64,000 nt of DNA from a virus (taxonomy: Duplodnaviria > Caudoviricetes): IMG/VR virus record IMGVR_UViG_3300028298_000007, positions 752 to 64,751 of that record, one strand, 5' to 3'. The notes beneath the pieces are model-generated. The model was not told the DNA's origin and searched no databases. It saw only the letters and a list, made by a program, of their open reading frames with translations. How positions within the stretch are numbered: position 1 is the first letter of the stretch; each line of letters begins with the position of its first letter. This document shows positions 1 through 64,000 of the stretch, piece by piece. The position numbers and the translations under genes are program-made.

Positions 1-1
1 T

Positions 2-385
2 GAGGAAAAGCAGAAGCAAATTGCTGAAGCAGAAAAAATCCTGAATACTGCGAAAGCAAAAGCAGTTTCTTTACGCGAAGATTTCAAAAGAGCAATGAAG
101 CAAATCAGAAATGATGTTGCTTTCGCAAAAGAAATCCTTGCTTTCGTTAATTACAAACAAAACAATTCCTTGCCGAAGGAAAAAAATTCTTTTCGCATTG
201 AAAAGAATATCCTGAAATTCAATAGAGAAGGAATTAAAGAAATCTCTATTGATGTTTCCAAATCAAATTGGAAGCAATCATTCAAGGAAGAATTAAAGAA
301 GCAAGGAATTAACGGCGAAAATCGTGTTGCCGATAATATCGTATATAAAGCAACGCAATTGCTCGCCACGCATAACGCAGAATAA
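2..385 (+). CDS. hypothetical protein, 5'-truncated by the window edge
   Basis: The frame of ORF 95..385 stays open back to position 2 (EEKQKQIAEAEKILN...). Confidence 0.6.
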   Translation, partial: EEKQKQIAEAEKILNTAKAKAVSLREDFKRAMKQIRNDVAFAKEILAFVNYKQNNSLPKEKNSFRIEKNILKFNREGIKEISIDVSKSNWKQSFKEELKKQGINGENRVADNIVYKATQLLATHNAE

Positions 386-417
386 AAAATGAATTGCTGG
401 GAATTCCGCAGAATTGT

Positions 418-462
418 AGCAAGGAGCAGAAAAGATTTAATACTTTTCTGCTTTTTGCTTTC
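418..462 (+). terminator. probable intrinsic terminator hairpin
   Basis: AGCAAGGAGCAGAAAAG (418-434) pairs with CTTTTCTGCTTTTTGCT (443-459); T-rich tail; lies just after the stop at 385. Confidence 0.55.
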
Positions 463-760
463 GTCTTTATAAAATCTTTTTTTAAGCAGTAACATTTATT
501 GAAAGCAGAACGCTGCACATTATCTTGACGCCTGGAACTTTTGATGCCGCGCTTCAAAGCTGCGGAGATCTTAAATCGTCAATATAGTATATTATATATA
601 ATAAATAAATATATATATTATATATAATAAGAGTTATTTGAGATTAAAGGAGTAATGGAATTGCGGAGCTGGCGGCACGCCTTCATCTCCGCTTTCCAGT
701 ATCATAAAGCATTAGCATAGAATAACTTATACACTTATGCACAGAGTTATGTTAATAACA

Positions 761-1117
761 TTATGTTTTACACATCTTATTAACACTTCGTTCTTTAAGT
801 AACTGTTCGATAGTTTTGATGCCGCGCGTGATTAAAGCGTGATGATTAGGACAGAGACGATAAACTTTAGCTCTTTCGTGATGAATATCGGTAACATCTT
901 TATATCCGCAGATCTCGCAGGGTTTATATTTGACTTTACCGTATCTTTTCCGGCGCATTGTAACTCTTGCTCTTTCTTTTACCGCTATTTGACGACATTG
1001 CCAAGAGCAGATATTTTGATATTTTCTATGTGTTTCAAAATTATTATTACAAATAGAGCATTTTTTCTTAAATGTTTTTTTAGGCATTATTGGTAAAGCA
1101 AATTCTTTTTTATTCAT
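761..1117 (-). CDS. HNH-type endonuclease / zinc-finger protein
   Basis: CxxC pairs plus CEICG...DIHH...LCPNHHA, an HNH-like motif. Confidence 0.7.
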   Translation of the reverse strand: MNKKEFALPIMPKKTFKKKCSICNNNFETHRKYQNICSWQCRQIAVKERARVTMRRKRYGKVKYKPCEICGYKDVTDIHHERAKVYRLCPNHHALITRGIKTIEQLLKERSVNKMCKT

Positions 1118-1157
1118 ATTTTCTCCTTGTTAATAAGTTGTTAATAACTCTATGTTA

Positions 1158-1186
1158 AGTATAACAGATTGTTTATATAATATCAA
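1158..1186 (-). promoter_or_regulatory. sigma70-type promoter for the HNH gene
   Basis: Minus strand TTGATA-17 nt-TATACT with an extended -10 TG. Confidence 0.5.
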
Positions 1187-1197
1187 GAGGTAAAGTA

Positions 1198-1680
1198 ATG
1201 AATAAAGTAAAAAGATGTTATCTGGCTTTGGTTTTCCTTTTAATCTTCCACTCTACTGCGTATGCTAACAGCAGCACAGCGCAGAAGATTTTAAGTGTCG
1301 CCCAAAGTCAAATAGGTCAAGGAGAACTATTCGGAAATAATAGAGGCCCAGCAGTGCAAAGATACTTAAAACGCAATAGCGCTTTGCCCTGGTGCGCCGG
1401 CTTCGTCTCTTACTGCTTAGAGATTTCAGGAACGCATAAAAGATATACATTACTGGCAAAAGATTTCTTATCTTTCGGCTATAAAGTTGCTAAACCTTTG
1501 CCCGGAGATATAGTCGTATTTACGAGAACAGGCGGTGGGCACACAGGAATAGTTGAGCAGGTCTTTCCTGCTTATTATATCTCTATTGAAGGCAATGTGG
1601 GAAAGTATCCGGCAAAAGTAAAAAGAATTAAGCATTCCTATAAAGACAAAAGCAGATTAGCTTTTATTAGATTAAAATAA
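1198..1680 (+). CDS. CHAP-family peptidoglycan hydrolase (putative endolysin) with N-terminal signal/SAR segment
   Basis: PWCAGFV catalytic Cys, GDIVVF, GHTGIV catalytic His and IEGN motifs; hydrophobic N-terminus ending AYA. Confidence 0.85.
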   Translation: MNKVKRCYLALVFLLIFHSTAYANSSTAQKILSVAQSQIGQGELFGNNRGPAVQRYLKRNSALPWCAGFVSYCLEISGTHKRYTLLAKDFLSFGYKVAKPLPGDIVVFTRTGGGHTGIVEQVFPAYYISIEGNVGKYPAKVKRIKHSYKDKSRLAFIRLK

Positions 1681-1699
1681 CACGAAAGGGGGTGAACAG

Positions 1700-2074
1700 A
1701 TGGTAAATAATATCAATGTGCCAGGCGGAGTTAATATGAAAGAACTTTCTTTGGTTGCTCAGAAAAGAAAGACAGAAACAGCGCCAGAGGCGATATTATC
1801 TTTATCGGAAGATGAATTGCACCCGAGAAAAGAATATACCTCCAAAGCTACGGAAGCTTTTAAGTGGTGTTACAGACGCAATATCGGGACATATCCAAAG
1901 TTTTGGTTATCTCCGATTAAGAAAGTTTCGCGCTTCATCGTTACCACATTATTTAGGCACAAGATTGAGATCGTGGCTCGCAGTAGAGGTCCAAGACCTC
2001 ACGGCTGCCGGCAGGATTTACCGATAAAATACGCTAAGCGCGTAGCGATTTATGTTTCAATATACAGGAGATAA
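1700..2074 (+). CDS. hypothetical protein
   Basis: 124 aa ORF with strong RBS GGGGGTGA upstream. Confidence 0.55.
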   Translation: MVNNINVPGGVNMKELSLVAQKRKTETAPEAILSLSEDELHPRKEYTSKATEAFKWCYRRNIGTYPKFWLSPIKKVSRFIVTTLFRHKIEIVARSRGPRPHGCRQDLPIKYAKRVAIYVSIYRR

Positions 2075-2524
2075 TATGAAAGCAAAAGATTGTATCAAAG
2101 CAAAGTGCGAGTATTTAGCCAAGAGAGTAATAAACGGAGAATTTATCTGCACAGATACAGGCGTTGTTACTGACCAGGTCTGTAACTGCGGAATAATCGA
2201 TGAGATGTATGCGAAGAAAGGAGGCAAATAATGCATCGCAGAGATTAGGAGTGTTTTTCCAGTTCATAGAAACTTACGCCTGCCCGATATTGGATATTTC
2301 TATTATCATTACGATAATTTGGGCGGTAAATAAATTAACAAAAAGAAGTGAACGGAAGGCGGTGATTTAATATGCGTTACCTATTATCTTTAATCGGATT
2401 TCCGGTTTGCTCGAGCTGTTCGCGCCGTAATTGTAAAGATTGCCCATTAGCAATAAGATAAGCCTTTATTGGCTACATCTTTAGAAAGGTTAATATGACT
2501 CAAGACATGTTAGAGTTCTTATTT

Positions 2525-2655
2525 CCAGAGAGTTACCGGGATTAAACGAAACATCGGAGATAATACTTGCACTTTGACCTTACCGAAGGTTATAAAAGGC
2601 AAGACACCTTTATCTCCGATGTCCGCTATTAAAGCGCTGATGAGTTTATCTCTGG
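2525..2655 (+). ncRNA. hammerhead ribozyme (type II), predicted cleavage after GUC at 2623
   Basis: Stem II TAAAC/GTTTA, GAAA, stem III CATCGGAGATAA/TTATCTCCGATG, TC, stem I CGCT/AGCG, CTGATGA core; stem II extended by CCAGAGA/TCTCTGG. Confidence 0.92.
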
Positions 2656-2686
2656 TCAGAAAACTTTTAAGAGAGGGGGTGAAAAG

Positions 2687-2878
2687 ATGAAAATCGTAAT
2701 CGGAGAAGGCAGATTAAAACTTTCTGCAAAGCAGGCCACAGACGGAGTAATCTTTTACAGGGTCTTAGCGCCTAACCTTAGAAGGATTATGCAGCATAAG
2801 AAAAGAGATTTATCTGTCGTAGGCACTTGGGTAGCTTACGAAGATATAATCGTCTGGTTTAAGAAAGGAGATTTATAA
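2687..2878 (+). CDS. hypothetical protein
   Basis: ORF with GGGGGTGA RBS; coupled to the next gene by TAATG. Confidence 0.6.
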   Translation: MKIVIGEGRLKLSAKQATDGVIFYRVLAPNLRRIMQHKKRDLSVVGTWVAYEDIIVWFKKGDL

Positions 2879-3216
2879 TGGAAAGAGAATATTTCCACGC
2901 GACAGTGCAAAGAGTTTCTATTGAAGCAAAAGAAGTCCGCGAAGAAAAAATCGCAAGAAGCGGTTTTCTTAATTTAAGAAAGACGATATTCGAGCAGATT
3001 CATTTTGAAGATGAGTATTTTATCTTCTGCAAACTCGACAGCACTAATGTCGTATTGAAGATCAAGACAACAAAAGAAATACTGGAACAGGCGAGAACAG
3101 GAGATTCAGTATCTGTTCATCTCAGATTTGATTTTGAATTTGCCTGTTATCACTTTATCAAAATTAAAGAAGAAGAAAAGGTTATTCAGGTAGAAAGGAA
3201 AATTGTATGCGAATAA
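2878..3216 (+). CDS. hypothetical protein
   Basis: ORF in a tightly packed early cluster; AAGGAG RBS. Confidence 0.6.
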   Translation: MEREYFHATVQRVSIEAKEVREEKIARSGFLNLRKTIFEQIHFEDEYFIFCKLDSTNVVLKIKTTKEILEQARTGDSVSVHLRFDFEFACYHFIKIKEEEKVIQVERKIVCE

Positions 3217-3443
3217 AACTTTTCGTAAAAGACAATAAGATTTGCTACTCCACAGGGAAGGGGAAGTGGACTGCGCTGCCAAGAGGTAGTGGCGATTTGA
3301 CTTACCAGTTATCTCCAGCTGAAACAATCTTAGTGGTAAAACATGGCTGGATTTACGCAGGACAGATCGAAGGCCGGGATATGTCCGGTATAGGCGGACT
3401 TAAAACAATCACAGAGGTGATGAAACATGGAAAAGCTAAATAG
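3207..3443 (+). CDS. hypothetical protein
   Basis: ORF overlapping the previous stop; AAAGGA RBS. Confidence 0.55.
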   Translation: MRIKLFVKDNKICYSTGKGKWTALPRGSGDLTYQLSPAETILVVKHGWIYAGQIEGRDMSGIGGLKTITEVMKHGKAK

Positions 3444-3538
3444 AGTTCAGATATACTTAAATTCTTTTGGCTACCCGAGATCTATTGTAAATCAATACAA
3501 AACAGGTTCAGATAATTACCGAGAGGAGGTGAAGATAA

Positions 3539-3721
3539 ATGGCGAAGAAAAAAGGTTACAAAATAACAGCAAAAAATGTTGAGTATCTTATTTCGCAGTA
3601 TATAAATGCTGACAGCGCCGAAGAAGCAAAGAGTATTTTCAAACAGGATTTTGAAAATGGTCAAATAGGTGTAGGTGGTTCAGAAGTCCAGTTTCAGGAA
3701 GTAACAATAGTTAGGAGGTAA
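3539..3721 (+). CDS. hypothetical protein
   Basis: GGAGGTGA RBS; 60 aa ORF. Confidence 0.6.
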   Translation: MAKKKGYKITAKNVEYLISQYINADSAEEAKSIFKQDFENGQIGVGGSEVQFQEVTIVRR

Positions 3722-3724
3722 AGA

Positions 3725-3994
3725 ATGTCTAAAATAACAGAAAAGCAAATCGGAGTTGTCGGTGTTGACAGCGGAACCTTGCTTCTTGGAGATCCTTGTT
3801 ACTGGTTATCTGATAAGGATTACGAAAAGGAAGTTTTGAACCCTCACTTCGATAGGTCAAGACAAATCTGCTACGACTTAGGGCACAAAGGTAAAGGCGT
3901 CCTGGTGTCAAGCGGATATGGAGACGGCTGTTATCCTGTTATCGCAAAGTTTCAAGATGGCAGAGTAAAAGAAGTTACAGTCAAATTCTTTTAA
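3725..3994 (+). CDS. DUF4241-like small phage protein
   Basis: VGVDSGTLLLGDP...SSGYGDGCYPV motif pattern. Confidence 0.6.
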   Translation: MSKITEKQIGVVGVDSGTLLLGDPCYWLSDKDYEKEVLNPHFDRSRQICYDLGHKGKGVLVSSGYGDGCYPVIAKFQDGRVKEVTVKFF

Positions 3995-4004
3995 GGAGGT
4001 TTAG

Positions 4005-4586
4005 ATGCCTAATTGGTGTGAAAATGATTTAAGAATTACAGGCTCAAAGAAAGAACTCAAGCGCTTTAAGGCCTTTGCCAAAGGAACAGAAGAAGATGAA
4101 TTATTGTCTTGTGAAAAATTTATTCCTTATCCGGATAAGTTTAAGAAACAAGACGAATTGGCAAATAAGAACGGAAAGTTAAGACAGGATTTAATTGATA
4201 AGTTGATTAAAAAAGGAACCCCTGAAGACAAAGCAAGAGAAAAAGCGTTTAAGGATTTTCCGGCTATCCCAGACGGATTTAATCAAGGCGGTTACGACTG
4301 GTGCGTAAAAAACTGGGGAACGAAGTGGGGCTTCTGCGATATTCATCTTGAAGAAGAAAACCTTAGCGATAAAGAAGATAAGTATAATGAATTTCTTTAT
4401 TCCTTTAACACTGCCTGGAGCCCGGCAACACCTGTTATACAGAAAATGGGGGAGATGTTTCCGCTGCTTGAATTTGATCTGCGCTATTTTGAACAAGGCG
4501 CTGGATTTAACGGAATTTTCTGGATGAAAGATGGTAAAGTAGAACAGGATAAGACAGGAGAGTATTTTGGTAATAGGGGAGGGTAA
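4005..4586 (+). CDS. YubB/DUF1281-like ferredoxin-fold protein
   Basis: MPNWCEN start, WCVKNWGTKW and FNTAWSP motifs. Confidence 0.75.
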   Translation: MPNWCENDLRITGSKKELKRFKAFAKGTEEDELLSCEKFIPYPDKFKKQDELANKNGKLRQDLIDKLIKKGTPEDKAREKAFKDFPAIPDGFNQGGYDWCVKNWGTKWGFCDIHLEEENLSDKEDKYNEFLYSFNTAWSPATPVIQKMGEMFPLLEFDLRYFEQGAGFNGIFWMKDGKVEQDKTGEYFGNRGG

Positions 4587-4687
4587 AATGTCGAGCGGAG
4601 ATTTAGGTTTGACTATTATATTATGTACACTTTTTATATGCATTGCGGTTATACGATATGCACATTGGAAATATGGAGGTCATTAAA

Positions 4688-4906
4688 ATGCCGAAATTCA
4701 AAGTTGTTATATCTTTGGGCGTCAATTCTTATATTATTGACGCTGAGAATAAAGATCAAGCAGTAGATAAGGCCGGTGAAGAAATGGTCAAGGAATTAGA
4801 GAACATCAAGTTAGAGAACTTTGTAGAAGTGTATGAGGCTACTGCTGAAGACATAGCAGAAATCGAAAAAGAGAAATCTGCTTTGGCTTCAGGAGAGCCT
4901 TCATAA
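4688..4906 (+). CDS. hypothetical protein
   Basis: ATG at 4688 with GGAGGT RBS (the ORF track starts further upstream). Confidence 0.55.
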   Translation: MPKFKVVISLGVNSYIIDAENKDQAVDKAGEEMVKELENIKLENFVEVYEATAEDIAEIEKEKSALASGEPS

Positions 4907-4966
4907 GCCGAAACGCCTGCGGGAAACCGCAGCGTCAGCCGTAAGATAAAGCGGCTCTGATGAGGC
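4907..4966 (+). ncRNA. hammerhead ribozyme (type II), predicted cleavage after GUC at 4936
   Basis: GCC-GAAA-CGCCTGCGG(GAAA)CCGCAGCG-TC-AGCCG(loop)CGGCT-CTGATGA-GGC. Confidence 0.92.
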
Positions 4967-5415
4967 AAAAGTATATCAGAATTATCTTGAGGCCAATAAC
5001 TTTTGAGAGGAGATTTAAATGAGATGGTATGAAATAGCAAAAAATCTTTCGCATAAAGAAAATTGGACAGAACAACTAATATATGTCCATAAGACAAGAT
5101 TAATTTTAGGATTTATCTTAGGAATTATATTAGGATATTGTTTAGGATTATTATTTTAATTTGAGAGGGGGTGAAGCATGAATAATGAGTTATTAAATCT
5201 CTTACGCAAACGCAGGTTAGCCGGCCAATGCATTATCTGCGGCCGCGAGATTTCGGATAAGAGTATCGTAATCAGTCATTCCGAACTCGGCGAGGTCAGG
5301 ATCTGCGAAGAAGATATCAAAACCGGAAGCAAGAGTTCAGGATAAGTAAAGGTGATTTAAGATTAAAATTATCTTTCGTTACAGCTCTATGCTAAACGGA
5401 GATAGAAAGGAGAAA

Positions 5416-5610
5416 ATGTATAAAACATTTATAAGAACCTGGTGGAAATTAAATCCAAAATGGCCTAACGGTTTAGAGCCGCATGCAGGGAGAAAGGTTT
5501 ATTGCAATACTTGCTCCACAGAAGAAGAGGCGCGGGCATGTTGTAAAGCATATAACTCTACTCACGAACCCGGGAGATTAAGCAAAAAAATGGAATACGA
5601 AAGAGTATAG
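5416..5610 (+). CDS. hypothetical protein
   Basis: ATG at 5416 with AAAGGAG RBS. Confidence 0.6.
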   Translation: MYKTFIRTWWKLNPKWPNGLEPHAGRKVYCNTCSTEEEARACCKAYNSTHEPGRLSKKMEYERV

Positions 5611-5618
5611 GAGGTAAT

Positions 5619-6254
5619 ATGGGTTACACTCATTATTGGCGCAGAGAAAAAGAAATAGAGCAAAGTAAGTTCAATGATATACTCATTGACTTTAAGAAAG
5701 TCTTGCCGGAGATAGAGAAGGCCGGAGTTCAATTAGCTGATGGGCGTGGAGAGGAAACACCTATTTTTAACTCTGAAGAAATTATATTTAACGGCAAAGC
5801 AAAATGCGGACACAAAGTCGATGAAAGAATAATAATACCTTGGCCTACGAAGAACGCCGGCGGCGTAGCTAATAACTGGAAAGAAGACGCTAAAAAGGGA
5901 AATTGGTTTGCTGGAGCGGAGATAGAAAAAAGGGTCTGTAACGGCGATTGCAGTTATGAAACTTTTAGCTTCCCGCGAGTATTTAAGCCCGAAAGCTGGT
6001 CAAGGCCGGAAGAAGGATTATATTTTGAGTTTTGCAAGACCGCCTTTAGGCCCTATGATTTTGCTGTAATTGCTTTTTTAATTATAGCGAAACATCACCT
6101 ACAAGAAAAAATCAAGGTATCAAGCGACGGAGAAGATCAACATTGGTTTGATGGAAAGATGCTCTGTCAAATGATATTAGGCTATGGTTTTGAGTACAGG
6201 ATTGATAAAGACGGAGAACTGATATTAATAAAGGAGGCCACATGCAAGAAATAA
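5619..6254 (+). CDS. conserved hypothetical phage protein (MGYTHYW-type)
   Basis: MGYTHYW start, ETF, FCKTAFRPYD and VSSDG motifs; GGAGGT RBS. Confidence 0.7.
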   Translation: MGYTHYWRREKEIEQSKFNDILIDFKKVLPEIEKAGVQLADGRGEETPIFNSEEIIFNGKAKCGHKVDERIIIPWPTKNAGGVANNWKEDAKKGNWFAGAEIEKRVCNGDCSYETFSFPRVFKPESWSRPEEGLYFEFCKTAFRPYDFAVIAFLIIAKHHLQEKIKVSSDGEDQHWFDGKMLCQMILGYGFEYRIDKDGELILIKEATCKK

Positions 6255-6397
6255 AAGTAGGGGATAAATTAACAATCAAGGTTGAGGTAAGAAAAATTAT
6301 CGAAGATAAAACCGGTAAGCACTACGATGTTTTTCCAGAAGGTTGTGAATCTTTTAGCAATACTATGATTGTTGAACCACAACATATTATTGAATAA

Positions 6398-6464
6398 TCT
6401 CGAAACTGGGGCTAACCTGATAGAAACGCCCCAGTCTTATTGTTAATCAATAACTGATGAGAGA
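6398..6464 (+). ncRNA. hammerhead ribozyme (type II), predicted cleavage after GUC at 6436
   Basis: TCTC-GAAA-CTGGGGC(loop)GCCCCAG-TC-TTATTG(TTAAT)CAATAA-CTGATGA-GAGA. Confidence 0.92.
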
Positions 6465-6473
6465 GGATATAAT

Positions 6474-6650
6474 ATGCAAGAAATACTGAAACTAAGTTTA
6501 AAGAAGGTCATTCTTAATTATCTTGGATTAAGATTTTCTAGACAAAGAGAACCGTTATCTTCATTCAAAGTTTTCGTAATCGTAAAAAAAGAGGTAGTAA
6601 GTAGAGCAAATGAAAGTTTCGTAATTCATGAATGGAAGGAGGTGATATAG
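6474..6650 (+). CDS. hypothetical protein (58 aa, not in ORF track)
   Basis: ATG 6474 to TAG 6650; its RBS (GAGAGGA) overlaps hammerhead stem II. Confidence 0.45.
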   Translation: MQEILKLSLKKVILNYLGLRFSRQREPLSSFKVFVIVKKEVVSRANESFVIHEWKEVI

Positions 6651-6929
6651 ATGCTGACAGTAGAAAGATTAAAGCGAATTGAACCCAGAACTATCTTTGC
6701 CACCGGGACATTTATTGACAATGACTTAGGGTTATTTATGACAGGTAGCGGTAAAGAACTGCGCTGGGTTGCGGTAAAAGGAAGCAACAATGATTGGTGT
6801 ATTTACTGCCATTTTGCTACTATGAGTAAAGAATTTATCAGAACTGAGGGGGATAAGGTTTGCATGGAGCGTAACATTAGAATGTGCATGCCTTGCGATG
6901 ATGAAGTATTTAAGAGATACCGATATTAA
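6651..6929 (+). CDS. hypothetical protein
   Basis: GGAGGTGA RBS; 92 aa ORF. Confidence 0.65.
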   Translation: MLTVERLKRIEPRTIFATGTFIDNDLGLFMTGSGKELRWVAVKGSNNDWCIYCHFATMSKEFIRTEGDKVCMERNIRMCMPCDDEVFKRYRY

Positions 6930-7368
6930 GGAGAACATATGATTGATATCGCTACATTAAAAGAAGAAGATATTGGCCGGTGGGTGTTATACGATATTGG
7001 ATATAAAAGAGAGAAAGGCAGGATAAAATATTGGAACTCTATTTATATCTTCGTTGTTTTTAAATGCGATAGGTGAAGATTTTGAAATAGAATTCGAAGC
7101 GTAAAAGGGGGTGAACATGTTTATAGACGGTATTGCGTTAGGTATAGGTTTTGGCATAGGCCTGTTTATTATTGCCTGTGTCTTGGCAGCGTTAGTTTGG
7201 GCATTGGTAGTATATTTTATTTCAGGGAATGAAGTGCATCCATAAAAATAGGAGTTTTCATGGATAAATTTGACGAACAGGGGATGCTGTTTACCGTAGG
7301 CGTTGTTATTATTACTTCTATTATCTTATTTTATTTTTACATCAAATCTAAAAAGAAGGGAGGTTTAC

Positions 7369-7530
7369 ATGGCCGCGGAAAAGAAAGAAGAGATAGTAAA
7401 GAAATTGACTAAGAAATTCTATATGAGTATAACTAAGGACTGTATGGAATATGCGCCTAAGATCGAAGACGCATTTGAAATAAGAAAAGATATTATCAAC
7501 AATCTTAAAAAAGTAATTGATAATTCTTAA
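7369..7530 (+). CDS. hypothetical protein
   Basis: ATG 7369 with GGGAGGT RBS. Confidence 0.5.
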   Translation: MAAEKKEEIVKKLTKKFYMSITKDCMEYAPKIEDAFEIRKDIINNLKKVIDNS

Positions 7531-7546
7531 AAGGAGGTGAAGCACA

Positions 7547-7729
7547 ATGAAGAAAGTAATTGAACTCGAGCTCGAATACAGCGGAGAAACAAAGCAGTAT
7601 CTTATCTTCAAGATAAAAAAAGCGCTAGCTCCGCCACCGTTATTTCCGGCAAAAATTTATTTGCTGAAAGATTTATTCAAAAAAGAAACTAAGAACATCA
7701 TGTTAACCATTGAGGAAAAGGAGAATTAA
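7547..7729 (+). CDS. hypothetical protein
   Basis: AAGGAGGTGA RBS. Confidence 0.55.
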   Translation: MKKVIELELEYSGETKQYLIFKIKKALAPPPLFPAKIYLLKDLFKKETKNIMLTIEEKEN

Positions 7730-7730
7730 A

Positions 7731-9308
7731 ATGCAATTACAAACATTAAAAATAGACCAGATCGCCATAGGCGATAATATAAGGAAAGACATTACCAAAG
7801 ACTCCGTAGCCAGTCTAATCGAATCGATTAAGGACAAAGGAATATTGCAGCCGTTATTAGTCAGGGTTAACGGTGGTAAGTTCGACCTGCTGGATGGCTA
7901 TCGCAGGATCAACGCGGCCAAGTTTGCTGAATTAAAAGAAGTCCCGGCAATTATTATCGAAGCCGATAAAGCTGAGCGCGTTGAGTATCAGTTAGTGGCA
8001 AATTTGCAACGCAAGGACCTAAACGCAATTGACGAAGCCTTAGCTTATAAGGCATTAGGCGATGATTTTAAAGTAAAAGACATTATGGTAATCACCGGCC
8101 GGCCGGAATACAGGATCCGCAGGATATTAGCGCTGCTTACATTGTGCGAAGAAGTACGGAACATGATTAAGAATAATGAGGTTTCCGAAGATCATGGTTT
8201 CGTATTGACAAGGATATCCAGTCCGAAATTCCAAAAAGCCTTAGCCAATGACATCAAGAAATACCGGTATTCTCCAAGCCGCGCTGAAAACGAGTTAAGC
8301 CATTATTCCCAGCGACTTGAGACCGCTTGCTTTGATAAAACGCAATGCAAGGCCTGCACGTTTAACGGCAACCTGATGAAGGATCTTTTTGATAAAGAAA
8401 ATTCGATGTCCGGACAATGCCTGAACGCCGATTGTTATTTCAAGAAAATCGCCGAGTTCCAAAAAGTAAAAGAAGCCGAAATAAAGAAGCAGGGGAAGAA
8501 AGTAATAGTGGTCAAGGAAGAGCCTTCTTATGGGACTAAGGAATATGAGGCAATGAAAGAACTGGTTGATTTTACCGGTTACGAAGCGCAGGGTTTTGAC
8601 AAAGAACAATTCAATACCGAATGTACCAAGACCTGCCCGACCTTCGCGTTTATCATAGGTCCTGCCGGCCAGGTTAAACCGGTTTGCTTAAATGCTGATT
8701 GTTTCAAACGCGCCTTACGCAAAGCCAAAGCAACGGAAAGAAAAGGAACGGCTATGCCTAAGACAGGCGATCCTGAGAAAGACGCCTCTATTCAATACGA
8801 GGCCAGGCAGAAAGAAAACCGCGTTGATTTCTTTAAGCGTGATTTCTTCATTAAGGGCCTGAAAGAAAACGCTAAAGATATCCAACTTAACAGGATATTG
8901 CTGCATCAGTTATTCAGCTTGGAAAGCAGTAACGGCGAAACAATTTCAGAATTGCTCAAAGCAACTAAGAAGCAGCCGAATTACATGATGAGGAATTTTG
9001 AGCGCCTTAATGAATTAAACAACGCTAAACTGATTGAATTGATTAAAATCCTTATTCTTAGCCACCTAAACGGTTATTCTACAATTGAATTGCAAAAATT
9101 AGGCGAAGAAGCTGGTCTGGATTTAGCTAAGTTTATAATTACCAAAGAATACCTGGAGAAATTCTCTAAAGCAGGTTTGCATAAGTTAGCCAACGAATTG
9201 AAATTAAAAGTAGGCAGCCTAGTCTGGAAGGATAAGAAAGATGATATAATCAAAATCATGCTGGCTTCCGGTTGTAAAGGTAAAGTGCCTAAGGAGATGT
9301 TGAAATGA
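7731..9308 (+). CDS. parB: ParB/Spo0J-family protein with long Cys-containing C-terminal extension
   Basis: SIKDKGILQPLLVR, DGYRR Arg patch, ANLQRKDLNAIDEA, then an HTH; ATG 7731 after AAGGAG. Confidence 0.85.
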   Translation: MQLQTLKIDQIAIGDNIRKDITKDSVASLIESIKDKGILQPLLVRVNGGKFDLLDGYRRINAAKFAELKEVPAIIIEADKAERVEYQLVANLQRKDLNAIDEALAYKALGDDFKVKDIMVITGRPEYRIRRILALLTLCEEVRNMIKNNEVSEDHGFVLTRISSPKFQKALANDIKKYRYSPSRAENELSHYSQRLETACFDKTQCKACTFNGNLMKDLFDKENSMSGQCLNADCYFKKIAEFQKVKEAEIKKQGKKVIVVKEEPSYGTKEYEAMKELVDFTGYEAQGFDKEQFNTECTKTCPTFAFIIGPAGQVKPVCLNADCFKRALRKAKATERKGTAMPKTGDPEKDASIQYEARQKENRVDFFKRDFFIKGLKENAKDIQLNRILLHQLFSLESSNGETISELLKATKKQPNYMMRNFERLNELNNAKLIELIKILILSHLNGYSTIELQKLGEEAGLDLAKFIITKEYLEKFSKAGLHKLANELKLKVGSLVWKDKKDDIIKIMLASGCKGKVPKEMLK

Positions 9309-9595
9309 GTAAAAGTATTCTCAATAAAGTAATTCAAGCAAGATTTGAAGGTGAATTTTCGACTTTAAAAGTTGAAATTCATGGAACAGGAAAAGCAGTA
9401 TCAAGAATCCATGATGCTATGCAAAAAGAAATTGATAGTATCGAAGAAGAAGATAGTAAAAAGTAAAGGAGGTTTAATGAAAATTTTCAGCGTTCTAAGT
9501 AAAGACTTATTCGATAAGAAGAAAAATCCTAAACTAAGTTTATCAGTAAAGGACATCTTAAAGAATAAAAAGATTAAGAAAAAGGAGATTAAATA

Positions 9596-10030
9596 ATGTT
9601 AGTCATTCTTTGTGATGGATCAAGCAAAGGCAATCCAGGTCCTGCTTCCATCGGAGTTGTGGCTTGGGATAGATCCAGCAATCCGCGCTTGATTTATCCT
9701 AACTACCGTAACTCTGTAAATATTGGAGTGCGAACAAATATGGAAGCCGAATGGGAAGCAGTCTTAGCTTCTATGCGATATGCTATAACAGAGGATAACA
9801 ACCAAGAAGTTTTTATCTTTTGCGATAGCCAAACTGTTGTAAAGCAGGCTAATGGTATTTGGAGAGTAAAACACGAAAATATAATACCGCTGTTTAAAAC
9901 TTATTTAGCATTAAAAGAACTATTACCTAGGTTGTATATCAATTGGGTACCTAGGCAGTTAGTTTACCTAGCTGACAAAGCTGCGCAGAAAGAACAAATA
10001 AGAAATAAACTGAAAGGAGTAACAAAATGA
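9596..10030 (+). CDS. rnhA: ribonuclease HI-like protein
   Basis: DGSSKGNPGPA, TNMEAEWEA, DSQ and WVPR...AD acidic tetrad. Confidence 0.88.
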   Translation: MLVILCDGSSKGNPGPASIGVVAWDRSSNPRLIYPNYRNSVNIGVRTNMEAEWEAVLASMRYAITEDNNQEVFIFCDSQTVVKQANGIWRVKHENIIPLFKTYLALKELLPRLYINWVPRQLVYLADKAAQKEQIRNKLKGVTK

Positions 10031-10251
10031 AGTGTCCATTTTATAAGTGCGGATGTAAAAATGATATCCCAGAGTTCGATAACGCGGTAGAACATTTGGT
10101 TATAGTATTTAATCCTAACGGCCATACGCATATACACGGCCCTTTTGATAATAAATACGCTATAGCAAAGATGGCCGACGCGATGATTACGGAAATGCAG
10201 AAGAATGGTATTGACTATACTCCGCCAGTAAAACCTGACCATCAAGATTAA
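10027..10251 (+). CDS. hypothetical protein
   Basis: ATGA-coupled ORF. Confidence 0.55.
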   Translation: MKCPFYKCGCKNDIPEFDNAVEHLVIVFNPNGHTHIHGPFDNKYAIAKMADAMITEMQKNGIDYTPPVKPDHQD

Positions 10252-10267
10252 GAAAGGAGCAATAATA

Positions 10268-10465
10268 ATGGTTAATAAAGTAAAGGAAAGGGATCGCAAG
10301 GTCGGCGTTATGGTAATGCTTAGCGCCAAAGAAATAGAATTCGTTGACAGGAAAGTTAAGAAGAATGATCCGGAGAAAAAATCCCGGTCGGCATTGATAC
10401 AATTACTAATACGCAAATCAATGATTAGGCCGGAATTGTTTGATACCGGCTGGGAGGGGGCGTAA
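10268..10465 (+). CDS. putative ribbon-helix-helix (CopG-like) DNA-binding protein
   Basis: Beta strand VMVML, helix, then SRSALIQLLI; 65 aa. Confidence 0.55.
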   Translation: MVNKVKERDRKVGVMVMLSAKEIEFVDRKVKKNDPEKKSRSALIQLLIRKSMIRPELFDTGWEGA

Positions 10466-10505
10466 CCGTTACGGGTGTTATACCGTTACACATAAAATAA
10501 AACTA

Positions 10506-10533
10506 TTGACAAAAACAAGTTCGGTGATATAGT
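10506..10533 (+). promoter_or_regulatory. sigma70-type promoter for the replication operon
   Basis: TTGACA-16 nt-TATAGT with TGn extension. Confidence 0.7.
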
Positions 10534-10548
10534 ATTTATCGTCGAGCA

Positions 10549-10663
10549 TGAGAGAATTAACCGGAGCATAATATTATGAAAATTATGGCCCTAAACAGAA
10601 ACGGATCAATCATTCCGATTTATCCGGCTAATTCTCTCAATATTACTTGTTCTGTTTAGGGCC
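10549..10663 (+). other. structured 5' leader with two interleaved inverted repeats and a 27-aa leader ORF (10576-10659)
   Basis: A 10549-10565 pairs with A' 10623-10639 (16/17); B 10587-10600 pairs with B' 10650-10663 (14/14). Confidence 0.65.
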
Positions 10664-10687
10664 TGCTTTATTTTAAAAGGAATTATA

Positions 10688-10876
10688 ATGTCTAAAGATA
10701 ATGAAGATAAGAATAAAATTATTTCTACTACTGCTACAAACAAGACATTCGAATATCTAAAGGGTAATGTTAATTTAAAATTTATATTAAGAGTAGATAT
10801 AAAAGATGATTTGAAGGATTTCTTAGATATATTAAAGAAATCATGCGAAGACTTAGAAAAAGAAATATTAAAATAA
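10688..10876 (+). CDS. hypothetical protein
   Basis: 62 aa ORF with AAAGGA RBS. Confidence 0.55.
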   Translation: MSKDNEDKNKIISTTATNKTFEYLKGNVNLKFILRVDIKDDLKDFLDILKKSCEDLEKEILK

Positions 10877-10888
10877 ATAAGGAGTATT

Positions 10889-12505
10889 ATGTTTGTTTAT
10901 ACTGACACCGATTTTGCAATCGTAAAATGCGAATTTAAGGAAAAAGAATTAGTAAAGGCAATAGGCGATTTTAAATTTGACAAAGTACACTCCACCTGGT
11001 TATTTCCGCTGCGTAAACTTGTTGACATCATTGATAACCTGAATATCGGTTATACTCCCGAAACAAAAATTATCTACGACCATCTAGTTCAAGAAAAACA
11101 GAAATATCATTCTCTAATTAATAAGGCAGATCGCATTAAGCAAGGCGAAGGCGAATGGGATATTTTAGATCAAAATAAAATATCCCTTTTGACTCAATGT
11201 TATCATCACCAAAAACAGGCGATCCTTTTAGGCACATTATTCGATTCCTATGCTTTCTTCATGGAAACCGGAACAGGTAAAACATTAGTCGCGATAAAAT
11301 TAATTGATTTCTGGAAAGTGCCGGCAATGGTAATATGCCCGCTATCCACAATAGAAACGGTATGGAAGAAAGAAATCGAAAAATGGTCTAACTTAAATTC
11401 AGTTATACTATGGCAGAATTTAAAGGCCTTCGATTACGATTATAATGTTTACCTTATTAATTACGAACAATTTAAAATCCTATCCAGTAAAACCGATATA
11501 ACAAAAAGAATACAATGCTTGATTATTGATGAAAGTTCTAAATTAAAAAATCCTAAATCCCAGATTACCAAGACCATACTTAAATATAAAAATTCAATTC
11601 CACATAGGCTATGCTTAACCGGAACTCCTGCTCCGAACAATTTGCTTGAATACCATAGCCAGATGTCTTTTATAAATTCCGATTTGCTTGGCGATAATTA
11701 CTATCGCTTCCGCAACACCTTCTTTTATTCCTGCGGTTACGGCGGTTATTTATACCGGCCGATGAAAGGCGCCCAAGAAGCAATCATTGATAGGGTTAGC
11801 CGGCAGGCATTCAGTATCCGTAAAGATGACTGTTTGGACCTACCGGATCGCGTATATGAAACGCGCCTAGTTTATATGGATGATGTCCAGCAGAAGGCCT
11901 ACGATATGATGAGGAAAGAAAACATATTGGAATTCGGCGATAGCGTAACCTTGGCCGCGAATGAACTGGCTAAAATTATGAAACTGCGCCAGGTTACTAG
12001 CGGTTTTACAATTAATAATAAAGGAATCCCGGTACTTATTTCAGATACTAAGATCAATGCGCTCAAGGACCTATTGGAAGAAATACCCGAAGACAAGCAA
12101 GTTATAATCTGGCTGAATTTTCATTTTGAAATCAACCGATTAAAGGAAGAATTTAAGGATACTGCTTGCACATTATACGGCGATATGCCCCAGAAAGAAA
12201 AAACAAAAAGCATAGAGGATTTCCAAATAGGAAAATACCGCATATTGCTAGCGCATCCTTTATCCGGCGGCCTAGGGCTTACTTTTGTCAACTGCTCATA
12301 CATGATTTGGTTTTCACTTTCTTATTCTTCAGAACAACATTCACAGGCAAACGACAGAAATTATCGCATAGGACAAAAAAATAAATGCACTTATTTTTAT
12401 CTTTTAACAAAGAATTCTATCGATGAAATAATATATAAAGTCTTAACACATAAGATCAATATTATGGAAGAATGTTTAAATTTACTAAAAGGCATAAATG
12501 TTTAA
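10889..12505 (+). CDS. SNF2-family (SF2) helicase
   Basis: METGTGKT Walker A, IIDES Walker B, LTGTP, GGLGLTF and QANDRNYRIGQ motifs. Confidence 0.92.
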   Translation: MFVYTDTDFAIVKCEFKEKELVKAIGDFKFDKVHSTWLFPLRKLVDIIDNLNIGYTPETKIIYDHLVQEKQKYHSLINKADRIKQGEGEWDILDQNKISLLTQCYHHQKQAILLGTLFDSYAFFMETGTGKTLVAIKLIDFWKVPAMVICPLSTIETVWKKEIEKWSNLNSVILWQNLKAFDYDYNVYLINYEQFKILSSKTDITKRIQCLIIDESSKLKNPKSQITKTILKYKNSIPHRLCLTGTPAPNNLLEYHSQMSFINSDLLGDNYYRFRNTFFYSCGYGGYLYRPMKGAQEAIIDRVSRQAFSIRKDDCLDLPDRVYETRLVYMDDVQQKAYDMMRKENILEFGDSVTLAANELAKIMKLRQVTSGFTINNKGIPVLISDTKINALKDLLEEIPEDKQVIIWLNFHFEINRLKEEFKDTACTLYGDMPQKEKTKSIEDFQIGKYRILLAHPLSGGLGLTFVNCSYMIWFSLSYSSEQHSQANDRNYRIGQKNKCTYFYLLTKNSIDEIIYKVLTHKINIMEECLNLLKGINV

Positions 12506-12992
12506 TCAAAAAAAATATCTTAAAAAATATAGTAAGACATATCGTATAAAATTTAAAGATAAAATTCGTAAGAAACAACAAAAATATTATCTTAATAAGA
12601 AAAAAAGTATAAATAAAAGGAATAAAAAATACTGGAAGAAAAATAGGGACAAATTAATTTTAAATAAGAAAAAAGATCGTAATAGAGTTTTAAAAACTTG
12701 GGAAGGTTATCTCCCTAAAAAAACTAATTGTCCAATTTGTAAAAAAGAGATATTTTTTAATAAAAGAAATAAAAAAAATGCTATTCATTTTGACCATAAA
12801 GATAATAAAAAGATTTTAATTAAAGAAGGGCCTACTACTTGGTTAATGTCTCATGTAAGAAATTCTACTAATCAAAAAATCTGGAAATTATGTAAATTCG
12901 GGATGCTTTGTGGAAGATGCAATGGATATCTTCCTACCAAAAGCAGAAAACAATTTGTAATGAGAATAATTAAATATGTTTTCAATCTATAA
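12498..12992 (+). CDS. free-standing homing endonuclease (HNH/EndoVII-like)
   Basis: Lys-rich N-terminus, CPIC, HFDH and LCGRCN motifs; markedly AT-rich DNA. Confidence 0.7.
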   Translation: MFNQKKYLKKYSKTYRIKFKDKIRKKQQKYYLNKKKSINKRNKKYWKKNRDKLILNKKKDRNRVLKTWEGYLPKKTNCPICKKEIFFNKRNKKNAIHFDHKDNKKILIKEGPTTWLMSHVRNSTNQKIWKLCKFGMLCGRCNGYLPTKSRKQFVMRIIKYVFNL

Positions 12993-13062
12993 GGTGCTGG
13001 ATAAAAAAGCAGATTTAATGAACGCATGCCTAGACATGCTGAAAGGAAAAAATGCTGCCTGA
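12985..13062 (+). pseudogene. orphan second copy of the helicase 3' end
   Basis: Translates IYKVLDKKADLMNACLDMLKGKNAA*, matching the helicase end IYKVLTHKINIMEECLNLLKGINV*. Confidence 0.85.
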
Positions 13063-13483
13063 TTACAGAGATATAAGATCAAGAATTAAAGAAGAACCTA
13101 TTTGGTATGATGATAACGGTGTACCTCGCTATGATAAATTCAGCCCTGATTTAGTCTCTAGTATTTATGCACAAGAAGCGCTTTTGGTGAAAATTAAGTG
13201 CCAAGATTGTCATAGTGTATTTTTTGTAGGCGTATGCTATTCGGATATGGAAAAAATATTCAATCGCCACGCGGCATCTTACGAAGAACATATTAAAGAT
13301 TATTTAAATGCAAAAGATAAAAATAAGCGTTATTTTCCTTTCCATTATGGTGATCCACCGGCTCATGGATGTGTAGGGGACACAATGAACTGCGAGGATA
13401 TTCAGATTATAGAATTTTGGAAAAAAGAAAAGTTTGTATGGAAACGAAAACCTGAATACGAAATAAAAGCAGAGGAAGAATAA
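13052..13483 (+). CDS. hypothetical protein with CxxC motif
   Basis: 143 aa ORF, CQDC, HYGDPP. Confidence 0.65.
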   Translation: MLPDYRDIRSRIKEEPIWYDDNGVPRYDKFSPDLVSSIYAQEALLVKIKCQDCHSVFFVGVCYSDMEKIFNRHAASYEEHIKDYLNAKDKNKRYFPFHYGDPPAHGCVGDTMNCEDIQIIEFWKKEKFVWKRKPEYEIKAEEE

Positions 13484-13794
13484 TGCCTGAGCGTAAATTA
13501 TACCAGCAGTTCAAGGAAAAAATAAAGAAAGCAGATCCGAATTGCTTTTGGCATAAACTGCCTGATTTTGTTTTAGGCGGTATGCGCCCTTTCGATGGAT
13601 TTTTAGTTATCCAAGGCATACCATTTGCGATTGAATTTAAATCTAAGGCCGGCAGTCTAAGTAAATATCAATCATTCCAACTTACTGATTTTAACAATGC
13701 CGGCGGCGAAGCGCTAGTCTATTGGGAAGAACAAGAATCTTTGGATAAATTTATTGAAAGGATATTTGAAAAAATAAAGGAGAGGAAAAAATGA
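13483..13794 (+). CDS. VRR-NUC / PD-(D/E)xK nuclease (resolvase-like)
   Basis: PFD...IEFK...LSKYQ motif. Confidence 0.75.
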   Translation: MPERKLYQQFKEKIKKADPNCFWHKLPDFVLGGMRPFDGFLVIQGIPFAIEFKSKAGSLSKYQSFQLTDFNNAGGEALVYWEEQESLDKFIERIFEKIKERKK

Positions 13795-14240
13795 TAAGAA
13801 CTGTAAAATCATATAAACAAACATCTGTTAATTGGGGGAAATCACAGGCACAGATTACAAAACTACTTGAACAACAGGGCATTCAAGATATTAGATTTAC
13901 TTTCTTACAGAGCCAAAAAACACTTATATGCGAATTTAATTATCCTACGAAAGTAGAAAATAATAATGTAAATGTAGCAGTAAGAATTATACTGCCTATA
14001 CCTAAAGATGATGAACAAGCAAGAAATCAGATTCATAGAGCTTTATTTTATTATCTTAAAACTAAATTTGAGGCACTTAACTTTGGATTAGTTGAATTTA
14101 TGCAAGAATTTATGCCTCATATTTTAATTAACCAACCCTCAGGAAGAAAACAAACACTGTATCAAATTATCAGTCCACAGTATAAGGAAGGGTTAGTTTC
14201 CAGATCACAAGGCGAAATAAAAATGTTAGAAGATAAATAA
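13791..14240 (+). CDS. conserved hypothetical phage protein
   Basis: SQAQITKLL...RALFYYLKTKFEA...EFMPH pattern. Confidence 0.6.
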   Translation: MIRTVKSYKQTSVNWGKSQAQITKLLEQQGIQDIRFTFLQSQKTLICEFNYPTKVENNNVNVAVRIILPIPKDDEQARNQIHRALFYYLKTKFEALNFGLVEFMQEFMPHILINQPSGRKQTLYQIISPQYKEGLVSRSQGEIKMLEDK

Positions 14241-14254
14241 GAAAGGATAGTTTA

Positions 14255-14494
14255 ATGAAATTTAATTCAGTAAAAGAATTAAGTGATTTTATTGATAATC
14301 ACTATAAAGAAAACGATATTAATTTAGTTATCTCAATGACTCCAAGAGAAATTTGGGAATTACTTATGGATAAAAATCTTAATGTTGCGTCAAAACTTTT
14401 TTTAGAGTTATCTAATTTACACGATAATTTAACTACATCAATATGGTATAGAGGAACTCAAATAGTCAGAATAGATAAAATTAAATTGAGTTAA
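14255..14494 (+). CDS. hypothetical protein
   Basis: 79 aa ORF with AAAGGA RBS. Confidence 0.5.
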   Translation: MKFNSVKELSDFIDNHYKENDINLVISMTPREIWELLMDKNLNVASKLFLELSNLHDNLTTSIWYRGTQIVRIDKIKLS

Positions 14495-14511
14495 AGAAAG
14501 GAGGTGTTTAA

Positions 14512-14736
14512 ATGAAAATGTATGTTTTGCAGGCGAAGTTAGGAGATCAGATCACGACTCAGGCAATTCAAGCCAGGGATACTTTTAGCGCCAAGGTTTT
14601 AGCGGCACACAAGATTAACGCTAACCATGTTTCCGATAAGCGCTACGCTAAAGGTGAACTTACATTAAAGGATCCAGATGGTAAAGCCGTTTGGCATATA
14701 CCAGAAGTTATCGAAGAAAAGAAAGGAGGCAAATAG
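14512..14736 (+). CDS. hypothetical protein
   Basis: AAAGGAGGTG RBS. Confidence 0.6.
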   Translation: MKMYVLQAKLGDQITTQAIQARDTFSAKVLAAHKINANHVSDKRYAKGELTLKDPDGKAVWHIPEVIEEKKGGK

Positions 14737-14738
14737 AA

Positions 14739-14891
14739 ATGGCTGAGAAAGGTTATTGCGTTAAATGCAAGGCGTCGAAAGAAATAAAGGACGCGCAGGA
14801 AGTAACGATGAAGAATGGCCGCAGGGCCATAAAAGGGAAGTGCCCGGACTGTAATACCGGGATGTTTAGAATTCTAGGGAAAGGAAAATAA
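14739..14891 (+). CDS. DUF5679-like zinc-ribbon protein
   Basis: YCVKCK...MKNGR.AIKGKCPDCNTGMFRI. Confidence 0.75.
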   Translation: MAEKGYCVKCKASKEIKDAQEVTMKNGRRAIKGKCPDCNTGMFRILGKGK

Positions 14892-14892
14892 A

Positions 14893-15312
14893 ATGTCCGA
14901 AAAAACTGAACATGATTTGCTTCAGGCAGTCCTTGACGCTAGGCAGAAAGTAGCGGAATACGAAGGCTTTCTCGCTGACGCTAAAGAGGTGAAAACAAGT
15001 GCGGAAGCAGCTCTCATAGAGCATATGGATAACAAAGAATTAAAGTCATTTAAAAGTTCGACTTTAAATTGCACCGTTGTCCGAAAAGAATCGCTTTATG
15101 TCAGTATTGAAAAAGATAAAAAAGAAGAAGCATTTCGCTGGATCGAAGAAGATTGTGGAAGAGGCGATATGATTAAGCCTTCGATACACAACAAGACCCT
15201 TACTTCTTTTATCTCTGATTTACTGAAAAAAGGAGAAAAAATTCCGCAAGGAGTGTTTAACTATTTCTTTAAACCAGAATTAGCGATAATTCAAGCAAAG
15301 AAGGAGGGTTAA
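14893..15312 (+). CDS. hypothetical phage replication/recombination-module protein
   Basis: Coiled-coil N-terminus and IKPSIHNKTLTSF motif; precedes the SSB-like gene. Confidence 0.6.
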   Translation: MSEKTEHDLLQAVLDARQKVAEYEGFLADAKEVKTSAEAALIEHMDNKELKSFKSSTLNCTVVRKESLYVSIEKDKKEEAFRWIEEDCGRGDMIKPSIHNKTLTSFISDLLKKGEKIPQGVFNYFFKPELAIIQAKKEG

Positions 15313-15313
15313 C

Positions 15314-16042
15314 ATGGAAGCGAAAGATAAAAAAGATTTAGCAAAAACAGGTGGGCCTTTACGCGTTTCCGGAAATAAAAATCTACCGGCCGGTTTTGAC
15401 GCTGTTGAGGAAGGCGATATTAAGATGTCGCGGTTAGCAATAGGACAAGGATTATCGCCTGTTGTAATCGAAGGCAAAGCAAAGATGGGGGATATCTACC
15501 AAACTATTACCAATGAAGTCTTCGGAGAATCGGTTGAGTTCATTCCGTTATTCATGTTCAAGACCCGAGCTCAATTTGAAACCGAAAAAGGTTTAGTAAT
15601 GATGTCCAGGGATAACGAAACCGTAACAATGGCCACCGCAGAATATGAGCAATATCTCGGTAAGCCGGTCGAGGAAGTTCCGGGATCTGCTTGGGTAGGC
15701 AAAGAGCCGCCGAAGTTCAGCGAAGTTTTCAATTTCCCTGTTCTTCTGGTTTCTCGTTTACTGCAATTCCCGATAGCATTGTCTTTAATGAAAACCGCTA
15801 TAAAACCGGCCAAAGAATTCCTTTCGATGGCGCGGTATTCCGGTGAAGATATGTTCGCCCGCGTTTACACTATTAAATCGGAAATCGTTAAAGGCACAAA
15901 AGGAACTTACGCACTCCCTGTAATTGAATTTTCGCGTAGATGCAGCGATGAAGAATACGCAAGAGCCAAAGCGGTATTCGATAAACTTTACCGCCGTCAG
16001 AAAGATATAGAAGTAGAGTTAGAAGAAGATAAAACCGATTAA
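15314..16042 (+). CDS. putative ssDNA-binding/annealing protein
   Basis: Position in replication module, RLAIGQGLSP motif and acidic C-terminal tail (EVELEEDKTD). Confidence 0.5.
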   Translation: MEAKDKKDLAKTGGPLRVSGNKNLPAGFDAVEEGDIKMSRLAIGQGLSPVVIEGKAKMGDIYQTITNEVFGESVEFIPLFMFKTRAQFETEKGLVMMSRDNETVTMATAEYEQYLGKPVEEVPGSAWVGKEPPKFSEVFNFPVLLVSRLLQFPIALSLMKTAIKPAKEFLSMARYSGEDMFARVYTIKSEIVKGTKGTYALPVIEFSRRCSDEEYARAKAVFDKLYRRQKDIEVELEEDKTD

Positions 16043-16048
16043 CAATCC

Positions 16049-16126
16049 GCGAGGGTAGTGAAGCGGCCCATCACGCCAGTTACCGCATATAACTGGAGAT
16101 CGCTGGTTCGAATCCAGCCCCTCGCT
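16049..16126 (+). tRNA. atypical tRNA (Cys-like GCA/U73) with a 4-nt-longer anticodon arm
   Basis: Acceptor GCGAGGG/CCCTCGC, D stem GTGA/TCAC, T arm GCTGG-TTCGAAT-CCAGC, anticodon arm CCAGTTA-CCGCATA-TAACTGG; no encoded CCA. Confidence 0.8.
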
Positions 16127-16131
16127 ATAAA

Positions 16132-16289
16132 TTATGTTCCCTAAGACAGGAATTTACCCTTCAGGTGGAAACGGAGCGTTCATACCGCTAGCGGCGCCTA
16201 CCGAGCTGCCAATAAGCTCCTGTCGCGCCTCCTTTTGGCCTCGGAAGTTGTTTTCCAGTTTCTAGCTTCCGCTGTCTTGGGGAATATAA
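16132..16289 (+). ncRNA. candidate structured non-coding RNA (about 158 nt)
   Basis: 18-bp closing stem 16132-16149/16272-16289 with two G-U pairs; internal helices GGAGC/GCTCC, CCGCTAGCGG and CGGAAGTTG/TAGCTTCCG; GC-rich relative to flanks. Confidence 0.6.
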
Positions 16290-16306
16290 TAAAGGAGTTT
16301 TTTAAA

Positions 16307-16549
16307 ATGATTGATACTAAAGTAGCATTGTTAGAATTCATTGCTGATAATGCAGGGATCAATATAGACATAAAAGAAGATGATACTCTAAAAGAAGATT
16401 TGAGTTTCGATGAATTAGACATAGTAGAAATGGTAATGGCCTTAGAGGAAGAATTTAATATAGAAATAACGGATGAAGAATCGGAAAAATTTATTTCAAT
16501 AAAGGATATAATAGATTATCTCGAAGACAAAAATATAATCTTAAATTAA
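16307..16549 (+). CDS. acyl carrier protein homolog lacking the phosphopantetheine Ser (DSL to DEL)
   Basis: [32 protein letters not shown] resembles Acp[21 protein letters not shown]; ATG 16307 after AAAGGAG. Confidence 0.85.
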
Positions 16550-16560
16550 GGAGATCAGCT

Positions 16561-19146
16561 ATGACTGGTATCAGCACCTTCGTTAAGCTGTTCTCCGGCA
16601 GAAAAGATGTAGTTGGAATAAACCAGTTCTGCTTAAAAGAACCGCTTACTAAAGAAAAATATCAAAAGCATATAGATGGCGTTCAGCGCATAGGAGTTTA
16701 TCCTATATACGATAGCAGCCTGACAAACTGGCTGGCCGTAGATTTAGATGAGGATAATTTTGAAAAGGCATTATCAATAAAACAAAAGGCGGAAAGCCTT
16801 AATTTAAAAGTATGGATGGAGCGTTCTAAAAGCAAAGGATACCATTTATGGACATTCTTTGATAAACCTATTTCCGCAGTAGAACCGCGGCTTGTGTTTG
16901 AAAGCATACTGGAAGAACTCGGGATCAAATGCGAAATCTTTCCAAAGCAAGATGAAGTAGCTGAAAACCAGTTCGGTAACTTTATCTTCCTGCCTCTGTT
17001 CGGAGGCGATACCAAGAACGGCCGTACTGTTTTTGTCGATGATAAGAATAATCCAATTATCGATAACATCAAGGACATCGATAAAATTAAAGTTACCAAA
17101 TCCTACATCATTACTTCCCTGATATTCTTGAGAAAACTTGAACGCAAGAAAATAATCATTACTGAAACCACCGAAGAAAGAAAAACGCATGCCAAGGACC
17201 TACCCTGTATAGATAGAATAAAACAAGGCGTGGCTAAAGGCCACCGCGATAATTGCTGCTTCCGGTTAGTAATTAATTACAAAGAAAAAGGAATGGGGCA
17301 AACCGATATTGAAACCCTAATCAGTTCTTGGAATTTAAAGAATAAAGAACCGTTGCCGGTAAAGGACTTACTTAAAATAATAAATTCCGTATTTAAAGGC
17401 GGATATAAAAGTTTTGGTTGCGATGATCCGATAATCCAGAATTACTGCAATAAAGAAACCTGCCCACTCACTGATTCCCAAAGGCGCAAGGAACAAATCG
17501 AACAAGGTATTATCACTATGGTTTTTCGCGACAACGAAACTATGGTCTTCAGGAAAAAGAATTATGAGTATCGCTTGGCCGGGTTTGAATTTACCAAGAA
17601 TAGTAAATTTAAAGTATCGCTAACATTATCTAAAGACGGAAAAATTCTCTATAAGGATCTGATAAAACTCGATATGGCCTCTAATCGGCAGCGTTTTGTC
17701 AAGGCGGCCGAAGATAATGAAATAGACGCCGACTTGATTAAACTCGATGATCTAATCAAAAAACAATTAGAAAAAGAAGAACATGATAAATTGACTGCGC
17801 CGAAGCAGCTTTATATCATGACTGAAGCTGAAAAGAACGAAACAATTAAATATTTAGAGAATACTCCTAATTTATTATATCGTGTTATTGATGTTACTAA
17901 CCGCATGGGAGTAGTCGGCGAAGAAGTGGTAAGGTTAATGGTTTATTTATGTTACACTTCCCGGATCATGAAAGACCCATTATCTATTACGGTGAAAGGA
18001 GAATCTTCTAGTGGAAAATCATTCGCCTGTCAAAACGTGCAAAAACTTATTCCGGAAGAAGGATATCACTTTATTACTCGCGCTACTCAGAACGCTTTCT
18101 TTCATCTGCAGGAAGATGGGATGCAGCATAGGATTATCTACATCAATGAATTACCGGGCTCTGAAGGTGCAGATTATTCTATCCGTACCGCACAATCTGA
18201 AGGCGACCTGATTTTAATGATGCCGGTAAAAGATCCGGCCACAGGTGATATGGAAACTGTAACTAAGCGCGTCAAAGGCCCGGTAGGATTTTTAATCACT
18301 ACCACTAAGGCTTCAATGTTTGATGAGAATGAAACCCGTAACTTCTCAATTTTTAGCGATGACTCTCCGCAATTAACCAGCGCTATCGGAAATATTACAA
18401 TCCGCAAAGCCCAGGGCGAAGAATTTATCATTGAGGCTAAAGAACTGAATTTATGGAAAAATATACAACGCCTATTAAATCCTGATTTCAAAGTGATTAT
18501 TCCTTACGCTAAGGAAGTATTTTCTGCCTTCCCTGATAAGCCGGTAAGGATCAGGCGCGACCGGGAACGCTTCCGAGTATTGATTGAGATTATCACGATA
18601 CTGCATCAATTCCATAGAAAACAGGAAAAAACAAAAACCGAGAAAATACATCTAATGTCAACCTTAGCCGATTATTATGTCGCTAAAGTCGTGGCTGAGG
18701 CGATATTGACTTATACGATTTATGAGATAGGTCCTAGTGCCGAAGAATTATGGAAAGCAATCAAGGCCATGTCTGAAAACTGGAAACCGGATAATCCTAC
18801 TGATGAAGAATCGGAATTTGAATTCAAGCACCGGGACCTGGCCGAATATATGGACTGGAAAGTCGAGAAAGTGAAGAAATGGATGTATGTCTTAGTGCAT
18901 GCCGGCATGGTTGATTATGCGGAAAAAGGTTTCGGCGGTAAAGGCAAAGCCTCGGTATTCAAAATTTCTAAGCGCGGCCTAGAATGGTCTAGCGATAACT
19001 TGGGATTTCTGCCTGCAATAGAAACATTGATTGACAAATACCCATGTGATAAATCACAATTTTATAATCCGATTTCAGGGCATGCTGTTAACCCTAAACA
19101 TGCGGAAGCGCCGGAAGGATTGCTTGAAGGAGCGAATAATGAGTAA
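16561..19146 (+). CDS. primase-helicase (AEP-type primase, PriCT-like domain, P-loop NTPase)
   Basis: VDLDED and SKSKGYHLW AEP motifs, GHRDN...W PriCT-like segment, GESSSGKS Walker A, IYINE Walker B. Confidence 0.8.
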   Translation: MTGISTFVKLFSGRKDVVGINQFCLKEPLTKEKYQKHIDGVQRIGVYPIYDSSLTNWLAVDLDEDNFEKALSIKQKAESLNLKVWMERSKSKGYHLWTFFDKPISAVEPRLVFESILEELGIKCEIFPKQDEVAENQFGNFIFLPLFGGDTKNGRTVFVDDKNNPIIDNIKDIDKIKVTKSYIITSLIFLRKLERKKIIITETTEERKTHAKDLPCIDRIKQGVAKGHRDNCCFRLVINYKEKGMGQTDIETLISSWNLKNKEPLPVKDLLKIINSVFKGGYKSFGCDDPIIQNYCNKETCPLTDSQRRKEQIEQGIITMVFRDNETMVFRKKNYEYRLAGFEFTKNSKFKVSLTLSKDGKILYKDLIKLDMASNRQRFVKAAEDNEIDADLIKLDDLIKKQLEKEEHDKLTAPKQLYIMTEAEKNETIKYLENTPNLLYRVIDVTNRMGVVGEEVVRLMVYLCYTSRIMKDPLSITVKGESSSGKSFACQNVQKLIPEEGYHFITRATQNAFFHLQEDGMQHRIIYINELPGSEGADYSIRTAQSEGDLILMMPVKDPATGDMETVTKRVKGPVGFLITTTKASMFDENETRNFSIFSDDSPQLTSAIGNITIRKAQGEEFIIEAKELNLWKNIQRLLNPDFKVIIPYAKEVFSAFPDKPVRIRRDRERFRVLIEIITILHQFHRKQEKTKTEKIHLMSTLADYYVAKVVAEAILTYTIYEIGPSAEELWKAIKAMSENWKPDNPTDEESEFEFKHRDLAEYMDWKVEKVKKWMYVLVHAGMVDYAEKGFGGKGKASVFKISKRGLEWSSDNLGFLPAIETLIDKYPCDKSQFYNPISGHAVNPKHAEAPEGLLEGANNE

Positions 19147-19318
19147 TGCAGAATTAAGAAAACAATTTATTAAAAATCAAAATAAAACAACTATTAAAAT
19201 CCCCACCGAGGGGGAAAAAACGAAATCGGCCATAACGGATCGTGAATCGTATGTTTACCGCAGAAGATCAATGAAATTTGAGCAAAAACGGTATGGCCGG
19301 GTAAAATATCGAATTTCG

Positions 19319-19584
19319 TAACGGTTTGCGTAACGGTTATGTTTTTCGTTATATTGCAATGAGTTAAGTAAGTTATCCACAGGATATTAACAACCGTTAT
19401 ACTATGTGTCCAAAATATATAATAATTATTTTTTTGGGTTTTCATCAGTTTTAAGGGGATAAAATGATAAATTCATTAAAAAATATATTCTTTGCGCCTT
19501 TTCGAATATGGTATAACGGTTTCGTAACTCATTGAAATTACTATACATTCTTTGTGTTACGATATAATGTAACGGTATAACGGT
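19319..19584. repeat. putative replication origin: TAACGGT repeats plus DnaA box
   Basis: TAACGGT at 19319, 19331, 19514, 19570, 19578 and inverted at 19393; TTATCCACA at 19373; AT-rich intergenic region after the primase-helicase. Confidence 0.6.
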
Positions 19585-19642
19585 ATAAAATACAAACTTT
19601 GTTTATTTGCAATACTTTACAATAATTACTCCCGGAGGATCG

Positions 19643-19942
19643 ATGTCTAACATTTCAGAATTTAAGGATATATACAAAAGGTTTGCTGATGCCTTGCGCT
19701 ATATTACCACAAAGGAAGCAGAATTAAAAAAGGATCCGGAACGCTGGGCTAAAGTACAGAAGAATTTTATCGATAAATTCGAAAAACCAATGGATCAAGC
19801 ATGGGAGGCGTTGCCAGTTGAGGACAAGGAACGTTTTGCTTCCCTATATTTATTCAGGAAAGCGCAGCAGGATGAAGAAGTAAAAAAAGTAATTAAAAAA
19901 TTTAACGCAAAAATTGTTAAGGTAACTTCAAATGAAAAATAA
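19643..19942 (+). CDS. hypothetical protein
   Basis: ATG 19643 after GGAGG. Confidence 0.6.
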   Translation: MSNISEFKDIYKRFADALRYITTKEAELKKDPERWAKVQKNFIDKFEKPMDQAWEALPVEDKERFASLYLFRKAQQDEEVKKVIKKFNAKIVKVTSNEK

Positions 19943-21509
19943 AAAAAGAATAATATACGCAGCAGATTTGTTTTGTGGCGCCGGTGGCACATCGACCGGA
20001 CTTTATAAGGCCTGCTTAGAACTCGGGTACGGTTTGGATTTATTAGCGATTAACCATTGGGATATCGCTATTGATACGCATTCTAAAAACCATCCTTATG
20101 CCAGGCATATATGCGAAAATCTGGACAATGTAAATCCGCGGAAAGTAGTATTGAATGGCAAATTAGATTTATTGATTGCTAGCCCGGAATGTACTCATCA
20201 TTCAAACGCAAGAGGCGGAAAACCATGCTCGGATCAATCCCGGGCCTCCGCCTGGCATATCCTGCGATGGGCTGAAGCATTACAAATCCAGAACATATTG
20301 ATTGAGAATGTCAGGGAATTCAAGAACTGGGGGCCTTTAGGAAGTAATTTTCTGCCGTTAAAAAAACGTAAAGGAGAAACATTCCAAGCATTCTTAGCCG
20401 CATTGACTTCTTTAGGATATAAATTAGATTATCGTGTATTAAATGCCGCTTACTATGGCGATCCCACTACGCGAGAAAGGTTATTCATCATTGCTAGGCG
20501 CGGCCGCAAACCTATCCATTGGCCGCAACCTACTCATACTCCTGAAGGCAGCAAAGAATTATTCGGTAAAACTAAAAAATGGCATACCGCAAGAGAAATA
20601 ATCGATTGGAGTATCCCCGGAAATAGCATTTTTAAACGCAAGCATCCGTTGTCTCCGAATACAATGCGAAGGATAATGGCCGGGCTGCAGAAATTTTCCG
20701 GGAAAGAACTCGAGCCATTCTTAGTTATGTTATACAAGTCAAATGATGCGCGTTCAGTAAACAGGCCTATGCCTACCGTAACAGCTAAAGGAAATCATAT
20801 CGGTGTTTGCGAGCCGTTTATCGTTCAATTTAACCGCAATTCAAAACCGGTATCGGTAAAAGAACCATTGCCGGCGCAGACTACAAAAGAACATTTCGGT
20901 GTTTGTCAGCCATACTTGATAGAATATTATGGTAATGGTAAAGCTCATTCAATAAATAAACCATTGCATACAGTTACCACTAAAGAAAGATTCGCCATAC
21001 TCGAACCATTCATCGTACCTAATTTTGGCGAGAAGAAAGGACAGAAACCAAGATGCCATAGTATCAATAAACCCTTGCCGGCAGTAACAAGCCATGGCGC
21101 AGGCGCTTTGATACAGCCGTTTATTTTAGGTTTATCTCAAACAGGATCAAATTCAGCGCGCGTTAGGTCGGTTGACGAACCAATGCCAACGGTTATGACG
21201 GCCGAAGATTACGCGTTATGCGAACCTTTCGTATTAGGACAGCAAAGTTGCTCAGCTCCCCGGTCAGTAGATAAACCTATTCCTACTATTGCCGGCGCCG
21301 GCGCAATATCATTAATACAACCAAGAATCAAAGATAAGATGCTTGATATAAATTTTAGGATGCTGCAACCGCATGAATTAGCCAGGGCGATGTCATTCTC
21401 GGATAAGTATGAATTTGCAGGCAACCGGGAAGCAAAAGTAAAACAGATCGGAAACGCCGTTCCGGTATTATTGGCTAAAGCATTATGCAAATGCCTGCTG
21501 GAAGATTAA
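19932..21509 (+). CDS. C5-cytosine DNA methyltransferase with six internal repeats
   Basis: DLFCGAGG, SPEC, ENV, RERLF and KQIGNAV motifs. Confidence 0.92.
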   Translation: MKNKKRIIYAADLFCGAGGTSTGLYKACLELGYGLDLLAINHWDIAIDTHSKNHPYARHICENLDNVNPRKVVLNGKLDLLIASPECTHHSNARGGKPCSDQSRASAWHILRWAEALQIQNILIENVREFKNWGPLGSNFLPLKKRKGETFQAFLAALTSLGYKLDYRVLNAAYYGDPTTRERLFIIARRGRKPIHWPQPTHTPEGSKELFGKTKKWHTAREIIDWSIPGNSIFKRKHPLSPNTMRRIMAGLQKFSGKELEPFLVMLYKSNDARSVNRPMPTVTAKGNHIGVCEPFIVQFNRNSKPVSVKEPLPAQTTKEHFGVCQPYLIEYYGNGKAHSINKPLHTVTTKERFAILEPFIVPNFGEKKGQKPRCHSINKPLPAVTSHGAGALIQPFILGLSQTGSNSARVRSVDEPMPTVMTAEDYALCEPFVLGQQSCSAPRSVDKPIPTIAGAGAISLIQPRIKDKMLDINFRMLQPHELARAMSFSDKYEFAGNREAKVKQIGNAVPVLLAKALCKCLLED

Positions 21510-21510
21510 A

Positions 21511-21723
21511 ATGCAAATCTTGATTTGGCTACTTACCGTAATCTCTTTAATCGGCGTAGTTCTTAACATTCATCATAGGAAAGAATGTTTCTATTTATGG
21601 ATACTGACTAACGGCGCCTGGGCCTGGCATAATTTAATAATCAAAGAATATCAACAGAGTTTCCTATTCTTAATTTATTTTATGTTAGCTATATACGGAG
21701 TTATAAAATGGAAAAAAGATTAA
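21511..21723 (+). CDS. small PnuC-like membrane protein
   Basis: Three hydrophobic segments ending YGVIKW. Confidence 0.55.
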   Translation: MQILIWLLTVISLIGVVLNIHHRKECFYLWILTNGAWAWHNLIIKEYQQSFLFLIYFMLAIYGVIKWKKD

Positions 21724-22646
21724 TCAATAAAATATACCATACCGATTGCCGTAATTTCATGTCCGCTATGCCGGCGGCCAGCATTGACTGCTGTTTTACT
21801 TCGCCTCCGTATTATGCCTTACGCGATTATAAATTAAAACCGCAATTATGGGATAGTGGCCTTTGGTGCGGGTCGCTTGGGATGGAGAAAGATTTCAATT
21901 TATACATAAAGCATCTATGCGACGTTTTCGATTGCTTAAAAAAACCGTTAAAAGAATCCGGGACCTTATGGGTGAATATAGGCGATACCTATAATAATTA
22001 TACTCCCGGAACTCGGGATTCTAAACGCTGGCCAAAGCAATCTAGGAATGACCATAGATGCGATAAACCTATAATCAGATACCCAAGAAAATCAATGTTC
22101 CTTATCCCTGAAAGATTTGTTATCGAAATGGTAAGTCGGGGCTGGATATCCAGGAATAAAATTATTTGGCATAAACCGAATGTAATGCCAAGCTCGCAAA
22201 AAGACAGGTTTACCGTCGATTATGAAGAATTATTTCTGTTCGTAAAATCCAGGCATTATTATTTCAAGCAGCAATACGAACCACAGAAAGAATCATCTAT
22301 CATTAGGTCTAATTATTATTTCGGCGGAGTTCCGGGATCTGCTTATCCTGACGAAAAAAGAATAAAACCTTACCCCGATAAATGGAAACCTAATTTAAAA
22401 GGAAGGATTAAACGGTGCGTATGGACAATTTCGGCTAGGCCTTTTAAGGGAAATCATTTCGCTAAATTCCCGGAAGAACTGGTAAGGATTCCTATTCTTT
22501 CCGGTTGTCCCCCGCGTGGCCTTGTTTATGATCCGTTTTGTGGTACTGGAACTACCTGCGCCGTAGCTAAAGAATTAGGCCGAAATTATATCGGCAATGA
22601 CTTGAAAAAAGAATATGTTGATATGGCTAAAGAAAGAATGAAATGA
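21708..22646 (+). CDS. amino (N4-C/N6-A) DNA methyltransferase, beta class
   Basis: TSPPYY, IIWHKPN, HFAKFP and DPFCGTGTT motifs. Confidence 0.9.
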   Translation: MEKRLINKIYHTDCRNFMSAMPAASIDCCFTSPPYYALRDYKLKPQLWDSGLWCGSLGMEKDFNLYIKHLCDVFDCLKKPLKESGTLWVNIGDTYNNYTPGTRDSKRWPKQSRNDHRCDKPIIRYPRKSMFLIPERFVIEMVSRGWISRNKIIWHKPNVMPSSQKDRFTVDYEELFLFVKSRHYYFKQQYEPQKESSIIRSNYYFGGVPGSAYPDEKRIKPYPDKWKPNLKGRIKRCVWTISARPFKGNHFAKFPEELVRIPILSGCPPRGLVYDPFCGTGTTCAVAKELGRNYIGNDLKKEYVDMAKERMK

Positions 22647-23578
22647 AAATTCTCCTAATCGATATTGACAGCAAGATTCCTAATTTAGCATTAGCTAAAA
22701 TAAAGAAATACCACCAAGACCGCGGAGATACTGTTTATCAAAAAGAACCCGGCGCACTTTGGTTTGCCAATAAAATTTATGTATCCTGCATATTCGAACA
22801 GAATAAAGCAAAAGCAGAATATTATAAATCTTTCGGGGCGGAAATCGGTGGTAGTGGTTATGATATTTATAAAAAGCTGCCTTCCGAAATTGAAAATATA
22901 AAACCGCGTATTAATTTAGGTTTTACTACTCGAGGCTGTATTCGTAAATGTGAGTTCTGCATTGTGCCGAAAAAAGAAGGCCTGATACATCAGGTAGGCG
23001 ATATATATGATATTTGGGATGGTAAAAGTAAAGACATAATTTTATTGGACAATAATATATTGGCCGCGCCGAAGCATTTCAAACTGATCTGTTCTCAATT
23101 AAGGAAAGAAAAATTAAGAGTAGATTTTAACCAAGGCCTTGACTGCAGATTATTGACGCAGGATGTTGTCAATGAATTAAAATCTATTTCGCATATTGAA
23201 TATCGTTTTGCTTTTGATCATCCGTCTTATTTCCCGGTAGTAAAAAAAGCAATTGATTTATTAAAGAAGAATAGAATAAATAGATGCAACTGGTATGTTC
23301 TGGTAGGTTTTAATACTACGTTTAAAGAAGACCTGGATCGCCTTATTTATTTACGCTCACGTAAACAAAACGCTTATGTGCAAAGATATAAGACATGTTA
23401 TACTGAACAAAAATATATTTTATTGGCCAGATGGGTAAATCAGCATGCTATTTTCTATACACATACTTGGAATGAATTTTTAGATAAAGACAGGAATTAT
23501 CATACAAACAGTAAAAAGAAAGGCTACAATGATTACTATTATCCTCTTAGGCGGCGCGGAAGTTTGGATCGATCTTGA
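22643..23578 (+). CDS. radical SAM protein
   Basis: TRGCIRKCEFC (CxxxCxxC), DNN and FNQGLD motifs; PNLALAKI N-terminus. Confidence 0.85.
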   Translation: MKILLIDIDSKIPNLALAKIKKYHQDRGDTVYQKEPGALWFANKIYVSCIFEQNKAKAEYYKSFGAEIGGSGYDIYKKLPSEIENIKPRINLGFTTRGCIRKCEFCIVPKKEGLIHQVGDIYDIWDGKSKDIILLDNNILAAPKHFKLICSQLRKEKLRVDFNQGLDCRLLTQDVVNELKSISHIEYRFAFDHPSYFPVVKKAIDLLKKNRINRCNWYVLVGFNTTFKEDLDRLIYLRSRKQNAYVQRYKTCYTEQKYILLARWVNQHAIFYTHTWNEFLDKDRNYHTNSKKKGYNDYYYPLRRRGSLDRS

Positions 23579-23804
23579 ACTAGACAAGGGTAGATGTAAG
23601 GCCTGCCACAAAACGATTTATTGGGCTTCTACTTCTAACGGCAAGAAAATGCCGATATGCCAGGACTTGAATGGTAAATGGATCTCGCATTTCGCTGATT
23701 GTCCTAAGTCCGAGAAATTCAGAAGAAAGACTGATTATATTCCTAATACTAATGGCATAGAATCATTAGGTAAATTTGATGAAAGGAGATTGCCGAAATT
23801 ATGA
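23529..23804 (+). CDS. zinc-finger hypothetical protein
   Basis: CKAC...SHFADCP. Confidence 0.55.
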   Translation: MITIILLGGAEVWIDLELDKGRCKACHKTIYWASTSNGKKMPICQDLNGKWISHFADCPKSEKFRRKTDYIPNTNGIESLGKFDERRLPKL

Positions 23805-23986
23805 AATTAAAACTAAGGTGTGTGCTTTGTAAGGATCAACATGCTGCCGATAGCAAGCATTTTCCATTAGAATTGCGCGATAAGAAAGATCATTCTATCA
23901 AAGGACACATATGCCGGAAATGCGTGAAAAAACAGGTAAAACTGGAAAACAGAGAAAAACAGATTGACACCACTAAGAAAATATAG
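23801..23986 (+). CDS. small zinc-finger protein
   Basis: CVLC...CRKC. Confidence 0.5.
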   Translation: MKLKLRCVLCKDQHAADSKHFPLELRDKKDHSIKGHICRKCVKKQVKLENREKQIDTTKKI

Positions 23987-24035
23987 TAACATTGTTACTA
24001 ACAATGTTAGTAGCAAGTTTGCCATAGGAGGCCAT

Positions 24036-24203
24036 ATGGAAGTAAAGAACAACGCTCAAAAACTTTATCGACGAGGAATTTCTAAGTATGAAATCGCTAA
24101 GAAAACAGGCGTTTCTTGGAATACTGTTCATTTTTGGGTGCTTGGAATTTATGATCCCAAACCAGAACATAATAAGAAATTAAAAGGATTATTGGATGCC
24201 TAG
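24036..24203 (+). CDS. Cro-like HTH protein
   Basis: SKYEIAKKTGVSWNTVHFW; ATG 24036 after GGAGG. Confidence 0.7.
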   Translation: MEVKNNAQKLYRRGISKYEIAKKTGVSWNTVHFWVLGIYDPKPEHNKKLKGLLDA

Positions 24204-24651
24204 ATATATTTGTAATGGATGTAAAAGTTATTTTTTTGCTGATGAAGAAAAAGAAGATTTTACAATCGGAGAACAGTTTTTCTGTTCTTATTGTTATCCA
24301 AAAGTAAGAATATGTGGGGTATGCGGGAAATTAAAAGTATTTAAAAGAGAAATTAAAACTGCGATAGGAATTTGTGATAAATGTAAAAAAACTACTCAAT
24401 CATTTCCTAACGCTTGGTTAACATTAAGATTTATTACGTTTAAAAGAGATGAGTTTAAATGTAGATATTGTGGAAGAAGTCCATTACAAGATAAAGAAGT
24501 AAAATTACATTGCGAACATATAACTCCTAAAGTTAAAGGAGGACAAAACATATTAGATAATTTAGTTACTTCTTGCGGTGAATGCAATATAGGCAAGTTG
24601 GATGTCTTATTAGAACAATACCAAATTGATTTAATTAAAAATAGAAAATAA
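24196..24651 (+). CDS. HNH endonuclease with N-terminal zinc fingers
   Basis: RDEFKCRYCG...EHITP...GG...NLVTSCGECNIGK. Confidence 0.85.
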   Translation: MPRYICNGCKSYFFADEEKEDFTIGEQFFCSYCYPKVRICGVCGKLKVFKREIKTAIGICDKCKKTTQSFPNAWLTLRFITFKRDEFKCRYCGRSPLQDKEVKLHCEHITPKVKGGQNILDNLVTSCGECNIGKLDVLLEQYQIDLIKNRK

Positions 24652-24695
24652 AAAAATGCCCTAGACCGCCTAAAAACGCAATCTAGGGCATTTTT
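24651..24695. terminator. bidirectional intrinsic terminator between the convergent arms
   Basis: AAAAAATGCCCTAGA ... TCTAGGGCATTTTT inverted repeat. Confidence 0.85.
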
Positions 24696-24713
24696 CGTGA
24701 TCCCGGGTGCTGC

Positions 24714-25004
24714 TTAAAATTCGAATCGTAATCCTGCCCTCAAATATGGGCTCATGTCTTCTGATTTCTTCTGTTCTACCCCGCCTTCAATAAACGGAAT
24801 GAAGAAGCGTTGCCTGGCCTGATTGATAATTGCCGTTCCGCCTTTACCTATGGTTACATGCGTTTTATTTGGGGAAAAAGCGCGATAAAGAATAAAGGCA
24901 AAAGCTAATATAAGCAACCCACGCCAGGAATGACCTAGCGTATGCAGCCAGGATTCTTTATCTCCGATTATCCCTTTTTTTAATTTAGCAATTATCTCAG
25001 CCAC
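24714..25004 (-). CDS. membrane protein (lysis-module candidate)
   Basis: One TM segment and a C-terminal beta strand ending in Phe (LRAGLRFEF). Confidence 0.5.
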   Translation of the reverse strand: MAEIIAKLKKGIIGDKESWLHTLGHSWRGLLILAFAFILYRAFSPNKTHVTIGKGGTAIINQARQRFFIPFIEGGVEQKKSEDMSPYLRAGLRFEF

Positions 25005-25005
25005 G

Positions 25006-25182
25006 TTATTTTCCTTTTCTTTTTTTATACGCGCCGATGAAATAAATCAACGCGCCGGCGCCTAAAACAATTAACGCAGGCTTATTATCCAGAAGCAGGT
25101 CCATGGCCTGAAATAATATATAGATAGCCGCTAGGCCGCCTACGGTTATTCCTATGTACATTAATTTTGAACTTAGTTTCAT
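25006..25182 (-). CDS. holin-like two-TM protein (58 aa, not in ORF track)
   Basis: MKLSSKLMYIGITVGGLAAIYILFQAMDLLLDNKPALIVLGAGALIYFIGAYKKRKGK; basic C-terminus. Confidence 0.5.
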   Translation of the reverse strand: MKLSSKLMYIGITVGGLAAIYILFQAMDLLLDNKPALIVLGAGALIYFIGAYKKRKGK

Positions 25183-25397
25183 GTCTGTTCTCCTTTCTCT
25201 TGAATTATCTCGAGCTCAAGTTTCCTAAGCATAAGATCGAGTTCTGCTTGATCCACTCTATCCCGGGAATCAATCATTTTTTGTAGCTTCCAGCGAAGCG
25301 AAGGTTTTTCAAGTAACTGTAAAAACACTTCTTCGAATATTTCCAGCTGAACATCGGTATTGATGTTGATTATATTTTTCATTTTAATTTTTAACAT
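25179..25397 (-). CDS. hypothetical protein
   Basis: ORF in the late operon. Confidence 0.5.
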   Translation of the reverse strand: MLKIKMKNIININTDVQLEIFEEVFLQLLEKPSLRWKLQKMIDSRDRVDQAELDLMLRKLELEIIQEKGEQT

Positions 25398-25411
25398 AGT
25401 ATTTTTTATTT

Positions 25412-26236
25412 TTAATTTGCTTTAATATAGCCAAGAACAGTGATTGCCGTAGTACTACCAGCACTCCAGTTTTCTCTGGATAACCATTCAATAATACCGG
25501 CAGCGTCAGTTTCAATACAGATATATCCGGTTTCGCCGTTATTTACCCTCAATGTAGTAGTTCCCCAATAGGTTTGTGAACTTAATGCGCCAGAACCATT
25601 GGGTCTAAATGCATAAGTTTGAGGATCAGTATGGTTATTAGCAACCTTTAAAAATACTAAAGCATATTTGCTTCCCACTATAGAAGATAAATCAAGATCA
25701 GAAAAACTATTTGATGTTCCACCGCTATAAGCCTGAGTTCCTGAATGCGTCCAAACTCCTGGAAGGTTTGTTAACTGGCTTCCATCAACCGGAGGAAGTT
25801 TTGACGAAGCATCCAAGAATACAGGCCCGCTGGCCGCGTTATTAGCAACAGTTGTGGCCAGGCCACCTTGCGCTCTTGGAAGTGTGCCTGTAAGATATGA
25901 TACATTTAATTTTCCGTCAGCCCCTAATATAACAACACCGTTAGCAGCATTAGCTGCCGATGTAGCGCCGGTACCTCCGTTACCAGTAGGTAAAGTCCCG
26001 CTGACCGCTGTTGTTAACACTATTTGTTTACCGCCAACACCGCCGGTATGACCATGGCCGGAGCCAGCGAACAGTATTTTACTTTCTTCGATAGCTGCTG
26101 ATGCCGATACTTTAGCGTTAGTAATCAAAAGCGCTACGTCAGTGCCTAAAGCCAAAGCATCCCAATTAGCCCGGCATTCTCCGGGGAAGTTTACAAGTAA
26201 TCCGTCATCGGTCGGTTTTGCTGCATTCCAGGCCAT
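25412..26236 (-). CDS. tail fibre / receptor-binding protein
   Basis: Gly-rich GTLP..GG repeats, LPPVDGSQLTNL motif, C-terminal beta domain. Confidence 0.7.
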   Translation of the reverse strand: MAWNAAKPTDDGLLVNFPGECRANWDALALGTDVALLITNAKVSASAAIEESKILFAGSGHGHTGGVGGKQIVLTTAVSGTLPTGNGGTGATSAANAANGVVILGADGKLNVSYLTGTLPRAQGGLATTVANNAASGPVFLDASSKLPPVDGSQLTNLPGVWTHSGTQAYSGGTSNSFSDLDLSSIVGSKYALVFLKVANNHTDPQTYAFRPNGSGALSSQTYWGTTTLRVNNGETGYICIETDAAGIIEWLSRENWSAGSTTAITVLGYIKAN

Positions 26237-26238
26237 TA

Positions 26239-26559
26239 TTAACCCTCCTTACCGGACATTATATTCTTCAAAGCACTCTTAGCGTATTGCTGTATAATTT
26301 TGGTCATGTTATGGATAGGCACGTTATGATCCCTTAATTCATCCATCCAGCAATCGCTATGAAAAACCATATTTTTGGTAAAATTTTCCGCGTGTTCCGG
26401 GCATTTAAACAATGGCGGAGTTTGCGCGAAGTATTTTTGCAATATAATAGCAGGCTGCACTACCACGAAAGCCGCATCCTGGATATCCTTTTGGCATCTA
26501 TTGCAAAGCGGAAACTTAACTGCATTAGGTTTATTTTCTTTAGCTTTTTTCTTAGCCAT
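26239..26559 (-). CDS. hypothetical zinc-binding protein
   Basis: CNRC...HSDC. Confidence 0.55.
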   Translation of the reverse strand: MAKKKAKENKPNAVKFPLCNRCQKDIQDAAFVVVQPAIILQKYFAQTPPLFKCPEHAENFTKNMVFHSDCWMDELRDHNVPIHNMTKIIQQYAKSALKNIMSGKEG

Positions 26560-26560
26560 T

Positions 26561-26776
26561 TTACTTCTCCTTTTCTTTTACAGAATCTACTGCATTTTTT
26601 AAGATTGTGGATATTATAGGAACGCTGATTTTAGATTTTACAGAAATCGTATTGAATTTATTATCGACCTCTCCGGTTTCGTTATCCTTTATTTTATAAA
26701 CCAATATAGCCTCAGTATAATTCCCTTTTGAATCAATTTCAATGATTAATTTTTGCGGCTTAATCGTTTTAGCCAT
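26561..26776 (-). CDS. hypothetical protein
   Basis: GGAGG RBS; tail module. Confidence 0.55.
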   Translation of the reverse strand: MAKTIKPQKLIIEIDSKGNYTEAILVYKIKDNETGEVDNKFNTISVKSKISVPIISTILKNAVDSVKEKEK

Positions 26777-26785
26777 ATATCCTCC

Positions 26786-29560
26786 TTATATTCCATGCGC
26801 GTGATAGGAAAAATTACCTACCACCGCAGTCCCGTCTAACTTATATAATTTTACCGTAAACCCGGTTGTTGTCGGCGCTACGCTGAATTTATGAACATAA
26901 CCATCGCCGTCTAAAATATCTATGTTTACCGAAGGCGCTTCGTGGAATGTTTTAGTGAAAGTAATGGCGCAACCGTCAGCGGCGTTAGTAACTTCTCCGG
27001 TATCTTTTTCATCGATATCCGGAAGATCTACATCTATAGTTAAATTTGTAACAGCTAAACTAGTATCGACGGAATCTCTCGTTACCGTCATTTTGATCTG
27101 AAACCACCGGCAGTTATAATCCGCGGTGATCCAATCTTCCCAATCAGTCCAGGTATCAACTAAAGGATCTGCGCCTTCGGTAGAAGTTCTAATTTTAAAT
27201 GATAACGCTCCGGGTACTTCATCCCCGGAAAATCTCAATGTAGTGCTATCGTCAAAAGCCCGTCCTGCTTCTGAATTCCAGGCCAATGCGGAGGCGATTG
27301 TGGCCAGTGATTCTATCATTATCCTGGCGTCGCAAATATAACCGATCCCTTTTACCGCAGTAATGTAGGTTCCGGTTAATTTGCCTGCGGATAATATTAA
27401 ATTATTTCCGCTTATTTCGGTATCTGTTTTAGTGCCGTTCCAGGCCGGGTCTTCTTCAAATGTTTTAATTATATTTTGGAACGGTATATTTGCTACTGTA
27501 ATCAATGCTTCTAAAGCATTTACGGAATAATTATCAGAATTATCTATGGCCTTAATCCAGTATGCCTGATCTGTGCCTAATTTTATATCTCTTAATGTTG
27601 CTTCAACGCCGGGTAAATTAGTGCCGACAACATCTGCGGATATCCAGTCAGCGCCTTTTCTGATTTCATATCTTTTTACATCAACATCGGTTACTTTACC
27701 CCATCTGCAGACAATTGAATCCCTGTATTTTCTTACGATAAAACTTGTTACATTTGAAGGCGGATCATCCTTTCCTATCAATTTTATTACTGAAGATACA
27801 GTTCCGTCAGAAATTATAGAATTGATTGATTGCGTTTTTATCTTAACATAATATTCTTTGTCTATTTCAAGGTTAAGATTTATCCTGTATTCAGTATCGC
27901 CGACATTAGCTGTGCCTACAGAAATATAATCTCCTGCGCCTTTCTTTAATTCTATGATATATCCATTTAGTAATTCTTTTTTGGTGGCCGGGGCTACCCA
28001 AGTTACATCGATATGCGCGATATGCGTTCCGTCTGCGTTTCTCCAGCCTATTTCTTCCAAGACTATATTCGTAACATCAGTAACCGGCGCAAAAGGGTTA
28101 GGAGGCGATCCATAATTCCAGTCATCGAAAGTAGAACCATGCCTATCGGCTAGTATAGAAGAATTATAAGCCTGTAATGTAAATTTAGCCTTACCGAAAT
28201 CTAATTCCGTTGTTTCGATGATCCGGAAAGCTGCTGCAGTCCAATTCGGCCTTGAATGCGTTACCGAAACTACATCAAACGGCTCGCAATGCATGGCCGA
28301 CATATTGCATTCAAATTCACACCATATATCGGCTAACTTTCCTTCATACAGGAATTTATTGGCTAACCTGGAGGCCTGCGATTGTCTGATTATTCCGTAA
28401 CATTCTATTTTATCCTCTATCGCGCCGCGGATATCTTGATCTAGCTCGTCTTCCGCCCAAGCTACGCGCTTAGAATTACTTGATTCTAGTGCGGAAATCC
28501 ATTCAACACCTACTTTATTCGGCATAGCATCTGTCTTTCCATAACCGTAAATAAATGTACCCTTGGTTATATTATCTTCGGTAAAGGCCATGACAGCGGT
28601 TTCGCCTGATTTTTCAAACGCTATTTTATAAAGGCATCCGCTCCTTATAATCTTGGCGTTGCAGGTAACGAGTAATTTATCCAGATTATCCAGCGCGGAA
28701 TGCTTGGTGTCAATAGCAATATCTAATTCATACCTTGCTTCTGTTCCACCGGCGCCGTTATCAACCAGTTCAGCGCAATGAGTAAAAAAATCACCGAAAG
28801 TTATAGGATCGATAAATTCTTCCGGAACACCGCAACCCCCTAAAACCCGGCTTAATAACATATAATCCCTGATTATTGCAGCCGGATTTTTAGAAGTTAT
28901 TAAAGCATTAGTAGCCCAACTGCTTGTGCCTACATTCCACGTTTGTATTTTTCTTCCTATTGCTTCTGAAGTTATTACAGGATTGCTGCCTACTTTTTCT
29001 CCCCTCGTCATCGTAACCGCAATATAGGCTACATCACGCAACCCTTTGACAATACCTGAGCCCCTGGAATCTACTGCTTGGGAAGATGTCCCTAAATAAG
29101 CTGTATAACTGCATCCATCCAATCCAGCGATATCCTGGTCATCTAGTTTTACATTGCTAATGCTGGTTATTTCTCCTATACAAATGCCAAGGAATCTATG
29201 TACTGTTTCACCAGGGTCTGACTGCCATAATAAATTACCTCCCATGATAATAGGCCCGCCGTACAATATCGGCACAATACCTTCGTTAGAAAACGTATTA
29301 TCTATTACCGGTGTGGTATATTTAGAACCTTCTATGTTTAATTTATCTGCCTGCTGAGCGGCTCTAACAGAAGAATAAATAGCGAAACCGATAGTAGCCA
29401 CTATCGCTACTTTTATTACCAGTACTGTTGCGGCAAAAGCAAATATACTACCGCCGAAAAATGTCGTAGATATAGCTATTCCTATTGAAATAGGCTCTGC
29501 GTAAACCTGATTATTTACGCCTAGGATAAAAAAGAATATAAATAATAAAAGTTTAAACAT
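26786..29560 (-). CDS. tail tip / central fibre protein (lambda J-like) with Fn3-like domains
   Basis: VPILYG..GGNLLW, SKNPAAIIRDY, EPFDVVSVTH and YWIKAIDNSDNYS motifs. Confidence 0.85.
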   Translation of the reverse strand: MFKLLLFIFFFILGVNNQVYAEPISIGIAISTTFFGGSIFAFAATVLVIKVAIVATIGFAIYSSVRAAQQADKLNIEGSKYTTPVIDNTFSNEGIVPILYGGPIIMGGNLLWQSDPGETVHRFLGICIGEITSISNVKLDDQDIAGLDGCSYTAYLGTSSQAVDSRGSGIVKGLRDVAYIAVTMTRGEKVGSNPVITSEAIGRKIQTWNVGTSSWATNALITSKNPAAIIRDYMLLSRVLGGCGVPEEFIDPITFGDFFTHCAELVDNGAGGTEARYELDIAIDTKHSALDNLDKLLVTCNAKIIRSGCLYKIAFEKSGETAVMAFTEDNITKGTFIYGYGKTDAMPNKVGVEWISALESSNSKRVAWAEDELDQDIRGAIEDKIECYGIIRQSQASRLANKFLYEGKLADIWCEFECNMSAMHCEPFDVVSVTHSRPNWTAAAFRIIETTELDFGKAKFTLQAYNSSILADRHGSTFDDWNYGSPPNPFAPVTDVTNIVLEEIGWRNADGTHIAHIDVTWVAPATKKELLNGYIIELKKGAGDYISVGTANVGDTEYRINLNLEIDKEYYVKIKTQSINSIISDGTVSSVIKLIGKDDPPSNVTSFIVRKYRDSIVCRWGKVTDVDVKRYEIRKGADWISADVVGTNLPGVEATLRDIKLGTDQAYWIKAIDNSDNYSVNALEALITVANIPFQNIIKTFEEDPAWNGTKTDTEISGNNLILSAGKLTGTYITAVKGIGYICDARIMIESLATIASALAWNSEAGRAFDDSTTLRFSGDEVPGALSFKIRTSTEGADPLVDTWTDWEDWITADYNCRWFQIKMTVTRDSVDTSLAVTNLTIDVDLPDIDEKDTGEVTNAADGCAITFTKTFHEAPSVNIDILDGDGYVHKFSVAPTTTGFTVKLYKLDGTAVVGNFSYHAHGI

Positions 29561-29984
29561 TCGGCCTGTATCCTATTAAAAATAAATCTTCTAAATACCT
29601 GATTTTGGTTAGGCACGATCCTACAACAATGTCCATATGCAAGGCCTGCTTATCATTTATGCAGACTGCCAGCGCGCCTATGCCATTTATTGTTTTTAAT
29701 AATAATAAATCCCCTTCTTTTAAATCTTTAAATTCAACCGGGATTGAAAATTCAGATATAACTTTCATCATGCGTTGAATATCGCGTTTCTTATTCCTGA
29801 ATAATACCCGGCCGTTATCCGTAAAAGGTCCTTCTATTTTTTTAACATAATAATAATATAACCATACAATGCCCCGGCAGTCGCAGCCGTCAAAAGACCG
29901 GCCATTCAGTTTAAAGGGAATTCCGATAAGCTTATTTTTATCGAATTCTACGCCGTCGTCAGGAAGCCTTATTATGTTTTCCAT
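29553..29984 (-). CDS. NlpC/P60-like tail tip protein
   Basis: GIPF..GR..GCDCRG, EGDLLL and LH motifs; lies between hub and tip genes. Confidence 0.75.
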   Translation of the reverse strand: MENIIRLPDDGVEFDKNKLIGIPFKLNGRSFDGCDCRGIVWLYYYYVKKIEGPFTDNGRVLFRNKKRDIQRMMKVISEFSIPVEFKDLKEGDLLLLKTINGIGALAVCINDKQALHMDIVVGSCLTKIRYLEDLFLIGYRPNV

Positions 29985-30844
29985 TATTTTGTCAAAGGTA
30001 TAGTGTGGAATCCATGATAATTGATATTATTATTATAGGTATCTTCGCACATGGCTAAAGTCTTATCGCACCCTCTGAAGATATTAAATGTATCTCCGAC
30101 CACAACAGCGTTATCTAAAGGATAATCAAAAGTGGATTTATTGGTAGCTAAATCAAAATCTACTATCTTCCTTGAAACTCCATTATTTAACCCCGATGTA
30201 AAAATAGCATATCCCCAGTTCCAGTAATCATTGGCTTGCGTAAGATTAACAGTATCGATTAAAGTAGATGCAGTTCCGCCTGTAGCAGTACCGGAAACTT
30301 TATTGGCTGGAAGCGATTTATTTATCTGACAGTAAGCATCGCCAAACCTGGCGTGGCATTCTATCTGGTAAGGCCAGCCAGTTTCAAAACTCAGCGATCC
30401 TATCTTTGGCGTAGCTGTAGCATCCATTGTTTTCTGAGGAAAACTTATGTTCTGGATAAATCCGTCAAAAACTATTTTAGTGTCTAAGTAAGAGGATATA
30501 TGATCCCTGAAGATTAGCCTGCAGACAACCCTTCTATTGCGGAAGTTTTTAGATGCAGCGTAGGCTGACATAGCCTTATTAATATTACAAACCCGGAAAG
30601 TTACCTGTTCTATTTCTCCGCTGGCCGTTTTCTTGATTGCCGTTCTTTGGACTCCAAGGGGGATATAATTTGTTGCAGTATGGCCAAAATAAGAGAAAAA
30701 AGCTGTAGTCCGGTAGAAGTTTATGAAATGCAAGGTATCCGAATCTTCTGTGTCCTGGGAACCTAAATAAATATCATAAATTTCTACCGGCTTATGCTGT
30801 ATCTGATTCTTTATAGCTATTAATGTAGCTGATAAATCATACAT
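29984..30844 (-). CDS. tail hub protein (DUF2163/BR0599-like)
   Basis: C...FGD..C and RGCDKTLAMC...NNINYHGF iron-sulfur-type motifs. Confidence 0.8.
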   Translation of the reverse strand: MYDLSATLIAIKNQIQHKPVEIYDIYLGSQDTEDSDTLHFINFYRTTAFFSYFGHTATNYIPLGVQRTAIKKTASGEIEQVTFRVCNINKAMSAYAASKNFRNRRVVCRLIFRDHISSYLDTKIVFDGFIQNISFPQKTMDATATPKIGSLSFETGWPYQIECHARFGDAYCQINKSLPANKVSGTATGGTASTLIDTVNLTQANDYWNWGYAIFTSGLNNGVSRKIVDFDLATNKSTFDYPLDNAVVVGDTFNIFRGCDKTLAMCEDTYNNNINYHGFHTIPLTK

Positions 30845-30846
30845 TT

Positions 30847-31842
30847 TTATGCGCTAAAGCTGCTTGAGCTGCTGGAATTAGAAGAACTACTCATACTGCT
30901 CGAACTACTTGAACTACTTGAACTCGAAGATCTGCTCGAAGAACTGGAACTGCTCGATCTGCTCGAAGAACTGGAACTGCTTGAACTAGATGAACTGCTG
31001 GAACTGCTTGAACTAGATGAACTGCTGGAACTGCTTGATTGGCTAGAACTGCTTGAACTTATTGAACTGCTTGAGAAACTTGAACTCGACGAACTGCTGG
31101 AACTACTCGATAATGAAGAACTACTTGAAGAACTCGAACTGCTTGAACTAGATGAACTGCTGGAACTGCTTGATTGGCTCGAACTGCTTGAACTAGACGA
31201 ACTACTCGATTGGCTCGAACTGCTTGAAGAACTTGAACTGCTTGAAGAACTTGAATGTCCGTCTATAGGAACATAAGTTGTCCACCTATCTTCTATCAAA
31301 GATATTCCTGTATGCAATAATTGATAGGAAGCTAATTGCCGGCTTAATTGATCTTCTGCAAAACACATACGCATATAATATTCATAACTAACTAGTATTG
31401 CGCCGGCTACAGGCGCGGTATTAAAATCTATATAAGATATTTCATTAACGAAATCATTAGTTAATACGTAATTGGTAGTGGCAACTCCGCCTACAGTACA
31501 AGAATGATTAGCGGCCGTATCTACAGGAAAATTAAATAAGATAAACCTAGTGGTAGAATTATTCGCGTCTCCGATAGGCTCATCAGTAGTAGCATATTCA
31601 GTAAGGACCTTAATTAAAAAATAATCATACATTCCTTTGCGGGAAATATAAAAATTCCAGATTAAATCCATGGCCGCCTTGGTCAGGAAACGACAGGTAA
31701 GTTTATAACCCCTTAGGCCATCCTCCCAGAGCGCATCCCTATACTTCTTGCCATTTTCTGATTCAGTAACATTCGTATTGAAAGCAATACTTTCTTCTAA
31801 TCCGAATTCAGGAGTTAATGTAAGTATATGTTCATAACTCAA
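30847..31842 (-). CDS. distal tail protein (DUF2460-like) with about 135-residue poly-Ser C-terminus
   Basis: FNTNVTESENGKKYR..W, FYISRKG..YF motifs; follows the tape measure gene. Confidence 0.75.
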   Translation of the reverse strand: MSYEHILTLTPEFGLEESIAFNTNVTESENGKKYRDALWEDGLRGYKLTCRFLTKAAMDLIWNFYISRKGMYDYFLIKVLTEYATTDEPIGDANNSTTRFILFNFPVDTAANHSCTVGGVATTNYVLTNDFVNEISYIDFNTAPVAGAILVSYEYYMRMCFAEDQLSRQLASYQLLHTGISLIEDRWTTYVPIDGHSSSSSSSSSSSSSSQSSSSSSSSSSSQSSSSSSSSSSSSSSSSSSSSLSSSSSSSSSSSFSSSSISSSSSSQSSSSSSSSSSSSSSSSSSSSSSSSSSRSSSSSSSSRSSSSSSSSSSSSMSSSSNSSSSSSFSA

Positions 31843-31854
31843 TTTAATTCTCCT

Positions 31855-33780
31855 TTAAATAGTATATTTTTGGTTTGCTTTCCTTAATATTCCATTCCCT
31901 CTAACGCTAGCAGCCGAAGCGCTGCTGTAAATATCGCCATGCTGCTCTAATCTATCCCTAAATGATTTTACATCAATGGCCTGGATATAATAATTATTGA
32001 CTACACCGCCACCCGCAACATCTTCTCCCCGGTTTAATTTATTTAGATTATCTACGCCTAAGGATCGCATGCCTTTTTGGTTTACTACTCCTTCGCCTTT
32101 TAATAATGTAGCGTTTACTTCTCCGCCGTCATGAAATTTTCTTCGGCCATAACCGAAATTATCCAATGGCGACATTAGCAGGCCGCCTGTATGGGCGAAG
32201 CCTCCGCCGAAACCTAGGAATGAACCAAGTCCGATCTTGATTAAGGCAGCGTTTACCGCAATTTGTAATATAGTTTTAAGCATTAAATCGCCGAAGGCGT
32301 TAACTACATCCATCAACCCTTCGAATTCACCCTTGATTATTTTAAAAAATCCGTCAACCATGGAATCACGCATTCCGGTTACTGCAGATTCCATAAATGT
32401 ACGCATGGCGTTAAATTGATTTCCGGCTGCATTTTGGAATTTATCCAAATCCGCTACCAGCCCTTTGACATCTGTTTTCATCGCTTCGATAGCTGCGCTG
32501 GCACCTTCTTGGATCTTATTGTATAACTCGATGGCGCTAGTACCCATATTAAGCAGGAATTTATTTTCTTCATTAATATCGGCTATTATCTGTTTCTTCG
32601 CGCCGCTAAAGCCCTGCTGGAATGATTCAATTTCATCACCCATTCTTATCAGGTTTTCGCGTATGCCTTTTGTGGCTGGAATTACTGATAATAACGCTAT
32701 AATTAAAGCATCCACGGCCAATAATACTTTGGCTATAAATTCCGCTATACCCATAATGATTACATCAATGACCCTAGCGAGTTGTAGAACAGCCGCAATT
32801 GTTCCTTTAAGAATAGTCCATACACCTATCAGGGTAGCCAAAATTACTTTCCATGTTTGAGCAAAATTATCGGTATTCTTTTGGCTTTCCTGCAATGACT
32901 TATTTTGCCTATTTATTTCTTCCGTCATTAATTTGATAACCGCGACAAAATAAGGGGATTTAATAATTATATTTCCTATACTTTCTTTAAAATCACTCAT
33001 TGTAGCGCTTAATATTTTCATCTGTCCGCTAAACGTGGTGGACATTGCTACCGCCGCGCCGCTTACTGATTTATCTATAGCTTTTAATATGCTATCAAAA
33101 TCTTTAGTTTTTTTGGTTGTTTCGTCCATTGTGATACCTAAATATTGCAGACGCGAAGCATTCGAGGAAAATGCTGAGCCTACTGCTTTGGCTACAGAAG
33201 CTAAGTTCATTTCTTCACCGCTTCTGGACCTGACCAAGGCGGTCATATCAACTAATAATGGAAGTAACCTTCTGATTTGATTTTCATTTAATTTAAACGT
33301 AGCTAATATAGATGACGCAGAAATTAATTCATTATCGCTAGCCCCGGTTAACGCCTGTAAAGCATTAGCCTGTTCAATTATTGCTTTGGCGCCTTCTTTC
33401 GATCCTGCTCCGGTAGCCGCAAAAGCAGCGGCTAATCTGCGTTCAGAATCTTCTTGTTCTATGGCAGCTGAAACCGAAGATTTAATAGTGCTGATTAGCG
33501 GCCGCAGCGCAAACATCCACACAAGAATCATATTACGGATAGAACCGATTTTACCGGCCAAGGCGCCTATTTCCTGGCCAAGATAGCGGCTATGCCGGCC
33601 AGTTTCATCCATCTTCTGACCCATTTTGTCTATGTCAACAGCAGCCCCGCCGCCTTCTTTCTTTACGGTAAGGCCGAGTTTCTTCATAGAAGCAATTTGA
33701 TCCTCGGTAGCTTTTACGAATTTACCGGTGGCGTCATCCTTAAATGTAAGAAAAACCTTAAAATTTTGTTCGCCTGGCAT
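31855..33780 (-). CDS. tail tape measure protein
   Basis: 641 aa helical Ala/Ile-rich protein, FHDGGEV...GEGV C-terminus; follows tail chaperones. Confidence 0.85.
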   Translation of the reverse strand: MPGEQNFKVFLTFKDDATGKFVKATEDQIASMKKLGLTVKKEGGGAAVDIDKMGQKMDETGRHSRYLGQEIGALAGKIGSIRNMILVWMFALRPLISTIKSSVSAAIEQEDSERRLAAAFAATGAGSKEGAKAIIEQANALQALTGASDNELISASSILATFKLNENQIRRLLPLLVDMTALVRSRSGEEMNLASVAKAVGSAFSSNASRLQYLGITMDETTKKTKDFDSILKAIDKSVSGAAVAMSTTFSGQMKILSATMSDFKESIGNIIIKSPYFVAVIKLMTEEINRQNKSLQESQKNTDNFAQTWKVILATLIGVWTILKGTIAAVLQLARVIDVIIMGIAEFIAKVLLAVDALIIALLSVIPATKGIRENLIRMGDEIESFQQGFSGAKKQIIADINEENKFLLNMGTSAIELYNKIQEGASAAIEAMKTDVKGLVADLDKFQNAAGNQFNAMRTFMESAVTGMRDSMVDGFFKIIKGEFEGLMDVVNAFGDLMLKTILQIAVNAALIKIGLGSFLGFGGGFAHTGGLLMSPLDNFGYGRRKFHDGGEVNATLLKGEGVVNQKGMRSLGVDNLNKLNRGEDVAGGGVVNNYYIQAIDVKSFRDRLEQHGDIYSSASAASVRGNGILRKANQKYTI

Positions 33781-33782
33781 GT

Positions 33783-34103
33783 TTATACCCTATATTTTTG
33801 TTTCATTAAATTGTCTATTTCCGCCGATTCTAATATATCGAATATATCCAGCAACTTTGCCGGCTGTTCTGAGATACCGCCGCGAAACGGAAGATGTCCT
33901 TTTTTATAAAACTCATAGTACCGGATATATTCTTTTATCTCTGGCGGTAGAATTTTTGCAACGCATCTATCCGCCGGCTTCCCATCTATTAAATATGGCT
34001 GTACTGGTTTGCCGAAACATCCGCGGAACTTCTTCTGATGTTCGTTGCAATTATGGCAATCAAGGCCTAATGTAGCAACCTCGACTGCCAGTTTTAGTTT
34101 TTT
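33783..34103 (-). CDS. tail assembly chaperone -1 frameshift extension (gpGT-like)
   Basis: Slippery A AAA AAC at 34103-34097; -1 frame open to TAA 33783 (LKLAVEVATLGLDCHNC...LPFRGGISEQPAKL). Confidence 0.8.
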   Translation of the reverse strand, partial: KKLKLAVEVATLGLDCHNCNEHQKKFRGCFGKPVQPYLIDGKPADRCVAKILPPEIKEYIRYYEFYKKGHLPFRGGISEQPAKLLDIFDILESAEIDNLMKQKYRV

Positions 34104-34504
34104 GATAATTCTCCGCTAACCTGATTTTCTCCCCAGATTACATTAGCTAATTCCGAGATTGCGTATAACGGAATCATCTTTAAGAGTTCATCTGGGATCA
34201 CATCGATTTCGGCATTAAATACTTTTTCCTTAATGGTTTTAAATTCAACCGGTTTACCGTCGAGAGAAAAATTCTTAAAACCTTTCAGTCCGTATTTAAC
34301 TATAGAAAAATTATTCAAAGCCAAATCAATTTCTCCCTGGACATAAATAGGCTGGTTATCTTTTATTTCTATCTTTCCATAACTGGAAACAATCTTTGCC
34401 TTAGTGATAGAATCTATGGCGCCTATCAACCATATCGTCGGATTTTTTTTATCATTCTGCAATACGTACTCTTTTATCTGCCCTACGGCAATCGGATCTA
34501 CCAT
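34094..34504 (-). CDS. tail assembly chaperone (gpG-like)
   Basis: Lies upstream of the tape measure gene and ends ELSKN* at a slippery site. Confidence 0.75.
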   Translation of the reverse strand: MVDPIAVGQIKEYVLQNDKKNPTIWLIGAIDSITKAKIVSSYGKIEIKDNQPIYVQGEIDLALNNFSIVKYGLKGFKNFSLDGKPVEFKTIKEKVFNAEIDVIPDELLKMIPLYAISELANVIWGENQVSGELSKN

Positions 34505-34518
34505 AACACACCTCCATT

Positions 34519-34995
34519 TTAATACTTCAGGTTAATAAATTTTTTAGCAGCTTTCTGCGTTTTTTCAGATAGCCATCTTTCCATCCTTGCGCTAGCCCAA
34601 TTGTAGGTTTGCTCCGAGAAACCTAAAAAGCTTCTTATTACCGGGGCTAATTGCTGATGAATCAATCCTACCAGGTCCCGGCGCGGGTTTCCACGAGGAA
34701 TAATCCCTACTGAAAAAAGATTTTTACCTTCCTGATAAACATGTATGGCCCTGTACATAATTCCTTTACGATATAGAGCCATACGAGGATTCTCACTTCC
34801 TTCCCTTATTTTATCTTGAATAGTTTTTTTAGAGAGCCTTTTATATGCCGATCCGTCTAAATTAGTCTGATTGCGGATGTTCTTTTGAGATTCATTGACT
34901 ATTTTATTAGCGATCTGTTCTAATGGAATACTAGCATCCGTAAAATCAGGAATTTCTAGATCCATTTGAATTTCACAGGAAAATTCGCTAGGCAT
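34519..34995 (-). CDS. virion morphogenesis / tail completion protein
   Basis: DGSAYKRLSKKTI, LYRKGIM, HQ and RSFLGFS motifs. Confidence 0.7.
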   Translation of the reverse strand: MPSEFSCEIQMDLEIPDFTDASIPLEQIANKIVNESQKNIRNQTNLDGSAYKRLSKKTIQDKIREGSENPRMALYRKGIMYRAIHVYQEGKNLFSVGIIPRGNPRRDLVGLIHQQLAPVIRSFLGFSEQTYNWASARMERWLSEKTQKAAKKFINLKY

Positions 34996-35014
34996 ATAAT
35001 GCTCCTATCTATTT

Positions 35015-36028
35015 TTAGGCGCTTTGAGAACTAGAACTCGATGAAGAACTCATACTGGAACTAGAACTCGAGCTCGAAGAACTTGAGGAAGCCCCTAATG
35101 TTATAGTCATTTCATCGTTACCTGCGTCAGAATTCTTGCAAATCTCACAGGTGGCGTTCATTATTCTTATTCCGCCTCGATCTCCTTCCTTAAGTCCGGT
35201 ATATCTGACTGCCGGCAGAGAAAATTCTATGGAGTTGCCATTTGAATCATTGACTATGATTGATACGGCCATAGTTGCCCGGGACATAATCTTAGAATAA
35301 AAATCATGGTCGGTAGTCGCGACTAATTCAGGATCAAAGGTTAATACCGGATTCCTACCGGTAATTTTGGCATAATCAATGCCTGAGGCGTCTTGTGGTT
35401 TAGGCGAAATTACTATTTCATTCTGCATATCTATTTCGCAAGCATCCAGCACTAACGCGTCGCCGTCAATCATGACTGTAGCTCCCATAAATACAAAAGG
35501 TACCTGAGTCGGATATGTCGGACTCAACATTGATTGGTCGCTATGTTCTGAATATTTTCCCTGCATGGCAAATTCGCAGAATATAGGTTCGCCTACTTTA
35601 AACTGGAATTTTACGTTGCCGGCGCAACCCAGCATTGTTTTTCTAAAACCATCTTCATATTTAGCGATAGTGCATGTCGGAAAGCTACTGGATATCGGAG
35701 CAAAAATATTTGAAACTCCTGCTGAAAGCGACTCACTCCATCCACAGGCCCTTAAGAATGGCGTTATCGGCAAGGTAGTACCCTTAGATCCGGAAGCAGG
35801 CCCCATCAATTCAGCCTTAAAAGTTAAGGCCATTTTCCTTGCGCCGGGCTCAGAAACGAACCTAGACATATGCTTTACTACCGGATTTCTTTTAAACTGC
35901 TCAAATTCAGCATCCATTACAGGATCATAAGCTAATATTGTTGCCTGCGCTGCTGCTAATGTTTCAGCCACACCACTAGTGGTTTCCACTTTCCCGGCCA
36001 ATTGCGCTATGCGTGATATTTTTGCCAC
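35015..36028 (-). CDS. major tail tube protein with about 24-residue poly-Ser tail
   Basis: KVETTSG N-terminus, LRACG, GCAGNVKF and ITGRNP motifs. Confidence 0.75.
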   Translation of the reverse strand: MAKISRIAQLAGKVETTSGVAETLAAAQATILAYDPVMDAEFEQFKRNPVVKHMSRFVSEPGARKMALTFKAELMGPASGSKGTTLPITPFLRACGWSESLSAGVSNIFAPISSSFPTCTIAKYEDGFRKTMLGCAGNVKFQFKVGEPIFCEFAMQGKYSEHSDQSMLSPTYPTQVPFVFMGATVMIDGDALVLDACEIDMQNEIVISPKPQDASGIDYAKITGRNPVLTFDPELVATTDHDFYSKIMSRATMAVSIIVNDSNGNSIEFSLPAVRYTGLKEGDRGGIRIMNATCEICKNSDAGNDEMTITLGASSSSSSSSSSSSMSSSSSSSSQSA

Positions 36029-36040
36029 ATCCCCTCCTTT

Positions 36041-36487
36041 TTAAATAGTACGGTCTTCAATTATTATATTAATCTGAACTAAATGACAAAGCACATTCCC
36101 AAACATAACAGTGGAAAATTCACCTGTTATCGGAATATGCACTATTTTTGCTGTACCGCTAAGCGTAGGATCATTGACAAAGTTAGAACATATGGTTTCA
36201 ACTAAATCTTGGAATGTTTTTTCAGAAGTCAATGCTTCATAAACAGAATAAAATCCGCGGATTATAAATTCATGCGTATTATCTTCTACACTACCAGAAC
36301 CTCCCCTGGCCACAAGAGCAAACTTTTTTCTTTCAATATCCCAGGTATTTACCTTAGAGTCCTTAATAAACAGATCTTTATAGGTAGATAGATCGCTGGA
36401 ATACCGCTTATAATCATAAACGTTTTCCACGCCTGATATTGCTTCAAGTTTTGTTTTAATTTTTGTACGGATACTGCTTAATGACAT
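36041..36487 (-). CDS. tail terminator-like protein
   Basis: IRTKIKTKL start, DPTLSG motif; head-tail region. Confidence 0.65.
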   Translation of the reverse strand: MSLSSIRTKIKTKLEAISGVENVYDYKRYSSDLSTYKDLFIKDSKVNTWDIERKKFALVARGGSGSVEDNTHEFIIRGFYSVYEALTSEKTFQDLVETICSNFVNDPTLSGTAKIVHIPITGEFSTVMFGNVLCHLVQINIIIEDRTI

Positions 36488-36581
36488 TAATTTTAAGGCA
36501 GGATTAGATAGAGGGGTATTGTAAAGAAAATACCTATCTTTTCTATCTCCGCCTTCTCCGAACTCTTTGTTCTGGGGTTAA

Positions 36582-37310
36582 TTACCGATTTCTGAGTGGG
36601 TGCGTTAGCATATCTTCAGACCATTGATATATTATATCAAGATCCTTAATTGCTACACCAGCTGAAGCAGCTGCAGCACCTTTAGATCCTTCCCCTAGGC
36701 CCATCAACGAATTATACATGGCCAGTTGTTCTTTGGCCAAATTCGTATAAAGGTCAGATTTGCGCTGATAATCAATTACATCAGCCTCTAGGGTAGAATC
36801 TGTACTCTGTGAAAATTTAGCCGCGAGAGCCCAGAAACAAAGAGAAGCAGCTAGTGTTACCACCGCTTCCATATCATTATCGTCTATAGTACAAGTTGTA
36901 TCATCAAATGTATGCGGTAATGTATATTCAAACCTTGCTTTTTTACCGCTTACAGGAATAAACGTCAAAAAACGTAAGTAAGTAGTCGTAACCGCTGGAG
37001 TGCCTACTAACTTTTTATAGAATTTCCAGTCGATCGATTCTAAATACTGCGGATCCTGATAATCATCGGCCGGGTATTCTATATCTCCTTCGATATAAGA
37101 AAAATTATCTACCCAGCCAGTCGGCATGGCAAAATCATAAGCTATACCATCCCCGGTTAATTCATGGATTAATTTTCTCGGCCTATCTTTAGAAAAAATC
37201 AATACGGCGCGGGAAAGAAGACGATCTTTATCGTCTGGCTGAAGTTTTTCCGCGTCGTCTTGCAGTAATGTTTCTAACCTGCTTAGATAATCTTCTTTAG
37301 TATTAGCCAT
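36582..37310 (-). CDS. head-tail adaptor-like protein
   Basis: Position after head genes; IEYP and LAAS motifs. Confidence 0.55.
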   Translation of the reverse strand: MANTKEDYLSRLETLLQDDAEKLQPDDKDRLLSRAVLIFSKDRPRKLIHELTGDGIAYDFAMPTGWVDNFSYIEGDIEYPADDYQDPQYLESIDWKFYKKLVGTPAVTTTYLRFLTFIPVSGKKARFEYTLPHTFDDTTCTIDDNDMEAVVTLAASLCFWALAAKFSQSTDSTLEADVIDYQRKSDLYTNLAKEQLAMYNSLMGLGEGSKGAAAASAGVAIKDLDIIYQWSEDMLTHPLRNR

Positions 37311-37311
37311 T

Positions 37312-37608
37312 TTAGTGGTGGAATTCTTTTATGAATATAGTTACTAAAGTACCGACTACAGAAATTAATACAACCCCGCCAAAAAAGTAGATTCCACTTA
37401 CCTTTTGGCTTAAATTAGATTGTTTGGTTACTAGACCATCTCCATTTTCGCTGCCAAACATGATATTGTGCATATCATTTACCATTTTTTCCATGTTCTT
37501 GGCAGAAGTCTTAACTTCAATGGAAGAATTATTTATCTCATCAATACGAGCATGAACTCTTTGCATTGAATTAGTGCATTCTTGTCTAGTTATAGTTTCG
37601 CTTTCCAT
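37312..37608 (-). CDS. coiled-coil plus TM protein (holin/XhlA-like)
   Basis: VHARID coiled coil, NGDGL, C-terminal TM helix. Confidence 0.5.
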   Translation of the reverse strand: MESETITRQECTNSMQRVHARIDEINNSSIEVKTSAKNMEKMVNDMHNIMFGSENGDGLVTKQSNLSQKVSGIYFFGGVVLISVVGTLVTIFIKEFHH

Positions 37609-37625
37609 TTAAAAATCCTAGGTGT

Positions 37626-37877
37626 TTAAGAAGAAGTAGAACTAGATGAAGAACTAGAACTTGAACTTGAACTTGAACTAGAACTAGAACTAGACGAACT
37701 GGAGTAAGTATTTTTTGTAGGAACTCCCTGGCCTAACAATTGAAATTTCCTGCGATTAACCATGATAATATTGCAATCATTTTCTACAACATTAAACATA
37801 CCGCAGGCGACATTTTCGCAAGTTATTCCAGCAGCGCCATTATTTTTAAATGGACATTTATAAGCCGGATATGCCAT
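37626..37877 (-). CDS. small Cys-rich protein with about 25-residue poly-Ser tail
   Basis: CPF...C...C...C then a Ser run. Confidence 0.65.
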   Translation of the reverse strand: MAYPAYKCPFKNNGAAGITCENVACGMFNVVENDCNIIMVNRRKFQLLGQGVPTKNTYSSSSSSSSSSSSSSSSSSSSSSTSS

Positions 37878-37893
37878 TCTTATCTCCTATATT

Positions 37894-37923
37894 ACCGGCA
37901 GAAGCATTACTGCTTCTGCCGGT
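37894..37923. terminator. GC-rich hairpin downstream of the capsid fibre gene
   Basis: ACCGGCAGAAGCA-TTAC-TGCTTCTGCCGGT perfect inverted repeat. Confidence 0.6.
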
Positions 37924-37933
37924 ATAGTTTTAA

Positions 37934-39181
37934 CTAAACTGCGCTTTCTACATAGACATCAAATATCTTGAAGAACGCGCCTGAAACACCTCCGAACTCA
38001 AGCGACTTAATACCGCTTTCAGTAGCAGTTATTTCTACCTTGACATATCTACCATTCTTAGGCGTACAAGCTACTTCTTTCCAAACAGTAGTATCTTGCC
38101 ATTCCGAAATAGCAAGGGCGACTGCAGTACCCCAATTGCCATTAGTTTCGCTGACATAGATATTAATATTGGTAGGATCGCAGCTTAAATTACCGCCTGA
38201 GCGTCCTCTGACTTGCTGTACATTATAGATATTGCCTAAGTCGATAACAAACTCATGAGTTTCATTAACCGTATGTTTCCATACATTCGTACCGGCCAAA
38301 GCATTTTCAGGAGTTGTATCTCCGCCGTCATCGCCGCAGTGAGATTCGAGATATGTATTATCTATCCCGAGCCATCCGGTTGTAGTAGAACTGCTCGAAG
38401 AAGAACTAGACGAACTGCTTGACGATGAACTGCTCGAACTAGACGAACTGCTTGAACTTAATGAACTGCTCGAACTAGACGAACTGCTTGAACTTAATGA
38501 GCTTGAGCTAGATGAACTGCTAGAGCTGCTCGAAGAACTTGAACTGCTTGAGCTGCTCGAACTAGACGAACTGCTTGAACTTAATGAGCTTGAGCTAGAT
38601 GAACTGCTAGAGCTACTCGAAGAACTTGAACTCGAAGAACTTGAACTCGAAGAACTTGAACTAGATGAACTTCTAGAACTGCTCGAAGAACTTGAACTGC
38701 TTGATTTACTTGAACTAGATGAACTGCTAGAACTTCTGGAACTGCTGGAACTACTGGAACTGAATGAACTGCTGGAGCTACTTGAAGAACTAGAACTGCT
38801 AGAACTGCTCGAAGAACTAGACGAACTTGATCCAGTTCCAGTTACAGTTACATTAAGTGCATGCCAATAAGTTCCATCACACCAGAACTCAGCATTTTCA
38901 TATTTTCCTATCTGCGCCGTATCATAACTTCCGCCGCCGCCGTTAAAACCAGCCGTAACAAAAACATAGCCCTGGCTAGTAGTGGTTACCTGTATATTGA
39001 CACCTTTAAGTTTAGCGCTCGCGGCGGGTAAAGTTAACTTGATATTTCCGGTAGTTAACTTTATAAAAAGATAACCACTCTCCAGAATATCATCTTCTGT
39101 AAGAGTATAGTCTGCGGTCTTTGTGAGAGTTGTTCCTCTCTTGTTTGCAACAGAATATTTATATCTAGTAGGTTTTGGCAT
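37934..39181 (-). CDS. putative capsid fibre: anchor domain, about 148-residue poly-Ser stalk, F5/8 type C (discoidin/CBM32-like) domain
   Basis: N-terminus paralogous to 39205..39549; C-terminal PENALAG...FVIDLG...GRYVKVEI motifs. Confidence 0.75.
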   Translation of the reverse strand: MPKPTRYKYSVANKRGTTLTKTADYTLTEDDILESGYLFIKLTTGNIKLTLPAASAKLKGVNIQVTTTSQGYVFVTAGFNGGGGSYDTAQIGKYENAEFWCDGTYWHALNVTVTGTGSSSSSSSSSSSSSSSSSSSSSSFSSSSSSSSRSSSSSSSSSKSSSSSSSSSSRSSSSSSSSSSSSSSSSSSSSSSSSSSSSSLSSSSSSSSSSSSSSSSSSSSSSSSSSSSLSSSSSSSSSSSLSSSSSSSSSSSSSSSSSSSSSSSSTTTGWLGIDNTYLESHCGDDGGDTTPENALAGTNVWKHTVNETHEFVIDLGNIYNVQQVRGRSGGNLSCDPTNINIYVSETNGNWGTAVALAISEWQDTTVWKEVACTPKNGRYVKVEITATESGIKSLEFGGVSGAFFKIFDVYVESAV

Positions 39182-39204
39182 ATAGGTATCCTCCTTTTAT
39201 CTGG

Positions 39205-39549
39205 TTAGCTTGCGCCTACAGATTGAGATAAGGCATACCAATATGTTCCGTCGCACCAAAATTCTACGGTGTTATAGGCTCCGATTGTTACCGTATCGTA
39301 GCTATCACCACCACCACCAAAACCGGCGGATACATCGACTTTACCTGAAGCATTATTCGATGTAACATATACGCTAACTCCTTTTAAGGCAGAACTTGCT
39401 ACCGGCAAAGTTAATGTATATGCGCCATTAATTTTAAAGAATTGTCCGACTCTTAAAATATCTGACTCTGTAATACTATATGTTTCTGCCTTAGTAGTGG
39501 CAGTACCTCTTGCATTTGCAACACCATATTTATATCTAGAAAGTTTCAT
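39205..39549 (-). CDS. putative capsid decoration protein
   Basis: Directly after the capsid gene; LTLP...GFGGGG...EFWCDGTYWY; likely start MKLSRYKY after GGAGGT. Confidence 0.65.
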   Translation of the reverse strand: MKLSRYKYGVANARGTATTKAETYSITESDILRVGQFFKINGAYTLTLPVASSALKGVSVYVTSNNASGKVDVSAGFGGGGDSYDTVTIGAYNTVEFWCDGTYWYALSQSVGAS

Positions 39550-39593
39550 TAAATACCTCCTTAACATTAAGCATTTTTCAGCTTAACAGCTGT

Positions 39594-39615
39594 GCCGGGA
39601 GATTTCTCTCCCGGC
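39594..39615 (-). terminator. hairpin after the capsid gene
   Basis: GCCGGGAGA-TTTC-TCTCCCGGC. Confidence 0.6.
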
Positions 39616-39637
39616 CATCGCCATTAATTCGGGTTAA

Positions 39638-42229
39638 TTACGATACTATTGCTCCTGCAAAAGCCCTGAAATCAGTAACAGCTCCGCCGTATTCATGGCG
39701 CACCTTGTAACGGATCTGGTCGTAAGTAAACACATTACCGACTGTAGGCTGATCCTGGACTAAAATCTCAGGTTCTTCTTTTCCGTTCAAAAATCCTATT
39801 TCAATACCTTCTACATCGCCGGGTTTGGCAGATAAATAATAATTATTCTCATCACCGCGAAGGAACGGACTTTGCTGAACTTCAAATTGGCCTTTCAACG
39901 TATTGTTTCCGCCTTCTGCGTTTTCAGGATGCTTCTCCGAATTAGCTAAGGCTAACGCGGTGCCATTTAAAGAACGAGGTACCCAAAGAATAGGTTTCTC
40001 TATGGCTAAGAACTGAGTTACTTTCTTTACGCTCACGCCCTGGGCGTGTTGTGCATCTGTAGTCCCGAACATGCCTCTTGCTATGGTCAAGGCGTCTGTA
40101 GCCACAACATCAATGCGGACTATTTCTCCGTCTAACCACGCATAATCCCCTGCCTTAAAATACTGGCCTGTGCTACCGGTAACATTCAAAGTTGTTCCGC
40201 CAGCAGATAAAGGATTATTTACAACAAGAGATTTGTAACCGAGCTCGCACTGATACCACATATCGTTTAGAAGATCCTGCAGGTTATCGTAACCCAAAGT
40301 ACCTGTGCGTAAATTTTTATGGGCTGCTACATAAAGCACTGCACTGTCATAGATCGTGGCCGTATTAATACCAGTAGCGCCGTAGCCTAACATTAAATCA
40401 AAGACGAACTGATTCAATGTATAACCAGCGGCCTTACCTACTCTTTTCGGTATTCCGGTCAGAACCTTCAGATCATCATCAATAATCATCCTTCTAGTTA
40501 TGGTGATTAATCCACCCTTGGTGGCAACTGCATATGTAGCTTCAGTATCAGCCGGGAAGCCCAATTCTGGATAAGTCGGAGTTGCAGTATCAATAGGAGT
40601 GCCAGCAACTGTACGCGCTGCCTGAACCGTAGGAAGAACGCCGAAACCTCCCCATTGGATCCTTTCCTGCAGTTTAAAATCTTTTATCGGGGTAGTTACC
40701 GCAATTTTTCTCCATAACTCCGGTATTGCCCGGTATTCAGGAAGCATGCGCCTTTGCATAGAAAAACCTAAGGCATAAGTAAAACTGCCATCACCTTCAT
40801 AGGCTTCTTTCAATCTTGCGACTGCTTTCGGGCCTAATATTCCGGTAATCCCGGGATCGTCAGTGTAGGCAACATACGCTTCTCTTAATGACGTAAATCT
40901 GTCAATATCCTTATATTTTTCTTTTTCTGTCTCGCTAGGCGTGTAACCTAACATTAAGTCAAGAGAAGCCTGTAACCTTGTAACCGGTTCTCTCTCAACA
41001 AAAATACCTTCTACCTCGCCGAAACCTACTATGGCTTTACTTTCTATTAATTGGGCTAATGTGTCGCGTTCAGCCTTAATAGCTTCTTTTAATTCAGATT
41101 CTTTAAATATCTTGCTCTTGAAAGAATTTCTGATCTTACCTTTTATCGGCTCAGGAAGATTGCTTTCGCTTAAGGCTAATTCGAGCAATTCTTTACATTC
41201 CCTGACTTTTAATTGGTTATCTATATTTTCTAATTTGGCTTCCAGATCTTTATTTTTCTTTTCCATTTCGGCCTGTTTTTTCTGCGCTTCGGTTTGTCCA
41301 GCAGCAGCATCGGCCTGAGCCTTAAGCAGTTCTTTCTTTTTCTTTAACTGCTCAGAAGATAATATTTCATCGGGTGCTTTAACTAACTCCTCGTCAGTCA
41401 TTTCTTTTACCTTAGCTATATTCGCTAAAGCTTTTTCTGCCTCTTCATATTTCTTTTCTTTTATATTTTTAACAATGGCCTCTAATTCGGCGCATTTATC
41501 TGATTTCTTATTTTTTGCTTCCGTAACCAATGATTCAAAAATACTGATTACTTCTTCTTCGGTAATATTAGCGATATCCACGCTCTCTAACAATTTCGGA
41601 TTCCATGCCTTCAAAGATGCGAGCAATTTCTTAAACATTTTTTCACTACCTCCTGTTTGGTTGAGGCTTTCAATTATTTTCAGTAACCCACCGCCAGCCG
41701 CAGGTTGAGTTACGAAGTCCGTACTGAAGACTTTACTTATTCCGCTTACTACCGTTACCGGTTGGCCATTCAACATTCTGACGCTAGAAGGACCTTCCGC
41801 ATTAATTGACAATCCCAGAAAGTTTTTTAAACCTTTCTGCCAGGCATTTATGAGCATCTGCTTTAACTCTTTTACTTTGCTATTTTCTTCGAGTAAATGC
41901 AGAGACCCGGTTAAACCAGTAACTTCCCTCCCCTCGATTTTAACTGTTTCGTATTTTACGTTATCGAGGTACCCTGCGGTCTGGAGAGGAAATCCCTCTG
42001 GACGAATTTTCTCTATTGATAAAGGAACATGATCAAAATGGCTGTCTTTCCATTCGTAAAAACAAACTTTGGATTTCTCAAAAAGTGGGATTGATTTTTG
42101 GAGGGCTTCTTGGGTATAATACTTTCCGTTTTTAGATAGTCCTTCTTCAATAATCATAACCTTCCAAGCAGAACCGGAAGAAGAACTTTCTAAGAAGCAA
42201 ACTATATTGGTCTGATTTAATTTAATCAA
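39638..42229 (-). CDS. fused prohead protease / scaffold / major capsid protein (Mu gpT-like C-terminus)
   Basis: GLSKNGKYY, GLSINA and STDFVTQPAAGG protease motifs; coiled-coil middle; ITRRMIIDDD, GFLNGKEEP and YKVRHEYGG..DFR capsid motifs. Confidence 0.88.
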   Translation of the reverse strand: MIKLNQTNIVCFLESSSSGSAWKVMIIEEGLSKNGKYYTQEALQKSIPLFEKSKVCFYEWKDSHFDHVPLSIEKIRPEGFPLQTAGYLDNVKYETVKIEGREVTGLTGSLHLLEENSKVKELKQMLINAWQKGLKNFLGLSINAEGPSSVRMLNGQPVTVVSGISKVFSTDFVTQPAAGGGLLKIIESLNQTGGSEKMFKKLLASLKAWNPKLLESVDIANITEEEVISIFESLVTEAKNKKSDKCAELEAIVKNIKEKKYEEAEKALANIAKVKEMTDEELVKAPDEILSSEQLKKKKELLKAQADAAAGQTEAQKKQAEMEKKNKDLEAKLENIDNQLKVRECKELLELALSESNLPEPIKGKIRNSFKSKIFKESELKEAIKAERDTLAQLIESKAIVGFGEVEGIFVEREPVTRLQASLDLMLGYTPSETEKEKYKDIDRFTSLREAYVAYTDDPGITGILGPKAVARLKEAYEGDGSFTYALGFSMQRRMLPEYRAIPELWRKIAVTTPIKDFKLQERIQWGGFGVLPTVQAARTVAGTPIDTATPTYPELGFPADTEATYAVATKGGLITITRRMIIDDDLKVLTGIPKRVGKAAGYTLNQFVFDLMLGYGATGINTATIYDSAVLYVAAHKNLRTGTLGYDNLQDLLNDMWYQCELGYKSLVVNNPLSAGGTTLNVTGSTGQYFKAGDYAWLDGEIVRIDVVATDALTIARGMFGTTDAQHAQGVSVKKVTQFLAIEKPILWVPRSLNGTALALANSEKHPENAEGGNNTLKGQFEVQQSPFLRGDENNYYLSAKPGDVEGIEIGFLNGKEEPEILVQDQPTVGNVFTYDQIRYKVRHEYGGAVTDFRAFAGAIVS

Positions 42230-42542
42230 TTATTGCTCCGGCTAATTCTTTCGTTATCCTATTAACGATCTCCTTACGTGTTTCTTTATTTCCGGAGTAT
42301 GTTGCCGGCTCAAATAATATATAAGATATTTTATGCTGCTTTAACCAAGATTTTGCTTCTTCTGGAGTATATTGATGTTTTCCAAATCGGTAGGTCTGTG
42401 CTTTCATCGGCGCATTAGCATCACCTTTAGACTTTTGCATTATTAAAGAAATACCCGGAGCTATTTGCTTCCGGGCATACTCAGCAGAATTTTGCGGAAG
42501 TGGTTCTGCGACTCTAACTGCGTGTTCATTAGGATATGGCAT
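42222..42542 (-). CDS. head-module protein (PYPNEHA-type domain)
   Basis: MPYPNEHAVR...QTYRF...TPEEAKSWL...FEPA. Confidence 0.7.
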   Translation of the reverse strand: MPYPNEHAVRVAEPLPQNSAEYARKQIAPGISLIMQKSKGDANAPMKAQTYRFGKHQYTPEEAKSWLKQHKISYILFEPATYSGNKETRKEIVNRITKELAGAIID

Positions 42543-42551
42543 TAGCACTCC

Positions 42552-42618
42552 TGTGGATATCCTGTGGATAACTCTATAACTACTTAAAATATATACACAT
42601 AAAATCTATCTTTGTCAA
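42552..42618 (-). promoter_or_regulatory. sigma70-type promoter with tandem DnaA-box-like sites in the leader
   Basis: Minus strand TTGACA-17 nt-TATATA, followed by TTATCCACA and ATATCCACA. Confidence 0.65.
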
Positions 42619-42621
42619 GTA

Positions 42622-44271
42622 TTATTTTTTTAATGTCCAAAAGTCAGAGTTAATACTCTCTCTTTTTGCGATAAATATTCCTTTAAGTTTATCGCCTGAA
42701 AACTCTATTGTTTTCTCTAACTCTGTTGACTCTAAAATAGATACTTTACCTTTATCTAAATTTCTTTCCCAAAGTGGCATAGATGTTGGGTTAAGTTGAC
42801 TTAAAGGTGGCAAAAATGCTATTACTTTAGATTCACTATATTTATCAAATTTCGATAGTTTTATATAAAAAACTGATTCTTTAAAGTTTTCATTTAACAA
42901 ATCTTTATCTAAAATCATATCAATACCTAAATCGGTAGCAATAATAAAATCTTCTATCTTAGGAACTGACTTATTCCACCTAGTATAGTAAGCAAATTCG
43001 CCAAATTTCCTTTCGGCTTCTTTCATCTTAATATCAAACTTATATCCGCGGTAATCAATACCGCTGTCTTTTAATGCTTTTAACGTATCAAAAGCTTGCT
43101 GGCCTCCATCAGGTTGAACTATAATATATTTATATTCAGTAAATTTATCAAAAAGTTCTAACGCAAAAGGAGATAACTTTTCCGGTTGGAAGTTGGTAGT
43201 CCCAGCCTCAATCATTTTCTTTACGCAATTATAAAATGATTGTTTTAACTGCTCAAAATCCTGTTTTACTTCTTCCCCGCGCCTTTTAGCGGCATATAGT
43301 TTAAGGATTTGCTTTAATTCTTCCTGATGATCTTTACTTTCCTCAAGTCTTATATCGGACTGATTGATAAAATCCAAGACCTCTATCATTTCTGCATTAT
43401 CAAAACAAGATGTCGATAGATACGAACTATTCTGCTGTATAGGATAATTCGTAACTACCAATTCATTCTTTCTGGTCATATGGCCTGAACTAGGTGCCGC
43501 TAGATTATATTGAGAAAGTATCTTGCGGTTGTATTTTGCCTCTTTCCAACCATCACAAACTTCGTAAGTAACCATCCACTTACCGGGAATAGTCTTAGTG
43601 AAGGATTCAAATTCTTCCTGCGTAGGACACCATTTCCAATTCATCTTTGCGCTAGGATATGGCGGATCAAGGAAAGTAAAAGATTCTGCGGTAGAATATT
43701 TTTTAACAAAATCCTTATAGTCCATATTTTCTATAGTTACGCCGGCCAATCTTTCTTTTATCTTGGCCAGTCGCGTAGTTAATTTCATTACCTCGCCTTC
43801 GGCCCTATCATCGTAGGAGCGCATTTCGCCGGCATCGCTTGCTGCCTTGATATAGACATAGCGGTAGAACTGGTAAACTGGGTCTTTATTTGTCGGACTT
43901 TCTTTATATTCACCGAGTAATTTATTAAATGTTTCCTTAGACGTCTTCCAGTCCATTTTATTCAATTCTTCTATCTGCTGGTCAGTGATATTCTGCATGA
44001 ACTTAAAACACGAAACAATCTCAGAATCCTTGTCATTAATAAACTCTTCCGATCCTTTATTCTTCCTGAATAATACGCTTCCGCCACCTATAAATGGTTC
44101 GACATACCTTTTGTGTTCAGGAAACATTGATATTAACTTTCCAGCCACGAAGAACTTTCCACCGGGGGAGCCAAAAGCAGGTTTTACGCCTTCATTAATT
44201 TTCTCATTAGAGATTAAGTCTATTTTATCCAAAGAAAAATCTTCTAATAACGGTAGTAAAAAATTATTCAT
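42622..44271 (-). CDS. Dam-like (D12 class) adenine methyltransferase with C-terminal extension
   Basis: PGGK, YVEPFIGGGS, IND and DPPY motifs; probable start at ATG 44271 overlapping the portal stop. Confidence 0.85.
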   Translation of the reverse strand: MNNFLLPLLEDFSLDKIDLISNEKINEGVKPAFGSPGGKFFVAGKLISMFPEHKRYVEPFIGGGSVLFRKNKGSEEFINDKDSEIVSCFKFMQNITDQQIEELNKMDWKTSKETFNKLLGEYKESPTNKDPVYQFYRYVYIKAASDAGEMRSYDDRAEGEVMKLTTRLAKIKERLAGVTIENMDYKDFVKKYSTAESFTFLDPPYPSAKMNWKWCPTQEEFESFTKTIPGKWMVTYEVCDGWKEAKYNRKILSQYNLAAPSSGHMTRKNELVVTNYPIQQNSSYLSTSCFDNAEMIEVLDFINQSDIRLEESKDHQEELKQILKLYAAKRRGEEVKQDFEQLKQSFYNCVKKMIEAGTTNFQPEKLSPFALELFDKFTEYKYIIVQPDGGQQAFDTLKALKDSGIDYRGYKFDIKMKEAERKFGEFAYYTRWNKSVPKIEDFIIATDLGIDMILDKDLLNENFKESVFYIKLSKFDKYSESKVIAFLPPLSQLNPTSMPLWERNLDKGKVSILESTELEKTIEFSGDKLKGIFIAKRESINSDFWTLKK

Positions 44272-46684
44272 TAATAGCCTCCTCTGTTTCTTCCTGTTCA
44301 TTTTCCATATCAACACCTAACTGATTTATTACCGCATTGATTACAGTCTTTGCCTGTTTGTCTGTAATCCATTTTTTATCGGAAGCCTGGACAAGTCCTC
44401 CGACTAATCCATTCATAGCCTCAGCAACGCCTTTATTATCCCGAGATACTATAGGAGAAGGTATTACGGTAAAACTTCTATCAACATCTTTCTTCAATGT
44501 ACCGGCAATTATAGCCTGATCTATAGCAAAATTAAACATATGCTTAATCATAAATTTTACTTTTTTCTGTTTTGATTTTAAATTTTTTAAAGTCGGAAGT
44601 CCCATTTCCATCGCAGTTTGAAGTTGTATTGCGATTTTACCATTTCTACGAGTAATCATAAATTGATAAGGCATACTAAAACAATAAACCTTACCATTGT
44701 ATTGTTCTTTTTGAATATTAGATTCGTATCGTTTTCCTCTGTTATTAACTTGTATTCTATTTCTTAAATCTCTTTCAATGATATTGCTACCACTAATAAT
44801 GTTCCATTTAAACTTTCCTTTTATGGAAATGGAAGTCCTTGAAGAATATCCAAGAAGTAAACAAATAATTTGAAAATCATCCTTTAATTGATTTGAATTT
44901 GTAGAATAATTGAAACAATTTCTGCCTTTTCTTTTATCAAATGAACCATCTCCTGCCATCATAGATTTAAAAAGAATTTCTAAGTATGGTTTATCTAACT
45001 GCAATATATCTTTCGGTATTCTTTTTTCTTTACTTACACAACCAATATTTTCTTTAAGATAGTGCCAAAGAGATTTATTACTAATATTAAAAACTGTAAC
45101 ACCTTTACCATTATCAGATTCATTGGCCTGAAATCCAATTTTTTTCAGTAAGTTTCGTATAATTTTAACATTATATTCTTTTTTTTGAGCTATTCTGACA
45201 CAAAATCTATTTTTAGCATTATTAAGATATCCTTCTGAAAGATACCAACCAAGAAAATCTACCCAATCTTTCATCACGAATTTTCTTGGACTATCTTTTA
45301 TTCTTGATTGAATATCATAAGAAATATAAGGTAATTCAAAATATTCTTGTTTTTTACCAATCCAATTTTTTGCGCCTTCTTTGATATAAAATGTTTTATA
45401 TGTTATATCTTTTGCCTGAATAATCTCAAATTTTCTTCCTTTATGCGCTTCTTTAATCCACATTCTATGTTCAGGCGTTACTAAAATATCTGTTCTTGTA
45501 TTAGTAAAATGATACATTTCTCCTTTATAATCATAAAGATATATATTGCCTTTAGGTTTACAGAATTCAATTCTATCTTTATCAGGATTAAAAGTAGCTA
45601 ATTTTTCTCCTTTTTTAATTTCCCAATATTTTTTCCATCCATTTTCAGTTAAAGTTTCTGTATCTTCACTATAACAGGCGCGAGTAGTGCGGCTTCCTTC
45701 GGCAAACCAATGTTCGGGATATCCTGCTCCACCTAATATCTGATTTTTGAATAGCCTTGCTTCTTCTGAAGCGTCAGCCCCTTCTAACTTCGGAGTTTCA
45801 GATTTCCATTTAATCTTATCATTATGCGCTCTTATTGAACCTGGCCTAGGAGTAGCCAAAGTCTTGACAAATTCCTGTAATTCTTCTTTGGACATCCCTT
45901 CGCACTCAATATCCCATATAAAAGTATTTATCAAAAATGCTCTCTCAAGCCTAGCAAAAAGAAATTGGTCATAGCCATCCAGCCAATCAGCTAAGCGCAA
46001 TAACGTACTTCTACCGCGTGTAGCAGAACTTACTTTATTAATGGTAAAATAGAAACAATCTCCGACTAATTTTCCGTAAGATTTTGATTTTAGATTTTTA
46101 TCGATATTAATAATGCTTAATTCTCTTTCAACTTGACCAGTTGGTTTTCTCCATATAAGTGTTTTATTGAGTTTAGCGTTATAAGGATCTTTCTTTATTT
46201 TTAATATTGTCTTAGGATCCATATAACTTAATTTAACAGCGCCATCAGCTGAATTAACCCAGACCGGTAAACAAAGTTCTCCGAAAAGATAAAGTTCAAC
46301 AACATTAATATTCATTTCTTCATCAAGATTATTATCCGGATCATTCCAAAAATTATCTAATACTTCCTTTACGTCCTTATCTTTAGCTGTAAAAGTAAAA
46401 CCATCTCCGATTACAAAATCTTCGATGATTTCAATTATACGGCCGGCCATAGGGTTGCTATCATATAGGTAAAACGCTATATCCTGCATTCTGCGCTGCG
46501 TAAGCAGATTAAGGTCCCTATGCTGGTTAGTAGTCAATGAACGCCATAATGCGTCATCACTTGATCCGCCTACCATTGGATATGATTCGTCTATCTTGCG
46601 TAAAATCTCAACATGCCTTTTTTCGCGTTCCTTGAAATCTACTACAACATTTTTTGATTCATCTGCTTTTACTTTTTTTTTCAT
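44264..46684 (-). CDS. portal protein containing an intein
   Basis: Follows TerL; NPMAGRII, FGE, RGRSTL and GYPEHW...RA|TAMEM portal motifs. Confidence 0.85.
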   Translation of the reverse strand: MKKKVKADESKNVVVDFKEREKRHVEILRKIDESYPMVGGSSDDALWRSLTTNQHRDLNLLTQRRMQDIAFYLYDSNPMAGRIIEIIEDFVIGDGFTFTAKDKDVKEVLDNFWNDPDNNLDEEMNINVVELYLFGELCLPVWVNSADGAVKLSYMDPKTILKIKKDPYNAKLNKTLIWRKPTGQVERELSIINIDKNLKSKSYGKLVGDCFYFTINKVSSATRGRSTLLRLADWLDGYDQFLFARLERAFLINTFIWDIECEGMSKEELQEFVKTLATPRPGSIRAHNDKIKWKSETPKLEGADASEEARLFKNQILGGAGYPEHWFAEGSRTTRACYSEDTETLTENGWKKYWEIKKGEKLATFNPDKDRIEFCKPKGNIYLYDYKGEMYHFTNTRTDILVTPEHRMWIKEAHKGRKFEIIQAKDITYKTFYIKEGAKNWIGKKQEYFELPYISYDIQSRIKDSPRKFVMKDWVDFLGWYLSEGYLNNAKNRFCVRIAQKKEYNVKIIRNLLKKIGFQANESDNGKGVTVFNISNKSLWHYLKENIGCVSKEKRIPKDILQLDKPYLEILFKSMMAGDGSFDKRKGRNCFNYSTNSNQLKDDFQIICLLLGYSSRTSISIKGKFKWNIISGSNIIERDLRNRIQVNNRGKRYESNIQKEQYNGKVYCFSMPYQFMITRRNGKIAIQLQTAMEMGLPTLKNLKSKQKKVKFMIKHMFNFAIDQAIIAGTLKKDVDRSFTVIPSPIVSRDNKGVAEAMNGLVGGLVQASDKKWITDKQAKTVINAVINQLGVDMENEQEETEEAINE
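44618..45676 (-). mobile_element. intein (353 aa) with LAGLIDADG homing endonuclease, ending in Gln
   Basis: Block A CYSEDTETLTENGW, block B VTPEHRM, LGWYLSEG and MAGDGS, block F KVYC, ending IAIQLQ followed by Thr. Confidence 0.9.
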
Positions 46685-48261
46685 ATTAAATTTCTCCTCT
46701 CAATTCTATTTTCGCCTATTACAGAGGCAACCGAAGCACCTCTATGAATAACAGGCTCAATAATCCTTACGTTTCCGTTACCTTCATCTATTTCCTGGCC
46801 AGGATCTACACCTACGATAATACCAGCAGCCTTAGTTTTAGGAAATAAATAATTTATTCCGTACTCAAGAGCATTAACCGCATGCGTATATTTATTATCA
46901 ACATGGTCTGTGCCGATTTTATTTAATGTAACATTTTTTATGCACTTAGCTAAATCCAAACATGTAGGTTCATTGGAGATATTAAATTGCGGCCGGCCAT
47001 GGATATATTTTTTAAGACAGGACTTTACGCACTTCATTTTTTCGTCATTGGATAGTTCACGGCTCTTTATATCTATTTGGCCATTAGATACACTCTTCCA
47101 ATCATCTATAACGCTTGTTTTAGTAATCCTGCTTCTTTTACCGCCTGATTTATCACCGATAAATGTTATTTCCTTAATTTCCCCGGTATAACCTACAGCA
47201 TCAAGACTTTTAATAAATTCCCGGTATAATTCAGGCGTAAGCATATTAAAGAATAATTTATAATAAATACAGAACAATCTTTCCTCAAAATCTTTCTGAG
47301 CGAATATCCAACCTTCTCCCTCTAGGCCAAAATCCATAAATGCGTATAATTTTGATTTAGGATTAAGATATACCTTATGGCCTAACAAATGTATTCCGTC
47401 ATCGTATTCAGGATAGGATCTGTTAGTCTTAGCCTTATCATAACCTACTAAAACTTCCTGCGCTATTTCAGATTCAGTCATAGCAGCAGTTTTTTTATCA
47501 AACCAGGCTTTATCGTGTTGCGGGTTATCTGTCCAGGTAAAATGCATTTTCTTAAAACCTGAATTTGGCAGATCCTTTATTTCAGCAAATTTATTATTAA
47601 AACTTTCAGTAGGCGGAGTAGAATTTATAAAAACAGTATTGGTAGCATTTCGTATTCCTTTCCACATTTCATCAAGACATTCTATAAAAGCAGCCTCATC
47701 AACAAAAATAAACTTATACTGTGTATCGCGGCCGGCTCTAGGGTTAGCTGATTCTCCTTTAATCACCGAATTCATAGATGGAACAGAGAATATAAGAAAC
47801 GGATTATGGATCGCCGGTTTTAAGAATGGCGGAAGCCTTTGGTACATAAATAATAACCGGCCATGCAAAGCATGAAAAGTATTACCAGAGTCCTGGACTT
47901 CCGATTCTTTTCTTGAAATATTAAGCGCTGTAAAACCTTTAGTATATAAAACCTGATGTAATTCCCATCCCATAGTTGTCCAAGAAATTCCGAGATCGTG
48001 AGGTTTATCTACAAATAAATCTTCATATTTATCTAACTGTTTAACTAATTCTATCTGCTTAGGAAAAAGAACAAATGGAATAATAGAAGGAGTTTTACGG
48101 GTATCCATTGTCCAAGCATAGTTATTAAACCAATAAATAATATCTTCAGCACAACGCCGGTATTCTTTTACTTGCCATTGCCTAGCTTCTGCCGGGTTGC
48201 GTTTGGCTATTTCTTTTTGCCAATCTATTCTTTCTAAATTATTATTAACTAGGATCTCCAC
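46681..48261 (-). CDS. terminase large subunit
   Basis: FVLFPKQ, KPHDLGIS Walker A-like, FVDEAAF, NSTP, MDFG and HAVNALEY motifs. Confidence 0.88.
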   Translation of the reverse strand: MEILVNNNLERIDWQKEIAKRNPAEARQWQVKEYRRCAEDIIYWFNNYAWTMDTRKTPSIIPFVLFPKQIELVKQLDKYEDLFVDKPHDLGISWTTMGWELHQVLYTKGFTALNISRKESEVQDSGNTFHALHGRLLFMYQRLPPFLKPAIHNPFLIFSVPSMNSVIKGESANPRAGRDTQYKFIFVDEAAFIECLDEMWKGIRNATNTVFINSTPPTESFNNKFAEIKDLPNSGFKKMHFTWTDNPQHDKAWFDKKTAAMTESEIAQEVLVGYDKAKTNRSYPEYDDGIHLLGHKVYLNPKSKLYAFMDFGLEGEGWIFAQKDFEERLFCIYYKLFFNMLTPELYREFIKSLDAVGYTGEIKEITFIGDKSGGKRSRITKTSVIDDWKSVSNGQIDIKSRELSNDEKMKCVKSCLKKYIHGRPQFNISNEPTCLDLAKCIKNVTLNKIGTDHVDNKYTHAVNALEYGINYLFPKTKAAGIIVGVDPGQEIDEGNGNVRIIEPVIHRGASVASVIGENRIERRNLI

Positions 48262-48832
48262 TTGCTATCTCCTCTGCAGTCATAAATTTTGTTTCTTTCT
48301 CTTTGTGCATTACTCCACCTAAAAGAAATACTTCGAGCCGCATCAACCTTTCCAGGTCCTTGATATTTGAACCATTTATTAAAGCGCCGATTATCTTTCC
48401 TTCGCCTTTACAGGCCGGGCATAATTGTTTAATTCCGTCATCCCCGACTTGTGTACCTGTACAATTACAGCATTTACAAGGTTTATTTTTTACTCTTTCT
48501 TCGACATTATCTATAGCCTCCCGGACAGTTTCAAGCATTTTGATCCTGCGTTCTTCAAGAAGAACATTGAATTTCTCGGAAATCTTATCTTGAAAAACAG
48601 TCAATCTATATTTAAGAGGTTTTATTCCTCTTTTTTCATCACCGCGTTCAAAATACTTCTTTGCGGTTTCAAAACATATATTGGCTTTCTTGGCTGCTTT
48701 TTTTAATGAAATATCTTCAGCCAAATAACTGAATAATTCATCTATCTTTGGTTGAGGTAAAGAATACCTATATCCGTGTCCTTCCTTGGGGAGTTTTGGC
48801 AATCTTAAATTTGCTAAAGATCGTTCATTCAT
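48245..48832 (-). CDS. terminase small subunit candidate with DnaJ-type zinc finger
   Basis: NERSLANL start, HTH, CKCCNCTG...CPACKGEG; directly upstream of TerL. Confidence 0.65.
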   Translation of the reverse strand: MNERSLANLRLPKLPKEGHGYRYSLPQPKIDELFSYLAEDISLKKAAKKANICFETAKKYFERGDEKRGIKPLKYRLTVFQDKISEKFNVLLEERRIKMLETVREAIDNVEERVKNKPCKCCNCTGTQVGDDGIKQLCPACKGEGKIIGALINGSNIKDLERLMRLEVFLLGGVMHKEKETKFMTAEEIASGDPS

Positions 48833-49137
48833 TAATGGGCCTCTTTCTTTCTGACCAGGAACTCAATAACGCCTGTCCTTTTATCTGCGCCATTATTAAA
48901 TGTAGCGTAAAAGAATAACGTAAATGTTCCTACAACTAAAGGCGTATATTTATAATATATCTGAGTGGTAGCTATTGTGGCCGCAGTTTCAGTTAAGACC
49001 GCTGTAGCCGTACCTACTTTCCAGATCTGTACCTTAGCAGATCCGCTATCAGGCGATTGAGGTACGCCATCAATCTCGAATGATCCACGAAAAGTTACAT
49101 TATCCGATACATAGTATTGGTGTTTAATATTCGGCAT
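48832..49137 (-). CDS. Ig-like (BppU-type) structural protein
   Basis: All-beta pattern YYVSD.VTF...YYKYTP..GTF. Confidence 0.5.
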   Translation of the reverse strand: MPNIKHQYYVSDNVTFRGSFEIDGVPQSPDSGSAKVQIWKVGTATAVLTETAATIATTQIYYKYTPLVVGTFTLFFYATFNNGADKRTGVIEFLVRKKEAH

Positions 49138-49148
49138 TAATGACCTCC

Positions 49149-50282
49149 TTAATGTTCTTTAAATTTATAATCATAAGTATTATCTTTAAATTTATAATCA
49201 TAAGTATTATCTTTAAATTCAACTTTATTTGGTAATGAAGAAGCCGAACTGGAACTTGAACTCGATGAACTAGAAAAACTTGAACTGCTAGAAGAACTCG
49301 AGCTACTTGAACTAGATGAACTGCTCGAAGAACTTGAACTGCTGGAGCTACTCGAAGAACTTGAACTGCTAGAACTACTCGAAGAACTTGAACTGCTGGA
49401 ACTCAATGAACTGCTCGAAGAACTTGAACTGCTGGAGCTGCTCGAAGAACTTGAACTGCTGGAACTGCTTGAAGAACTTGAACTGCTGGAACTGCTTGAA
49501 GAACTTGAACTGCTGGAACTCAATGAACTGCTTGAAGAACTTGAACTGCTGGAGCTGCTTGAAGAACTTGAACTGCTGGAACTGCTTGAAGAACTTGAAC
49601 TGCTGGAACTGCTTGAAGAACTTGAACTGCTGGAACTCAATGAACTGCTTGAAGAACTTGAACTGCTGGAGCTGCTCGAAGAACTTGAACTGCTGGAACT
49701 GCTTGAAGAACTTGAACTGCTGGAACTGCTTGAAGAACTTGAACTGCTGGAACTCAATGAACTGCTTGAAGAACTTGAACTGCTGGAGCTGCTCGAAGAA
49801 CTTGAACTGCTGGAACTGCTTGAAGAACTTGAACTGCTGGAACTCAATGAACTGCTTGAAGAACTTGAACTGCTGGAGCTGCTTGATGAACTTGAACTTC
49901 TGGAGCTGCTTGAAGAACTTGAACTGCTGGAGCTACTTGATGAACTTGAACTGCTGGAGCTGCTTGAAGAACTTGAACTGCTGGAGCTGCTTGATGAACT
50001 TGAACTGCTGGAACTCAATGAACTGCTAGAACTACTAGAAGACCTAGAGGAACTAGAACTACTAGAACTGAATGAACTGCTAGAACTACTAAAGGAACTA
50101 GAAGAACTAGAACTACTAGAACTGAATGAACTGCTAGAACTACTAGAGGAACTAGAAGAACTAGAACTACTAGAACTGAATGAACTACTAGAACTACTAG
50201 AGGATAACGAACTGCTAGAGGACGATGATGAACTAGCATCCGTCGTTGCATACATATTATCTATATAAAAAGTATTTGCCAT
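49149..50282 (-). CDS. poly-serine protein (about 330 of 377 residues in the Ser tract)
   Basis: Uninterrupted ORF using both TCN and AGY codons; unique N- and C-termini. Confidence 0.8.
   Translation of the reverse strand: MANTFYIDNMYATTDASSSSSSSSSLSSSSSSSSFSSSSSSSSSSSSSSSSSFSSSSSSSSSSFSSSSSSFSSSSSSSSRSSSSSSSSLSSSSSSSSSSSSSSSSSSSSSSSSSSSSSSSSSSSSSSRSSSSSSSSSSSSSSSSSLSSSSSSSSSSSSSSSSSSSSSSSSSSSSSLSSSSSSSSSSSSSSSSSSSSSSSSSSSSSSSSSSSSSSLSSSSSSSSSSSSSSSSSSSSSSSSSSSSSSSSSSSSSSLSSSSSSSSSSSSSSSSSSSSSSSSSSSSSSSSSSSSSSLSSSSSSSSSSSSSSSSSSSSSSSSSSSSSSSSSSSSSSSSSSFSSSSSSSSSSASSLPNKVEFKDNTYDYKFKDNTYDYKFKEH
49240..50235 (-). repeat. tandem repeat array encoding poly-Ser (27-nt units such as GAAGAACTTGAACTGCTGGAACTGCTT on +)
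   Basis: Direct reading of 49380-50030 shows near-identical units with periodic CAATGA (Leu) variants. Confidence 0.9.
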
Positions 50283-51208
50283 TATGCGTCCGCGTTAACG
50301 ATGGTTATAGTTAATTTATCTATTGCATCTTTATCTGCATTAGCAACTCCTGATATATCAAATTGGACATGAAGAAAATCCCCATCTGTATGTAGTATAT
50401 TAGGTGTAACTTCAATATTTACTCCGCCAGAATCATGCAGGCCTATTTTTATATTTTCACCTGTCCTAGACGCCCTAATATCAAATACCCATGTATTTTT
50501 ATTAGATAGATCTATTGGTGGACTAATAGTATATATTAATGTTTTTCCATTACTATCAGTTATCGCCGCAATCCCTTTTAATGAATGCGAACCTTGAGTT
50601 ATATAAGGAGTAGAACCAGCGTAGGATTGCAAACTAGCACTAACATATACCTTAAACCATAAATCCCAACCCCCAACGGCTGTCCACGAAGCTCCGCCAT
50701 CCGAACTATAACTAAGGTCGCCATCAGGATAATAATCTGCACCAGTCTTATCCCCTGTTAAATTCCAATAGTTATTTGTAGTTTGATTATCGCATAGCAC
50801 CACCAAATGATAAGTAGTTGCCCCATTTAGAGTAAAAGGCGTGGCAAAAGTCCCTTTTACGCTACTTCCATCCCCGGGCGGAGTAACGACTATGCTCGCA
50901 TTGGCATTAGCAAGTGTGCCAGAAGGCTTTCCAGCGTTGTTCGTTTCTATCCTTAATGTCCAGTTTCCTGCGGGAGTTCCTGTATGAGAAAGTTGCTTGA
51001 CCTCAATAGCGGTAATGGTAAGAGCAGAAGATAACTTAAAACCTTGCGACCTTCTATATTCTGTGTCGCTAATATCCCCTAACTGATGTGCGTCAGTGCC
51101 GGATGTATTTTGCTGGTCAACGGCTTCAGCAGCATCCGTTACATACCTCGCCTGCGTGTTAGGGTCGTTATCGCAAGCCTCCATATAGTCAATTTCGATT
51201 ACTGCCAT
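50282..51208 (-). CDS. beta-rich virion/adhesin-like protein with jelly-roll (CBM-like) C-terminal domain
   Basis: SQGFK...RIETNNAGKPSG...YHLV...SSDGGASW...DLWFKVY and PIDLS...FDI motifs. Confidence 0.65.
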   Translation of the reverse strand: MAVIEIDYMEACDNDPNTQARYVTDAAEAVDQQNTSGTDAHQLGDISDTEYRRSQGFKLSSALTITAIEVKQLSHTGTPAGNWTLRIETNNAGKPSGTLANANASIVVTPPGDGSSVKGTFATPFTLNGATTYHLVVLCDNQTTNNYWNLTGDKTGADYYPDGDLSYSSDGGASWTAVGGWDLWFKVYVSASLQSYAGSTPYITQGSHSLKGIAAITDSNGKTLIYTISPPIDLSNKNTWVFDIRASRTGENIKIGLHDSGGVNIEVTPNILHTDGDFLHVQFDISGVANADKDAIDKLTITIVNADA

Positions 51209-51472
51209 GATATCTCCTAATAAAATAGAAAACTTAATTTATAATGTTACTAACCACTTCTTTACTTCATTCTTGTATTCTCCGGGCATTATCGAGGCCC
51301 GCGATATTTTATTTCTTTTGGTAAATGATTCTTTCGCTAAATTATGACAATCTTTGTATAAAGTTTTGCCATTGTTTATTTCCCAAAAAGGTTGAATGGA
51401 AATATTTTTGAGAACAATAAATTTGTCTTTTCTTACCATTAAAATTTATCTTACAAGTTAAACATAATTTTA

Positions 51473-52306
51473 TCATTTTTTAAGTAACCATTCTGTTATT
51501 GAACCATCTTGATATTCTTTTATATTAATTCTTTTAATAGGTAATTTTGTAAAACATTCTGCTTTAAAATCTCGTTCTAATAAACAAATTCTTTCTGGCG
51601 GTAGTATGCTTAATGCCGCATGAAAATTTCCAGAAACACAACATATGAAATATGAACAATTTTGGATAATTCCTAAAAGTGTAGAAACTTTTGGAGGGAT
51701 ATCTCTAATATGCCTATCAATGAAATCATATCGTTCGTTAACAGGATTATGAAACACATGTTTCATTAAAGTTTCTATAGGTATATATCCCGCTTCTTTT
51801 GTTTCCTGCCATACTTTTTTTGCTACATCATAAGGAACATTAGCACTATCTGGTAAACAAGTAATCTGGAAATGAAATCCTACTAATCTATTTTTACCTT
51901 GCGTTAATTTCTTGTGGCCGTTTACTGGATCGATCCCGAGTTCATGTACGCAACAATATTCACCTTTAGTCAATTCAATCTGGCCTTCGGACATTGGAAA
52001 ATCTATATCCGCGATAATATCATACATGCTTTCCGGTAGGTCATTAAAAAAAGAACCGTCGATTAACCTTACGCATGTATCAGTTAAATCGGCGGTTACT
52101 TCTTGGAAACCCAAACCTTTTTGGACTGCCAGATCAAATATAACATCAGGAAACTGTTTTGTCAATGCCTCAAATGGATTTAAGAACATCACGAGATCTC
52201 CTAGGCCATGCCAAAATACAAGTAGCACGCGATTAGGTTTTAATTTTTCGATATATTGCGATAGTTTAGGTTTATCACATTCCCATAATCTTTGCAGTCT
52301 TAGCAT
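51473..52306 (-). CDS. GT9-like (heptosyltransferase-fold) glycosyltransferase
   Basis: HGLGDLVM and C-terminal FICCVSGNFHAA (DSG..H-type) motifs. Confidence 0.7.
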   Translation of the reverse strand: MLRLQRLWECDKPKLSQYIEKLKPNRVLLVFWHGLGDLVMFLNPFEALTKQFPDVIFDLAVQKGLGFQEVTADLTDTCVRLIDGSFFNDLPESMYDIIADIDFPMSEGQIELTKGEYCCVHELGIDPVNGHKKLTQGKNRLVGFHFQITCLPDSANVPYDVAKKVWQETKEAGYIPIETLMKHVFHNPVNERYDFIDRHIRDIPPKVSTLLGIIQNCSYFICCVSGNFHAALSILPPERICLLERDFKAECFTKLPIKRINIKEYQDGSITEWLLKK

Positions 52307-52539
52307 TTTTTCTCCTTTAGTTTTTTAATCTGGTTTTTTCCAGACTTAATTAAAAATTTAAAAGTCCTATCAACCTTTAAAGAATTGATGAAATCTACAT
52401 CCACAAACCCCCCGTAAGTAACTCCTTTATATACTATGGCAAATGCAATACAATCAACATCTGGCAATAGCATATTATTTTTACCGCTAGCTGTTTCTGT
52501 ATGGAAAGGATTAAGTAATGACGGTATTTTATTCTTCAT
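52300..52539 (-). CDS. hypothetical protein
   Basis: Fills the gap between GT genes with overlapping start and stop. Confidence 0.45.
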   Translation of the reverse strand: MKNKIPSLLNPFHTETASGKNNMLLPDVDCIAFAIVYKGVTYGGFVDVDFINSLKVDRTFKFLIKSGKNQIKKLKEKKC

Positions 52540-53515
52540 ATGGTAACTCCGGGTGTCTATAATTTTTATGTTCAATCTGAATTTTATAATCCAACATCTT
52601 CATAAAGTTCTCATAGAGCAAATTCATTGCGCCTTTGGCTTGATTATCCATGTGTGCCATGGTTAATTCGGATTTATCTGCCTTCAAATATGCAGCAGCG
52701 CAGTTGTGCCGATTATCTAATTGGCAGCCACGCCACTTTTTATGGTAGTATTGGCCATGATAACTGAAGATAGGAATACCGCATTCAGTTTTTATCAGAC
52801 CGCGATCCATAATGGCGCGGATATAAGGCTTTAATAACTGTTCATTAGTGGCAAGCCATTGAATACCCGGTAAAACCACTGTTTTATCAGCGCTGCCTGC
52901 CTCAAGCAAGCATATATTCATAGCATCCATATCCGGCGCTTTAAAGTTTGTACCTTTCATTTCATTAAATCCTTCAATGAATATATTAAATGACTTTGCT
53001 AATGCATCACCCCAAATATTAGCGTCAATAAAAAGAGGGCAATTACAGAGATCAACCGGGTTATAATATCCTTGAGGAATTATCCACTTGCCATTAAATT
53101 GATGATGAGGATCATCATAAACCTTATTCTGTTCTTTACCGGAACATACTACTAATCCGGTCTTTGCCGCAATCTCAAAATAATGAATAGGATCTCGGGT
53201 AAAAATCATATCCGCGTCTAATACACAAATTGCGTCATAATAAATACCTATAGCGCTAGCATACCAATATCTCTTACGGCAAACAACCTCACTCAAACCA
53301 TGCGCTGATTGAATTTCTTCTTCCATAATTTCTTTATAAAGAACCTTAAAACTTAATTTATCAAACTGGTCTAATACTTCTTGAGATATTTTATAACCAA
53401 AAAAATAAACATCCTGCTTATTACCTACATAATCAAGAGAGTTGAGTTCGGCAACAACTTCTGGTAAATATCTAATATCAGCGCATACTACAAATGCGTA
53501 TTTAGATTTTTCCAT
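52529..53515 (-). CDS. GT8-like (GT-A fold) glycosyltransferase
   Basis: CADIRY...LNSL, VLDADMIF (DxD), DMDAMN and HGQ motifs. Confidence 0.72.
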   Translation of the reverse strand: MEKSKYAFVVCADIRYLPEVVAELNSLDYVGNKQDVYFFGYKISQEVLDQFDKLSFKVLYKEIMEEEIQSAHGLSEVVCRKRYWYASAIGIYYDAICVLDADMIFTRDPIHYFEIAAKTGLVVCSGKEQNKVYDDPHHQFNGKWIIPQGYYNPVDLCNCPLFIDANIWGDALAKSFNIFIEGFNEMKGTNFKAPDMDAMNICLLEAGSADKTVVLPGIQWLATNEQLLKPYIRAIMDRGLIKTECGIPIFSYHGQYYHKKWRGCQLDNRHNCAAAYLKADKSELTMAHMDNQAKGAMNLLYENFMKMLDYKIQIEHKNYRHPELPYEE

Positions 53516-54675
53516 TATAAATCTCCTTTACATTTAAACATTAAATAATGGCTATTAGTTTCCCGTTCAGGATCGCCGCTCTCGCCTAAACATTCTATCT
53601 GGCTAAAACCGGCCTTCTCTAATAATTCTCTATGCGGACCTTCTTTACCTCCTAGGTTAGTTTCAAAATATAATATCTTGCATTTAGTCCTTAACATTTT
53701 TAAATATTCAAACCTATCTCCTTTTAAATGTCCTAATACAGCGCAGAAAAATATGATGTCAAAAGTATTATTCTTTAAACATATACCATCTTCAATATCA
53801 TTAGGTAAGCAATGAATATCTGATCCTTCAGCATAAGCTAAAGCAGCGACTAAATCTATTAATCTATGAGTATTATGATTTTGTTTTTCTATCGCTAATA
53901 CGTATTTGGCGCCGCGCCTAGCCGCTTCCCGAGCCAGCATACCGCAAGAACAGCCTAAATCGGCGACAATTAGTCCAGTAAAGTCTTCAGGAAAGAATTG
54001 TAGCCGTTTATTGCTTCTTGGCCCTTTACGTATCAATTTACCTTTGCAATAGATATCCTGGTAACTATCCCAGTTGAAATCTATCTCTCTTTGGATGATA
54101 TACTCTAAAGTAATGCCGCGTTCATTTAGATATCCTTGCATAAACGCATCTTTATATTTTTTATTCATTTTATAAGGAAGCAAAATATATCTTACGATTT
54201 CTTCTTCCGGAAAATCAGTATAATAAAGTTTAGAGAAATCACAAAGCATTACTCGGCCGTTATCTGCTTTTATAACATTACCATATTGTAAATCATGACT
54301 GGCAATGCTTAAACCTTTTGCATTTCTGATATTATGCATTTTGGCCATATAAATTCCCCATTTATAAAAATCATTGGCTATGGCCGCTTCTTCTTGAAGA
54401 ATAAAATCCGCGATTTCTTTGGCCGATTTATTTTGTATTTCTAATTCTACTTTTTTATTCAAGAAGTCCTGCTGAATATGCAAAAAATCCTTGCCTTCAA
54501 CCCACTCGCTTTCAATGGTAATGATTTCAGGTCCGGTTATGATATTCAATATCTTAGGAATTTCTAAGCCTTGATCCTGTAAAAACTGTCTTATGGATAT
54601 GGTATAGTCATTAATAAGAAGTTCTTTTATCTTCTTATTACCATCCCTATATGCTTTAAAACCGTAATGTTCCAT
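53515..54675 (-). CDS. kinase (APH-like) plus SAM-dependent methyltransferase fusion
   Basis: PKIL, EWVEG, HDLQYGNVI and CDFS kinase motifs; DLGCSCG methyltransferase motif. Confidence 0.8.
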   Translation of the reverse strand: MEHYGFKAYRDGNKKIKELLINDYTISIRQFLQDQGLEIPKILNIITGPEIITIESEWVEGKDFLHIQQDFLNKKVELEIQNKSAKEIADFILQEEAAIANDFYKWGIYMAKMHNIRNAKGLSIASHDLQYGNVIKADNGRVMLCDFSKLYYTDFPEEEIVRYILLPYKMNKKYKDAFMQGYLNERGITLEYIIQREIDFNWDSYQDIYCKGKLIRKGPRSNKRLQFFPEDFTGLIVADLGCSCGMLAREAARRGAKYVLAIEKQNHNTHRLIDLVAALAYAEGSDIHCLPNDIEDGICLKNNTFDIIFFCAVLGHLKGDRFEYLKMLRTKCKILYFETNLGGKEGPHRELLEKAGFSQIECLGESGDPERETNSHYLMFKCKGDL

Positions 54676-55218
54676 TTATTTTATGATATACCAGGTAAAA
54701 TCATCTCCGGTTATAATCCTATCGTCAAACCTTTCTTTAATAATTTCGGTAAGTGGGTGGCATTGTAAATAATCATGCCCACCAAATATCCCTCCCGGCT
54801 TGACTAACGGATAATATAATTCCAAATCTCTGGTGATCCCACTCTTGCTATGATCTCCGTCTATCCAGACAAAATCAAATCCTTCTTTAGTAAACCTATC
54901 AGAAACATCAGAACTTTTATGCTGAATAATTATTACTCTATTTTTATACTCAGGTACCATAAGTCGTTTTATAGCATGCGATTTATTATTATCATGATAT
55001 GATTGCGGTTGGCCGGCCTCATACGGCTCATCACCGGGAGGAACTTGATCTCCTTCGCGGTGTTCCCAAGGATCGATTGTATATAGGAAACAATTAGGGA
55101 GTGCCGATAATATCGCCACAGTTAAATCGGCGCATTTAGTGCCGATTTCAATCCCCGTAACCCTTACATCCTTAAAATGACGCTTGAATAAATCTTGGAC
55201 TACTGCTGATTGCATCAT
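54676..55218 (-). CDS. class I SAM methyltransferase (Methyltransf_24-like)
   Basis: IEIG, IDPW, DFVWIDGDH and KPGGIFGGHDY motifs. Confidence 0.85.
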   Translation of the reverse strand: MMQSAVVQDLFKRHFKDVRVTGIEIGTKCADLTVAILSALPNCFLYTIDPWEHREGDQVPPGDEPYEAGQPQSYHDNNKSHAIKRLMVPEYKNRVIIIQHKSSDVSDRFTKEGFDFVWIDGDHSKSGITRDLELYYPLVKPGGIFGGHDYLQCHPLTEIIKERFDDRIITGDDFTWYIIK

Positions 55219-55766
55219 AGTAAACCTCTGTTTTTATTTAGCCATTCAGCTAAATATACCTCATTTTCTATATGGACATGATTATCACTTAAACTCATAT
55301 TCAAAAATCCTTCACTATCGGCGTATTTATCGTAAACATCTATGAAAACAAACTCGGATTCACTTAATTTCTTATTCATATATTTGACATAATCCAACCG
55401 TTCGATATCCGATCCTAAGAATGGAAATCCAGCGTTTTCAGAAGCTAATGAGCGTCGCGGAGGCGGTACTACATTATAAATCAGGATATTCTTATTTACC
55501 GCAGCATTTAACCTTATCGTATCTAAATAATTCTTTACCAATATATCTATTGTGTTCTGCCAGGGCTGGTATTTATGAACATGGCACCTGCAATCAATCT
55601 CACCCCAACAAAAAACAATACCAGCATCGATTGGTATATCTTTAACCAATATCGGTTTAGATAACCCTAAACTATGCATTGTCATAGGCCCGCAGGTCCT
55701 AGTGATAACTCCGGGTATTTTAAGCCATGCATGCCAGCAATGACTGTCGCCTATGGTATATATCAT
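55215..55766 (-). CDS. SGNH-fold esterase/acyltransferase-like protein
   Basis: IGDSH, GEIDCR and DNHVH (DxxH) motifs. Confidence 0.7.
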   Translation of the reverse strand: MIYTIGDSHCWHAWLKIPGVITRTCGPMTMHSLGLSKPILVKDIPIDAGIVFCWGEIDCRCHVHKYQPWQNTIDILVKNYLDTIRLNAAVNKNILIYNVVPPPRRSLASENAGFPFLGSDIERLDYVKYMNKKLSESEFVFIDVYDKYADSEGFLNMSLSDNHVHIENEVYLAEWLNKNRGLL

Positions 55767-56731
55767 TTTGGCCTTTTTATAAAACCTTTTTCATAAACAT
55801 CTGAACTAATTTCTGGTATCATATTATTGAATTTTTCCATAAAAGATTTAACTAAATTATAATTATATTCTATCTTATCAATAACATCTTTACTGTTTTT
55901 ATGTATATCAAGTTCTGAAGCGATCCGGCCTTCCTGCCACCAGCGACAATGCCAACCGTAAAGTTGCTGACCTATACTATTAAATATTGTATCTCCAGTG
56001 GGACCTATCCGCAATAAAGTTTCAGCCCAAATAGAATCGCATACCCATAGATACCTATCTAGACCTAAAATTCTATCCTTAGGAACATGTTTACAGATAG
56101 ACCTATTATGACAGATCATCGGATGCGTGGCTTCTCCTTTAAACGGGTCTTCTGTCTGGAAATTGACTAAATCAAAAAAAACTTCCGAATATTGATATCC
56201 AGAAAAGTTTATAGAATCAAAAGCGGCGCACATCGACCTATCCCAAATTCCTTTATCATTACCGAAAGGCATATCTTGAACCTTAGCAAAGCTGAATGGA
56301 AATTCACCGGAAATAAATATACCGGATTCGGATATCTTAAAATAAATATCTAAATTCGCAAAAACAAACTGATCTGCCTGCAGCAAACAAACAGATTTAT
56401 ACTTACCTTCTTTTAATAATTTTCGCGCCAATAAAGAAACAGGAAACCATGGATCAAGCATAGGATATGCTTGATTACTTCTTTTATCTACAAAACTATT
56501 TTTATATTCAGATATTAACGTATCTAATCTATACCAATTTACATTGAATGGAAATGCTTCTGTGATTCTTTCTCTATGTCTAGGATCCCATAGATCATCA
56601 TGGACTATCTCCCAATCGGCATTAGTTTTGAAATAATTCTGTGCGTTCATAGTTGAAATTAATCCAAAACTATAAGCGTTAGAAGAACCAACTATAAATG
56701 CGTAATCGCTTTTAGGTTTCATTCTTTCCAA
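55763..56731 (-). CDS. second GT8-like glycosyltransferase (paralog of 52529..53515)
   Basis: Shared KS.YAF.V start; CLLQADQF at the DxD position; similar C-terminus. Confidence 0.6.
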   Translation of the reverse strand: MERMKPKSDYAFIVGSSNAYSFGLISTMNAQNYFKTNADWEIVHDDLWDPRHRERITEAFPFNVNWYRLDTLISEYKNSFVDKRSNQAYPMLDPWFPVSLLARKLLKEGKYKSVCLLQADQFVFANLDIYFKISESGIFISGEFPFSFAKVQDMPFGNDKGIWDRSMCAAFDSINFSGYQYSEVFFDLVNFQTEDPFKGEATHPMICHNRSICKHVPKDRILGLDRYLWVCDSIWAETLLRIGPTGDTIFNSIGQQLYGWHCRWWQEGRIASELDIHKNSKDVIDKIEYNYNLVKSFMEKFNNMIPEISSDVYEKGFIKRPK

Positions 56732-57396
56732 TACCTCTTTTCCGAATCATAACCGTCCATCTTACGCAAAATCGCTAATCCATAAGCGGAAGACCATATC
56801 CTGCACCACTCGAAATTATAATGATTATTCAAAAAAGGAATTATTTTATGGAATGCTTCCTCTGAAGGCCCATAAACATCATGCATAATAAAATATCCCT
56901 GGCCGTTGCCTTTAATCCTAGGATATAAGACCTCGAGCTCATGCATAACGTGTTTGGTATCGTGGGCGCCGTCTTGGAAGATCAAATCAAATTCGATATC
57001 CTTAAATGTTTCAGCCGTAAGATTAATCGAATCCATATTGATTATTGTCGCCGGCAGGCCATCTAATCTTTTTTTAGCTAAATCAGTCTGCACTATATCA
57101 ATCCCATAATACTGGCCGTTATCTATCTGATATCTTACGCCGTTATCCTTGACCGCATTAGCTAGATACCATGCGGTATAGCACTCAGCATGGCCTATTT
57201 CCAAAATCTTATGCGCTTCTATTGCCCTAGCAAGAAAATAAAGCATAGGGCCGAAGAAAGTTATCGTAGAATTGATATTAATAAAATGCGCTGAATGGAT
57301 CAACTCCATAATCGGTGCTGGATGTTGCGTAAAATATTCAACATCTTTTGGGTGTTCGATATAGCGGTTAAAATAGGTAACTAATTTCTTATCCAT
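56719..57396 (-). CDS. class I SAM methyltransferase (Methyltransf_24-like)
   Basis: LEIG, GIDI, FDLIFQDGAH and MHD motifs. Confidence 0.82.
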   Translation of the reverse strand: MDKKLVTYFNRYIEHPKDVEYFTQHPAPIMELIHSAHFININSTITFFGPMLYFLARAIEAHKILEIGHAECYTAWYLANAVKDNGVRYQIDNGQYYGIDIVQTDLAKKRLDGLPATIINMDSINLTAETFKDIEFDLIFQDGAHDTKHVMHELEVLYPRIKGNGQGYFIMHDVYGPSEEAFHKIIPFLNNHYNFEWCRIWSSAYGLAILRKMDGYDSEKRYWKE

Positions 57397-57546
57397 TGAA
57401 TTCCATTCTTTCTTGTATTGTAGGCAGTCTTTCCCGGTCGCATTTCTTATGGCACTCTTGGTTTATACATACCATAACGCTGTATCTAGACATATTATGT
57501 GTCCTTTGTTCAACTTTTATTTTCTGTTTAGGACAATCGTCTTCCA

Positions 57547-57875
57547 TTAGAAATATCCGCTTCCATTAGTAGAATTATCTGTATAATTCTGACTTGTGTA
57601 AGTCCAGCCATTCCCATAAGTTCTTATTACTATATGAAATATAGAGGCCTCTAGCGGACTTAACAATGCTTTCAAATGATTATCGTATTCATCTTTATCA
57701 TTTACCAATATATCGCAAGCGGCATTTATTAACTTCATCAATTCCTGATTCCGCCTCTGTCAGGATGATGGATTAACGCTAATTCTCTGCGCTTCTTATT
57801 GACATCTTGTTTGCTGCAAAAATTAGGTAATCCAAGTTTTTCATATAAATTTACGTTAGGAAATCTTTTTGGCAA
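57547..57875 (-). pseudogene. DnaJ J-domain protein interrupted by a 1-nt frameshift
   Basis: NLYEKLGL...KKRRELALIHHPDRGG, then in the shifted frame NQELMKLINAACDIL; break at 57749-57750. Confidence 0.75.
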
Positions 57876-59601
57876 CGCCTATTCCCTTTCCGTCATGATT
57901 TTCCATAAATGTAAAATTAGCGGCATTGATCTTCTTGAATTCGTCCCAGACATCCTGCAGGGAACAACCGTCAGGGGTCAAATCATCGAAAACAATAAAA
58001 CCGCCGATATCTAATATATTTACCGCATTAGCAAGATCCTGCCTGGCATAGTCTTTATCGTGGTTTCCGTCAACTAAAATGTAATCAAACTTATAATCCG
58101 GAAATTTCTGGGCGTAGGCCGGTATCTGCGCTAAGGAATCTCCTACCAAGAATTGAACTTTATCCACCGGAAGATTTAAATATTTAAGATTATTGAACAC
58201 TACCTCAGGTGTGGCCGGAGCCTCGGTAAAGGTATCGCAAAGAACTATACGCTCAATGATATTTGTATCTATAAAAGCGGATAGCAACTGGCAAATCGAT
58301 ATCCCTGTTCGGCAGCCGATTTCCAAAATTCTCTTTGGCTCAATAACTGAACCTAAGAACCAAGCAAAGTGATAAGTATCCATAAATTTATCTTTATTTT
58401 TATTGTAATGCCAAAGATAGGCCTCAAGATACTTATCTTCTGGATTTATCTGTTTTAATATACGCATAGTATTAAATATCGCGGAGTCAGTCTGGGGTTG
58501 ATGATAAAAATCACCCAATTCTTCAGGTATATTCGCAGTCCCTTTCAATTCATCTTTCTTTGGTGTTACTTCCTTATTTAAATTTAGAATAAAAGGCCCG
58601 CCGGTTTTATTTTTATCTTCCATTTTATCTTCTCCTTTTAAGTTAAGTATAACTGGTTTTTCATTTTCATATCTTAATACTCCGCCTAAATAATAAATTT
58701 CAACAGCCCTGGCAATATCTTCGGGCCGAATTAACTCCATACACATCGGAGTTTTATTCTCGGCCTTAAAAGTGCATTCCTCTATCCTCGACCTCCAGCA
58801 CCCGTCATATACAGCGCATTTAAGCGCGCCATTAGTATAGAGGAAGCGGTGATCCGGATTTAACTGCCATCTTACGCCTTCCCGAGCTCCCGAAACAACG
58901 ACGCAGGGCTTGGATAACGCGGCCATGATAACCATCTGCATGGATACCGGGCATATGGCGCCCTCGGCATATTTCGACAACAAGAAAAGCTGCCTGAGGT
59001 TAGTTTTACCTCTTAAATCGATTACGCCGTCCAATAGCGGGTGGGTATGAGCTGAATGGCCTACCTGAACGAATTTAATCTTGTCTTTAAGCAAATCCAC
59101 AACCTGCTGATAATACGGATAGTATTTTAAAGTATAATCATTCTTTACGCCGGCATTTATTATCCAGTATTTGCCCTCTACCTGTCTAGGCAGCGACAGT
59201 TCTTCTTTAGAGAAGAAGATATCCGGTTTCATCCCGGTGCGAGGTATATCGATACCTAACTTCTGCGCTAAGAACATCCTATGCCCATCAGCGAAAGGCA
59301 GGCCCGACATACCAGAGATATGGATCAAAGGATAGTGCGAAATTATATATTTAGTGTCCCCGACTAAAACAGGAGGCAAGCTTTCGTTCTTCTTCAGGTC
59401 CTCAATCGCTTTATTCGCGGCCGCAGGATCAGGAACATCGATATGCGTGATATAAGGGCTATTCTGGTAAATCTCATTGCAGGGAGTCCTGACATCGGTA
59501 ATGTATTTACCCGGATGAGCCTTATGTAAAGAGCGCAGCGCAATTGACATTATCAGTATATCCCCGGGACTTAAATCATTAACTAAGACGATTTTTTCCA
59601 T
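57856..59601 (-). CDS. GT9-like glycosyltransferase plus Methyltransf_24 fusion
   Basis: SPGDIL, DLRGKTNLRQL and AALSKPCVV GT9 motifs; LEIGCRTG, DYILVDGNH and GGFIVFDD methyltransferase motifs. Confidence 0.85.
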   Translation of the reverse strand: MEKIVLVNDLSPGDILIMSIALRSLHKAHPGKYITDVRTPCNEIYQNSPYITHIDVPDPAAANKAIEDLKKNESLPPVLVGDTKYIISHYPLIHISGMSGLPFADGHRMFLAQKLGIDIPRTGMKPDIFFSKEELSLPRQVEGKYWIINAGVKNDYTLKYYPYYQQVVDLLKDKIKFVQVGHSAHTHPLLDGVIDLRGKTNLRQLFLLSKYAEGAICPVSMQMVIMAALSKPCVVVSGAREGVRWQLNPDHRFLYTNGALKCAVYDGCWRSRIEECTFKAENKTPMCMELIRPEDIARAVEIYYLGGVLRYENEKPVILNLKGEDKMEDKNKTGGPFILNLNKEVTPKKDELKGTANIPEELGDFYHQPQTDSAIFNTMRILKQINPEDKYLEAYLWHYNKNKDKFMDTYHFAWFLGSVIEPKRILEIGCRTGISICQLLSAFIDTNIIERIVLCDTFTEAPATPEVVFNNLKYLNLPVDKVQFLVGDSLAQIPAYAQKFPDYKFDYILVDGNHDKDYARQDLANAVNILDIGGFIVFDDLTPDGCSLQDVWDEFKKINAANFTFMENHDGKGIGVAKKIS

Positions 59602-59837
59602 TACTTGTCTCCTTTTCTGAATACGCAGTATTCAATTGTTTTTGGCAGTATGATAAAATTCTTCTTTACGCCTTTAGCCTTTAATTGCCCGATGATATTA
59701 TTGATTACCTGCAGATCATCATTAGAACTTACTTTAAAAATGATAAAATCATTAGTGTTTATCTGTTCGATTTCTATCCCGGTTACGTAGGCAATTGTGC
59801 CTTCCAGTTTTTCTATTTTTAACTTTTCTTTTCCCAT
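59601..59837 (-). CDS. hypothetical protein
   Basis: Likely start MGKEK, coupled to the upstream stop by TAATG. Confidence 0.5.
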   Translation of the reverse strand: MGKEKLKIEKLEGTIAYVTGIEIEQINTNDFIIFKVSSNDDLQVINNIIGQLKAKGVKKNFIILPKTIEYCVFRKGDK

Positions 59838-60379
59838 TATGCACCGTCCTTCTGGAATATTATTGAGTGTATGTCTTCTCTTGGCGGACATTCCGACATT
59901 GAATTTACCAATAGTGAGAAACCATAAAACTTAAATAGCGCTTCCAATAACTCAACGCTGTAGTAATGCAGGTGCTCTCCGGGCTTAAAATGCTTCCACT
60001 TATCCCAAAATACGCCGATAGGTTTTATCGGCATGGCTATGGCCACAAAATCGGTATTCTGCAATAAAGGCGCTAAGTCCGTAAAATCAGGAATATGCTC
60101 CAAGACATCCCAAAGAGTAATCAGGTCATACTGCTTATGGCGGATTCCTGTCTGCGGCACCGGCATAATATCGAAGGTGTCCATATTCTCGTCTTTAATA
60201 TAGGAAGGCTTGAACGCGGAAAACCAACCCACTCCGCAGCCGTAGTCCAGGACTACCGGCCACTTATTATTAAAATGCAGAGCGGAAACAAAATCCCAGC
60301 GAATATCATTGATTTGTTTGGCGGTATGGGTGTGGATCCTTAAAAGATTGAAGTAATAATTGACATCATATTTTATCAT
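59837..60379 (-). CDS. class I SAM methyltransferase
   Basis: VLDYGCGVG, YDLITLWDVLEHI and EHLHYYS motifs. Confidence 0.85.
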   Translation of the reverse strand: MIKYDVNYYFNLLRIHTHTAKQINDIRWDFVSALHFNNKWPVVLDYGCGVGWFSAFKPSYIKDENMDTFDIMPVPQTGIRHKQYDLITLWDVLEHIPDFTDLAPLLQNTDFVAIAMPIKPIGVFWDKWKHFKPGEHLHYYSVELLEALFKFYGFSLLVNSMSECPPREDIHSIIFQKDGA

Positions 60380-60388
60380 TCTTACCCC

Positions 60389-60808
60389 TTAAAGCGATCT
60401 TATAGAACCGTCGCTTAATTTATAGGTCCCAGAAGCATGGGTCTTGGTGATTGAATTATTTATTTTAACATCTTTTATCTCAGGAAGTTCTAATCCCGGG
60501 ATACTAACAACATATTCCTCATACCAGGGTGAGGTATTAATGGCCTGGTTAATCGATTTAGCTATGGTAATGACACTTATCGACCTGGCATTGGCATCCA
60601 ATGACTGGCGTTCCAATATCCTGTCCAGCCGGCCATCCTTTAAATCGAATAAGTCGTGCTTATAAATCTTGATCCTGTTTTGGATAGTGTTCTTATCTTT
60701 CTCCAATTCCTCTATCTTCTCGAAGGTCAGGCGCACTGCTTCCTTGATAGCAGCCACCTGTTTAGCCTTGATCTCGAGTTTTAAAGCGTCCAACTTTTTA
60801 TCTTCCAT
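60389..60808 (-). CDS. hypothetical coiled-coil protein
   Basis: 139 aa ORF with AAGGAG RBS. Confidence 0.6.
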   Translation of the reverse strand: MEDKKLDALKLEIKAKQVAAIKEAVRLTFEKIEELEKDKNTIQNRIKIYKHDLFDLKDGRLDRILERQSLDANARSISVITIAKSINQAINTSPWYEEYVVSIPGLELPEIKDVKINNSITKTHASGTYKLSDGSIRSL

Positions 60809-60821
60809 TAATGCTCCTTTC

Positions 60822-61025
60822 TTAAACAGGGATAAAATAAATTTTATACTTCTGCGATAGTTTTAAGAAATATTTATCGGCGTCCTGGGGGTCTTTAAAA
60901 GTAAGGATGAGTTGCAGGTTTAGCTTACTGTTATCTACGATAACGCCCTCAAAGGTAACTTCGCCGGTAGCGTAATCCTTCTTTGATAAAATAAATACAG
61001 GCTCTTTTAATTCGAGTTGTTCCAT
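60822..61025 (-). CDS. hypothetical protein
   Basis: GGAGG RBS. Confidence 0.55.
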   Translation of the reverse strand: MEQLELKEPVFILSKKDYATGEVTFEGVIVDNSKLNLQLILTFKDPQDADKYFLKLSQKYKIYFIPV

Positions 61026-61038
61026 TTAGGCCGCCTCC

Positions 61039-61377
61039 TTAAGCGCTTCTTATCACAGCCAAGATGTCCTCATCCTTAATCAAGAACAATTGCCTGTCCT
61101 TTTGGCCGGGTATTTTAGATACCTCTATTATTTCGGTGTAAGAATATTTGGAAAACAGCACAATATCGCCGCTGGTTATCTTAAATTTGATATCACTATC
61201 GCCAGCCACCGCGATGACCCGGCCCTTGGTCGGCGCCTTAGGCTTAGTCTGGCCGGGTAAACTTACCGCGCTGTCATCCCCCGGGATAATTATGCCTCCT
61301 GGAGTCTTTTGTTCCTTAGTCTTGGTGTCTTCAGGCTCAACCAGCACCCTCTTATTTAACGGATCCACTATATTCAT
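61039..61377 (-). CDS. groES: co-chaperonin GroES
   Basis: PLNKRVLV, TPGGIIIP, GRVIAV, GDIVLFSKY and DEDILAV motifs. Confidence 0.9.
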   Translation of the reverse strand: MNIVDPLNKRVLVEPEDTKTKEQKTPGGIIIPGDDSAVSLPGQTKPKAPTKGRVIAVAGDSDIKFKITSGDIVLFSKYSYTEIIEVSKIPGQKDRQLFLIKDEDILAVIRSA

Positions 61378-61382
61378 CCTTT

Positions 61383-62000
61383 TCAAATTCCATTAGATTC
61401 GACAGGCGTATTTTCAGCCTGATTTTTCTTCTTTCTGCCACCTCTTGCACCGTAATATCTCGCTGAATAGCAGGTAAGAATTTTCATAATATCCTCTGCT
61501 AATTCTTCTTCGTATTTCTTTTCTTTGGTTTCCATTATCTCAACTTCAATTTCAAGATTTGTAAAAATTGCATCAAGATATTCATATCCAAATCGGGCAA
61601 GTCTATCTTTGTATTCAATCAGCACCCGTTCAACTTTACCCTCAAAGCACATCTTGATTAACTTGTGTATGCCATTTCGTTTTTCGTTTATTCCGCTGGC
61701 AATCTCGTCAATCAAAACATACTTGTAGCCTTTGGCTTCTGCGTGTTTCCGTAACCTGTCTTTCTGCCGTTCAAGATTCTCTTTCTGTTTTGCCGTTGAA
61801 CATCTTGCGTAAATCACAGTCAACTTTTCTTGCTTCTCTTTCTCGACTCCCATATAAGCGTCTAAGTCTTCCTGACGGAAACGCCGATGCTCACCAGTAG
61901 TCTTGAAAGACTTTATCTTTCCGTTGTTGGCAAGCGTCTTGAGAGTGTTTATTGACACCCCAAGATAACCGCTTGCTTCTGTAATTTTATAGATTTTCAT
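61383..62000 (-). CDS. tnpA: IS607-family serine transposase/resolvase
   Basis: N-terminal MerR-like HTH, YARCS, LERQ, DEIASG, DRLARFG and ELAEDI...SARYYG motifs. Confidence 0.9.
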   Translation of the reverse strand: MKIYKITEASGYLGVSINTLKTLANNGKIKSFKTTGEHRRFRQEDLDAYMGVEKEKQEKLTVIYARCSTAKQKENLERQKDRLRKHAEAKGYKYVLIDEIASGINEKRNGIHKLIKMCFEGKVERVLIEYKDRLARFGYEYLDAIFTNLEIEVEIMETKEKKYEEELAEDIMKILTCYSARYYGARGGRKKKNQAENTPVESNGI

Positions 62001-62770
62001 GCGATACTCGAACAAATGCCGATACACTCTGTTTCTTTTTCATCATCCGTATCGTAATATGATGACAACTCCCCCCGTTCTATCCGCCCACGAAACGCCT
62101 CAAGAGTTTCATCTTTGAAGAATGAAATATCTTTACCAAGATATTCTCTCATTTCCCGTTCTACTCGTTCTCGTTCTGCATAGACTTCTGGTAATTTCTC
62201 ATAAAGAAGTTTCCAATGTTTTTTCCCTGCACGAACGCACCCCCCAGAACAATTGTTATGCAGGAATCCCAATCTGTAGAGGAGTGGTTCTTGAATGTTT
62301 GCAGCCTTCAGGAAGTCGTCAATCTGCTGTTTTGTTGTGTTCTCTCTGATAAGTGGAAATGTCAACTTCGGCCATTTTCCAGTTCTTACAGCAACCGTTT
62401 GATAAACTCCGACAATTCTGTTTGCTCTATGTGGTTCATCAGCACCAATACCAAATACAAGCGTATCTCCATCTTTGTAGAACTTTTGCAGTCGTTCTGC
62501 TTTTAGGATTCGAGAGCAAAAAGGCATACGATTATTTGCCAAAGCATTGTTGTTATAAAACAATGCCTCTGGACTTCTTCCATCCGAATCGAAAGTGATG
62601 GGGTGATTAAAATGTTTTGAAAGGTCATCAAGGAAACGATATAGGTCTGCGTGTTCCCATTTTGTATCATTGAAATACAAGATGACCTCTTCTTTTGGAT
62701 ACTGCTTCAATGCCCAGTCTGCACACCAAGCCGAAGCCTTTCCGCCACTAATTGCTACTATCACACTCAT
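61997..62770 (-). CDS. PAPS-reductase-like (PP-loop) protein
   Basis: ISGGKAS PP-loop, CSRILK and HNNCSGGCVRAG Cys motifs. Confidence 0.8.
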   Translation of the reverse strand: MSVIVAISGGKASAWCADWALKQYPKEEVILYFNDTKWEHADLYRFLDDLSKHFNHPITFDSDGRSPEALFYNNNALANNRMPFCSRILKAERLQKFYKDGDTLVFGIGADEPHRANRIVGVYQTVAVRTGKWPKLTFPLIRENTTKQQIDDFLKAANIQEPLLYRLGFLHNNCSGGCVRAGKKHWKLLYEKLPEVYAERERVEREMREYLGKDISFFKDETLEAFRGRIERGELSSYYDTDDEKETECIGICSSIA

Positions 62771-62915
62771 GTTTCAACTCCCTAACTAATTTCTCGTTTG
62801 CATCCACAATCTTCTGCATATCCTCAACGGATATTTCTTTTTCCAAAGGCTCAAAGAAATAAACCTTCTCGTCCTCTGTCTGAAAATACTCTTTCGTTAC
62901 TTTGATGACTTTCAT
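62748..62915 (-). CDS. small hypothetical protein at the element's left end (55 aa, not in ORF track)
   Basis: MKVIKVTKEYFQTEDEKVYFFEPLEKEISVEDMQKIVDANEKLVRELKHECDSSN; AAGGAG RBS. Confidence 0.65.
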   Translation of the reverse strand: MKVIKVTKEYFQTEDEKVYFFEPLEKEISVEDMQKIVDANEKLVRELKHECDSSN

Positions 62916-62928
62916 ATTTCACTCCTTA

Positions 62929-62957
62929 AATATACACTATTTCTGGTTAAAAAGCAA
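62929..62957 (-). promoter_or_regulatory. sigma70-type promoter inside the IS607-like element
   Basis: Minus strand TTGCTT-17 nt-TATATT. Confidence 0.6.
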
Positions 62958-62994
62958 GTAATTTTAACCGATTTCTTTTGATTTTGTTGGATTT

Positions 62995-63177
62995 TCATAA
63001 GCAGTTAGAACCTCCCTTGCCTCCTTCGTTTTCCTCGCGCTGCTTTTTAGCTGCGCTGTAAAAATCTAAGATACCGTTGATATAACCTGAGCGCTGATCC
63101 ACCGGCTCTTTAGTGCAATCGGAAATCAGGCGGTTTCTAATTTCTTCCAAAGTTTCCTTTACTATTGCAGGTGGCAT
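62995..63177 (-). CDS. hypothetical protein, C-terminus altered by the insertion
   Basis: Ends GGKGG|SNCL*; the last four residues come from the element. Confidence 0.6.
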   Translation of the reverse strand: MPPAIVKETLEEIRNRLISDCTKEPVDQRSGYINGILDFYSAAKKQREENEGGKGGSNCL

Positions 63178-63178
63178 T

Positions 63179-63379
63179 TTAGGCCTCCTTTTCCTTTAAT
63201 TTGAAGAACTCTTTATTTTGGCAACTATCGCACCTAACTTCCAGGCTTTTGTCAATATGCTTATCAGAACCCTGGTACTTATTATTTACGCATAGAGCGC
63301 AAGGCTTTGAATTATCGAATGGCTGGTCAGCCATCATTACTACGCTAAATCTTTTTTTCTGCCAATCGCAGCCTGACAT
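63179..63379 (-). CDS. small zinc-binding protein
   Basis: CALC...CDSC. Confidence 0.5.
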   Translation of the reverse strand: MSGCDWQKKRFSVVMMADQPFDNSKPCALCVNNKYQGSDKHIDKSLEVRCDSCQNKEFFKLKEKEA

Positions 63380-63380
63380 T

Positions 63381-63701
63381 TTATCCTTGTGTCGCTATTA
63401 GTATCCCGTCCTGAAAATAGAAATATACACTCTCATAGCCTATTCTGTACTCCCAAAGCGTAAACAATCCCCTAGCGCTCCTGTAACTGGCGCCGTAGTC
63501 CGGCCTGCCATAAATAACCTGGACTTCCTTATAGGTTACGCCCAAGCGCGGCATATCATTATGAAACCTGGGAAGGCTTAGCCGATTCATCTTCAGACTT
63601 GAGCAGCCTATCATAAATAAAAGAATGACGATAATAAAAAAGCCCTGACAATAATTCAGGGCTAAATTGGTGATAGACAGGCTTTTCTTTATATTGAGCA
63701 T
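63381..63701 (-). CDS. putative lipoprotein (SmpA/OmlA-like domain)
   Basis: Hydrophobic stretch ending MIGC; GVTYKEV...YGRP...WEY...YFYFQDG. Confidence 0.55.
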   Translation of the reverse strand: MLNIKKSLSITNLALNYCQGFFIIVILLFMIGCSSLKMNRLSLPRFHNDMPRLGVTYKEVQVIYGRPDYGASYRSARGLFTLWEYRIGYESVYFYFQDGILIATQG

Positions 63702-63740
63702 CTTAAGGCTCCGGGTTCAGTTTAAATTTTAACTATGCTC

Positions 63741-63768
63741 AATATAACTCTAATCCTATTTTTGTCAA
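63741..63768 (-). promoter_or_regulatory. sigma70-type promoter heading the right-arm operon
   Basis: Minus strand TTGACA-16 nt-TATATT. Confidence 0.55.
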
Positions 63769-64000
63769 GCATTATTTTATATGCATTTTTGCTTTATAAA
63801 AAGGCATATTTCATTTAGAACTATTCTCTTCTGAACTCTTCCTTACCATACAGACGCTGGAAAATAAAAATATGGTATAAAAAAATTTAAGGATTTCATA
63901 AAACCGGGAAAAAGAAGGCCGGTATTTTATAGATGTATTATGATTGAAGGATCATGAATCATAGTTCGAAGCTATATTGCGGAGTAATGGTGCGGATTTG

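Follow-up and report, generated by a model that had tools for sequence, protein, structure and literature searches.

Putative type II hammerhead ribozymes adjoining stop codons in a long gene array of an uncultured lake phage

The window analysed here, 64 kb of an uncultured tailed phage from lake-water metagenomic sequence, contains three motifs (HH1, HH2 and HH3) that are probably (probability about 0.7) functional type II hammerhead ribozymes, encoded in sense orientation within a long early/replication gene array of the + strand, the transcript of which they would cut by themselves. The first-pass annotation had called this array an early operon, a label that is plausible from the gene content (small ORFs, a ParB-like protein, an SNF2 helicase, a primase and methylases). 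The arrangement is real but of an already described kind, since prophage hammerheads that occur in clusters around short gene blocks, together with the ideas of processing and of circular RNA, were published in 2011 (Perreault et al., PMC3088659). New details are the abutment of every copy on a TAA codon, the overlap of HH1 with a micro-ORF and a tRNA-like gene in the third slot of one relative.

Occurrence and structure of the three motifs

A strict descriptor of the type II hammerhead was used to scan both strands of the window and matched exactly three sites, all on the + strand and each behind the stop codon of an ORF (Table 1). They are packed within 3.9 kb, between ORFs of the long + strand array, and border two groups of small ORFs, about nine and five in number, of this tailed-phage genome. 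The chance control consisted of 300 dinucleotide shuffles of the window, likewise scanned on both strands, and gave a mean of 0.05 strict matches per window, with at least one match in 14/300 shuffles and three matches in 0/300. The three elements which the first-pass annotation had placed on the + strand were thus all recovered by a descriptor with an expectation of 0.05 per window. Their supposed intergenic location was correct except for HH1, where it applies in part, positions 2525-2545 lying inside the ORF at 2495-2545. A control on real sequence comprised 55 unrelated phage loci (~556 kb) encoding distant homologs of two ORFs flanked by the hammerheads. The two strict matches obtained there were one sequence present twice, with a span of 239 nt within an ORF, and the compact hammerhead was absent from these 55 loci.

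As had been proposed, all three elements possess the full core and the three paired stems in type II topology. The common core consists of CUGAUGA (C3-A9), GAA (G12-A14), the A15.1-U16.1 pair and a C at H17, and its motifs are restricted to the + strand. Next to it, all three contain a G10.1-C11.1 pair and a paired N1.1-N2.1, which is C-G in HH1, A-U in HH2 and U-A in HH3. The order of the parts is GAAA, stem III hairpin, UH, stem I hairpin and CUGAUGA, with the strands of stem II on the outside; loops close stems I and III, and stem II is open. No stem sequence is common to HH1, HH2 and HH3. The minimum-energy fold of HH2 is exactly the three-way junction. In HH3, the GAGAGG ribosome-binding site of the ORF at 6474-6650 includes the 3' strand of stem II. 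On inspection by eye, stem III of HH3 and the U-rich stretch after it have the look of an intrinsic terminator, and the terminator scan did not list HH3. The reverse strands of the elements fold about as stably.

Table 1 Features of the hammerhead region on the window (positions in nt; cleavage sites and products are predicted).
Feature	Positions	Strand	Stem II	GAA	Stem III	Stem I	CUGAUGA	Remarks
HH1, type II	2538..2652	+	2543-2547 with 2644-2648 (5 bp)	2548-2550 (GAAA at 2548)	2551-2622 (13 closing bp, large branched loop)	2624-2636 (4 bp)	2637-2643	C17 at 2623, cleavage 2623/2624; strict descriptor and fold; contiguous from stem II to stem II, 2543-2648
HH2, type II	4907..4966	+	4907-4909 with 4964-4966 (3 bp)	4910-4912 (GAAA at 4910)	4913-4935 (4 contiguous bp, one unpaired base, then 5 pairs; GAAA loop)	4937-4956 (6 bp)	4957-4963	C17 at 4936, cleavage 4936/4937; directly after TAA of ORF 4643-4906
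HH3, type II	6398..6464	+	6398-6401 with 6461-6464 (4 bp)	6402-6404 (GAAA at 6402)	6405-6435 (8 bp)	6437-6453 (6 bp)	6454-6460	C17 at 6436, cleavage 6436/6437; directly after TAA of ORF 6242-6397
Micro-ORF, 16 codons	2495..2545	+						MTQDMLEFLFPESYRD; own AGAAAGG ribosome-binding site; kept in 5/5 related records
Possible pseudoknot partner of HH2 loop I (4942-4949)	4982..4989	+						8 complementary bases, 15 nt after stem II
Predicted 2313-nt product	2624..4936	+						Based on cleavage sites; about nine small ORFs
Predicted 1500-nt product	4937..6436	+						Based on cleavage sites; five ORFs of 46, 55, 73, 211 and 51 aa

HH1 differs from the other two elements in its overlap with the micro-ORF: the 5' strand of stem II opens with the three bases of the TAA stop of this ORF (2543-2545), and a stop codon within stem II is common to all five HH1 copies known from related records. 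Among six pairs from four equal-length copies, substitutions in the micro-ORF favour the third codon position (7-14 at position 3 versus 2-6 at position 2), which is a coding-type pattern. By eye, stem II of HH1 may be extended by pairing of 2538-2541 with 2649-2652 across a bulged U2542, apparently also in the relatives, and this closer extension would compete with the previously proposed outer helix 2525-2531/2649-2655.

Homologous copies in related phages

Five related phage records were compared, G000 being the window and the others G001, G002, G003 and G005. The scanned parts of these records yielded 12 hammerheads in total, each of them at one of three syntenic slots. Slot 1 is occupied in 5/5 records, as HH1 has homologs with different stems I and III in all four relatives, slot 2 in 4/5 (G002, as a variant, G003 and G005 besides the window) and slot 3 in 3/5 (G003 and G005 besides the window). 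Eleven of the 12 copies agree in their core; in the twelfth, HH2 of G002, an additional U follows A9, and a C.U mismatch lies beside the core. G001 contains neither HH2 nor HH3 and has a tRNA-like gene in slot 3, and slot 3 of G002 holds a hairpin only; HH2 and HH3 are therefore dispensable in some relatives. Since the 12 copies descend from three slots, they represent at most three independent origins.

The stems vary between the records and keep their pairing. In HH1 (five sequences), this applies to positions 2-6 of stem III and to all of stem I, and in HH2 (four sequences) to positions 3, 4 and 6 of stem I and position 3 of stem II; several standard pair types are found at positions 2-6 of stem III and in stem I in the tables for HH1 and HH2. 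For the HH3 family, all 52 of 52 pair cells are standard and five pairs have changed on both sides, compared to 37-54% paired in the slid-partner control, but this covariation is weak as statistics because the family comprises just three sequences. The flanking proteins share 52-79% identity across the related records, and the neighbouring small ORFs are poorly conserved among them. The conserved end motifs of HH1 alone matched 29 places in IMG/VR, of which three, all in related phages, have the compact hammerhead fold, three have marginal folds and 23 have no such fold. The earlier claim that the fold is being maintained is borne out by the four related records, which keep the core at the same gene slots. 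Because stems I and III of these homologs have undergone compensatory substitutions around a core that is retained, the comparison supports the view that the three elements are hammerhead folds under selection, rather than chance motifs.

Rfam models, tertiary contacts and known hammerheads

A check against the Rfam hammerhead models, suggested in the first-pass annotation, did not confirm any of the three elements at the gathering threshold. HH2 alone was listed, with an end-to-end alignment to RF02276 (Hammerhead_II) of 29.3 bits (E 0.072) and thus below the gathering score of 37. HH1 and HH3 were unlisted as type II even in small-region searches, and HH1 of G001 as well as HH1 and HH2 of G002 were unlisted at E values up to 1, so that one of the six copies examined was found. 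A blank result in gathering mode is weak evidence, since tRNA-Cys (51.9 bits, gathering score 29) was missed too. HH1, HH2 and HH3 share topology and core with RF02276 and differ from it in their scores, in a much longer stem III (8-14 closing pairs, loops up to ~60 nt) and in that the family's pseudoknot of loop I with the bases adjoining stem II downstream is not evident.

Tertiary contacts of the loops matter for the speed of cleavage at physiological Mg2+, and in the majority of type II hammerheads loop I forms a pseudoknot of at least four pairs with the bases that directly follow stem II (PMC3088659). We found no convincing contact of loop I with stem II or the tail in HH1 and HH3, where the candidates were no better than in shuffles. 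In HH2, a possible 8-bp pairing of loop I with the tail (Table 1) was matched by 2/500 tail shuffles. The corresponding pairing comprises 6 bp at the same offset in G005 (35/500 shuffles) and five A-U pairs in G003 (382/500 shuffles, not significant), and none was detected in G002.

The prophage clusters described by Perreault et al. are likewise groups of neighbouring hammerheads, type II among them, which lie on the coding strand and border single genes or short groups of phage genes, and it was proposed that they process the transcript to gene-length mRNAs, or perhaps to circles. They cleave in vitro, and the triple arrangement of A. tumefaciens, which flanks ardA, does so also in E. coli (PMC3088659). 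The present elements differ from these in belonging to a free metagenomic lake phage instead of an annotated prophage, in their divergence below the Rfam threshold, in that all copies adjoin a TAA and in that their activity is predicted. Desulfovibrio vulgaris has three type II hammerheads near hypothetical or phage-like genes as well, for which cyPhyRNA-seq showed cleavage in the cell (PMC8782182); these lie at three separate chromosomal places, whereas the window has three in one operon, with cleavage predicted. In the haloviruses HF1/HF2, which are lytic viruses of a prokaryote, the early region also contains a hammerhead that, as here, closely precedes an ORF of a polycistronic transcript, and a mapped 5' end falls within 3 nt of its cleavage site; unlike the three elements here, this hammerhead occurs once, has a variant core and belongs to viruses of an archaeal halophile (PMC3088659).

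Predicted processing of the transcript and competing explanations

The most likely role of the three hammerheads, judged by analogy, is the host-independent cutting of the polycistronic early/replication transcript; we infer that the + strand is transcribed and cleaved and what becomes of the products, the processing by extension from the behaviour of the elements in PMC3088659 and PMC8782182. After full transcription of each element, its two ends would close stem II, with stems I and III as hairpins, and the RNA would cut its own backbone 3' of the C at position 17 without a host nuclease, upon which the short stem II (3-5 pairs) would come apart. The upstream message would keep its stop codon, because each ribozyme begins at the TAA of the preceding ORF, and would end with a long, stable stem III hairpin bearing a 2',3'-cyclic phosphate, while the downstream message would carry a 5'-OH and, at its start, the stem I hairpin ahead of the ribosome-binding site. 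The lengths of 2313 and 1500 nt calculated earlier for the pieces are arithmetically correct. In the larger piece, the ORFs of which include a DUF4241-like and a DUF1281_C-like one (Pfam), the hairpin in front would be that of HH1 stem I and the one behind that of HH2 stem III. As a net outcome, one long transcript would become separate messages with stability and translation independent of their neighbours.

T7 early mRNA is cut at intercistronic RNase III sites, which leaves a 3' hairpin on the upstream message. There, a host protein enzyme acts on double-stranded sites, whereas in the lake phage the cutting would be done by the RNA itself, with 5'-OH and cyclic-phosphate ends as the result, so that T7 offers a functional analogy and not membership of the same class. 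In the 'tRNA punctuation' of mitochondria, tRNA genes within operons serve as processing signals. The tRNA-like gene in the HH3 slot of G001 resembles this, as excision by RNase P/RNase Z would cut at the same place, and this one slot in one relative suggests that hammerhead and tRNA-like gene may be equivalent there. Theta ribozymes, which reportedly adjoin phage tRNAs, are HDV-like and serve tRNA maturation, unlike the hammerheads here.

It is extremely improbable that the elements are chance motifs on ordinary hairpins, for example terminators or RNase III sites: the similar stability of the reverse strands, the Rfam scores below threshold and the terminator-like HH3 stem III (by eye, though unlisted in the terminator scan) would agree with this, but three matches in none of the shuffles, a core on the + strand only and homologs that keep the core and covary argue against it. 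Decaying or selfish passengers, which came with mobile small-gene cassettes and cleave incidentally without benefit for the phage, would account for hammerheads being present at slots 2 and 3 in some relatives and absent in others, for the apparent decay products in G002 (the core insertion in HH2 and the hairpin-only remnant in slot 3), for the poor conservation of the neighbouring small ORFs and for the lack of compact hammerheads at the 55 loci with distant homologs of two flanked ORFs. We nevertheless regard this as quite unlikely, since compensatory changes that keep three helices and an invariant core, next to flanking proteins of 52-79% identity, point to purifying selection on the fold, and since HH1 is retained in 5/5 records. 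The predicted pieces might also be precursors of ligated circular mRNAs, as the first-pass annotation had considered, if a host RtcB-type ligase joined the 2313-nt and 1500-nt pieces into circular or spliced products. Their end chemistry, 5'-OH and cyclic phosphate, fits RtcB substrates. Against this, no RNA ligase, RtcB or polynucleotide kinase was found among the 97 ORFs of the Pfam scan, the eight large ORFs outside it having PHROGs names for tail, head, portal, terminase or methyltransferase. Moreover, the 5' half of one ribozyme and the 3' half of the previous one form no more than one or two stem II pairs (by eye), and without common stems neighbouring halves cannot rebuild a hammerhead across the junction, in contrast to viroid and retrozyme units, where like copies do so. 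Circularization had been raised for the clustered prophage hammerheads, but circles and spliced products were sought in similar arrangements and remained undetected (PMC3088659). We therefore consider circular products very improbable.

The upstream ORF ends in TAA in 12/12 copies, and the end of this codon is offset by -2 to +6 nt relative to where stem II starts; the distance to the following start codon varies more (~9-100 nt, the HH2 downstream starts being unreliable). This, together with the HH1 stop inside stem II in 5/5 copies and the coding-type substitutions of the micro-ORF, would suit real ribozymes whose cleavage is controlled by the ribosome terminating on the abutting stop. A ribosome on the TAA would cover the 5' strand of stem II, the GAAA and the start of stem III, so that folding would be possible solely while the upstream ORF (for HH1, the micro-ORF) is untranslated, and the same unwinding would aid product release. 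However, the genes of this array follow one another closely, either overlapping or a few bases apart, and an inserted element would adjoin a stop codon anyway; the independent slots number only three, and the literature consulted, a thin basis, yielded no account of such coupling. Control of this type is therefore unlikely. In a broader and still speculative form, to which we give odds well below even, the slots would be 'punctuation marks' in which a hammerhead, a tRNA-like gene and a bare hairpin can replace one another, with the hammerheads coupled to translation termination. If such coupling were true, the terminating ribosome would decide when stem II forms and would aid the separation of the products, and the conserved 16-codon micro-ORF would be a sensor that sets the share of the downstream early message that is released by cleavage.

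Three type II hammerheads in the presumed early/replication array

A strict descriptor for type II hammerheads, requiring exact CUGANGA and GAAA, A15.1-U16.1 closure, H17 other than G and minima of 4, 3 and 4 contiguous pairs in stems I, II and III, respectively, matched exactly three places in the whole window on both strands. These are the three type II hammerheads that the first-pass annotation had described, here called HH1, HH2 and HH3. In all three (reading 2400-6600), the 5' strand of stem II is followed by GAAA, a stem III hairpin with an A-U closing pair, U and C (the cleavage site), a stem I hairpin, CUGAUGA and the 3' strand of stem II. Since the early/replication genes form an array on the + strand, the hammerheads lie on its sense strand.

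Features of the window and of related loci (positions in the window unless a locus is named; C17, cleavage-site nucleotide)
Feature	Position	Strand	Remarks
HH1	2543-2648	+	C17 at 2623; own descriptor
HH2	4907-4966	+	C17 at 4936; own descriptor
HH3	6398-6464	+	C17 at 6436; own descriptor
HH3 stem III region	6405-6447	+	G+C-rich hairpin, then U-rich stem I 5' strand
HH3 stem III region, relative	L075 8467-8500		same arrangement
29-aa ORF	2372-2461	+	just before the micro-ORF
Micro-ORF	2495-2545	+	16 codons
ORF behind HH3	6474-6650
Early/replication array	~1.2-24.6 kb	+	many small ORFs, ParB-like, RNase H-like, SNF2 helicase (PHROGs, Pfam); also AEP primase, DNA methylases, radical SAM protein, HNH nuclease
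tRNA-Cys gene	16049-16126	+	starts 7 nt past the stop of ORF 15314-16042
Acyl-carrier-like PP-binding ORF	16235-16546	+
Structural genes	25.4 kb onward	-	terminase, portal, head protease/capsid, tail genes (PHROGs, Pfam)
Type I descriptor match	36364-36623	-	260 nt
Weak PreQ1 match	52311-52349	-	directly before the start of ORF 51476-52306
Six SAM-methyltransferase-like ORFs	53518-60379; 61042-62770	-	Methyltransf_24/23/25/3
tRNA-like gene, slot 3 of G001	L060 7370-7451	+
Hairpin, slot 3 of G002	L061 8552-8590	+

In 300 dinucleotide-preserving shuffles of the window, the mean number of matches was 0.05, with at least one match in 14 shuffles and three matches in none. When type I and type III descriptors were added, the window gave one further match, of type I, which we took as chance. 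As a control on real DNA, 55 unrelated phage loci (~556 kb) encoding distant homologs of the 193-aa and 211-aa ORFs were scanned, and only long-looped matches were obtained: two of type II, which are the same 239-nt sequence found twice, and four of type I, the six spanning 121-239 nt and the three inspected lying inside ORFs. Compared to shuffled sequence, the three elements have much lower minimum fold energies (z = -5.9, -3.3 and -3.3), and the HH2 fold is exactly the three-way junction; the reverse strands have comparable fold stability, as hairpins do, but lack the core. In every copy, stem III exceeds the other helices in both length and stability (-10.6 to -31.2 kcal/mol). Stem I of HH3 is A-U-rich with -1.7 kcal/mol, and an energy-based scan of whole records with a cut-off of -2.0 kcal/mol misses this hammerhead, which the pair-count descriptor finds.

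Rfam in gathering mode returned nothing for the whole window, a blank that carries little weight because the tRNA-Cys gene, with 51.9 bits against a threshold of 29 in a permissive run, was also unlisted. In the comparison with the Rfam hammerhead models suggested by the first-pass annotation, HH2 matched Hammerhead_II end to end with 29.3 bits (E 0.072) but remained below the threshold of 37. Neither HH1 nor HH3 was listed as type II in small-region searches, the sole alignment of HH1 being to type III at 14.6 bits and in another register, and three further copies in relatives were unlisted at E up to 1. The hammerheads are thus outside curated-model membership, and the case therefore rests on the descriptor, the statistics and the comparative data. 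A covariance model built from the HH3 family (R1) recovered only its own three members in the window and the relative loci L060, L061, L075 and L118; it gave two more matches at E 0.82, which were taken as noise, and is too sequence-specific to reach HH1 or HH2.

Hammerhead slots in related phages

The window corresponds to bases 752-64751 of a 64,751-base IMG/VR record with a CheckV completeness of 100%, and PHROGs and Pfam identify it as a tailed phage. Beside the early and structural genes, it holds an unusual run of methyltransferase-like ORFs, followed by a GroES-like Cpn10, a serine recombinase and a PAPS-reductase-like ORF; a tRNA-Cys gene and an acyl-carrier-like ORF are found in the + strand array. 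The weak PreQ1 match (22.9 bits, Rfam threshold 39) consists of a simple 5-bp hairpin, its loop all A, and a tail rich in A; judged against the PreQ1 consensus, it is probably not a riboswitch. The stretch or part of it was present in six sequencing runs, all of DNA and all from lake-water metagenomes. Apart from one G>T at 3263 in X3, the contigs of runs X3-X6 are identical to the window, and since the hammerheads are without variants, strain diversity is comparatively uninformative.

Relatives were found via the ParB-like protein (G001 and G002, with 78% and 68% identity) and the helicase (G003 and G004, with 69% and 52%), and G005 by searching for the conserved end motifs of HH1. The ParB profile recovered the same two relatives and short fragments among metagenome contigs, and among species genomes only a 31% partial match in a Prevotellaceae MAG, with neither a prophage relative nor a host clue; a megablast search of INPHARED phages gave no match. 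The gene order around the hammerheads is common to the relatives. G004 lacks homologs of the small ORFs as well as a compact hammerhead and is uninformative.

At slot 1, behind a 16-codon ORF, a hammerhead is present in all five records, at slot 2 in four of the five and at slot 3 in three (G000, which is the window, G003 and G005). In G001, the ORFs at slot 2 are tightly packed, leaving neither gap nor hammerhead, and in the slot 2 copy of G002 a U is inserted between A9 and G10.1, 15.2/16.2 is a C.U mismatch and position 17 is an A. No further compact hammerhead was found in the parts scanned, which are G000 and G002-G004 in full, G001 up to 523 bases from its end and 9 kb from the start of G005; the remaining matches are long-looped with spans of 138-151 nt. 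Among 29 places in IMG/VR matching only the two HH1 end motifs, three have compact folds (G001, G002 and G005), three are marginal and 23 have none.

Slot 3 was defined by the ORF behind it, with 48% identity between G000 and G001, and also by the ORF in front, whose similarity is weak and chained (E 1e-4 and 2e-5), G000 and G002 not matching each other directly. In place of HH3, G001 has a tRNA-like gene with canonical acceptor, D and T arms and an oversized anticodon loop, which ARAGORN reads as a tRNA having either an anticodon of four bases or an insert of 3 nt; the Rfam tRNA model gave 40.8 bits in a small-region search and missed it in a 43-kb search. Since a tRNA inside an operon is excised by RNase P and RNase Z, this gene in the hammerhead's place, at one slot of one relative, fits a processing role. 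G002 has only a 9-bp hairpin at slot 3, without stem I and without CUGAUGA, preceded by the same four bases as in HH3 stem II and by a mutated GAAA, which looks like a hammerhead remnant.

MAFFT alignments of the three window hammerheads (A1, unusable for a model) and of the HH1 (A3) and HH2 (A5) families misaligned the stems. For the five HH1 and four HH2 copies, pairs were therefore tabulated according to how far they lie from the core. HH1 stem III changes while remaining paired at position 2 (C-G, U-A or U-G), position 3 (A-U, G-C or G-U), position 4 (U-A, G-C or C-G), position 5 (C-G or U-A) and position 6 (G-C, G-U or A-U), and each of the five copies has a stem I sequence of its own, with 3-6 pairs and paired throughout. 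Stem II of HH1 is nearly invariant (UAAAC with GUUUA), probably owing to the stop codon within its 5' strand. In HH2, pairing is kept despite changes at positions 3, 4 and 6 of stem I and position 3 of stem II. For HH3, the MAFFT alignment (A4, n = 3 sequences) showed standard pairs in 52 of 52 cells and five pairs changed on both sides, compared to 37-54% of cells paired and 0-2 such pairs when the 3' partners were slid by 1-3 columns; the observed values were reached by two of 500 shuffles, and this covariation, coming from three sequences, is suggestive but not strong. Of the 12 copies, 11 share an identical core. This pattern matches what selection on the hammerhead fold predicts.

Stop codons and signals next to the hammerheads

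In all 12 copies, which represent three slots and not 12 independent cases, the ORF ahead of the hammerhead ends in TAA. Counted from where stem II begins, the end of this stop codon lies at -2 to +6 nt; genes in the + strand array are tightly packed anyway. At slot 1, this ORF is the micro-ORF, whose TAA forms the first three bases of HH1 stem II and whose two preceding codons can, by eye, extend the pairing past the 3' strand (2538-2541 with 2649-2652). The micro-ORF has its own ribosome-binding site, is present in all five records and is probably translated, since its four equal-length copies differ mostly at third codon positions (7-14 differences, versus 2-6 at position 2). The 29-aa ORF just before it contains two CxxC pairs, four cysteines in all, and the codons at its C-terminal end can be recognised in G001, G002, G003 and G005. 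What had counted as a 316-nt intergenic region is thus mostly coding.

At slot 3, the GAGAGG ribosome-binding site of the ORF behind HH3 includes the 3' strand of stem II. The G+C-rich stem III of HH3 and the U-rich stretch after it, present in the window and in L075, resemble an intrinsic terminator, and therefore termination and cleavage would give nearly the same 3' end. This hairpin, whose loop exceeds 8 nt in the window, was unlisted by the terminator scan; promoter and terminator scans gave counts at shuffle level and did not define the transcription unit.

Probable processing of the transcript and its alternatives

We consider it likely, with a probability of about 0.7, that constitutive self-cleavage splits the polycistronic transcript behind the three stop codons. 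Each cut would leave a cyclic phosphate at the end of the upstream piece, which closes with the stem III hairpin, and a 5'-OH on the downstream piece, which opens with the stem I hairpin. The same reading was given by Perreault et al. for clustered prophage hammerheads, which cleaved in vitro and, for one triple arrangement, also in E. coli (PMC3088659), and type II copies near phage genes are described to cleave in D. vulgaris (PMC8782182). Against self-cleavage we count the scores below the Rfam thresholds, the dispensability of slots 2 and 3 in relatives and the finding of no clear tertiary contact for HH1 and HH3. In HH2, 8 bases of loop I are complementary to a tail 15 nt past stem II, which two of 500 shuffles equal.

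Next to stop codons that abut stem II and a micro-ORF that is probably translated, cleavage gated by translation may be considered, and we regard it as unlikely. Slightly less credit is given to hammerheads that persist as passengers without benefit to the phage, beside slots 2 and 3 that relatives can do without and pairing that is kept across changing stems. The circular mRNAs also proposed in the first-pass annotation appear highly improbable: no ligase or kinase is encoded among the 97 ORFs scanned, the halves of neighbouring hammerheads cannot rebuild a ribozyme across the junctions, and circles were looked for and not found in 2011 (PMC3088659). Chance has almost nothing left to it, as neither chance motifs nor plain hairpins can account for the covariation together with the core pattern.

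Type II hammerheads, their abundance in phage-related DNA and their clustering around short gene blocks have been in print since 2011, as have both interpretations, processing and circles (PMC3088659). The locus adds nothing different in kind, since the description of such phage clusters, with processing as their likely role, dates from then. A literature search, mostly by titles and the beginnings of abstracts, returned nothing on a consistent abutment of hammerheads to stop codons, on a conserved micro-ORF overlapping HH1 stem II or on a single slot that is occupied by a hammerhead, a tRNA-like gene or a hairpin in turn; comparable cases may already be present in the alignments that supplement the 2011 paper. 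According to a 2019 review, the purpose of the many hammerheads in phage DNA is still open and more work is needed (PMC6765202). At this locus, phage copies that are divergent yet well supported escape the curated Rfam hammerhead models, and phage hammerheads are therefore probably under-counted. The phage group offers a natural comparison, in which the same slots hold a ribozyme, a variant core, a tRNA-like gene, only a hairpin or nothing, and this lets one ask whether all of them serve equally as processing signals and whether the stop codon next to them is relevant.
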